Shown piece after piece: positions 1-38,077 of a DNA stretch of 38,077 nt. Below the pieces are notes generated by a model. The model saw nothing but the letters and a program-made list of their open reading frames with translations. It ran no database searches and was not told the origin of the DNA. Each line of letters begins with the position of its first letter. The stretch's first letter is position 1. This stretch comes from Candidatus Aenigmarchaeota archaeon ex4484_224 (GTDB lineage: Archaea; Aenigmatarchaeota; Aenigmatarchaeia; CG10238-14; EX4484-224): contig NJEA01000003.1 of assembly GCA_002254545.1 (NCBI GenBank), forward strand, positions 1 to 38,077, in the 5' to 3' direction. The translations under genes were made by a program, and so were the position numbers.

Positions 1-1132
1 CCTCAATTTCCTCTCTAACTTCTTTTTCATTAATTTCTTTTTCTGAAATGTATTCAACCGAAACAATTGCTGGTTTATCAATTCTTTGACCAATTTTACT
101 AACTAACCAAACATAAACTTCATCTATTCCATTTATTCTTTTTTTAATTTCTCTTGCTAGTTCAAAAGAAAGCAAATTGTATATCTTTCCAACATGGCTT
201 ACAGGATTTTTACCTGCAGCTGCTTCGCTAGAGGACGGTCTATTCAAAGAAATTACTCCATTAGCTCTATTTCCTCTTCCAACTTGTCCACAATCTGCAC
301 CATCAGCACTAGTTCCTAAAACCGTCAAATAAATTCCATTTGTTCCTCTTCCTCTTCTATCTAAAACATTCAAAGAAACATTTATTTTATCACAACATTC
401 ATTTTCTTTTAACCATTCAACAATTTTATCATAAATTTCTTCCTTTTTTCTAAAGTAATCCTTTTCATTTTCTATAAATCTATCAACAAAAGCCATTGCA
501 ATGGTTAAATCCAAAGAATTTCCTTTCCTAATTCCCATTATTTTAATATCTTCTCCACTTTCAGGATGCTCTTTTTTAAACTTTTTAGAATTTAACCATT
601 TTTCTAATCTAATTAAAAGTTTTTCAAGTTTTGAATAAGGAGCATATCCAACGCAAGCAGAAGTATCATTAGCTCCCAAAATTTCTTTACTTCTTCTAAA
701 AATATCTTTTAAAGCTGCAGATCCTTCTTTCAATTCAATTTGGTATTTTACATGCTCATAAGGATCAACAAATCTTAAGTTTTTCTTAAACCAATTTTTA
801 GCTGTTCTCAAAGCAATTTCATCTACTGGAATATCAATGTCTCCAGCTTTATATGTTGCTCTATCTCCTATTACCAAAAGCATGGGATGTTTTACAATCC
901 CCCCTTTAAATTTAACTTCAGTTTCTCCAGCAACTAACAAAGCTTTATCAATATTATGATGCAAAATTACTCCAACCTTTTTCAAATATTCTTTTGATAA
1001 TTCAATTGAAATTTGATTTACTATTAAATCGGTAATTGTGTCTGGATGTCCTAAACCTTTCCTTTCAACAATTTCAATTGGTTGTTCTGAAATTGGCAAT
1101 TGCTTTAATCTTGAAACTGATAAAAATTTCAT
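1..1132 (-). CDS. mat: Archaeal S-adenosylmethionine synthetase (3' end runs off the window)
   Basis: Not in the ORF track. My translation from ATG 1132 gives MKFLSVSRLKQLPISEQPIEIVERKGLGHPDTITD...HHNIDKALLVAGE...GANDTSACVGYAP...GEDIKIMG...GQVGRGNRANGVI...AAGKNPVSHVGKIYN, which are signature motifs of the archaeal MAT family. Confidence 0.95.
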   Translation of the reverse strand, partial: MKFLSVSRLKQLPISEQPIEIVERKGLGHPDTITDLIVNQISIELSKEYLKKVGVILHHNIDKALLVAGETEVKFKGGIVKHPMLLVIGDRATYKAGDIDIPVDEIALRTAKNWFKKNLRFVDPYEHVKYQIELKEGSAALKDIFRRSKEILGANDTSACVGYAPYSKLEKLLIRLEKWLNSKKFKKEHPESGEDIKIMGIRKGNSLDLTIAMAFVDRFIENEKDYFRKKEEIYDKIVEWLKENECCDKINVSLNVLDRRGRGTNGIYLTVLGTSADGADCGQVGRGNRANGVISLNRPSSSEAAAGKNPVSHVGKIYNLLSFELAREIKKRINGIDEVYVWLVSKIGQRIDKPAIVSVEYISEKEINEKEVREEIE

Positions 1133-1170
1133 AAAAATTGTTTTTGTAGTTCAATTTAAAAAAATATAGG

Positions 1171-1185
1171 GAAAGAATTTTTAAC
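1171..1185 (+). promoter_or_regulatory. Candidate BRE-TATA promoter of tRNA-Gly
   Basis: Purine-rich GAAAGAA followed by TTTTTAAC, ending 24 nt upstream of the tRNA 5' end. Confidence 0.5.
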
Positions 1186-1208
1186 TAAAAGAAAAATATC
1201 AATTAGAA

Positions 1209-1279
1209 GCGCCAGTAGTCTAATGGTAGGACACCAGCTTCCCAAGCTGGGAATCCGGGTTCGAATCCCGGCTGGCGCA
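1209..1279 (+). tRNA. tRNA-Gly(CCC), intron-less, CCA not encoded
   Basis: Acceptor stem GCGCCAG/CTGGCGC plus discriminator A; D arm GTCT-AATGGTA-GGAC; anticodon arm CCAGC-TT CCC AA-GCTGG; T arm CCGGG-TTCGAAT-CCCGG. Confidence 0.97.
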
Positions 1280-3394
1280 TTAATTAAAATAAAATCTTCC
1301 AGCATCTTCTTCTTTAATTCTATAAAGTTTTACAAAATATGGAACAAGTTCAGCAATTGCTTCTATATATCTTAATTTTTTATTCCAATCTAATGTTTTA
1401 TCTAAATTTTCTGCCCAATTTTCTAATTGATCATAAAATTTTTCATTCGAGCTATCGAAATAAATTTCCAAAATTTCTCCAATCTCATTAAACAAATTAA
1501 TAACATTTCTGTAAACATCTTCTTCAAATCTTAACGAAGGATATCTTTGAGTTGGTCGAGTTTTTGTTCTTGTAGAGGCAAATATTCCGTAATCCAAAAT
1601 TCCATTTTCAGCAACAGGATATCCTAAATTTTCTAAGATTATTTTTTCATGAATTAATTGATTTCTATCTTTAAGCTTATACAATTCTGGATAAACAAAA
1701 CTATACTTTGCATCTCCTACAACTAACAATTCTTCATTTTCATACTTCAATAAAAAATCAACACGAGCGCTAAAGTAAACTTCTTTTCCTTTCACATTCA
1801 CATAACTTGCTATTTCTCTTTCTGTGAATGCTTTTCTAGGAATTGGATTTCTCGAAATTCCCATTTCTTTCCATATAAAGTGATTTACATAAATTTCATT
1901 AGGATAATAGTTTGGTTCGTGAATAGTTAAATCATGAAATAAGTTTCCGGATTGAATGTATATTCTTTCTTTTTCTGTTGTAATTTTTCTCCAAATCATT
2001 TCTCTATTAAATTCTTTATCTGCAATTGATATCATATCAAGAAGATAGCTAACAATCCTTGCTATTTTAAATGGATTTGAATGATAGCTTGCTCTAAATC
2101 TTAAAAGTTCATTTTCTTTTGGATATTGAATTTGAATGAGAGAGGTAAAGGGCATCAACAACCCAATTTTATCCCATTGAACAATACATAGAGATTCTAT
2201 ATCTATAGTAGGATGGATATTGAAATCTTCTATTGCCTTTTCTAAAATTTCTTTTATTTCATTTTCATTTAATTCTTCAAAATTTTTTCCATATTCTTTT
2301 TTGTAATAAATATTGTAAACAAATGGAAGATATTCTTTCCAAAACCTTTCTCTATCAGTTACCAATTTTCCAAAATAAACATCGAGAGAATTTTTGCTTG
2401 AAACTTTTCTTATAAGCTCGTCATAGTCAACAATTTTATAAGAAAATGATTCTTCATCAAAATATAAACGAGAATTAAATGGTATATCTATTTTTGGAAA
2501 ATAGTTTATAATGTCATCTCTTGTAATTTTTTTCTCAACTCCTAAATTAGAAAGAATGTAAGTAAGAGATTGAGAACAATATGAATACAAATCAACTGGA
2601 CCTGTAATTGGCTTTGAATAAATTCTAATATTTGGCAATTCTACTATTTCCTTTCTCTTTAAAACTTGACCAATCATTTTTGCTATTTGGGAAATCTTTC
2701 TAAGAAGTAGGAAAACTTTAATTTCTCTATTTCGATATAACTCTGAAATTAAAGATAGCAAAGAAGCAAAATTACTTTTAAATTTTTTCCTATTTTCTTT
2801 TCCAATTTTTCTTTCATCTTCCAAAATTTCTTCTTTTGGCCTATTTACCTTCTGAATTTTTTCAAAAAATTTAATCAAATCTTCTATCGCTTCTTCCGAA
2901 TATCCTTTCTTTTCAAGAAGTTTGTAAATAATTCCTAGCTTATATTTTCTATCATCGTATAATTTTGAAAATAAATCTTCTGAAAATCCTCCGTACTTTA
3001 TTTCATTTTTCTTTTTAATTCCTACATGATCATACTCAGACTTTTCCAATAATGATTCTACCTTTCCATTTAAAGGTAAAACTCCTCCATAGCCTGGATA
3101 TCCAGGAACTAAAATTAAAATTCTGGCTTCATTGGGTAAATTATCTCTTAGAATTTTGGTTAAAAGCTGAGAGGGATGATGAGGATCAGAAATTGAATAA
3201 GATGGAAATCTATTTTTTGGATGGGATCGTAGAACAGTCAAGAATGGTTCATATATGATGATTGAATTAATTTCATATGTTGAGAGTAAATCATACAATT
3301 TTTCAAGTTTTGAAGAACGTAAATAGTTAGAATATTTTGATGGAGCTACAATTATCCTTGGAGATGATGAAAACCAATAACTTTTTCTTGACAT
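1280..3394 (-). CDS. Large protein with C-terminal Cas4/RecB-like PD-(D/E)XK nuclease and possible degenerate PolB thumb-like N-terminal half
   Basis: 704-aa ORF (ATG 3394; the track starts at TTG 3397). The C-terminal motifs GNLFH...FSARVDFLL...VVGDAKY...DRNQL match the RecB/Cas4 pattern (G..H, RxD, D/ExK, Q-helix). No four-Cys Fe-S ligand set is visible. Confidence 0.7.
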   Translation of the reverse strand: MSRKSYWFSSSPRIIVAPSKYSNYLRSSKLEKLYDLLSTYEINSIIIYEPFLTVLRSHPKNRFPSYSISDPHHPSQLLTKILRDNLPNEARILILVPGYPGYGGVLPLNGKVESLLEKSEYDHVGIKKKNEIKYGGFSEDLFSKLYDDRKYKLGIIYKLLEKKGYSEEAIEDLIKFFEKIQKVNRPKEEILEDERKIGKENRKKFKSNFASLLSLISELYRNREIKVFLLLRKISQIAKMIGQVLKRKEIVELPNIRIYSKPITGPVDLYSYCSQSLTYILSNLGVEKKITRDDIINYFPKIDIPFNSRLYFDEESFSYKIVDYDELIRKVSSKNSLDVYFGKLVTDRERFWKEYLPFVYNIYYKKEYGKNFEELNENEIKEILEKAIEDFNIHPTIDIESLCIVQWDKIGLLMPFTSLIQIQYPKENELLRFRASYHSNPFKIARIVSYLLDMISIADKEFNREMIWRKITTEKERIYIQSGNLFHDLTIHEPNYYPNEIYVNHFIWKEMGISRNPIPRKAFTEREIASYVNVKGKEVYFSARVDFLLKYENEELLVVGDAKYSFVYPELYKLKDRNQLIHEKIILENLGYPVAENGILDYGIFASTRTKTRPTQRYPSLRFEEDVYRNVINLFNEIGEILEIYFDSSNEKFYDQLENWAENLDKTLDWNKKLRYIEAIAELVPYFVKLYRIKEEDAGRFYFN

Positions 3395-3446
3395 CAATTT
3401 AAACCTAAAAAATTAAACTTAAATAAATTTTTACAAATCATTAATC
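3395..3446. promoter_or_regulatory. Short AT-rich divergent promoter region shared by the two PolB-derived genes
   Basis: 52-bp spacer between divergent ATGs. AAACTTAAATAAAT at about 3415-3428 is TATA-like and roughly 20-30 nt from both starts. Confidence 0.4.
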
Positions 3447-5486
3447 ATGGAAAATCTTTATTTTCCACTTTTCATTCAAAGAGTTCCTAACAATGAAATT
3501 CATCTTCTTCTTTCTTCATTTAACAACAAACTAGTTGTGGGAAAGAGCTCATTGTCTAGAAAAGCCAAAAACTTAAGTTTAGTTCAACAACTTTTTATAA
3601 CTAATAAAATTCTTCCTTACACTTTTTTTATTCTAAAAGACAACAAATTAATTCCAATTACGGATCCTTATTTCCTACAAATTTTTAGGAATAAAGTTCT
3701 TAACAATTTTATTACATATGATATAGAAGTTTTAAATCCTAATAGACTTCCAGATCCAAATCTTGGTGATAAAATACTTTCTATTTCTTTAGTATCTAAT
3801 GAACCAATTTTATTAAGCTCTTCTCGTGAAAATTTTGAAATCAAATCTTATAAAATAGCTATTACACAAAAAGGAATTTATTATTTAGAAAATGAAGTTT
3901 TGAAATTAGTTCCTATTAGCTTAGATGAAAAAAGAATGGTAGATTTATCTTTTGAAGCACTTTCCCAATTTTTTGTAAATGTTGGATTTAATAATTTATT
4001 TTTCGATAACTATTACATTAAAGAAAGAACTAATGTAGAAATTATCCGAACAATAGATATTGTTCATCCATATCCTTCATCAAAACCTCAATTTTCAAAA
4101 ATGAAAAAAGAAGAAAGAGAAAGATTTAATCAAATTAGATCGAGAAGAAGAGGAAGAAAATTTCTACCTACAATAAATATAGATTTATTTCCTATTTCTC
4201 AAAATATAGATTTTTCATCGAGAAAGCTAAAAAGTATAGCAGACTCTCTTTATATGGAATACTATCCATTAGAAATCAAAGATTTGGCAAAAATTTCTAA
4301 AGAAGATATGGAGAAAATTGCAAAATATAACATTAGTGATAGCGAAATAACTTTGAAAATTTACCATGAATTTTTTCCAATTTTTGACTATATTCTAGAA
4401 AATGGAATTGGAAACTTTGAATACATAGTTAATAGAAAAAGGGTTGAAGAAAATTTTTTGCTTAGATATATAGCAGAAAAAAGTAAATGGAATTTGGGAA
4501 AAATTGATAAAATTTTGGGAAAAATTAATAGACTGAAAATAAATCCTAAAAAAATAGAATTTTCACCAACTTCTACTTCTCCTGGAAAATATTTAAATGG
4601 ATATCTTGCCTATCTTCCAACCTTAATTTTTGAGCTTTATAAAAATGAATTTGAAAAATCTTATCCTAAAGAAATTTTTGAAATTAGTAATAAAATTTTG
4701 GATGATTTAAAGAGAATTCGATATTCAAGTAGAGGAGATTATTTGCTAAACTCATTTTTACAAAACATTTTAAATCGATATGTCAAGCTTATGTTTTCTT
4801 CTAATGAAAAATTATTTAAAAAAATTGAAAGAAGAATAAAAAGTTTGATTAAAAAATATTTTAGATATCTTCATTATTCCTCACCAAAACTCTTAGTCTT
4901 TAACGAAATTCCAAAAGAACTAAAAAACCTAAGTTCAACTTTCATTCCATTGGAAAAATATTACATTTTTAAAAACGGTAAAAAGAGTCCATTAGTTCTT
5001 GGAAAAGTTAAAGGTTATGAATTAATTTTAGGATCTCAAATTTCCCCTCATTTAAGAAGAAATTACGGTAGATATCCTTATCAATTCATGAATTATTTTT
5101 ACCATGATATATTTTCTATTGTTAAAGAAGATAAAGATCCTAAACTTTTAGAAAAAATGCTTGAAAAAATTGAAAGGTATGAAAGAAATGAGAAAGAGAT
5201 TAATCTTAATGAAATAGCAATCATTTTAACAAAAACAAAAGATTTAGAGGAATATACAAGAATGGATCCTTTCTTGAGAAATTTAGATTTAAATAAATAT
5301 GAATATGGAGAGGAGATAAGAGTTTTAATCGTTAGAGATAATCTTGAAGAGGAACCTTATTTTGCTCCTTTGGACAAGCAAATTATCAATTCTATAGATT
5401 GGGATTGTTATAAGGAATTAGCTAAAGATTTAATTAAATTCAAAAATTCTTATAGAACGATAACCTTGGATTCTTTTATTCAATAA
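3447..5486 (+). CDS. Family-B DNA polymerase-derived protein: DEDDy 3'-5' exonuclease, degenerate palm, thumb and PIP-box-like tail
   Basis: ExoI YDIEV...PDP...DKILSIS (D92, E94); ExoII VGFNNLFFDNYYI (D187); ExoIII KYNISD (Y294, D298); thumb-like IILTKTKDLEEY...GEEIRVLIV...IDWDCY; C-terminal ITLDSF. No DxxSLYPS or YGDTDS motif. Confidence 0.75.
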   Translation: MENLYFPLFIQRVPNNEIHLLLSSFNNKLVVGKSSLSRKAKNLSLVQQLFITNKILPYTFFILKDNKLIPITDPYFLQIFRNKVLNNFITYDIEVLNPNRLPDPNLGDKILSISLVSNEPILLSSSRENFEIKSYKIAITQKGIYYLENEVLKLVPISLDEKRMVDLSFEALSQFFVNVGFNNLFFDNYYIKERTNVEIIRTIDIVHPYPSSKPQFSKMKKEERERFNQIRSRRRGRKFLPTINIDLFPISQNIDFSSRKLKSIADSLYMEYYPLEIKDLAKISKEDMEKIAKYNISDSEITLKIYHEFFPIFDYILENGIGNFEYIVNRKRVEENFLLRYIAEKSKWNLGKIDKILGKINRLKINPKKIEFSPTSTSPGKYLNGYLAYLPTLIFELYKNEFEKSYPKEIFEISNKILDDLKRIRYSSRGDYLLNSFLQNILNRYVKLMFSSNEKLFKKIERRIKSLIKKYFRYLHYSSPKLLVFNEIPKELKNLSSTFIPLEKYYIFKNGKKSPLVLGKVKGYELILGSQISPHLRRNYGRYPYQFMNYFYHDIFSIVKEDKDPKLLEKMLEKIERYERNEKEINLNEIAIILTKTKDLEEYTRMDPFLRNLDLNKYEYGEEIRVLIVRDNLEEEPYFAPLDKQIINSIDWDCYKELAKDLIKFKNSYRTITLDSFIQ

Positions 5487-5487
5487 C

Positions 5488-5531
5488 AAAACCTTTAAAT
5501 TTTATCTAGCTTTTAATTTTTGTATAAGGTG
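5488..5531 (+). promoter_or_regulatory. Candidate TATA (TTTAAAT 5494-5500) and SD-like AAGGTG (5526-5531) for the L18e operon
   Basis: Spacing fits an archaeal promoter with a short leader before ATG 5537. Confidence 0.45.
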
Positions 5532-5536
5532 CTAGA

Positions 5537-5902
5537 ATGGCTAAAAGAACTGGACCAACGAATCCAAGATTAAAAGAATTGATTGAAATGCTTAGAATGC
5601 AATATAAAAAAACAAGAAAACCAATTTGGAGAGATTTGGCTGAAAGATTGGAAAAGCCAACTAGACAAAGAATTGAAGTTAATTTGAAAAGAATTGAAAG
5701 ATATGCAAAAGAAGGAGAAACAATTGTTGTTCCTGGAGTTGTTCTTGGAGATGGAAATTTAACAAAAAAATTAACAATCTTTGCTTGGAGATTTTCTAGC
5801 CAAGCAAGAAAAAAAATTGAAAAAGCCAATGGAAAAGCTTTAAGTTTAAAAGATTTAATTAAATTAAACCCTGAAGGAAAAAATTTGAGATTAATGGGAT
5901 AA
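5537..5902 (+). CDS. rpl18e: 50S ribosomal protein L18e
   Basis: TGPTNP...IWRDLAERL..PTRQRIEVNL..I.RYAKEGETIVVPG.VLG.G motifs; conserved L18e-L13-S9 order. Confidence 0.97.
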   Translation: MAKRTGPTNPRLKELIEMLRMQYKKTRKPIWRDLAERLEKPTRQRIEVNLKRIERYAKEGETIVVPGVVLGDGNLTKKLTIFAWRFSSQARKKIEKANGKALSLKDLIKLNPEGKNLRLMG

Positions 5903-5903
5903 C

Positions 5904-6320
5904 ATGTTAATTTATGATGCAGAAAATCAAATTGCTGGAAGGCTTGCAACCATAATTGCTAAAAAATTGCTAGAAGGGGAAAGAATTATTGTTGTTAATG
6001 CGGAAAAGGCAATAATTTCTGGAGACCCAAAAATGGTAATTAGAAAGTTTAGAGAAAAGAGAGAAAGAGGAGATCCTCATAAAGGTCCTTTCTATCCTAG
6101 AAAGCCAGATAGAATTTTTAGAAGAATTGTAAGAGGTATGCTTCCTTGGAAGAAGAAAAAAGGAAGAGATGCTTATAAAAGATTGAAAGTTTATGTTGGA
6201 ATTCCTGAAGAATTGAAAGATAAAAAAGATAAATTTATTAAAACAAAAGAAGCTGATGCAAATAAATTGAGAACTAAATATATAAGTTTAGGAGAAATTT
6301 CAAAGGCTTTGGGTGGATAA
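5904..6320 (+). CDS. rpl13: 50S ribosomal protein L13
   Basis: DAENQIAGRLAT..AK.LL.GE.I.VVNAEK...GPFYPRKPDRIFRR.VRGMLP. Confidence 0.97.
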   Translation: MLIYDAENQIAGRLATIIAKKLLEGERIIVVNAEKAIISGDPKMVIRKFREKRERGDPHKGPFYPRKPDRIFRRIVRGMLPWKKKKGRDAYKRLKVYVGIPEELKDKKDKFIKTKEADANKLRTKYISLGEISKALGG

Positions 6321-6321
6321 A

Positions 6322-6783
6322 ATGCCAAGAAAGAAAAAGAAGAAAGAAGAAAGTAAGAAAAAGGTTAAGCTAGACTATATAATAGTTACTGGAAAAAGAA
6401 AAACTGCAATAGCCAGAGCTAAAGTTGAGAAAGGAAGTGGAAGAGTAATAATTAATTCCAAACCTTTAGAAGTTTGGGGAACTGAAGTTGCGAGAATGTT
6501 CGTTGCTGAGCCTTTATATTTAGCTGGAGATGCTGCAAAAAAGTTAGATTTTTATGTTAATGTAAGGGGTGGAGGAGTTTTTGGCCAAGCAGAAGCTATT
6601 AGAATGGCTATTGCAAAGGGAATTGTTGAATTTACTAGAGATGAAAAGTTAAAACAAAAATTTTTGGAATATGATAGAAATTTGCTTGTTTTTGATCCTA
6701 GAAGAAATGAACCTCATCATGCAAGTGGAAGGGGAGCAAGTAAAAGAGGATCACGAAGACACCGACAGAGATCAAAGAGATAA
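6322..6783 (+). CDS. rps9: 30S ribosomal protein S9
   Basis: GKRKTAIARA...G.G...IN..P...VRGGG..GQAEAIR.AIA...YDRNLLV.DPRR.EP. ATG 6322 is preferred over GTG 6313 because GGTGGA upstream looks like an SD. Confidence 0.96.
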   Translation: MPRKKKKKEESKKKVKLDYIIVTGKRKTAIARAKVEKGSGRVIINSKPLEVWGTEVARMFVAEPLYLAGDAAKKLDFYVNVRGGGVFGQAEAIRMAIAKGIVEFTRDEKLKQKFLEYDRNLLVFDPRRNEPHHASGRGASKRGSRRHRQRSKR

Positions 6784-6794
6784 AATTTTTTGAA

Positions 6795-6960
6795 ATATTC
6801 CTTCTCTTGGAAAAATTCTTGAAACTAAAAGTTAAGAAAAGAAAGAGGTTTAAGTCAAAAAGAATTAGCTAGAAGAATTGGGATATCTAGAGAAGCAATA
6901 AGGGATTTTGAGAATGGAAAAAGAAATTTAAGACTTGAAAATTAAAAAAAGATTTTCAAA
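6795..6960 (+). pseudogene. Degraded XRE/Cro-C1 helix-turn-helix gene remnant
   Basis: 6829-6942 reads KLRKERGLSQKELARRIGISREAIRDFENGKRNLRLEN, a classic XRE HTH. It is followed by TAA (6943-6945) then KKIF. There are in-frame stops just upstream and no start codon; LGKILE lies upstream in another frame. Confidence 0.75.
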
Positions 6961-7537
6961 TTTCTTTTATCAAATTTTCAAGTAAATCAATTGCTTCATT
7001 AAGATTTTTAACTCTCTTTACATTTTCTTTTTCTTCTATACATTTATTCCAAGGTCTATCATAAACTAAAACTAAAAGATTAGAATCTCTTAGTTCTTGT
7101 ATCAAATTTGGATTATCATCAATAACAATTTCAAAATTTTCAGAATCTTTCAAATAAACCTTAGATTTGCTTTCAGAAAGTGATATAAAGTTATCATAAG
7201 GAATTTCATGATAACTCAACCATGCTTGCATCTCATTTTTGTAACCATTTCTATTTGTTACTATCGAAACTTCATACCCAAGCTTTTTAATTCTTGAAAT
7301 TTTTTTAGAAAGATTATTTTCTGTTGGAAAAATTTCCATCCATCTTTCTTTCCAATATTTGCTAGTATCTTCTAAAAACTTCCTCCAATTTAACCACTCA
7401 TATTCTTTGCTTTCAAAATACCATTGATCGATATTTTCTAAAGAAGCGTTTGTATTAAATTCTTTATTCATTTGTTCGATCCAATATCTATGTATATCTA
7501 CTAAAACACCCTCCATATCCAATCCAAACTTTTTCAT
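6956..7537 (-). CDS. HAD-superfamily 5'(3')-deoxyribonucleotidase (NT5C)-like phosphatase
   Basis: Motif I FGLDMEGVLVD; motif II IVTNR; WL..H.IPYD; K; motif IV VIDDNP; C-terminal DRPWN...RVKN. Confidence 0.8.
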   Translation of the reverse strand: MKKFGLDMEGVLVDIHRYWIEQMNKEFNTNASLENIDQWYFESKEYEWLNWRKFLEDTSKYWKERWMEIFPTENNLSKKISRIKKLGYEVSIVTNRNGYKNEMQAWLSYHEIPYDNFISLSESKSKVYLKDSENFEIVIDDNPNLIQELRDSNLLVLVYDRPWNKCIEEKENVKRVKNLNEAIDLLENLIKEI

Positions 7538-7553
7538 TAAAATTTCTATGAAA

Positions 7554-7605
7554 AGTAAACTTTAAATAAGATAAATAGAACATAAATTTTATCAGCTTAA
7601 GGTGA
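7554..7605 (+). promoter_or_regulatory. Candidate TATA (TTTAAATA 7561-7568) and SD AAGGTGA (7599-7605) for rpoN-rpoK
   Basis: Consensus TATA, and an archaeal SD-like motif 7 nt before ATG 7613. Confidence 0.5.
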
Positions 7606-7612
7606 AGAAAAA

Positions 7613-7807
7613 ATGATATTTCCAGTAAGATGTTTTAGTTGTGGAAAAGTTATTGGACATTTATGGGAAGAATATCAAAAGAGAGTTGAAAATGGAGAAG
7701 ATCCTAAGAAAGTTTTGGATGATTTAGGAGTTACAAGATATTGTTGTAGACAAATCTTTCTAACTCATCAAGATCTTATAAAAGATGTAATTAAGTTTAA
7801 GGTCTAA
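7613..7807 (+). CDS. rpoN: DNA-directed RNA polymerase subunit N (Rpo10)
   Basis: PVRCFSCGK...[12 protein letters not shown]. Confidence 0.98.
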
Positions 7808-7809
7808 GT

Positions 7810-8064
7810 ATGTGGCCATTAGATAGATTAACAAGATTTGAAGTAGCAAGACTTATATCTGCTAGAGCTTTACAAATTTCTTTAGGTGCTCCAGTTTTAA
7901 TAAAAACTGATAAAAAAGATCCTACAGAAATTGCAAAAGAAGAATTTAAAGCTTTAATGGTTCCTATGACTGTAAGAAGAACTTTACCAAATGGAGAAAA
8001 AGTTGTAATTGACATTAAAAGAGCGATTAAAAATTGGTTGGAAGATCATTCAGGAAACATTTAA
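7810..8064 (+). CDS. rpoK: DNA-directed RNA polymerase subunit K (Rpo6)
   Basis: [22 protein letters not shown]...IAKEE....P.TVRR.LP. Confidence 0.96.
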
Positions 8065-8065
8065 T

Positions 8066-9916
8066 TTACATTCTTTCAACTTTTTCTAAACCCAAAACAT
8101 AAAAACCTTTTTCCAAAATTTTTAAGAAAGAATAAACTAAGTATATCCTAAATTTTTTAATTTCCTCATCTTTTTCATTCAAAACACTACAAAACTCATA
8201 AAATTTATTGAAAATTTTTGAAAGATCGAAAAGATATAAAGCAATTAAATGGGGTTTAAGCTCTTTTGCTGCTCTCATAAAAACAGAAGGAAATTCAACA
8301 ACTTTCTTAATTAACATTCTTTCATGGTCACAAATTTCTTTAATTTCAAACTCTTTTTCAATTTTTTCAGCCTTTTTTAAAATTGAATTTGCTCTTACAT
8401 AAGAATAAAGCAAATAAGCGGCTGTATTTTCTTCTAAGCTTAAAGCTTTTTCTAAATCAAAAACTATCATTTTATCTTTACTAACTTTTACCATTTCATA
8501 TCTTAAGCAAGAAACTGCAATTTTTTCAGCAATTTCTTCAATTTCTTTTTCCTCTAAATTTTCATTTCTTTTTCTAATTTCTTTTTTTGCTTTTTCTTTC
8601 AATTTCTCTAAAACATCATCAACATTGAAGAAAATCCCTTTTCTTCCACTCATATGCACAATTTCTTTTTCGCTTTCAATTCCAAATTGTTTTGCTGATT
8701 CTTTTGATAAAGCAACAACTTCATAATCATAATGGATATAATCAATTTTCTTACCAGAAATTAATTCTAAAGCAGCTTTAACCGAATTTTGTTCATAGCT
8801 TTGTCTTTTATCAATAACATTTATCGAAATATCAACTTTATTGAAAATTGGATGATCTTTTACTCCTTTTTCACTTGTCATCCACAAATTTTTTCCATTT
8901 GGTTGTTTTACAAAAATTTCATAATTAAAATCTTTTTCTATTAAGCCATGCTTCCACATTGCATAAGCGATATCTTTTGCAACATATAGAGTTGTTCCAT
9001 CACTTCTAACTAAAGTTATATCTGGATTTTCTAAATTCTTGAATTCTTCAAGCAATGAAAGTTTAAGTTTTAATCTATTTTGTTCATCATAGTATACTAA
9101 ATTTTTTGATTTTAACATCTCCACAGCAATTTGCCAAAATTTTTGCTTAATTATATCTGATTCTTTGTTTAATACATCGTAAAAAATTTTTAATCTCCAA
9201 AGAGTTTCCAATTGAGATAACAAAATTTTTGTCACAATTTCTTTTGCAAATTCAGCAATTTCATTGTTTCCTTCTTCTATTAACTTAAGAACTTCCTTTC
9301 TTTTTTCTAAAAGAGAAGGATTTTCTTGGTATAATTTATTAACCTTAACATAAACATCATTTCCACAGTATGCATCAAATTTTTTATTTGTTTTTAAAGG
9401 AAATCCCAAATATTCGAATCCAACAATAATATCTGCTACTTGAGCTCCCGTATCATCTATGTAATTAGCAATAACCAAACTATCATTCGTAAATTGAAAG
9501 ATTCTTGCTAAAGAATCTCCTAAACAAGCATTTCTTATATGACCTATATGCAAAGCTTTGTTTGGATTAACGCTTGTATGCTCAATCATTATTTTCTTAT
9601 TTTTAAAAACTTGAGAAATTCCAAAATTTTCTTCAACTATTTTTGGAAGAAATTTTTTTGCAATTTTTATCCAATCAAAAAAAATATTTAGATATCCAGA
9701 AACTACTTCAGTTTTTTTAATCGATTCAATTTCTTCAATTTCTTTAGAAATTTCTTTAGCAATTTTATTTGGATTTTTTTTAAGAAGCTTTGAGAATTGG
9801 AAACAAGGTAAAGCTAAATCTCCAAACTCTTCTTTAGGAATTTCAAACTTAATTAAATCTTTTTTTATTCCAAATTTTTCAACTTTGCTAGCTATTTCTT
9901 TTTTAAGAAATTCCAT
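8066..9916 (-). CDS. argS: Arginyl-tRNA synthetase
   Basis: FGDLALPCF, EHTSVNPNKALHIGHIRNACLGD, RSDGTTLY.AKDIAY, MSGRKG, YLLYSYVRANSIL, C-terminal ERM. Confidence 0.97.
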   Translation of the reverse strand: MEFLKKEIASKVEKFGIKKDLIKFEIPKEEFGDLALPCFQFSKLLKKNPNKIAKEISKEIEEIESIKKTEVVSGYLNIFFDWIKIAKKFLPKIVEENFGISQVFKNKKIMIEHTSVNPNKALHIGHIRNACLGDSLARIFQFTNDSLVIANYIDDTGAQVADIIVGFEYLGFPLKTNKKFDAYCGNDVYVKVNKLYQENPSLLEKRKEVLKLIEEGNNEIAEFAKEIVTKILLSQLETLWRLKIFYDVLNKESDIIKQKFWQIAVEMLKSKNLVYYDEQNRLKLKLSLLEEFKNLENPDITLVRSDGTTLYVAKDIAYAMWKHGLIEKDFNYEIFVKQPNGKNLWMTSEKGVKDHPIFNKVDISINVIDKRQSYEQNSVKAALELISGKKIDYIHYDYEVVALSKESAKQFGIESEKEIVHMSGRKGIFFNVDDVLEKLKEKAKKEIRKRNENLEEKEIEEIAEKIAVSCLRYEMVKVSKDKMIVFDLEKALSLEENTAAYLLYSYVRANSILKKAEKIEKEFEIKEICDHERMLIKKVVEFPSVFMRAAKELKPHLIALYLFDLSKIFNKFYEFCSVLNEKDEEIKKFRIYLVYSFLKILEKGFYVLGLEKVERM

Positions 9917-9977
9917 CAAATAATTTTCAATTTTTCAAACTTATAACTTTAAATTTTATGCCTAAAAACAAATTGTT

Positions 9978-10910
9978 ATGAGAAAGGTTGACGATTTTAA
10001 AATTGAAAGAGGGATATCCTTTTCAGAATTAATTAACCAATATGAAGCTTCTGGTGGTTTTTCAGCAAAAGATTTAGCAAAAGCTGCAAAAATAGTTGAA
10101 GAAATGATTAGAGATAAAGAATCAATAAATTTTATTTCTTTTCCTGCAGATATAATTGCTACCGGAACTAGAGGAATTATAAGAGAAATGGTTAGAAAAA
10201 AATGGTTTGATGTAATAATTACAACTTGTGGAACTTTAGATCATGATCTAGCAAGAAGTTTTAGAGATTATTATCATGGAAGTTTTTTGGCAGATGATTG
10301 GGAACTAAGAAAAAAAGGAATTCATAGGCTTGGAAATATTTTTGTTCCAAAGGAAAGTTATGGAGAAATAATTGAAGAAAAAATGCAAGCTTGGTTAAAA
10401 GAAATTTATGATGAAGAGAAAAAAGAGCTAGCAAGCTATGAATTGATTTGGGAATTGGGAAAAAGAATAAACAATGAAAATTCAATTTTGTTTTGGGCTT
10501 ATAAAAACAAAATTCCAGTAATAGTTCCTGGAATTACAGATGGTGCTGTGGGATATCAAATTTGGTTTTTCTGGCAAAATGAACATAAAGATTTTTCTAT
10601 TAATTTGCTTAAAGATGAGCAATTGCTAAATGACATAATTTGGGAAGCTAAAAAAAGTGGCGCATTAATTTTGGGTGGGGGTATATCTAAACATCATACA
10701 ATTTGGTGGAATCAATTTAAGGAAGGATTGGATTATGTTGTTTATATTTCTACAGCAGTTGAATGGGATGGAAGTTTAAGCGGAGCTAGGCCTAGAGAAG
10801 CAGTAAGTTGGAATAAAGTTAAAGAAGAATCTAAAATGGTTTTTCTAAATTCAGATATAACAATTGCTTTACCTTTAATTTATGCTTATTTGGTTGAGGT
10901 TTTAGAATGA
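9978..10910 (+). CDS. dys: Deoxyhypusine synthase
   Basis: IITTCGTLDHD, RLGNIFVP, PGITDG, GGGISKHH, DGSLSGARPREAVSWNK. Confidence 0.96.
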   Translation: MRKVDDFKIERGISFSELINQYEASGGFSAKDLAKAAKIVEEMIRDKESINFISFPADIIATGTRGIIREMVRKKWFDVIITTCGTLDHDLARSFRDYYHGSFLADDWELRKKGIHRLGNIFVPKESYGEIIEEKMQAWLKEIYDEEKKELASYELIWELGKRINNENSILFWAYKNKIPVIVPGITDGAVGYQIWFFWQNEHKDFSINLLKDEQLLNDIIWEAKKSGALILGGGISKHHTIWWNQFKEGLDYVVYISTAVEWDGSLSGARPREAVSWNKVKEESKMVFLNSDITIALPLIYAYLVEVLE

Positions 10911-12259
10911 GTGAAATGAAGGTTTTTGAAAAAGCAATTAAAGAAAGAAATGTTAAGTTTATTAGAAAAATTTTTGGAAGTTCGATTAAAGATAAAAATT
11001 GGTTAGATGGTTGGATTTACTTCCCTAGAAAAAAAGATTTTGAGAAAAAAATTGAAAAAATTTATGAAGAAATAAAAGATTTTGATAATTTTGTTTTTGT
11101 TGGGTTTGGTGGATCTATAAATGGAATTAAAATTTTTGAAAAAATTTCTAAAAAAATTCAAATAATCGATAGCTTGGATCCAGAAATTTTGAAGAAGTTA
11201 GTTAAGTTAAACAAAGAAAGAACAAAAATAATTGTAATTTCAAAATCTATGAAAACATTTGAAACATTAAGGTTAATTAAAACTTTAGAAAATTTCTTTC
11301 CAAAAGAAAACTTTATCTTTTTAACCTATAAACAAAATGTAAAAAAAGTTGAAAATCTTGGATATCCTTCAAAAAAAGTTTTTGATTATAGATTCGATGA
11401 AAGTCTAGATTTTGCTGGAAGATTTTCATATCCTTTTTCTTTACTATTTTTCTTACCACTACTAATTCATTTATGGAAAAAAGAAAGAGTTTTTAAGATT
11501 TATGAAAATTTTTTGAAATTTATGAATTCAAATTTATTGAAAGTTTTGGAAATTGCAAATCAAATTTCTTTAGCAATTTATCAAAATCCAAAATTTAATT
11601 TGTTGATAAAAAATGAATTTAATGGAATGGAAGAATGGATATATCAGATTTTTTTAGAAAGTTTAGGCTCAAAGAGAAAAAATTATGAGCCAAAAATTTA
11701 TATTAATAAAAAAGTTTTTAAGAAAACAATCGATTTTAGAAAATTTTCATTTTCAAAAAAATTTTGGACTGATTTAATTGTTTTTATTTATTTGATTGAA
11801 TGGATTATAGCTTTAGTTGGATTATATAAGAAAATTAATTTTGTGAATCAAAAAGAAGTTGAAAGATATAAGAAAATAGTTAGAAAAGTTGAAGAAAAAA
11901 GAAAAATTGAAAAATTGAATATCCAAAAATTGAAAAAAAGAATTAAAAACAAAAAATTCTTGGATGTAATTTTTTATGGATATACTTCTTCTAAAAAACT
12001 TTCAAAGTTGGAAAAACAATTTGAGAAAAAGTTAAGAATTCCAACAAAAGTTTTTATTGGAAACAATTGGAATCATTTTGGTTTTCAAGCAGCTTCAAAA
12101 TCAAAAGAAACTTTTTACTTGCTTTTAGTCAAAGAAAAATACAATTTAGAAATTCCTAGATTTAAAAGAGAAGAATTAGCAAAAAATGTTAAATTAATGA
12201 AAAAAATTGCCTTAGCTACAAGAAAAGCTTTGAAAAATTCTTTATTGTTTAAAATTTAA
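10907..12259 (+). CDS. Divergent glucose-6-phosphate isomerase-like (SIS-domain) protein
   Basis: VGFGGS, VISKS.KT.ET, AGRFS, QIFLESLGSK, NQKEVERYKK. Confidence 0.7.
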   Translation: MSEMKVFEKAIKERNVKFIRKIFGSSIKDKNWLDGWIYFPRKKDFEKKIEKIYEEIKDFDNFVFVGFGGSINGIKIFEKISKKIQIIDSLDPEILKKLVKLNKERTKIIVISKSMKTFETLRLIKTLENFFPKENFIFLTYKQNVKKVENLGYPSKKVFDYRFDESLDFAGRFSYPFSLLFFLPLLIHLWKKERVFKIYENFLKFMNSNLLKVLEIANQISLAIYQNPKFNLLIKNEFNGMEEWIYQIFLESLGSKRKNYEPKIYINKKVFKKTIDFRKFSFSKKFWTDLIVFIYLIEWIIALVGLYKKINFVNQKEVERYKKIVRKVEEKRKIEKLNIQKLKKRIKNKKFLDVIFYGYTSSKKLSKLEKQFEKKLRIPTKVFIGNNWNHFGFQAASKSKETFYLLLVKEKYNLEIPRFKREELAKNVKLMKKIALATRKALKNSLLFKI

Positions 12260-13366
12260 TTATTCAATTCCTTCCTTCTTCAAAGCTTTTGCTAAATCTC
12301 TTATCAATCTTCTAACATCTTCTCTTAAAGAATAAACTTCATCTTCTGGAATTTCCAAAATTTTTCCTTGTTTTAGCAAATCCATTAATTTTTCAACTCT
12401 ATTCCAAACAGTCCAATAGTAAGGATCAATTCTTTCTTTATCAATGAATTCTTCTTTGAACTTTGATTTAATTTCATCTTTTGAAGAAACTTCTATTTTT
12501 AAACTTTTCAAAGCTGTAGAAGCAGCTTTATACATTACTTCATAAGTTCTTTTTAGAACTTCTTCCTTTTTTCTTAGCTCTAAAGCTCCTAAAATTGCAA
12601 ACATTTTCTTAACAAACTTTTCAGCTTTTTCTAACCATTCATCAACAAATGCTCCTTTTACATCAGTAAGCTCTTTATGTTCAATTTTCTTCCTAATTTC
12701 AATTATTTCTTTAAGCCATTCAGCATATTCTGGCTCTAAAATTCCAGGATCAACCAAATGTTTTTTAATTTCTTCATAAGCTTTACTAGGAACTGGAGGT
12801 TCTTTTCCCATAAACATTAAAACTGCTTGAGCGGTATTTAGCATTGCATAATAACAATCTTCAGCAAGCATCAAAAGCTTAACAGTCTTTGCTCTCATTA
12901 ATTTTTTAGGAGCACTTTCCATATAATTTTCAACAGCTTCTCTAGTAGTTGGAATTTTTCCCATTTTCAAAAGCTTTTGTAGAGGAGCAAAAAATCCAGT
13001 ATCGTATAAAGCAATTCCTTCTTTTATAAAATTGTAGATTATTGGATGTGCAACTCTTGCATAATCCCAAAATTCTGTCAAAGTATAATTTGGTTGAACA
13101 GAAATTCTTTCATCAATTTTCTTAGCAATTTTTTCTATTTCATCATCAATTTTTTCTCTTTGATCTTGATTTAGCTCAAATTGAGTATCATCTAAAATAA
13201 CAAAAACATCTATATCGCTTTTTGGTTTAATTTCCCCTCTTACTGCACTTCCCATCATAACTACTGACTTTATTAAATCTTTATACTTAGAAACAACTTC
13301 ATTAGCAAATTTTTTCATTTTTTCCATTATTTCTTTTTGATCTTTGGTTAATTTTTCTTCAGCCAT
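12260..13366 (-). CDS. Minimal nucleotidyltransferase (MNT) fused to HEPN, plus a second degenerate HEPN-like repeat
   Basis: GS-X10-DxD (GSAVRGEIKPKSDID); HEPN helix CYYAMLNTAQAVL; Rx4H motif RKKIEH. Confidence 0.8.
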   Translation of the reverse strand: MAEEKLTKDQKEIMEKMKKFANEVVSKYKDLIKSVVMMGSAVRGEIKPKSDIDVFVILDDTQFELNQDQREKIDDEIEKIAKKIDERISVQPNYTLTEFWDYARVAHPIIYNFIKEGIALYDTGFFAPLQKLLKMGKIPTTREAVENYMESAPKKLMRAKTVKLLMLAEDCYYAMLNTAQAVLMFMGKEPPVPSKAYEEIKKHLVDPGILEPEYAEWLKEIIEIRKKIEHKELTDVKGAFVDEWLEKAEKFVKKMFAILGALELRKKEEVLKRTYEVMYKAASTALKSLKIEVSSKDEIKSKFKEEFIDKERIDPYYWTVWNRVEKLMDLLKQGKILEIPEDEVYSLREDVRRLIRDLAKALKKEGIE

Positions 13367-14200
13367 TCAAAAAACCTCTAAAATATCTTTTGGAATTAAT
13401 TCCTTAAATTTATCAACTATTTTATTTGCAATTTCATAAGCTCTTTTTAAATCATCTACACTTGCTTCTTTTATTTTGTGATCAATATCTTTCCAAATTT
13501 TATCGATTTCTTTAAACAAATCTAAATATTCTTTTTCAATTTTTCCTTCTTCAACCATTTTTTCTAAAAATTTAATGCTTCCTTTAGCATCTGTTTGCTC
13601 TTTATAAAAATGCATTATAACTGCTTGTACTATATCTAAAACAGCATATCTTAAATCAAAAATCATTGAAGCGATTTCTCCTTTAATTTTTTTCAACCTA
13701 GTTTCTGCTACTTTTGCTTTTAAGCTAATTGTCTCTTCGCTAGGCGGCAATAATCCTTTTTCCAACATTCTTTGAATAGGCTTAACAAAACCAGTATCGT
13801 AAATTACTAAACCATACCTTAAAAAACTTACTAATTCAGGACTTCCTTTTTTAATCCAATCCCAAAATTCTGTTAAGCCTGTTGTTTGAACATGCAAATC
13901 TCCAATTTCTCTAGCAATTAAATGTAATCTAGCTACAATTTTTTCTAAATCTTCACTTGATTTTGTAGCAGTATCGTCTAAAATTACCCAAACATCTACA
14001 TCGCTAGTTGGTTTTATATCCCCTCTAACAAAAGAACCAAAAATTAAAACAGATTTAACTAAATCACCAAACCTTTTTCTAATTTCAGATGTAAATTTAA
14101 CAACTTTTGAATAAAGTTCTTTTTTTCTATCTTCGGATATAACCTTTTTTTCTTCTTTTTCAGAACTTCCAAGCTCTTTTTCCAAATCCTCTAAGCTCAT
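13367..14200 (-). CDS. MNT-HEPN fusion, paralog of the adjacent gene
   Basis: GS-X10-DxD (GSFVRGDIKPTSDVD); shares LTEFWD, YDTGF..P.Q..L..G..P...E with the neighbour; the HEPN-like region has WKDIDH instead of Rx4H. Confidence 0.8.
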   Translation of the reverse strand: MSLEDLEKELGSSEKEEKKVISEDRKKELYSKVVKFTSEIRKRFGDLVKSVLIFGSFVRGDIKPTSDVDVWVILDDTATKSSEDLEKIVARLHLIAREIGDLHVQTTGLTEFWDWIKKGSPELVSFLRYGLVIYDTGFVKPIQRMLEKGLLPPSEETISLKAKVAETRLKKIKGEIASMIFDLRYAVLDIVQAVIMHFYKEQTDAKGSIKFLEKMVEEGKIEKEYLDLFKEIDKIWKDIDHKIKEASVDDLKRAYEIANKIVDKFKELIPKDILEVF

Positions 14201-14235
14201 GATATCTAAAATTTGGATTTTTTTCCAATAAATTA

Positions 14236-16149
14236 TTATCTAAGTTCTTCTTTCTTCCAAACTTCAGCTTTTCCTTTCTCAACAGCTGCTTTTCCCAAAA
14301 ATGTATGCTTTTCTTCAGGAACAACAAGCATACCTTGCAATGGATCAAAAGCATGCTCTTTAATTATTGCCATTTGTCTTTCAATTGCTCCAATTTCTCT
14401 ACTAGATAATCCAAAAAATTCTGGTGGCAATTTTTCTGGTGGTATATCTTTTTCTAACATCCTTGCAACAGTTTTTAAAACCATTATGCTTTTTTTGAAA
14501 GGATCTTGTCCTCCTCCTCTTTCAAAAATCAAATAAACTTTATGATATTTTCCCAAACCTGCTTGCCTCAAAATCCAAAACAATTTATAATAATTGATAT
14601 CCCCAAATTCTAATGGTAAGTGTGGATGTAAAGGATTTGGATAATTAGAGTGGATAGAAAGAATATATTTCCCAGCATCTGGATGATCTTTTACAAACAT
14701 GTTTAATTCTTCCCAAGGATCAACTCCATGTGTAGCTATATGCTCAAAATCAATTGTCATAAAGATTTTGTTCGCATGGGTATAACCTTTTTCTTCTAAA
14801 TATTTTCTTGCGGCTTTTACTACTGCTAAAATTTGAGAAGGTCTCCATAAATTATATCTTCCAGCATACTCAGGACTTCTTGAATCTGGAACTTCTACTG
14901 TGATCATCACATTTTCAGCATTCTTTTTAAGTTCTTCAATTTCTTTTCTTGCAATTTCTTCATCTTTTTCAACACTTCTAACTTCCTCTTCTATTATTTT
15001 CTGAATACTTTCCTTTTCTTTTCCTTCTAGCCATTTAACCAAATTTTCTAAATGACCTAAAAGCATTTGTCCAGCAACTAAAGCATAGAAAAATTCTTTA
15101 AAAACTTCAGCTTCTGCCTTACCAGCCTCCACATAATTTTCCCAAACATATTCCAAAAAGCTTTGTTCTTTTTTTCCATTTTGCTCATATTCATTCAAAA
15201 GTTTTTTAATTAAAGAATTATATCTTGAGAGTTTGGTAAGTTCTTGCCAAATATAATTTCTTTCTCTATTAAACCAAACATAATGAGCAATTATATTGAA
15301 AGTATCCCAAAGCCTTGCCAATCTTTCTTTCATTCTCCATTTAAAATGTTCATTGCTAGACAAAAATTCTTCTAAAGTTTCTTTTATAGCCTCTTTGTTA
15401 GCATTCTCAATTTTTTTAATCTCCTCTTTATATTCTTGCTCGGTTAACACTCCTCTAGCAACCAATTCAGCCAAGAGAGTTGTTCCTAATTCAGCAGGGT
15501 TAGGAGAATGTCTAATTCTCTCAAGATTTCCTAAATCTATATTCTTTCTTCTTCCTAATTCTTCCAAAATTCTAATAATCTTTGCTCTTTGTTTTTCATC
15601 ATAAATTAAAATTCTTTCTCTTGGCAAAATATATCCAGCCCAATTTTCTTTATACCCATATCTTTCAATAAACCACTTTCTAAGCTTTTCATCTTTATTT
15701 AACAAAAAAGAAATGAATAAACCATCTGGAGAGCAAGGAATTATTTCAAGCTTATGACTAGTATAAGTAATTAATTCCGGCCAAAAGTGCAAACAAGAAT
15801 GAAAAAGAACATATTTAGCTCCTATAAAAATTCCTGATTTTAGAGATAATCTTGCATGATTTTGAGCTTGAGCGTAATCACTAATTTCAGGAATTTCAAA
15901 AGGAATCGTTAAGCTACCATGCAAAAGCAAAGTAATTCCTTGCTTGTTTGCTAAATATCTAATTTCTTTGCTTTCTGTATATTGAATTTCATGAGCAACA
16001 TCCAAAGCAATTTCTGTTGCATTAACTCCTCTTGTCAAAATATATCCAACTTTTCTTAAAGTCGTTGCTAAACTTTCATCTCTAGCTGCGTAATAAATTC
16101 CTGTTGAGCTTGCAACTTGAAATTGCTTTAATTGAAATTCTTCTTCCAT
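14236..16149 (-). CDS. Xylose-isomerase/AP-endonuclease-2-like TIM-barrel metalloprotein with a large helical insertion
   Basis: Ordered strand-end motifs LLLHGS, VLFHS, ITVEVP, MTIDFEH, LSIHSN, HLPL, LIFERGG. About 300 helical residues separate VLFHS from ITVEVP. Confidence 0.65.
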   Translation of the reverse strand: MEEEFQLKQFQVASSTGIYYAARDESLATTLRKVGYILTRGVNATEIALDVAHEIQYTESKEIRYLANKQGITLLLHGSLTIPFEIPEISDYAQAQNHARLSLKSGIFIGAKYVLFHSCLHFWPELITYTSHKLEIIPCSPDGLFISFLLNKDEKLRKWFIERYGYKENWAGYILPRERILIYDEKQRAKIIRILEELGRRKNIDLGNLERIRHSPNPAELGTTLLAELVARGVLTEQEYKEEIKKIENANKEAIKETLEEFLSSNEHFKWRMKERLARLWDTFNIIAHYVWFNRERNYIWQELTKLSRYNSLIKKLLNEYEQNGKKEQSFLEYVWENYVEAGKAEAEVFKEFFYALVAGQMLLGHLENLVKWLEGKEKESIQKIIEEEVRSVEKDEEIARKEIEELKKNAENVMITVEVPDSRSPEYAGRYNLWRPSQILAVVKAARKYLEEKGYTHANKIFMTIDFEHIATHGVDPWEELNMFVKDHPDAGKYILSIHSNYPNPLHPHLPLEFGDINYYKLFWILRQAGLGKYHKVYLIFERGGGQDPFKKSIMVLKTVARMLEKDIPPEKLPPEFFGLSSREIGAIERQMAIIKEHAFDPLQGMLVVPEEKHTFLGKAAVEKGKAEVWKKEELR

Positions 16150-16159
16150 TTTTATCTAC

Positions 16160-17917
16160 CTACAAAGGAACTTTAAAATGACTATTCAATAATCCAATTA
16201 TTTCTAACCAATATATAGCTGTAACATTAAAGTAAAACTTTGTAAATCTATCTTTGAATGCATGTTCATAAGGAGTTTTTGCTGCGAAAAAAGCAATCTG
16301 CCATCCAAGATTATTTAAAATAGAAGAAAATTTTTGAATTGTTTTTTCAACTTTATATGTTTTTTTAATTTTTCCAACCTCTTCACTACTTTCTAAAGAC
16401 ATTTGTTCAAAACCACCATTTTGGAAAATTAATGGATATTCGCTAGATAAAACCTTTGAAATTTCTACTTCTTTTCCTTCAAGCAAACCAAATTCTCCCA
16501 AAAGCAAACCAATTTCTTTTTCAAGTTTTTTATCTATTGCTTTTAATTCAAGCATATGACCCAAAATTATATTTTGAGTTTTAAGATAAGCTTTAAAAGT
16601 ATTTATTTCAAAATCTTCTAACTCTGCACCATTTGGCAGTTTAATCATCGTTCTCATGATTGGTATATCTAGAAAAACAAAGTAAGGAGAAAATGGCCAA
16701 ATTTCATGTGTTTGAGTTTCTTCAATTTTGTAAGTATAATAAGAGCTCAATTCCTTAATTGCTTCATAAACGTCATAAGGAGTAATTATAACCTGATATT
16801 TCTTTTCAATTCTTTTAACAATATCTCTTAAAACAGAATCTACTGCTTTAGGAATTGGCAAAGCATTAATTTCATTCTTAAAGGTTTCTCCTTTTGCTTC
16901 AACGATTTTTTTAATATATTCAATTTCTTTTTTTGTAAATCCTGCTTTTTCTAAAGAAATTGTTGTAGAAGGAGATTCTGTTGGAGGTCTGTATTTTTCA
17001 TAGGGCAAAATTGGCCTCCATGCCCAAATTCTCATAAAATCTATGCTGAAAGCTTGGGCATCTGGTCTAAAAAATAACTTTTTTGTAGTAGCTCTCAAAT
17101 TTGGGCTTTCTAAAGCATCAGAAATCATTTTATACCTTGCAATTAATGGTTTAACCATTTTCTTATATTCCTCAACAGAAGCTCTCCTAGCATTAACTAA
17201 ACTTAAAAGCCTTTGATATCTATTTTTAACAGTTTCAAAAAACATTTTTTTCCATTCAACGAAAAGTTTATTTTTTGTCGCTAAAATAACTCCTTCAGCT
17301 TCAGTAACTTGCAATTTCTCAGCAATTTTTTTAGGATCGATATCTTCATCATTTAACTTCATAAAATCTGAAATTATAGTTGGCCATCTAATTGCTATAG
17401 ATCTCATAGAAATTCCTTCTCCAGTATGAACATCTACCATATCTATAAAAATCGATCTTAAAGTTTGATTTCCTTCTAAAATTAATTTCTTTCCTTCTTC
17501 TTCTTTTCCTTCTTTTATTAACTTTTTTCCTTCCTCTATTTTATTGAAATAATCCATATATTCTTTGTATTTTCTTAAATCATGTTCACCTAATTCCAAA
17601 TCAGAAATTGCATTTGCAATGCTTGCTAAATGCGCTTTAATTTTATTTTGAAGTTCTTCTCTTTGAGAAATTGTTAAATCAAAATAAGGTTTATTTACTG
17701 GAGAAACGTATATCCATTCATCAAGCTTATATCTAACAAATCCTCTTTTTGGCAAATAAGTTGAAATTTTGTAGTAAGCTGCTGTTCCAGAACCAGGTGG
17801 TCCAGTATAATTTAATAAAATGTTTTGGTTTAAAGGAACGACATTAATGCCAGTACCTGGCTTTAAATCACCACTCCAATCAGGAAATGGACCTTCTGGA
17901 TATATATCTCTTTCCAT
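16160..17917 (-). CDS. Hypothetical protein (585 aa) with coiled-coil segments
   Basis: Long ORF in operon context with heptad-like helices (QREELQNKIKAHLASIANAISDLE; YQRLLSLVNARRASVEEYKK). No catalytic motif recognised. Confidence 0.75.
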   Translation of the reverse strand: MERDIYPEGPFPDWSGDLKPGTGINVVPLNQNILLNYTGPPGSGTAAYYKISTYLPKRGFVRYKLDEWIYVSPVNKPYFDLTISQREELQNKIKAHLASIANAISDLELGEHDLRKYKEYMDYFNKIEEGKKLIKEGKEEEGKKLILEGNQTLRSIFIDMVDVHTGEGISMRSIAIRWPTIISDFMKLNDEDIDPKKIAEKLQVTEAEGVILATKNKLFVEWKKMFFETVKNRYQRLLSLVNARRASVEEYKKMVKPLIARYKMISDALESPNLRATTKKLFFRPDAQAFSIDFMRIWAWRPILPYEKYRPPTESPSTTISLEKAGFTKKEIEYIKKIVEAKGETFKNEINALPIPKAVDSVLRDIVKRIEKKYQVIITPYDVYEAIKELSSYYTYKIEETQTHEIWPFSPYFVFLDIPIMRTMIKLPNGAELEDFEINTFKAYLKTQNIILGHMLELKAIDKKLEKEIGLLLGEFGLLEGKEVEISKVLSSEYPLIFQNGGFEQMSLESSEEVGKIKKTYKVEKTIQKFSSILNNLGWQIAFFAAKTPYEHAFKDRFTKFYFNVTAIYWLEIIGLLNSHFKVPL

Positions 17918-17948
17918 AATTTAATTTTGATTTTTCTGTTAATTATGT

Positions 17949-18110
17949 TTAAAGTACAAAAAGAATTGCTCCTATAAGAACTAATAAAATTCCAAAGAAA
18001 ACTCCGGTTTTTGAAAAGGCTTCTAGTTGATAATCAAGAGTTCCTGGCATACCTATTATCATTCCTATTCCAGCTATTATCAAAATTATTCCAGCTATCT
18101 TATTCATCAT
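17949..18110 (-). CDS. Small two-TM membrane protein (53 aa), not in ORF track
   Basis: MMNKIAGIILIIAGIGMIIGMPGTLDYQLEAFSKTGVFFGILLVLIGAILFVL; the start overlaps the upstream stop (ATGA at 18107-18110). Confidence 0.75.
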   Translation of the reverse strand: MMNKIAGIILIIAGIGMIIGMPGTLDYQLEAFSKTGVFFGILLVLIGAILFVL

Positions 18111-18247
18111 ATTCCTACCATTGCTAAATAAACTAAAAGTGATGCCAATAAAAATTGAAGTGAAAATGCTCTAAAAGATTTTGAATTAAAAGAAGCGAAA
18201 AAGAGAAAAATTGAAAAAAATAGAAGCAAAATATTTAGCAAATCCAT
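18107..18247 (-). CDS. Small two-TM membrane protein (46 aa), not in ORF track
   Basis: MDLLNILLLFFSIFLFFASFNSKSFRAFSLQFLLASLLVYLAMVGI; coupled by an ATGA overlap to the 53-aa ORF. Confidence 0.7.
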   Translation of the reverse strand: MDLLNILLLFFSIFLFFASFNSKSFRAFSLQFLLASLLVYLAMVGI

Positions 18248-18278
18248 AAATTTAATTACAAAAATTAAAAATTAATTT

Positions 18279-18827
18279 ATGCCTATTTTTGCTAGAACTA
18301 AGCTTGTAATACAAGATGATTGTTTTAGTTATACTCCAGGAAGTCCATATCCTGGAATTTCTTATGCAACAATTAATTACGAAGGTCCAAATCCCCATAA
18401 AATTTATCCAATAATTAAAAAAATTGTTGCACAGCAATTGCAAGTTGATGAAAGAGATATACAAGAGAAAGAAGTTAATTGGGATAGGAGTTCTGAAGTT
18501 GAAAGATTTAGTTTTAGCATAGAAGCTGTAAAGGAATTTGATAGTTTTACTTATATGTATATCAAAGTTGATGTAAAGGGAGAGGCTAAACCTAGTAAAA
18601 ACTTTGAAAGAGAAGGAAAGCTAAATATTAAAATTGAACCAATTTTAAGAACAGAATATCCTCAAGATACCATGTGGCAAAGATCAATTTTTTATGAATT
18701 TTTTAGGATGCTTTTCCATAAGCTTATTTATAAAGATACTAGATTAAGATATCTTGAAAAATGTAGAGATTTGGGAATTAGATTGCAATTAGAAATTAAG
18801 AAATTTTTGAATACATTAAGTGAGTAA
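18279..18827 (+). CDS. Hypothetical alpha/beta protein, paralog A
   Basis: 182-aa ORF that aligns end to end by eye with the next ORF. Confidence 0.8.
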   Translation: MPIFARTKLVIQDDCFSYTPGSPYPGISYATINYEGPNPHKIYPIIKKIVAQQLQVDERDIQEKEVNWDRSSEVERFSFSIEAVKEFDSFTYMYIKVDVKGEAKPSKNFEREGKLNIKIEPILRTEYPQDTMWQRSIFYEFFRMLFHKLIYKDTRLRYLEKCRDLGIRLQLEIKKFLNTLSE

Positions 18828-18828
18828 A

Positions 18829-19326
18829 ATGGCCTCTTGGGTTTTAATAGACGAATGTTTAGCTCCTCAAAGGTTTATAGTTATAAATTTTAAGGGAAAA
18901 GATCCTTTCAATGCTTATAGAGTTACTCAACAAATTTTAAGAGAAACTTTACAAATCGGAAGTTCAAAATATTATGAACTAGAATTTAGGTGGGATATAA
19001 CTACAGATCCAAGAGAATTTTTTATAAGAGTAAGTGCTGAAAAGCCATTTGCATGGAGAACAAAAGGAGTATTTGAAGTAATGATGCATGGATATCAACC
19101 TAGCGATAAAAACAATCCAAATGGCAGACTTACTCTAAAAATTTCTTCTAAGCTAGTAACTGAATACAAATTAAATACTGCATTTCAAAAGACAAAATTT
19201 TACAAAGCTTTATTGCATATGTATAACTTTTTATTTTTGTATAGAGTTAGAAGAAAACATTTGGATGCTTGTAGAAAATTAACTTTTGAAATTGAAAGAA
19301 AATTTAGAGAGGTTCTAGGAATTTAA
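18829..19326 (+). CDS. Hypothetical alpha/beta protein, paralog B
   Basis: ATG 18829 lies 1 nt after the upstream stop (the track uses GTG 18820). Shares D.C, IN..G..P...Y, E...WD, G.L..KI...L.TEY, Q...FY and CR.L with paralog A. Confidence 0.8.
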   Translation: MASWVLIDECLAPQRFIVINFKGKDPFNAYRVTQQILRETLQIGSSKYYELEFRWDITTDPREFFIRVSAEKPFAWRTKGVFEVMMHGYQPSDKNNPNGRLTLKISSKLVTEYKLNTAFQKTKFYKALLHMYNFLFLYRVRRKHLDACRKLTFEIERKFREVLGI

Positions 19327-19349
19327 ATTTTAAAATTTAAATTTAAATC

Positions 19350-19922
19350 ATGTGCAAACTTTTTCTAGATATCTTAAAAAATCCTACCAAAACAATAAAG
19401 AAAGAAAAGAATAGAAAAAATGAAAAGGAAATTGCTAGCATGCTAATAGTTGAAGCTATTTTACTAGCAATTTCTTTTGTACCATTAGTAAGAACTTCTT
19501 TAACAAGCTATACAGAAATTTCAGCTTTTGTTATAACATTAGCAGTAATTTTGATAGTAGGAATTTTAATAGAAAGCTACATTCTAAATTTGGTTTTTAA
19601 AGTGTTTTCTGACAAAGGAAAATTCTTCCTTTCTCTTAAATCAATTGTATTAGCTTTATATCCAATTTCAGTAGGAACTTTAATTTCAGTTTATCTAATA
19701 AACTTTTTAACTTCACTATATCTAATTTCAGCAATAATAGAAACTATACTTGTAGCTTTTGGTCTTTCACTATTTTTCAGAAGCTTAAAAGAATTTTACA
19801 ATGAAAGCTATATAGTAATCTACATAATAACAATCTTAATTTCGATGGCAATACTTGCAGGAATGTACACAATTATCTTCACAAGAATTTCATCAATTCC
19901 TTCTACTCCTTTTCTTTTTTAA
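19350..19922 (+). CDS. Yip1-domain-like polytopic membrane protein
   Basis: N-terminal ILKNPTKTIK motif, about five hydrophobic helices, KGKF and SLKEFY loops, as in prokaryotic Yip1 proteins. Confidence 0.6.
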   Translation: MCKLFLDILKNPTKTIKKEKNRKNEKEIASMLIVEAILLAISFVPLVRTSLTSYTEISAFVITLAVILIVGILIESYILNLVFKVFSDKGKFFLSLKSIVLALYPISVGTLISVYLINFLTSLYLISAIIETILVAFGLSLFFRSLKEFYNESYIVIYIITILISMAILAGMYTIIFTRISSIPSTPFLF

Positions 19923-19945
19923 TTTTTTGAAAGAAAGTTTAATTT

Positions 19946-21091
19946 ATGATAATTGGATTAGTTGGAAAACCTTCAGCTGGAAAAAGTAGTTTTTTCAAAG
20001 CTGCAACTATGATAGAAGTTGCAATTAGCTCAATTCCTTTTACAACCATTAAGCCAAATGTTGGAATTGCTTATGTAAGCATAGATTGTGTTTGTAAAGA
20101 GTTTGGAGTTAAATGTAATCCTAGGCAAGGATTTTGTTTAAATGGAAAAAGATTTATTCCTATTAAATTGATCGATGTTGGAGGTCTAATTCCTGGAAGT
20201 CATTTGGGAAGAGGAATTGGAAATAAATTTTTAGATGAGCTAAGACAAGCAGATGGTTTAATTCAAATTGTTGATTTATCTGGATTGACAGATGAAGAAG
20301 GAAAGCCAACAAGCAATTTTGATCCAGAAATTGAGATAAAATTTTTGGAGGATGAAATTAATAAATGGTTTTATGAAGTGATTGAAAGAAATTTGAAAAA
20401 AATTAGGAATTGGAAAAGGATGGATAAAAATGAATTGAAAAATAAACTTTTTGAATTACTTTCTGGATTGCAAGTTAAAAAAGAGCATATTGAAATCGCT
20501 TTGGAAGAAGTTGGAATCGAAAATTTGGAAGAATTTTCTAAAAGATTGAGAGAATTAGCAAAGCCAATCTTGATTTGTGGAAATAAAATTGATTTGAAAG
20601 AAGCTCAAAAAAATTATGAAAGATTGAAAGAAAAATATAAGAATTTGATTCCTGTAAGTGCTGAAGCTGAAATTGCTTTAAAGAAAGCTGCAAAGCTTGG
20701 ATTAATCAATTATTTGCCTGGAAATGGATTTGAAATAAAAGGAATTTTGAATGAAGCTCAAAGAAAAGGATTGGAAAAAATAAAAGAAATAATTAAAAAA
20801 TTTGGATCAACTGGAGTGCAAGAATGTTTAAATAAAATTGTTTTTGAAATTTTGAATTTTATTGCTGTATATCCTGTTGCTGATGTCAATAAATTAACTG
20901 ATAAAAAAGGAAATGTTTTGCCAGATGTTTTTTTGGTTGAAAAAGGAACTAAATTAAAAGAATTTGCTTTTAAAATTCATTCTGAAATTGGAGAAAAATT
21001 TATAGCTGGAATTGATGCTAGAACAAAAAGAAAATTAAGTGGTGATTATGAGCTTAAGCATAGAGATGTAATTGAAATTAAACATAGATGA
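19946..21091 (+). CDS. ychF: Archaeal YchF/Obg-family translation-associated GTPase with TGS domain
   Basis: GKPSAGKS, PFTTIKPN, DVGGL, G.G.GNKFLD.LR, NKID, C-terminal TGS domain. Confidence 0.92.
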   Translation: MIIGLVGKPSAGKSSFFKAATMIEVAISSIPFTTIKPNVGIAYVSIDCVCKEFGVKCNPRQGFCLNGKRFIPIKLIDVGGLIPGSHLGRGIGNKFLDELRQADGLIQIVDLSGLTDEEGKPTSNFDPEIEIKFLEDEINKWFYEVIERNLKKIRNWKRMDKNELKNKLFELLSGLQVKKEHIEIALEEVGIENLEEFSKRLRELAKPILICGNKIDLKEAQKNYERLKEKYKNLIPVSAEAEIALKKAAKLGLINYLPGNGFEIKGILNEAQRKGLEKIKEIIKKFGSTGVQECLNKIVFEILNFIAVYPVADVNKLTDKKGNVLPDVFLVEKGTKLKEFAFKIHSEIGEKFIAGIDARTKRKLSGDYELKHRDVIEIKHR

Positions 21092-21124
21092 TTAATTTAT
21101 TTTTCAATTCATAGATATCCAATT

Positions 21125-22468
21125 ATGGAATATCCTAAAGAAATTGAAAATTTTTTGAAAAAGAAAAAAATTGAAGTTGGAGATTTAATTGAAATTAGAA
21201 AGAAAGATGGGAAAATACTAAAAGGAATTTTAATGCCAAGAATTGAGCTCGGAAATAAAAATTCTTTGATAATTAAGCTTGAAAATGGATATAATTTGGG
21301 AATTGATTGGGAAGAAATTTTGGAAATTGAAAAAATTGAAAAAATTTGGAAATTGAAAAAAGAAAAAGAAGTTAAAGAAGATAAAATTGAGTTTAGGAAA
21401 GATTTTAAATGGATATCAATTTTATCGACTGGAGGTACAATAGCGAGCAAAATTGATTATAGAAGTGGTGGAGTTTATGCTTCCTTTTCTGCAAAAGAAA
21501 TAGTTCAACAAATTCCAGATTTAAAAGAAATTGCAAACTTGAAAGTTAAACAAATAATGCAAAAAATGAGCGAAGATATGCTTCCAGAAGATTGGAAAAT
21601 TATTGCTAAAGAAGTTGCAAAAGAAATTAATGATGGAAAAGAAGGAGTAATTGTTACTCATGGAACAGATACTTTGCATTTTACTAGTGCTGCTTTAAGC
21701 TTTATGCTTCAAAATTTAACTAAGCCAGTTGCATTAGTTGGTTCTCAAAGAAGTTCTGATAGAGGAAGTAGTGATGCTGTTATGAATGTAAGCTGTGCTG
21801 CAAATTTTTTGGTTAATAGCGATGTTGCTGAAGTTTTAGTTATAATGCATGGTTCTATAAATGATGATTACTGTTTTGCTATAAGAGGAACTAAAGTTAG
21901 AAAAATGCATACTTCAAGAAGAGATGCATTTAGACCTATAAATGATTTACCAATAGCAAAAATTTATTGGAAAACTAAAAAGATTGAAATTTTGAATGAA
22001 AATTATAGAAAAAAAAGAGAAGGAAAAGTTAAAGTTGATGATAAGCTGGAAGAAAAAGTTGCTTTAATAAAAGTATATCCAGGTTTTGAGCCAAAAATTT
22101 TCGATTTTTACATAAAAGAGGGATATAAGGGATTTGTAATTGAAGGAACTGGTTTAGGGCATGTACCAACATTTAGCAAAAAATCTATAATTCCAAAAAT
22201 TGAAAATGCGATAAATTCTGGAATTCCTATAGTAATAACTTCTCAATGCTTATATGGAAAAACACATCCAACAATTTATCATAACTTAAGAGAATTGTAT
22301 AAGAGAGGAGTAATTTTTGTTGAAGATATGCTTCCAGAAGTTGCTTATGTAAAGCTTATGTGGGTTCTTGGGCATACCAAAAAAATGGAAAAAATTAAAG
22401 AGTTAATGCAAAAGAATATTGCTGGAGAAATTAGTGAAAAATTAAAATTAGAAACTTTTCTTTATTGA
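21125..22468 (+). CDS. gatD: Glu-tRNA(Gln) amidotransferase subunit D
   Basis: KLENGYNLG, STGGTIASKIDY, THGTDT, GSQRSSDR, KMHTSRRDAF. Confidence 0.97.
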   Translation: MEYPKEIENFLKKKKIEVGDLIEIRKKDGKILKGILMPRIELGNKNSLIIKLENGYNLGIDWEEILEIEKIEKIWKLKKEKEVKEDKIEFRKDFKWISILSTGGTIASKIDYRSGGVYASFSAKEIVQQIPDLKEIANLKVKQIMQKMSEDMLPEDWKIIAKEVAKEINDGKEGVIVTHGTDTLHFTSAALSFMLQNLTKPVALVGSQRSSDRGSSDAVMNVSCAANFLVNSDVAEVLVIMHGSINDDYCFAIRGTKVRKMHTSRRDAFRPINDLPIAKIYWKTKKIEILNENYRKKREGKVKVDDKLEEKVALIKVYPGFEPKIFDFYIKEGYKGFVIEGTGLGHVPTFSKKSIIPKIENAINSGIPIVITSQCLYGKTHPTIYHNLRELYKRGVIFVEDMLPEVAYVKLMWVLGHTKKMEKIKELMQKNIAGEISEKLKLETFLY

Positions 22469-22469
22469 T

Positions 22470-23396
22470 TTATTCAACAAAAATTGCATCATCTATTATC
22501 ATATCCGAATCTCTATCTAATGGCAAAACAAGTTTTGCAATTATTTTGCTATTATATTTATTTCCTTTAGCAACTTCGTCATAATGTTTCATTACTGCTA
22601 AAGTTGCAGCTCTTGTACCTTTAAATCTTTTTCCTGCTAAAACTAAAATCCATGATTTTTTATTAAAAGGATTTTTCATTTTAACAACAATTCCGATATC
22701 ATCTTCAAAGTAATATTTTTTAGATAAACTAGAATAAACAGCCCATTCTTTTTCTTTTACAAATTTAATTGGCAGTTTTTCATTTATTTTATCAATCCAT
22801 ATGTTAACTTTAGGACCACCAACCAAAATTAAATTTTTTTTCAAATCATCTTTTGTAATTTGGGTATCAAGTTTGTAATTTATGATTGGACTTTGGTTAG
22901 AAATTCTTCCTAAAAAAAGTGCTAAATCAATAGCTGCATATCCATCACTAGCTCTTGCCCCATATTTGCCATGAGGATCTGGCGAACCCACAACTATAAG
23001 AGAATTAAATTTTCCATTTCTAACAAAAGGTTCAAAAAAATCAATTCTAACCAAAGATTTTTTTGGAGCAATTAATTTTGGTTCATCTATTAATTTAAAA
23101 GAAAAAACTGGATATTTTAAAGAATAAATTTTAGCAACAGCGCCAACTCTTTCCTCTTTCTTCACTAATTTTATTATTCCAAGCTTCTCTAACTTTCTAA
23201 TGTAATAGTATATCTTTTGTTCATGAACTTTCAATTCCCTAGCTATATCCATTGCACAACTTGGCTTTTTATAAATAAGCTTTAAAATTTTAATCGCTAA
23301 AGGGTTTGAAAGAATTTCTAAAGCTTTTGAATTTTTAATTTCTAGACTTTCGTAAATTTTTTCCTTCGAATCAGTTTCTTCGACAAAATATTCCAT
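22470..23396 (-). CDS. ArsR-like winged-HTH transcriptional regulator with a C-terminal alpha/beta domain
   Basis: LSNPLAIKIL..I...PSCAMDIARELKVHEQKIYYYIRKLEKLGII; the C-domain has VVGSPDPHG, NLILVGGP.VN and LAG....GTRAA. Confidence 0.8.
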   Translation of the reverse strand: MEYFVEETDSKEKIYESLEIKNSKALEILSNPLAIKILKLIYKKPSCAMDIARELKVHEQKIYYYIRKLEKLGIIKLVKKEERVGAVAKIYSLKYPVFSFKLIDEPKLIAPKKSLVRIDFFEPFVRNGKFNSLIVVGSPDPHGKYGARASDGYAAIDLALFLGRISNQSPIINYKLDTQITKDDLKKNLILVGGPKVNIWIDKINEKLPIKFVKEKEWAVYSSLSKKYYFEDDIGIVVKMKNPFNKKSWILVLAGKRFKGTRAATLAVMKHYDEVAKGNKYNSKIIAKLVLPLDRDSDMIIDDAIFVE

Positions 23397-23438
23397 AAAA
23401 ACTAGATTATAGTATTTTAAATAAATTTTTAATGGTCT

Positions 23439-23455
23439 AAAGAAAATTTTTCTTT
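23439..23455. promoter_or_regulatory. Palindrome AAAGAAAA-T-TTTTCTTT, candidate operator
   Basis: Perfect 8-bp inverted repeat in the divergent spacer between the regulator and the glmS operon. It is AT-rich, so chance is possible. Confidence 0.35.
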
Positions 23456-23533
23456 TTTACCAAATCAAAAGCTAAATAGTTAGTTTCAATTTTTAAGATT
23501 GTTTTATAAATTCTTAAGTAAATTGAGAAAATT

Positions 23534-23659
23534 ATGAGATGTCCAAAATGTGGTTCAGAAAACATTTTAATAACAAATGGAAGTTATCCAAACTCTTATG
23601 AATGTTTAGATTGTGGGTTTACTTTTGTTAAAATGGTAAATGCTCTAATAGATGAATAA
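23534..23659 (+). CDS. Zinc-ribbon microprotein (41 aa), not in ORF track
   Basis: MRCPKCGSENILITNGSYPNSYECLDCGFTFVKMVNALIDE has two CxxC motifs and stops 2 nt before the glmS ATG. Confidence 0.8.
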   Translation: MRCPKCGSENILITNGSYPNSYECLDCGFTFVKMVNALIDE

Positions 23660-23661
23660 AC

Positions 23662-25428
23662 ATGTGTGGAATCTTTGGATATATTGGATTTAGAAAAGCT
23701 TCTCCAATTTTACTTAAAGGAATTAAAAGGCTTGAATATAGAGGATATGATTCTTGTGGAATAGCTACTTTAAGCAAGAAAATTTTTGTTAAAAAAGGAA
23801 AAGGAAAAATTGATGAAGTTAATAAAATTTTGAATTTTTTAAGTTTGCCGGGAAATTTGGGAATTGCTCATACTAGATGGGCAACTCATGGAAAAGTTAA
23901 CGATATAAATGCACATCCTCATTTAGATTGTTCTAAAAAAATTGCAATTGTTCATAATGGAATAATTGAAAATTTTTTGGAAATTAGGAAAATGCTTGAA
24001 AGGAAAGGACATAAATTTGAAAGTGAAACTGATAGTGAAGTAATTGCTCATTATGTAGAAGAATTAATGAAAGAAGGATATAGCTTTGAAGAAGCTTCTA
24101 GATTTGTTTTTTTGAATTTAAAAGGAAGTTTTGCAATTCTAGCTATAAATGAAAATGAAGAAAAAATAATTGCCATAAGAAAAGATTCTCCTTTAGTTTT
24201 GGGAATTGGTGAAAATGAGTTTTTTATTTCTAGCGATATACCTGCTTTACTTGAATTTACAAACAAAGTTGTTTATTTATCAAATTACGATTTTGTTGTT
24301 TTAACAAAGAATTCTTTTAAAATTGAAAATTTAGTTGGAAAGAAAAGGAAAATTGAAATTGAAGAAATTTCTTTTGGAATAGAAGATGTTGAAAAGGGAA
24401 ATTATGAGCACTATATGATTAAAGAAATTTTGGAACAAAGTCAAACAATTAAAAGAGCAATCTTGCAAAATAAAGAAAAAATTGAAAATTTTGCAAAAGA
24501 AATTAAAAAAGCAAAAAAGATCTTTTTAGTTGCTGCTGGAACCTCTTATCATGCAAGCTTAGCTGCTTCTTACATTTTTTCAAAGTATAACAAAATTTTT
24601 GCCTCAGCAATTTTAGCTAGCGAATTTAAACATTTTGTAAATTCTTTAAACAAAAATGATTTGATAATAGCAATTTCTCAAAGTGGAGAAACTGCAGATG
24701 TTTTAGAAGCTGTTAGAATTGCAAAGAAAAAAGGAATTAAAGTTTTAGCTATAACAAATGTAAATGGTTCTTCGCTAACAAAAGAAGCTGATGATTATTT
24801 GTTGATGAATGCTGGAATTGAAATTGGAGTAGCTGCAACAAAAACTTATGTTTCACAACTTTCTTTAATAATTTTACTTTCTTATGCATTGAATGGAAAA
24901 TTGGAAGATGGAATTAACAAATTAAAAGCGATTTCTGATATTTCTTTAGAATTAACAGCAAAAAGTTTTAGAGAATATGTTAAAAAAATTGCTGAAAAAT
25001 TGAAGGAAAAAGAACATATATTTTTGATTGGAAGAGGTTTAGAATTTGTAACTGCTTTAGAAGCTGCTTTAAAAATAAAAGAAATTTCTTACATTCATGC
25101 TGAAGCTTTTGCTGGTGGTGAAATAAAACATGGAACAATTGCTTTGATAGAAAATGAAACTCCAGTAATTGTTTTTGATTCTAAAGAAAATCATGATGAA
25201 ATAATTTCTAATGCAATTGAATTAAAAGCAAGAGGAGCTTTTATAATTGGAGTTAGTTCAAAAAGAAATGAAGTTTTTGATATTTGGTTAAAAGTTCCTG
25301 AAAATGGAATTGCAAATTGTATTTTGCAAATAATTCCTATGCAATTACTTGCTTATTATTTAGCTAAGATAAGAGGTTATGATCCTGATAAACCAAGAAA
25401 TTTAGCTAAAAGTGTAACGGTGAAATGA
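23662..25428 (+). CDS. glmS: Glutamine--fructose-6-phosphate transaminase (isomerizing)
   Basis: MCGIFG, LEYRGYDS, AHTRWATHG, HNGIIEN, SQSGETAD, PRNLAKSVTV. Confidence 0.98.
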   Translation: MCGIFGYIGFRKASPILLKGIKRLEYRGYDSCGIATLSKKIFVKKGKGKIDEVNKILNFLSLPGNLGIAHTRWATHGKVNDINAHPHLDCSKKIAIVHNGIIENFLEIRKMLERKGHKFESETDSEVIAHYVEELMKEGYSFEEASRFVFLNLKGSFAILAINENEEKIIAIRKDSPLVLGIGENEFFISSDIPALLEFTNKVVYLSNYDFVVLTKNSFKIENLVGKKRKIEIEEISFGIEDVEKGNYEHYMIKEILEQSQTIKRAILQNKEKIENFAKEIKKAKKIFLVAAGTSYHASLAASYIFSKYNKIFASAILASEFKHFVNSLNKNDLIIAISQSGETADVLEAVRIAKKKGIKVLAITNVNGSSLTKEADDYLLMNAGIEIGVAATKTYVSQLSLIILLSYALNGKLEDGINKLKAISDISLELTAKSFREYVKKIAEKLKEKEHIFLIGRGLEFVTALEAALKIKEISYIHAEAFAGGEIKHGTIALIENETPVIVFDSKENHDEIISNAIELKARGAFIIGVSSKRNEVFDIWLKVPENGIANCILQIIPMQLLAYYLAKIRGYDPDKPRNLAKSVTVK

Positions 25429-25757
25429 TGAAATTTGTTGAAGTTGAGTTTATAACAAAAGGAATTAAAATTTCTTTTGTTAAAAGAAAAAAGGAAATTG
25501 GAAGAGCAAGATTATATTTAATTTGGAATGATTTGCATGACAAGCCTTATGCTTTGCTAGAAGATGTTTTTGTTGATGAAAAATTTAGAAGAAAGGGAAT
25601 TGGAACAAAAATTGTCAAAAAAGCAATTGAAATCGCTAAGAAAATGAATTGTTACAAAATTATAGCAACTTCTAGATATAAAAGAAAAGAAGTTCATAAA
25701 TTTTATTTAAAGAATGGATTCAAAGATTGGGGAAAGGAATTTAGGTTAGATTTATGA
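25425..25757 (+). CDS. GNAT acetyltransferase, GNA1 (glucosamine-6-phosphate N-acetyltransferase)-like
   Basis: LEDVFVDEKFRRKGIGT...AKKMNCYKII...FY.KNGF; overlaps the glmS stop. Confidence 0.75.
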   Translation: MMKFVEVEFITKGIKISFVKRKKEIGRARLYLIWNDLHDKPYALLEDVFVDEKFRRKGIGTKIVKKAIEIAKKMNCYKIIATSRYKRKEVHKFYLKNGFKDWGKEFRLDL

Positions 25758-26428
25758 AAGGAATTATTTTAGCTGCTGGTTTTGGTTCTAGAATGAAAGC
25801 AAATATCCCAAAACCTTTAATTGAACATGAAGGAAAACCAATAATTTCTTTTATAATTGAAAAATTGAAAGAAATTGGGATCGATGAAATTGGGATCGTG
25901 ATTAATCCAAAATGGGAAGATTTATTTGAAGAAAAGTTAAAAGAATTTGGAAATTTAACTTTTCTTTATCAAGATAAACCTTTAGGAACTTATGATGCAA
26001 TTTATAGAGCAAAAGAATTTGTGGGGAATGAATTTTTCATTGCTTTAAATGGAGATATAAAATTCAATTCTTTGAAAAATTTTAAAGGATTAAAAGAGTT
26101 TGCAATTGGTGTTTTTGAAGTTGAAGATGTTAGTAGATATGGAAGTGTAAAAGTTGATGAAAATGGATATTTGATTGGGATTGCTGAGAAAAAAGAAAAA
26201 GGAAAAGGATTAGCAAATGCTGGAATTTATTTGCTTAGAAAAGAAATTTTTGAAGTAAAGGAAAAAATTCCTAAGAGATTTGTTAAACATGCTAATAGAT
26301 TTGAATATTATATAACTGATGGAATAGAAGAATTAATTAAAAGAGGAATTAAATTTAAAGTAATTAAAGTTGAAAAGTGGATGTCATTTGAAACAAAAGA
26401 AGATTTGGAAAAGAGGTTTGAAAAATGA
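25754..26428 (+). CDS. Sugar-phosphate nucleotidyltransferase (NTP_transferase domain only)
   Basis: ILAAGFGSRM...PKPL, Q..PLGT..A, LNGD, YG.V, AEK, NAGIY, EYYITD. There is no hexapeptide-repeat domain. Confidence 0.9.
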   Translation: MKGIILAAGFGSRMKANIPKPLIEHEGKPIISFIIEKLKEIGIDEIGIVINPKWEDLFEEKLKEFGNLTFLYQDKPLGTYDAIYRAKEFVGNEFFIALNGDIKFNSLKNFKGLKEFAIGVFEVEDVSRYGSVKVDENGYLIGIAEKKEKGKGLANAGIYLLRKEIFEVKEKIPKRFVKHANRFEYYITDGIEELIKRGIKFKVIKVEKWMSFETKEDLEKRFEK

Positions 26429-27762
26429 TAAAAGAAAGTATTTTTGGAGGATATGATATAAGGGGTATATATCCAAATGAAATTAATGAAAAAATTGCTG
26501 AAAAAATTGCAAAGGCTTATGCAAAATTTTTAAAACCAAAGAAAGTAGGAATTGGTAGAGATATAAGGAATGGAAGTGAAGAAATTAAAAATTCTTTGAT
26601 AAAAGGATTGAATGAATGTGGAGTTGATGTAATTGATTTTGGAATTTTACCAACTCCCTTGCTATATTATGCAATTATTAAGTTTAAATTAGATGGGGGA
26701 TTAATGGTAACTGCTAGTCATAATCCCCCAGAATATAATGGAATTAAATTGCTTGGAAAAAATGCTTTGATGATCGGAAGAGGATATGGCCTAGAAAAAA
26801 TTAAAGAAATTGCTTTAAAAGAAAATTTTGAATGCAAAGGAAATGGAAAGTTAGAAGTTTATCAAAGAATAATAGAAGATTATATTGAGGATGTGTTAAG
26901 GAAAATTTCTTTGGGAAATAGAAAAATAAAAGTTGTTGTTGATAATTGCAATAGTGTAGCTAATTTGGTTGTTCCTAAGTTGTTGGAAAAATTAAATGTT
27001 GAATTTTATGTTTTGAATGAAAAAATAGATCCTTCTTTTCCTGGTCATTTACCAGAACCTACTGAAGAAAATTTGAAAGAATTGCAAAAAAAGGTAATTG
27101 AATTAAATGCTGATTTGGGAATTGCTTATGATGGGGATTGTGATAGAGCTGTTTTTGTGGATAATAAAGGAAATGTTTTAAATGGCTCTCAAGTTTTAGC
27201 TTTATTTTGTGAGTTTTATGATATAGCTAATGAAAAAATCATTTATGATGTAACTTCTTCTTCATTTTTAGAAAAATGGATTAAAGAAAGGAATGGAATT
27301 CCAATAGAAGAGAAAGTTGGAACAGTTAATATTAAAAGAAGAATGATTAAAGAAAATGCTTTGCTAGCTGGGGAAATTTCAAGTCATTTTTATTTTAGAG
27401 AAATTGGATTTATAGATGATGGAATTTATGCTTCTTCAAAAATGATTGAATTGCTTAGTAAATTAAAAGAAAGTTTGAATGAAATTGTTAAAAAATTGCC
27501 AAAAACTTATGTTAAAAAAATGAATGTTGAAGTAGAAAATGAAAGAAAGTATGAAATTATTGAAAAAATTAAAAAAGAAGTTGAAAGAAAATATAGGATT
27601 TCAACACTAGATGGAGTTAAAATTTATTTTGAAAATGGTTGGATTGTAATTAGACCTTCTAACACTCAGCCATTAATTAGAATTGTGATTGATTCAAATA
27701 AGAAAGAAGAAATTGAAAAAATGAAAAAATTGGTAAATGATTTAATTGGAAAATACATTTAA
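26425..27762 (+). CDS. Phosphohexomutase (PMM/PGM/GlmM family)
   Basis: YDIRG, TASHNP, DGDCDR, GEISSH, IRPSNT.P. Confidence 0.95.
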   Translation: MIKESIFGGYDIRGIYPNEINEKIAEKIAKAYAKFLKPKKVGIGRDIRNGSEEIKNSLIKGLNECGVDVIDFGILPTPLLYYAIIKFKLDGGLMVTASHNPPEYNGIKLLGKNALMIGRGYGLEKIKEIALKENFECKGNGKLEVYQRIIEDYIEDVLRKISLGNRKIKVVVDNCNSVANLVVPKLLEKLNVEFYVLNEKIDPSFPGHLPEPTEENLKELQKKVIELNADLGIAYDGDCDRAVFVDNKGNVLNGSQVLALFCEFYDIANEKIIYDVTSSSFLEKWIKERNGIPIEEKVGTVNIKRRMIKENALLAGEISSHFYFREIGFIDDGIYASSKMIELLSKLKESLNEIVKKLPKTYVKKMNVEVENERKYEIIEKIKKEVERKYRISTLDGVKIYFENGWIVIRPSNTQPLIRIVIDSNKKEEIEKMKKLVNDLIGKYI

Positions 27763-27786
27763 TTTTAGATTCTCAAATTCTATTTG

Positions 27787-29646
27787 ATGGAAATTGATTG
27801 GAAAAAAGTTGGTTTGAAAGCTGGGATTGAAATTCATCAAAGATTAGCTACTAAGCAAAAACTTTTTTGTAGATGTGAAGCCAAAATTTGGGAAGGAAAT
27901 CCTACAGGACAAATTGTTAGAAAACAACATCCTGTTGCTAGTGAGCTTGGAGAAGAAGATATTGCTGCAAAATATGAAGAATTAAGAGATAGAGAGTTTA
28001 TTTATTTGATATATCCTAATGTTTGTGAAATTGATATAGACGAAGCTCCTCCTTTACCTTTAAACAAAGAAGCTTTAGAAATTTCTTTAATTATTGCAAG
28101 AATGTTCAATTGTTCAATTCCTAATGAAATTCATGTTATGAGAAAAATTATAACAGATGGTTCAACTCCAATGTCTTTCCAAAGAACTGCCGTAATTGGA
28201 TTGAATGGATATATGGAATTTAATGGTAAAAAAATTGAAATTAGTCAAATAAGCTTGGAAGAAGAATCTGCAGGTTTGGTAAAACAAGAAGGAAATAAAG
28301 TTTATTTTAGGTTAGATAGAATTGGAATTCCCTTGATTGAAATTAGCACTGGATTGCTTGAAGGTTTTACTCCAAAAGAAATTCAAGAAATTGCTTTTAA
28401 GATTGGTCTAATGTTAAGATTAACTAGAAAAGTTCAAAGGGGAATTGGAAGCATTAGACAAGATTTGAATGTTTCTATAAAAAATGGAGCAAGAGTCGAA
28501 ATTAAGGGAGTTCAGAAGTTAGAGGATATAGCAAAAATTATTGAATTGGAAGTTGAAAGACAATTGAAGTTAAATGAAATTAGAGAAAAGGTGAGAAAAA
28601 AAGGAATTGAAAAAATTAATGAAAAAGTTTTTGAAGTAACAGAAATTTTTGAAAAAAGTGAATCGAAATTAATTCAAAAAATTTTAGAACAAAAATTTAG
28701 AATTTTTGCTTTTAAATTGCCAAAATTTTCTGGCCCGCTAAAAGAAAAAATAAGTGGAGAAAAAACTTTTGGAAAAGAGCTAGCTGATTATGCAAAAGCA
28801 TTTGGAATTAAAGGAATTATTCATTCAGATGAAAACTTGGAAAAATATAAATTGGAAAAAGAATTTGAAGAACTAAGAAAAATTTTGAAAGCAAGTAAAG
28901 AAGATGCTATTGTAATAATTGGAGAAAATAAAAATGGAAAAGTTGCTGAATTCATTTTGAATAAAGTTAAAAGATTGATTGAAAATGGATTAGAAAAAGA
29001 GACAAGAGCTGCTAATAAAGATTGTACTACTAGATTTTTAAGACCATTACCAGGAGCAGCTAGGTTATATCCTGAAACAGATATACCTCCAATTCCAATC
29101 GATAAAAAATATTTGAAAGAAATTGAAAAGAAATTACCAAAAAGTTTTGAAGAAACTTTGAAAGAAATTGAAAAAATGGGAATTTCAAAAGAAATTGCAA
29201 TTTTATTAATTAAATCAGAATTTTTTGGATTGTTTGAAAAAATTGTTCAAAAAGTTAAAATTGAGCCAAAAATTGTTGCAAATTTCTTTGTTATAAAGGC
29301 TAAAGATTTAAGAAGAAAAGGAATTGATTTGGAAAAAATTAGCGATGAAAAGTTTATGAAAATTTTTGAATTAATTGGAAAAAAAGAAATTGCAAAAGAG
29401 GCTATTGAAGAGATTGTTGAATTTTTAGCTAAAAATGAAAATGCTAAAGTTGAAGATGCTATAGAAAAATTGGGATTAAAAATAAGTGAAAAAGAAATTG
29501 AAGAAATTGTAAGAAGAATTGTAAGTCAAAATAGGGGATATCTAAAAGAAAAAGTTTTTGGATTGGTAATGAAAGAATTAAGAGGAAAAGCTGATGTTCA
29601 AAAAATTAGGAAAATATTCGAGAAAGTTTGGCACTCAAAAAGTTAG
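27787..29646 (+). CDS. gatE: Glu-tRNA(Gln) amidotransferase subunit E
   Basis: GIEIHQRL...KLFC.C, MRKIITDGS...FQRT, LDRIGIPLIEI, RGIGSIRQDLNVSI, RPLPGAARLYPETDIP. Confidence 0.97.
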   Translation: MEIDWKKVGLKAGIEIHQRLATKQKLFCRCEAKIWEGNPTGQIVRKQHPVASELGEEDIAAKYEELRDREFIYLIYPNVCEIDIDEAPPLPLNKEALEISLIIARMFNCSIPNEIHVMRKIITDGSTPMSFQRTAVIGLNGYMEFNGKKIEISQISLEEESAGLVKQEGNKVYFRLDRIGIPLIEISTGLLEGFTPKEIQEIAFKIGLMLRLTRKVQRGIGSIRQDLNVSIKNGARVEIKGVQKLEDIAKIIELEVERQLKLNEIREKVRKKGIEKINEKVFEVTEIFEKSESKLIQKILEQKFRIFAFKLPKFSGPLKEKISGEKTFGKELADYAKAFGIKGIIHSDENLEKYKLEKEFEELRKILKASKEDAIVIIGENKNGKVAEFILNKVKRLIENGLEKETRAANKDCTTRFLRPLPGAARLYPETDIPPIPIDKKYLKEIEKKLPKSFEETLKEIEKMGISKEIAILLIKSEFFGLFEKIVQKVKIEPKIVANFFVIKAKDLRRKGIDLEKISDEKFMKIFELIGKKEIAKEAIEEIVEFLAKNENAKVEDAIEKLGLKISEKEIEEIVRRIVSQNRGYLKEKVFGLVMKELRGKADVQKIRKIFEKVWHSKS

Positions 29647-30892
29647 AAAATACTTTTTCAACTTTAACTTCAACAAATTTTCCAAATATTTTCTCTTTGC
29701 TTTCTAGAAAAATTGATTTATATGCAAAATTTCTAGCAACAAACTTATTTTCTTCTTTTATTTCATCAACCAAAGCTTTTCCTTTCCATCCTAACCATTT
29801 TTGATTGTTTTCAAAAGAAATCTTTCTTACTAAATTATACAAAACTTTACTTCTTTCGTTAATAATTCTTGGATCTAATTGCTTAAGCTTTGAAGCTTCT
29901 GTTAATGGTCTAGCTCCAAATTTAGAAATGTTTACAATATCAGGCTTAATTTTTTCAATTAATTCTATTGTTTGTTCAAAATCTTCTTCTTTCTCAGTAG
30001 GATATCCAACAATTATATCTGTAGCAATTGTAATATCTTTAATTTCTTTTCTAAATTTTTCAACAATTTCAATAAATTTTTCAACTGTATATCCTCTTTT
30101 CATATCTCTTAAAACTTTATTGCTTCCTGATTGCACTGGTAAATGAACAAATTTGAAAATTTTTTCATTCTTATAAACTTCTATTAATTCATCTAAAAAA
30201 TTTGAAAGAAAAGCTGGATTCATCATTCCAATTCTTATCCAAAAATTTCCATTAATTTCAACAATTTTTTCTAAAAGTTTAGCTAAATTTAATCCTATAT
30301 CAAAACCATAAACAGCATTATCTTGACTAGTTATCCAAATTTCTTTTTTTCCGTTTTTTACCAAATTTTCAACTTCTTTAACTATTAGATCTAAAGGATA
30401 ACTTTTCAATCTTCCTCTTGAAAATTTTACAATACAATAGGAGCAATTTCCTAAACATCCTTGGGAAATTTGAGCAATTCCAATTATTGGATTCCTTGAA
30501 ATTCTAGGATATCCAAGTTTTGGTATATCCAAATCTTCAACAAAAACAACTTTTTTTCCTTTTAAAGTTTCTTTTGCAACATCAACAATTTTCAAAACTG
30601 AATTTGGACCAATAAAACTAGCTTTTGGCGCAATTTTTTCCAATCTCTCTCTTTCAGTTTTTGCCATACATCCAGCAATTATCAAAGGCTTACCAAAAGA
30701 ATAAAGTTTTTTAACTCTTTCAATCATCCTATTTGCTGTAGGAACTTTTACATTGCAAGTGTTTATTATCAACAAATCTGCATTTTCAATTTTATCAGTA
30801 ATTTCAAATCCTTCTTTCACTAACAATCCTTTCATTATTTCTGTATCGTTAAAATTTGCTGCACATCCATAAGTCTCAAAGTAAACTTTCAT
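29606..30892 (-). CDS. mtaB: Radical-SAM tRNA methylthiotransferase (archaeal MtaB/MiaB-like)
   Basis: UPF0004 region ETYGC..N...NTC.VK...AGC; CxxxCxxC (CLGNCSYC); HLPVQSGS; TDIIVGYP; TRAM-like C-terminus. ATG 30892 is preferred. Confidence 0.9.
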   Translation of the reverse strand: MKVYFETYGCAANFNDTEIMKGLLVKEGFEITDKIENADLLIINTCNVKVPTANRMIERVKKLYSFGKPLIIAGCMAKTERERLEKIAPKASFIGPNSVLKIVDVAKETLKGKKVVFVEDLDIPKLGYPRISRNPIIGIAQISQGCLGNCSYCIVKFSRGRLKSYPLDLIVKEVENLVKNGKKEIWITSQDNAVYGFDIGLNLAKLLEKIVEINGNFWIRIGMMNPAFLSNFLDELIEVYKNEKIFKFVHLPVQSGSNKVLRDMKRGYTVEKFIEIVEKFRKEIKDITIATDIIVGYPTEKEEDFEQTIELIEKIKPDIVNISKFGARPLTEASKLKQLDPRIINERSKVLYNLVRKISFENNQKWLGWKGKALVDEIKEENKFVARNFAYKSIFLESKEKIFGKFVEVKVEKVFSNFLSAKLSRIFS

Positions 30893-30913
30893 GAAATAAA
30901 GAAGATAAATCAA

Positions 30914-31465
30914 TTAAAAAAACTTTACTTCTTCTTTTTCTTTAGTTGATTTAGAAGGTGTTGGTTCGAAAGATGTAAATTCAACATCTTCTTTCAAAGT
31001 TTTTTCAACTTTTTCTCTAATCCTTATTGGTTTAATCCTTCCTTTAATCCTATCATAAATGATATCTGGATTTCTTACTTTTTCTATTACAATTTTATCG
31101 TTAAAACCATGAACAATAATGTCTCCAAAATTAAAAATTCTTCCTAAAACTCCCTTTTTTAACTCAACATTAGAAATATTCGAATACGGAATTGAATTTT
31201 TTCTTTTCCTAATTATTCCTTCTATTTTTGTAATTCCAAGATTATCCACCAAATAATATCGATATATTCTTTGCCATTCTGGATATTCTATTAAACCAAC
31301 TCCAATCAACAAAATTGCAAAGAAAGAAACATAGTAAAATAAGTCTGAAGTAATTCTTTCCCAAGAAAAGTAAGGTAAAAGCAATGCCAATGAAACTAAA
31401 GCCAAAATTCCAAGAAAATAGTTTGAAATAAATCCAATTCTAGAAGATTTAATCTTTTTTTCCAT
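30914..31465 (-). CDS. Membrane protein with bacterial PH (bPH_2)-like domain
   Basis: Two TM helices, then Y.V....I....GII.....IPY..I..V....G.LGRIFNFGDI.V. Confidence 0.75.
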   Translation of the reverse strand: MEKKIKSSRIGFISNYFLGILALVSLALLLPYFSWERITSDLFYYVSFFAILLIGVGLIEYPEWQRIYRYYLVDNLGITKIEGIIRKRKNSIPYSNISNVELKKGVLGRIFNFGDIIVHGFNDKIVIEKVRNPDIIYDRIKGRIKPIRIREKVEKTLKEDVEFTSFEPTPSKSTKEKEEVKFF

Positions 31466-31471
31466 AATTAT

Positions 31472-32215
31472 TTATTCAATTTCAACTTTTATTTTTCTAA
31501 TTTCTGGAAATTTTAAAGCTCCAACTTCTTTATCAAACCCTATTGCTTTAAAATTATCTAAATTTGCTTCTTTTAAAATTGGACTTAAAAGCTCTTCTTT
31601 TTCAATAGCATTAATTGCAACTCCAGAAGCTAGAGGAGAAAAACTTGGCAGGCAAATTAAATTAATTCTTTCCCATTTTCCATAGATTAAAGCTGGAATT
31701 TTAATTCTATCTAAACCACTTCTTAGCAAAATTGCTGGTTGTTCATGGCCAATTATCAAAAATTTACATTCTTTTGGGATATCCACTTTTTTATGACCAT
31801 GAGTAAAACAAAATTCTTTTTGACAATAAATTGGGTCATAAACTTTCAAACCCAAATGAGATGCAATCGTTAACAAATAATTATCATGATTTCCTCTTAC
31901 CAAAATTATTTCTTTAACTTCTTTTTCAAGAAAAGAAGTTAATTTCCTAACTTCTTTCCATTCTTGTTCGCTTGCCTTTCCAAATTCATGTTTTAAATCT
32001 CCATTTATGATTAGCTTTTTCGGTTTTGTAATTTTAATCAATTCTTTCAAATCTTTTAAAATTTCTTTCAATTGTGTTTGAGGTACAAAAATTCCTTTTG
32101 AAGCTAAATATTGTTCATAACCTAATTGTAAATCAGAAATTACTAAAGAAGAAATTTTTGGAATAAAAATTGCTGGATATCCGTTAAAAATTTCAATTTC
32201 ATTCAGAATTTTCAT
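31472..32215 (-). CDS. Calcineurin-like metallophosphoesterase
   Basis: SDLQLGYE, GDLKHEF, RGNHD, THGH, GHEQP, LPSFSP. Confidence 0.88.
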   Translation of the reverse strand: MKILNEIEIFNGYPAIFIPKISSLVISDLQLGYEQYLASKGIFVPQTQLKEILKDLKELIKITKPKKLIINGDLKHEFGKASEQEWKEVRKLTSFLEKEVKEIILVRGNHDNYLLTIASHLGLKVYDPIYCQKEFCFTHGHKKVDIPKECKFLIIGHEQPAILLRSGLDRIKIPALIYGKWERINLICLPSFSPLASGVAINAIEKEELLSPILKEANLDNFKAIGFDKEVGALKFPEIRKIKVEIE

Positions 32216-32676
32216 TCTCTAAAAAGATATTCTTCATATTTTTTAATTGCCCTTAAAAATTCTTCCACTAAATCTTCTAGTTTTACATCAAAAATCATAA
32301 AAGTTATGTCATTTCTTTTAGAATAGTAATATCCAAACTCAAAACTTTTTTCTCCACTAGAAATTCTATACCATTTTTCATTTTCTCTAGCAAATTCTTT
32401 TTTAATCTTTTTTATTTTAAAATTTTTATTCTTAAACAATCTCAAATTCTTATTAACTTTTCCTTTAGCATCATAGTAAATAGAAAGAATGCCATCTTTA
32501 TTATATTCAATAAACCTATTTACCTCATATCCAGCAAGCCTTCCCCAACCTTCTTTTATTAAAACATCCTCGTTTTTGTTATTTCTAAATTTCTGAACTA
32601 CTTTATCTATTTCAGAATATATTGGTTTATTTGATTCAATAAAAAATGATAAAAGTCTTCTGTACCAGTCATTCAT
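32212..32676 (-). CDS. Hypothetical protein (154 aa)
   Basis: ORF co-oriented with its neighbours, with an ATGA overlap into the phosphoesterase gene. No motif recognised. Confidence 0.65.
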   Translation of the reverse strand: MNDWYRRLLSFFIESNKPIYSEIDKVVQKFRNNKNEDVLIKEGWGRLAGYEVNRFIEYNKDGILSIYYDAKGKVNKNLRLFKNKNFKIKKIKKEFARENEKWYRISSGEKSFEFGYYYSKRNDITFMIFDVKLEDLVEEFLRAIKKYEEYLFRE

Positions 32677-32713
32677 CAAAATTTATTACTTCAGAAAATT
32701 TTAAATTATTAAT

Positions 32714-35700
32714 TTACTTTCCAACAATTTTCCTAATCTTTTCTATGCTTTCAGGATTTGCCAAAGTGGATATATCTCCAAGCTCTTGTCCAATAAGCAT
32801 TCTTTTCAAAATCCTTCTCATTATTTTTCCACTTCTTGTTTTTGGTAAATCTTCAACAAAATAAACTTTATATGGTTTTGCAATAGGACCAATTTCTTTA
32901 ACAACTTGCTGAATTATTTCTTCTTTCATTTTTTCATTTGGCCTTCCGAATCTTAAAACCACAAAAGCAATTGGAACTTCTCCTTTAATTTCATGTGGAG
33001 CTCCAACAATTGCACATTCATTTACAGCATAATGCTTAGTAATTGCATTTTCTAGCTCAGCAGTTGAAAGTCTATGACCAGCAACTTTTAAAACATCATC
33101 AAGCCTTCCTGTAATCTTTATCAAACCATTCTTATCTTTAAAAGCTCCATCGCTTGTATAATAAATTTCTTCTCCAAACCGAGACCAATAAGTTTTGAAA
33201 TATCTTTCTGGATTTCTATAAACTCCTCTTAGCATTCCAGGAGCAAAAGGCTTTAAAATAACTAAGCTTCCTTCTTTCTTAGCTTTTTTAATTGGCTTTC
33301 CTTTTTCGTCCAAAATTTCAAATTTAACTGGAGGAAATGGTAAGCCAGCATAAGTTGGTTTGAATGGACCAATTCCTGGCAAAGAAGTTAGTAAAACTCC
33401 CCCGGTTTCTGTTTGCCACCAAGTATCAACGATTGGACATCTTTCTTTTCCAACTTCTTTGAAAAACCAATACCAAGCTTCTTCATTTATCGGTTCTCCA
33501 ACAGAACCAAGTAACCTTAAAGTTTTAAAGGAGAATTTTCTAACAACTTGTCCATCATACTTTTCAAACATTCTTACAGCAGTTGGAGCAGTATAGAAAA
33601 TTGTTACTCCATATTTTTCCATTATTTGAGCCCATCTTTCGGGAGTTGGCCAATCTAAAGCTCCTTCATAAATTATAAAAGTTGCACCATTTAGCAAAGG
33701 ACCATAACAAGAATAAGTATGACCAGTAATCCAGCCTATATCTGCTGTTGACCAAAAAATATCATTATCATGCAAATCAAAAATCCATTTTGCAGTAATA
33801 TAGGCTTGAACCATATAGCCACCAACTGCATGTACTATGCCCTTAGGCTTACCTGTTGTATTATGAACAAAGAAACCATTAGCAATGTATGAGCTGTTTG
33901 AAAATGAAGTTATATCATAAATAAACCTTTCTTCAAATTTTCCTACCTCAACTTTCTTTACTCTAACAAAAAATGCCTCTGCATTTATTATCTTCAAAAT
34001 TTTTTCTTTCCATTCTTTTATCTTTCTTAAAACCTCTCTTTCCCTTTCTTCTAATAATTTCTCTATTTTCTTCTTAAATTTTGAAGAAGGTTCATACAAA
34101 AATTTATGAACTGAATTTTTTGAATATCCAGTCTTTTTTGCAATTTCCTCTAAACTTAATCTTAAAAGTAAAACCTTTTTATTAATTCTTTTTTCTCCCA
34201 AAATTCTTTTTTCGATCAAATCTAGAAAATCTAAAATTTTAACTAAATTCTTTCTTTTGATTTTCCTATATCCAAGTTTATATCCATCCATTCCTAAACT
34301 ATGAATTAATTTTTTCGGAAGTTTTACTTCTTTCAAAACTTCTTTTAAAAGTTTATCAATCTTTAAAATTTCTATATTAGTAGATCCTTTTCTTTCAATT
34401 TCCAACAATTTTTCAAGTTTTAATTTCTTCTTCTTATCGTTAAACCCAATTTTTTCATAAAATCTTTTGAGATTTTCCTTGTCAGAAATTCTTAAGGAAA
34501 ATACTTTTATACGGTAAATTTTATCTTTAAATTTTGTTTTAGCATTTCTTTCATAATAACTTGAAAGAATTCCAAGCCTTAAAAGTAATAGCTTAATCTG
34601 TTCTATCAAAACCTTGCTAGTGCTAACAATTTTAACACTACTCTTACTTACAGTACCTTCAGCATCGAAGAATCCTCTTATAAATCCTCTTATTATTTCA
34701 TTCTTACTAACTTGAATCTTTTGAGGGACTTCTCTTTCCTTACTTTTCTTACAAATTTCTGGAAAGTTTACCTTAATAAATTCTTTTACTAACTTAGAAC
34801 AAAACAAAAGTCTTTGTCTATCTTCTTTTTTTATTTTTCCTTCGGTACCAAATACCTTCCTTATAATTTTATTGTAATGCTTTAGATTTTCTACATCCTT
34901 ATCAGTTAAAACTAAACAATTTTCTGAAAAGTTTCCATCTCCAGCAAAATACCCAATTAATTCCGCCAAATTTTCGTCCAATCTTCTAGGAAGCTTTACT
35001 TTTTTAATTATCTTTTTAACTTTAGGAATTTCAAGAAAAACTTCTTTTCCTTCTATCTTTGGAATTGGTAAAATTAGAACATCTCCCCCTTCAATTTGAG
35101 ATGCCTCTTTTTCTTCTATTTCTAAATTTTCATTCAAAACAAACAAAGGATGAGAAGGAGTTAATTCTATCATTCCAAATGATGTATAAATTTTGTAAAG
35201 GGGTAATGGCCAAAAATAGGAATGTAAATCTTTTATTCCATCAACTTTCGAAGTTAGCTTATTCAAATCAAAACTTAAAATTCCTTCTTTTTTATTAAGT
35301 TCTTTTATTGGTAAAATCTTACCAGAAGATGTTTGAACTAAAGTATCTCCCTTTACACATCCACTGGTATAGAGAATAAAAGCAATGTCTTCAGCATCAA
35401 GTTTTTTTGGTTCACAATAATCTTCTTCATTTTCAATCAATTCATGGTACCAATAATCCCTTCCTTTTTTCATTTTAACTTTATTGTTTGCCCTTTTTAC
35501 AACAATTACTTTCTTAACTTTTGTTCCCTTAATTCCTTCATCAGCTTTTTCTTTCAAGTTAATCAATTTTCCTCTCCTATAATAACCATCTGCAGTAATC
35601 AAAAACTTTGCTTGAGTATCATTTAATCTAATTTGCAATGCTTTTGAACTAAAAGCTGAAAAAACTACTGTATGAATAGCTCCTATTCTTGCACAAGCAA

Positions 35701-36145
35701 GCATAGAAATTATAACTTCTGGGATCATTGGTAAATAAATTCCAACAACATCTCCTTTTTTAACTCCTAGCTTCTTTAAAGCATTAGCAAGTTTATTAAC
35801 TTCTTTATATAGTTGATAGTAAGTATAAATCCTTGGTCTTTCATTTGTTGGCTCTGGCTCCCAAATAAAAGCAACTTTATTTTTTCTTCCAAGTTCAAAA
35901 TTTCTTTCAAAAATGTTATAAGTAATATTCGTTTTGCCTCCAACAAACCAATGAAAGTAAGGAGGTTTATGAACAAATATTTTATTCCATTTTTTAAACC
36001 AAACCAATTCCTTTGCAACTTTTTCCCAAAATTTAATTGGATTTTTTTGAGCTTCTTTGTAAATTCTAGGAGAAGATATCCAAGCTTTTTTTCTTAAAGA
36101 TTTAGAAGGATAAAACAAATTCCCCTTTTTAATCATTTTTTCCAT
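32714..36145 (-). CDS. acs: Acetyl-CoA synthetase (AMP-forming), intein-containing
   Basis: LACARIGAIH.VVF, YTSG|TTGKPKG, STADIGWITGH, GSVGEPIN, DTWWQTETGG, GRLDD..KVAGHR, LPKTRSGKIMRR. The extein is 643 aa after removing the 500-aa insert. Confidence 0.95.
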   Translation of the reverse strand: MEKMIKKGNLFYPSKSLRKKAWISSPRIYKEAQKNPIKFWEKVAKELVWFKKWNKIFVHKPPYFHWFVGGKTNITYNIFERNFELGRKNKVAFIWEPEPTNERPRIYTYYQLYKEVNKLANALKKLGVKKGDVVGIYLPMIPEVIISMLACARIGAIHTVVFSAFSSKALQIRLNDTQAKFLITADGYYRRGKLINLKEKADEGIKGTKVKKVIVVKRANNKVKMKKGRDYWYHELIENEEDYCEPKKLDAEDIAFILYTSGCVKGDTLVQTSSGKILPIKELNKKEGILSFDLNKLTSKVDGIKDLHSYFWPLPLYKIYTSFGMIELTPSHPLFVLNENLEIEEKEASQIEGGDVLILPIPKIEGKEVFLEIPKVKKIIKKVKLPRRLDENLAELIGYFAGDGNFSENCLVLTDKDVENLKHYNKIIRKVFGTEGKIKKEDRQRLLFCSKLVKEFIKVNFPEICKKSKEREVPQKIQVSKNEIIRGFIRGFFDAEGTVSKSSVKIVSTSKVLIEQIKLLLLRLGILSSYYERNAKTKFKDKIYRIKVFSLRISDKENLKRFYEKIGFNDKKKKLKLEKLLEIERKGSTNIEILKIDKLLKEVLKEVKLPKKLIHSLGMDGYKLGYRKIKRKNLVKILDFLDLIEKRILGEKRINKKVLLLRLSLEEIAKKTGYSKNSVHKFLYEPSSKFKKKIEKLLEEREREVLRKIKEWKEKILKIINAEAFFVRVKKVEVGKFEERFIYDITSFSNSSYIANGFFVHNTTGKPKGIVHAVGGYMVQAYITAKWIFDLHDNDIFWSTADIGWITGHTYSCYGPLLNGATFIIYEGALDWPTPERWAQIMEKYGVTIFYTAPTAVRMFEKYDGQVVRKFSFKTLRLLGSVGEPINEEAWYWFFKEVGKERCPIVDTWWQTETGGVLLTSLPGIGPFKPTYAGLPFPPVKFEILDEKGKPIKKAKKEGSLVILKPFAPGMLRGVYRNPERYFKTYWSRFGEEIYYTSDGAFKDKNGLIKITGRLDDVLKVAGHRLSTAELENAITKHYAVNECAIVGAPHEIKGEVPIAFVVLRFGRPNEKMKEEIIQQVVKEIGPIAKPYKVYFVEDLPKTRSGKIMRRILKRMLIGQELGDISTLANPESIEKIRKIVGK
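33860..35359 (-). mobile_element. Intein with LAGLIDADG homing endonuclease (500 aa)
   Basis: Block A CVKGDTLV; block B LTPSHPLF; LAGLIDADG LAELIGYFAGDG and FIRGFFDAEG; block F IYDIT...SYIANGFF; block G VHN followed by Thr(+1). Confidence 0.95.
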
Positions 36146-36180
36146 GATAAAGTAATTTGAAATTTCTATTTAATAAAGAT

Positions 36181-37041
36181 TCAATAGTTTAAATTCTCTT
36201 TTATAACCCTAGGAATTTCTTGAATTAAATCACTAGCTAAAAAAGATTCTTTCAATTTTTCAGAAGCATATTCTCCAGCTTTTCCATTTAACCAAGCTCC
36301 TGCACAAGCTGAAATTAATGGACTAATTTTTCTAGCTAAAAAAGTTCCTACAATTCCAGCTAATGTATCTCCAGTTCCACCAACAGTCATGTAAGGATTT
36401 CCAGTTTTGTTTATAAAAACTTCATTTCCATCAGAAATTACATCGATATATCCTTTTAGTAAAATTGTTGTTTGATATTTCAAAGCAAATTCTTTAACTA
36501 AAGAAATTCTTTCTTCTAAATTTTCAGTAACTTTTTGCTTTGTTAAAACAAAAAATTCGTAAGAATGAGAAGTAATCACAAAAGGTTTTCTTTTAATTAA
36601 ATCTAAATTTTCAGAAATTGCATAGATAGCATCAGCATCTATAACAGATGGAACTTTAATTCTTTTAAGAAATTCTTGAATAAATTCGATTACCTCTTTT
36701 CTTCTTGTCATTCCTCCTCCTATAACCAAAGCATCAAAATTTGGAAAGGTTTCAAAAATTTCATCTATATGAGAAATAGAGAAATAATCTCCTTTTAAAG
36801 GATATACTATTAAATCTGGACTAAAACTTGCTATTAAATTTGCTGCTCTTTCTACAGAAGCAACAAAAACTAAATCGACTCCAGCTCTATAAGCAGCTAA
36901 AGCATTAAATGTTGGAGAACCATGATATAGTTTGCTTCCTCCAATTACCAAAACTTTTCCATAATTTCCCTTTCTATCCCAAGCTTTTCTTTTTGGATAT
37001 ACTTGTTTTAAAAATGAAGAAGTAATTTCTTTTGCTTTCAT
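36181..37041 (-). CDS. nnrD: NAD(P)H-hydrate dehydratase (YjeF C-terminal/NnrD)
   Basis: KGNYGKVLVIGGS..Y.G, VIDADA, LLKG..DVI, GNPYMTVGGTGDTLAG. Confidence 0.9.
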   Translation of the reverse strand: MKAKEITSSFLKQVYPKRKAWDRKGNYGKVLVIGGSKLYHGSPTFNALAAYRAGVDLVFVASVERAANLIASFSPDLIVYPLKGDYFSISHIDEIFETFPNFDALVIGGGMTRRKEVIEFIQEFLKRIKVPSVIDADAIYAISENLDLIKRKPFVITSHSYEFFVLTKQKVTENLEERISLVKEFALKYQTTILLKGYIDVISDGNEVFINKTGNPYMTVGGTGDTLAGIVGTFLARKISPLISACAGAWLNGKAGEYASEKLKESFLASDLIQEIPRVIKENLNY

Positions 37042-37142
37042 AAAAACAAATTTAAAATTTTCAAATAAATTTTTTTAAACTTTTGTCAAAAAACTTTTAA
37101 AATTTAAGTAGAAGTTTTTTCAAAAATAAAATAAGTGAGAAA

Positions 37143-38077
37143 ATGAAAACAAAAGTAAAAGTTGCTGTAAACGGAGTAGGAACAATAGGAAAAAGAGTTG
37201 CTTATGCAGTAAAATTGCAAAAAGATATGGAATTAAAAGCACTAATAGGATATTCACCAAATCCAATTCTAAGAAATCAATTAGAACCAAATGGTCCTTT
37301 GTATGGAACTGAATTATGGGCTACTGATAAAGAAGCATTAAAAAGATTACAAGAAGGTGGAATGTTTGTTCATGGAACTTTAGAAGAATTGCTAAGAAAT
37401 GGAGCAGTAGATATAATAGTAGATGCAACTCCTGCAGGAGTTGGAAGATGGTACAGAGATAATGTTTATTCAAAGTTTGGAGTAAAAGCAATTTTTCAAG
37501 GAGGAGAAAAATCAGATGTTGGTGAAATGAGTTTTAATGCAATAGTAAACTATGAAGAAGCTTTAGGAAAGCAGTTTGTAAGAGTTCCAAGCTGCAATAC
37601 AACTGGATTAATAAGAACTTTGCATGCAATAGATTCAAAAATTGGAATAGAATATGCTTTTGTCGCTTTAGCTAGAAGAGCTGCAGATCCTTGGGAATAT
37701 AGAAAGGGGCCAATAAATGCTGTTGAATTTACAAAAGTCCCTTCTCACCATGCTCCAGATGTAAAAACAGTTTTAAAACATTTAAACATTTTTTCAATGG
37801 CAATAAAAATACCAACAACTTTGGCTCATACTCATATAGTTGAAGTAACAACAAAAAAAGAAACTAGTAAAGAAGAAGTTATAGAAGCTTTTGAGAAACA
37901 AACAAGAGTGATTTTGTTAGATATAGAAGATTATCCATCTACTTCATTAATAATAGAAAAGTTTAGAGATTACTTAAGACCAAGATATGATATGTATGAA
38001 ATTGTTGTTTTAAGAGATTCAATAAATGTTGAAGGAAGAAAAGTAAGATGGTTCCATGTTGTTCACCAAGAAGCTGA
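37143..38077 (+). CDS. gap: Archaeal-type (class II) phosphorylating glyceraldehyde-3-phosphate dehydrogenase (runs off the window)
   Basis: Not in the ORF track. MKTKVKVAVNGVGTIGKRVA...DATPAGVG...IFQGGEK...RVPSCNTTGL...RRAADP...GPINA...PSHHAPDVKTV...VHQE. Confidence 0.96.
   Translation, partial: MKTKVKVAVNGVGTIGKRVAYAVKLQKDMELKALIGYSPNPILRNQLEPNGPLYGTELWATDKEALKRLQEGGMFVHGTLEELLRNGAVDIIVDATPAGVGRWYRDNVYSKFGVKAIFQGGEKSDVGEMSFNAIVNYEEALGKQFVRVPSCNTTGLIRTLHAIDSKIGIEYAFVALARRAADPWEYRKGPINAVEFTKVPSHHAPDVKTVLKHLNIFSMAIKIPTTLAHTHIVEVTTKKETSKEEVIEAFEKQTRVILLDIEDYPSTSLIIEKFRDYLRPRYDMYEIVVLRDSINVEGRKVRWFHVVHQEA

Follow-up and report, generated by a model that had tools for sequence, protein, structure and literature searches.

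A phylum-wide gene block in the Aenigmatarchaeota encoding MNT-HEPN proteins, a TIM barrel, a coiled-coil protein and membrane microproteins

Described relatives and layout of the locus

In type VII toxin–antitoxin pairs, HEPN partners are nucleotidylated by minimal nucleotidyltransferase (MNT) enzymes. The locus reported here belongs to an Aenigmatarchaeota (DPANN) archaeon, lies in a window of 38,077 nucleotides (the whole stretch of DNA that was analysed) and encodes two paralogous MNT proteins, MNT368 and MNT277. As in HepT/MntA, a Pol-beta-type nucleotidyltransferase stands beside a HEPN domain with an R-x4-H motif, but MNT368 is one polypeptide, near-universal and confined to a single locus. 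Furthermore, the AMPylation site of HepT, a tyrosine two places after the HEPN histidine, is a glutamate here, and MNT277 lacks the HEPN arginine. The NCBIfam type VII models matched below their cut-off of 60 bits (MntA, 24.9 and 25.5 bits; HepT, 16.9 bits in the wrong region).

A second counterpart is the DPANN-specific MNT-HEPN fusion cls.004259 (NEQ050), which in the passages devoted to it is placed 'typically in house-keeping context' and is ranked among the uncharacterised DPANN genes of top priority (Makarova et al., 2019; PMC6393860). MNT368 shares with it the fusion of minimal nucleotidyltransferase and HEPN domain, a conservation unusual for such a pair, the housekeeping context and the occurrence in DPANN. 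The same passages treat the fusion as one gene family and name no conserved partners, whereas MNT368 is part of a fixed block; the likeness is one of description (PMC6393860). At the level of gene sets, the locus resembles the Aenigmarchaeota lineage-specific 'Module 128', a group of co-occurring families without functional prediction (Castelle et al., 2021; PMC8204110), in being lineage-confined and widespread and in containing many unannotated families that are predicted to be membrane-bound. As presented in the sections of that paper that deal with it, Module 128 differs in being a set of 20 or more families defined by statistical co-occurrence, without gene order, structures or enzyme assignment; here too the likeness is one of description.

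Two enzymes of known structure are also relevant. The nearest solved relative of MNT368 is kanamycin nucleotidyltransferase, ANT(4') (1kny, 6p01), which likewise joins an N-terminal nucleotidyltransferase to a C-terminal helical domain. The match is to the N-domain only (residues 15–76, E = 1.2e-8), however, the C-domain of MNT368 is predicted to be HEPN with R-x4-H, and nothing points to an antibiotic as substrate. The third enzyme of the locus, TIM637, has its barrel in common with Endonuclease IV (Nfo; 1qtw) and with a 275-aa Endo IV-like family of the phylum, and the positions His/His/Glu/Asp-x-x-His/His/His/Glu pair in profile alignments. TIM637 differs from Endonuclease IV in having a helical insertion, a 50-aa tail and one variable ligand position, and with 14% identity it is undetected by the nfo model.

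All nine open reading frames of the original prediction were found at their positions. The minus-strand genes are as tightly packed as predicted, with spacings of 0, 35, 10 and 31 bp and one 4-bp overlap, and they diverge from the plus-strand genes over a spacer of only 31 bp (18248–18278). The minus-strand operon comprises tm46, tm53, CC585, TIM637 and one or two MNT-HEPN fusions. The divergent operon comprises par182 and par168, which overlap by 8 bp, and in relatives a further small coiled-coil gene after the par pair; this gene, which lies on another contig in the present genome, had been overlooked in the earlier gene list. The neighbours of the block in the window encode ArgRS, deoxyhypusine synthase, a YGR210-type GTPase and GatD.

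Conservation across the phylum

Occurrence was counted in 151 genomes sampled across the Aenigmatarchaeota, and gene order in 40 fetched loci, 20 from the same order as our genome and 20 from other families. The CC585 and TIM637 families are each present in 150 of the 151 genomes, the latter nearly always as a single copy, and the par family (two copies in most genomes) and the MNT368 family (E <= 1e-40) are each present in 148. The divergent order is kept in 16, and the four-gene core of the minus strand in 18, of the 20 same-order loci; par, CC585 and TIM genes stand together in 17 of the 20 loci from other families, 16 of these with an MNT gene. The predicted multi-gene unit therefore both co-occurs (148–150 of 151 genomes) and clusters, its order being kept in 33 of the 40 loci. 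Such recurrence across the phylum indicates that the block is more than a chance arrangement: eight of the nine genes form a block that is almost unchanged in nearly all genomes of the phylum.

Start and stop codons overlap between tm53 and CC585 and between CC585 and TIM in many loci, MNT and TIM genes adjoin throughout the phylum, and the divergent arrangement persists across families in which the proteins are only 25–45% identical and the flanking genes vary. In one genus the module genes lie on separate contigs and all are still retained, and in five genomes the par pair is apart from CC585. In relatives, the gene for ribosomal protein L35Ae is found on the same strand at most 61 bp downstream of MNT368 in three loci and within about 2.2 kb of it in six more; TFB, ABCE1 and a KH protein also occur near the module, and GTPase, GatD and TFB genes recur near the block. 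These housekeeping genes may be neighbours simply because gene order was inherited. No mobile-element genes were found in the module context, and no glycosyltransferase or lipid gene recurs beside the module.

The ninth gene (19350–19922, plus strand; 190 aa) encodes a Yip1-like multi-pass membrane protein. Its Yip1 domain was correctly predicted (PF04893, 30.5 bits against a cut-off of 28.6, E = 4e-7; several hydrophobic segments), but its proposed membership of the system was not upheld, as homologs occur near the module in only three of the 40 loci. It is probably a neighbour here and not a member of the conserved module.

The encoded proteins

MNT368 (12260–13366, minus strand; 368 aa) is predicted to join a nucleotidyltransferase, a HEPN domain and, at the C-terminus, a helical extension in one fused chain, and MNT277 (13367–14200, minus strand; 277 aa) is its shorter paralog (38% identity, E = 1e-44). 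The expected nucleotidyltransferase domain, PF01909, was detected in both at 45.6 bits (E = 9.5e-12) and 37.6 bits (E = 2.9e-9), respectively, against a cut-off of 21, and G39, S40, D51 and D53 of the G-S...D-x-D motif are invariant in 39 aligned sequences of the two paralogs. The HEPN assignment found support for the C-domain of MNT368 by hhalign and for neither protein by Pfam, where PF05168 remained below its 22-bit cut-off (MNT277, 15.5 bits, E = 0.02; MNT368, no match). When aligned with 16 PF05168-positive stand-alone HEPN proteins of the phylum, the C-domain of the MNT368 family scored 93.9% (E = 1.7e-7, 118 columns) and MNT277 only 36% (E = 3.7e-4). R225 and H230 of the R-x4-H motif of MNT368 are invariant in 15 orthologs, with one exception among the 25 aligned sequences of a wider set, while in MNT277 the arginine is replaced by tryptophan (W-K-x-I/M-D-H in 14 of 14 aligned orthologs). 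In these alignments, only the longer paralog retains the HEPN motif, and both retain that of the nucleotidyltransferase. The presence of two MNT-HEPN genes holds for this order, in which most genomes have two profile matches; in other families most have one, MNT277 being present in a single one of the 20 loci. Lysine-rich C-terminal tails are found on MNT368 orthologs of other families, and the median pI of the module enzymes, about 6, is mildly acidic.

TIM637 (14236–16149, minus strand; 637 aa) is a xylose-isomerase-like TIM barrel. The AF2 model (pLDDT 91.2) has eight strands, and the predicted fold is confirmed by VIA, with Z = 21.7 to 3wqo_A (261 residues, rmsd 3.4). The same comparison gave Z = 21.5 to 1qtw (263 residues, rmsd 3.1) and, tied with it, about 21 to xylose isomerases; epimerases, Endonuclease IV and xylose isomerase are not told apart by Z-score. 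The best Foldseek rows are sugar (ketose) 3-epimerases and some sources label homologs 'sugar phosphate isomerase/epimerase'. PF01261 is below its cut-off for TIM637 itself (23.3 versus 31.1 bits) and is present in the precomputed annotation of 35 of 59 homologs. A helical insertion of about 290 residues (about 120–413) separates strands 4 and 5, and the C-terminus is a conserved, flexible tail. H77, H117, E419, D467 and H500 are invariant in the family, H470, H510 and E543 are at least 90% conserved, and these putative ligands lie at strand ends in the model. Of the nine positions that provide the metal ligands of the trinuclear site in E. coli Endonuclease IV, eight are conserved in TIM637 and align with invariant H, E or D positions of nfo and of the 275-aa family, strongly in the N-half and weakly in the C-half; residue 508 varies. 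The N-part scored 94.7% by hhalign against canonical nfo and 96% against the 275-aa family, the alignments of the C-half are weak (E = 0.03 and 0.0075, respectively), and the profile comparisons covered these two families. The metallo-hydrolase of the original prediction is thus retained as a putative metal-site barrel, the conserved residues of which fit an Endonuclease IV-like phosphoesterase better than a sugar isomerase. We note that the nfo model (TIGR00587, cut-off 129.65 bits) has no match at E <= 1e-5 in the genome of the window, and that canonical nfo is above the cut-off in only six of 61 genomes. Genomes of one family have both canonical nfo and TIM637, and most other genomes have the separate 275-aa gene, a 99% probable nfo relative.

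CC585 (16160–17917, minus strand; 585 aa) is modelled (AF2 pLDDT 87.3) as a beta-sheet body with an antiparallel coiled-coil stalk, the predicted coiled coil being formed by helices 76–135 and 206–264. The tip of the stalk (about residues 139–205) is the best conserved part, and 22 residues are invariant in 128 sequences. There is no Pfam match and no Foldseek match in the PDB at E <= 1e-3, and VIA-wide aligned only residues 83–269, with generic coiled coils (Z <= 10.6). At E <= 1e-3, only 236 of 1.84 billion representatives belong to the family. CC585 is a stalk-like protein by its model and has no fold or family match.

The microproteins tm53 (17949–18110, minus strand; 53 aa) and tm46 (18107–18247, minus strand; 46 aa) each have two hydrophobic segments and are conserved two-pass membrane proteins, conservation being lower for tm46. 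An alignment of 26 tm53 sequences has conserved G14, P22, a Y-Q loop, G40 and G47. Of the 33 loci with CC585 next to par182, 31 have tm53 beside CC585, and in several loci the tm53 gene overlaps the CC585 start. Second ORFs resembling tm46 occur in seven loci, and four-pass ORFs of 111–139 aa take its place in four others. The membrane association that was proposed for a complex is accordingly plausible.

The genes par182 (18279–18827, plus strand; 182 aa) and par168 (18820–19326, plus strand, GTG start; 168 aa) encode alpha/beta proteins of no known family which are indeed paralogs (27% identity, E = 9e-19). They adjoin in every locus that holds the pair, and par168 is basic (median pI 9.2). 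For par182 there was no match in Pfam or NCBIfam and none in the PDB by profile; its ESM Atlas model (pLDDT 0.81) has close structural neighbours only within its own family, those outside it being open beta-sheet proteins with TM of 0.36–0.48.

Possible functions of the block

The explanation that we tentatively favour, as possible rather than probable, is that the block is an ancestral, phylum-wide housekeeping module, the products of which would assemble as a membrane-tethered machine acting at phosphodiester ends in nucleic acids, RNA being the likeliest. The intact R-x4-H site of MNT368 would cut RNA; the Endonuclease IV-like multi-metal centre of TIM637 would remove or open a phosphorylated 3' end or other phosphodiester; and the nucleotidyltransferase domains would either extend the healed end by nucleotides or act as a gate on the HEPN site. 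With its HEPN arginine lost, MNT277 may be a regulatory or asymmetric partner. The remaining products (CC585 with its conserved stalk tip, the two par proteins, the two-pass microproteins and the small coiled-coil protein) would serve as scaffold and membrane anchor. The information-processing context of the module (ArgRS, L35Ae, TFB and others) supports end processing. No RNA-binding domain was found in any module member, and a role in structure or in membrane remodelling would account equally well for the membrane proteins, the long stalk and the small protein, which is hydrophobic at its N-terminus.

We consider it unlikely that the module is, as in the original prediction, a switch based on reversible protein nucleotidylation, in which the MNT domains AMPylate or otherwise NMPylate a module protein of the membrane complex and TIM637 hydrolyses the protein–nucleotide phosphodiester. 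The intact nucleotidyltransferase motifs, a TIM637 metal site of the phosphoesterase and not the minimal epimerase type, the phylum-wide adjacency of MNT and TIM genes and the type VII precedent with its weak MntA matches are all consistent with such a switch. However, we know of no de-AMPylase with the TIM637 fold, the HepT tyrosine is replaced by glutamate, the conserved R-x4-H motif suggests an RNase activity of its own, and no nucleotidylation target was found.

Comparable doubt attaches to a pathway at the membrane that handles a small molecule, a sugar or a lipid head group, with ANT-like activation of a hydroxyl, TIM637 as isomerase, epimerase or head-group phosphodiesterase, the par proteins as ligand carriers and the membrane proteins as acceptors. 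Such a pathway would agree with ANT(9) and ANT(4') as top NCBIfam and PDB relatives of the MNT N-domain, with the epimerase rows and homolog names of TIM637, with the open beta-sheet neighbours of par182 and with the three to four small membrane-associated proteins of the module. The ANT matches cover only the generic N-terminal nucleotidyltransferase core and are far under the family cut-offs, though, and the histidine-rich ligand set of TIM637, the conserved HEPN motif and the lack of a recurrent glycosyltransferase or lipid gene beside the module also argue against it.

We give similarly little weight to the view that there is no single machine, at least two unrelated essential functions (the enzyme trio and the membrane and scaffold set) sharing a retained ancestral neighbourhood in small, slowly rearranging genomes. 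The recurrence of GTPase, GatD and TFB genes near the block, the genus with dispersed yet retained genes and the separated par pairs all speak for it; the overlapping stop and start codons that link tm53, CC585 and TIM, and a divergent arrangement that outlasts the fall in protein identity while the flanks change, speak against it. It is very unlikely that the block is a DNA-repair module with TIM637 as the AP endonuclease or 3'-diesterase of the lineage and the rest as accessories: the Endo IV-like ligand set and the rarity of canonical nfo would suit such a role, but canonical nfo accompanies TIM637 in one family, a separate Endo IV-like gene exists in most other genomes, and HEPN domains are RNases. 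A type VII-like toxin–antitoxin or antiviral defence system, suggested by the classic pairing of MNT and HEPN, by weak PADLOC matches to stand-alone MNT candidates (PDC-S09, E = 4.6e-15) and by a statement, in the passages on the DPANN fusion, that it derives 'most probably' from such a module (Makarova et al., 2019; PMC6393860), is exceedingly unlikely. The gene is a fusion instead of a pair, neither the MntA nor the HepT model comes near its cut-off, and in PADLOC 2.0 only generic MNT models match the two MNT proteins, with no match for the other seven. The near-universality of the MNT368 family (stand-alone HEPN genes are patchy, in 31 of 61 genomes), the single copy and the housekeeping neighbours also argue against such a role.

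A bolder reading, which we hold to be quite unlikely, is that the block encodes a lineage-defining, membrane-anchored machine of the Aenigmatarchaeota, built around two or more folds not seen before, those of CC585 and the par pair. In this machine a HEPN RNase and a nucleotidyltransferase would be coupled to an Endonuclease IV-like phosphoesterase that bears an insertion, either to process nucleic acid taken up at the envelope (salvage of host nucleotides) or in a new pathway of RNA cutting, healing and tailing. If this were true, the long-flagged MNT-HEPN 'dark matter' gene of DPANN would gain a pathway.

DPANN genomes are tiny, so that nearly every retained gene should matter, and a good part of their lineage-specific content lacks annotation. 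Here, a gene of the MNT-HEPN type is given a fixed genomic setting throughout the phylum and a probable catalytic partner, the Endonuclease IV-like barrel with its large insertion. Four to five partner families are identified that have neither relatives nor fold matches, and two microproteins are shown to be real, conserved genes. What had been an isolated 'hypothetical' becomes a set of testable enzymes and candidate complexes; should the block act on RNA ends or on nucleic acid from the host, this would bear on the symbiont way of life.

Gene order and conservation of the block

The original prediction described nine ORFs in this part of the window, and the coordinates confirm them. On the minus strand there are six, coding for proteins of 368, 277, 637, 585, 53 and 46 aa (the paralogous nucleotidyltransferase-HEPN fusions MNT368 and MNT277, the TIM barrel TIM637, the coiled-coil stalk protein CC585 and the membrane microproteins tm53 and tm46), separated by 0-35 bp except for a single overlap of 4 bp. 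A 31-bp spacer separates this set from three plus-strand ORFs of 182, 168 and 190 aa. The first two, par182 and par168, are indeed paralogs (27 % identity, E 9e-19), as are the two MNT proteins (38 % identity, E 1e-44), and each microprotein has two hydrophobic segments. The domain models assign both MNT proteins to PF01909 above cut-off, whereas the 637-aa protein matches PF01261 below cut-off and the 190-aa protein matches Yip1 marginally above it; the 585-, 182- and 168-aa proteins gave no match in this search. The G+C content of the window is 21-34 %, and the genome is a 485-kb assembly of 32 contigs with a completeness of 80.5 %.

We also noted a 107-aa ORF at 14213-14536 on the plus strand, which runs antisense to TIM637 at the conserved 3' end of that gene and recurs in six loci, and a 109-aa antisense ORF within MNT368 that is present in 24 loci. 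Both are most likely shadows of the conserved sense frame.

That these genes form a conserved multi-gene unit, as had been proposed, is supported by a phyletic and gene-neighbourhood survey. For each large family a profile or alignment was searched against 151 genomes sampled evenly across the phylum, and matches were found in 148-150 of them: CC585 in 150 (E<=1e-5), TIM637 in 150 (E<=1e-20), par in 148 (E<=1e-3, mostly in two copies) and MNT368 in 148 (E<=1e-40). The 20-kb stretches surrounding the CC585 gene were then compared in 20 genomes from the window's own order. The MNT368-MNT277-TIM-CC585 core is contiguous in 18/20, and the divergent par pair adjoins it in 16/20. Two genus g6 genomes depart from this pattern, retaining the block genes on separate contigs, as do two of family f4, in which the par pair lies at another place in the genome. 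In 20 genomes from other families, for which the surroundings of the par genes were taken, par, CC585 and TIM lie together in 17, and in 16 of these an MNT368-type gene is present too; the other three genomes carry them at different sites. Overlapping stop and start codons join tm53 to CC585 and CC585 to TIM in many loci. The only sampled genome lacking all four large families is G064 (family f11, 94 % complete), which has either truly lost the whole block or lacks one unassembled contig. We give this absence little weight, since clustered genes could vanish with a single missing contig.

The two enzyme types

The G-S...D-x-D motif is invariant in both MNT paralogs. In a profile alignment, the C-terminal domain of the MNT368 family matches stand-alone PF05168 proteins (16 from the phylum) with a probability of 93.9 %, and R225-x4-H230 is invariant in 15 MNT368 orthologs; in the MNT277 orthologs a Trp always replaces the motif Arg. 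MNT368 is further extended by a helical region of about 110 aa, and its orthologs in other families terminate in lysine-rich tails. The profile matches mostly two proteins per genome within the order of the window and mostly one outside it; the duplication is mainly a feature of this order. The closest solved sequence relative of MNT368 is kanamycin nucleotidyltransferase, over the N-terminal domain only, and PADLOC returned generic MNT models only. Stand-alone HEPN genes are patchy, occurring in 31/61 genomes.

A role for the MNT paralogs as replacement for a missing CCA-adding enzyme was considered and rejected, the canonical enzyme being above cut-off in 97 of 101 genomes of the phylum. In the window's own genome a canonical CCA-adding gene was not found and TIGR03671 matches nothing except MNT368, which we attribute to the assembly being only 80 % complete.

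The model of TIM637, built from an 87-sequence alignment (pLDDT 91.2), is an eight-stranded barrel with a helical insertion at about residues 120-413, between strands 4 and 5. Its tail has low model confidence, yet in sequence it is among the best-conserved parts. Fold comparison leaves several relatives level: VIA-align gave Z scores of 21.7-20.4, which tie ketose 3-epimerases, Endonuclease IV (Endo IV) and xylose isomerases, and Foldseek ranks epimerases first with all E-values above 1e-3. Neither the TIM637 profile nor the C-terminal 238 aa alone had a significant match among PDB sequences. What does discriminate among these relatives is the set of conserved polar residues, not the fold scores, within a profile comparison made to Endo IV families. 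These residues (H77, H117, E419, D467, H470, H500, H510 and E543) are placed by the model at, or immediately past, the strand ends. Because the insertion disrupts a global hhalign comparison with nfo, the gene family of Endo IV, TIM637 was aligned in halves. The N-terminal half aligns with six canonical nfo proteins of the phylum (94.7 %, E 5.6e-8), and H77 and H117 pair with invariant nfo histidines; the C-terminal half aligns weakly (E 0.03) but pairs with the invariant E, D-x-x-H, H, H and E. The same pairing is obtained with another Endo IV-type family, with proteins of about 275 aa, which is common in the phylum and a 99 % probable relative of nfo (96 % for the N-terminal half of TIM637). 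The nfo positions so paired would correspond to the nine zinc ligands of E. coli Endonuclease IV.

Several genomes of family f2 have a separate Endonuclease IV-like TIM-barrel gene (about 270 aa) about 1 kb or less from MNT368, at G003:C3:36656-37123 (locus L024), G015:C1:176395-176919 (L021), G018:C1:161554-162045 (L017) and G036:C4:8957-9505, where G, C and L numbers denote genomes, contigs and fetched loci.

Partner proteins

In the CC585 model (pLDDT 87.3) the body is a beta-sheet structure, and a long helical hairpin bears a small subdomain at the tip. The invariant positions of the family, 22 in number, cluster within residues 100-260. No relative was found in Pfam, the profile matched nothing significant among PDB sequences, Foldseek returned no row at E<=1e-3 from PDB or BFVD, and the ESM Atlas yielded no usable match. 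VIA-wide, which covered the coiled coil only, matched the hairpin to generic coiled coils. A resemblance to ssRNA-phage maturation proteins, seen as recurrent low-probability Foldseek rows with TM ~0.1, is not credible. Of 1.84 billion representatives, 236 match the CC585 profile at E<=1e-3; among the 150 listed, full-length representatives are of about 500-660 aa, and the few that are named, weaker ones included, are labelled Aenigmarchaeota or 'DPANN group'. The par profile likewise matched nothing significant among PDB sequences, and in the ESM Atlas par182 has a confident model, with close neighbours from its own family.

Of the 33 loci in which CC585 adjoins par182, 31 have next to CC585 a small ORF with either two membrane passes (about 52-65 aa) or four (111-139 aa). 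An alignment of 26 tm53 sequences shows conserved Gly and Pro residues and a conserved Tyr-Gln loop, and a second two-pass ORF resembling tm46 is found in seven same-order loci. The four-pass ORFs, at L043:10602-10937, L046:9586-9942, L054:9764-10183 and L057:10567-10935, occupy the place of tm46 and tm53 and are possibly fusions of both microproteins. The Yip1-like gene, which the original prediction included, is not counted as a member because it is near the block in only 3/40 loci.

Clustering of all ORFs from these 40 loci uncovered a further member that is absent from the window, a small coiled-coil protein of 73-138 aa. It has no Pfam match; its N-terminus is a short hydrophobic/basic stretch, its linker is rich in proline, and its C-terminal helix is conserved. 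In 19/40 loci (for example L015:12171-12458 and L056:10960-11283) its gene follows par168 on the same strand, at a distance of 0-99 bp. In the window's own genome it has moved to another contig: the homolog (E 3e-12) is on the plus strand of contig C8 at 3989-4243, between a 272-aa and a 565-aa ORF.

Context, range and possible function

In the window the block has as neighbours genes for arginyl-tRNA synthetase, deoxyhypusine synthase, a PGI-like protein, a YGR210-type GTPase, GatD and GlmS. In three loci from different families, ribosomal protein L35Ae is encoded 33-61 bp downstream of MNT368 on the same strand (L022:15303-15557, L023:4732-4995 and L039:5033-5311), and in six more it is about 2.2 kb or less away; TFB, ABCE1 and a KH-domain protein also recur near the block in relatives. 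No recurrent mobile-element or defence genes were seen around it in the window or in the loci of relatives. Elsewhere in the window are divergent large ORFs of 705 aa (1280-3397, minus) and 679 aa (3447-5486, plus) with no Pfam match at E<=1e-4, a 1143-aa ORF, the largest (32714-36145, minus), and a 308-aa protein (22470-23396, minus) that joins, unusually, an N-terminal winged helix of ArsR/TrmB type to an S-layer-like outer domain (PF05124).

Named homologs of the window proteins carry the label Candidatus Aenigmatarchaeota. Among the best 80 of 182 relatives in the contig search, the labels are Aenigmatarchaeota, 'uncultured archaeon' or 'archaeon', except for one contig of 2,890 bp labelled Thermoplasmata (L081). 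This contig, with an MNT368 homolog 70 % identical to that of the window, has probably been binned wrongly or given the wrong label. The label Nanoarchaeota occurs on one TIM637 homolog, and Nanobdellota make up most of one ESM Atlas cluster close to par182. Makarova et al. (2019, PMC6393860) list a DPANN MNT-HEPN fusion in a housekeeping context as a priority unknown, and Castelle et al. (2021, PMC8204110) describe a module specific to Aenigmarchaeota whose families have no predicted function. Our literature search, which covered article passages, turned up no account of the block, of the structures of its proteins or of an Endo IV-like assignment.

In our view the block could tentatively be read as encoding a single machine that acts on the phosphodiester ends of nucleic acids, a reading to which we give rather less than an even chance. 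We base it on the Endo IV-type metal site and the nucleotidyltransferase, on the HEPN motif being intact, on the basic tails and on a context of information-processing genes. The original prediction was of reversible nucleotidylation, with the MNT proteins as writers and the TIM-barrel metallo-hydrolase as a possible eraser, and this may hold instead. The block may also serve a sugar or lipid-head-group pathway. A role in DNA repair may be considered as well; canonical nfo is above cut-off in only 6/61 genomes, but the nfo-positive genomes also have TIM637, so that the two are not alternatives. The genes may also stand side by side without sharing any function. Least likely is a role as a toxin-antitoxin or defence system; the MNT proteins score far below cut-off against the type VII toxin-antitoxin models.

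The block is ancestral to the phylum, near-universal and tightly linked, and joins two enzyme types to a set of partners of no known family, three or four of which are membrane-associated. For the machine that we tentatively propose, the substrate would be phosphodiester ends of nucleic acid, probably RNA.
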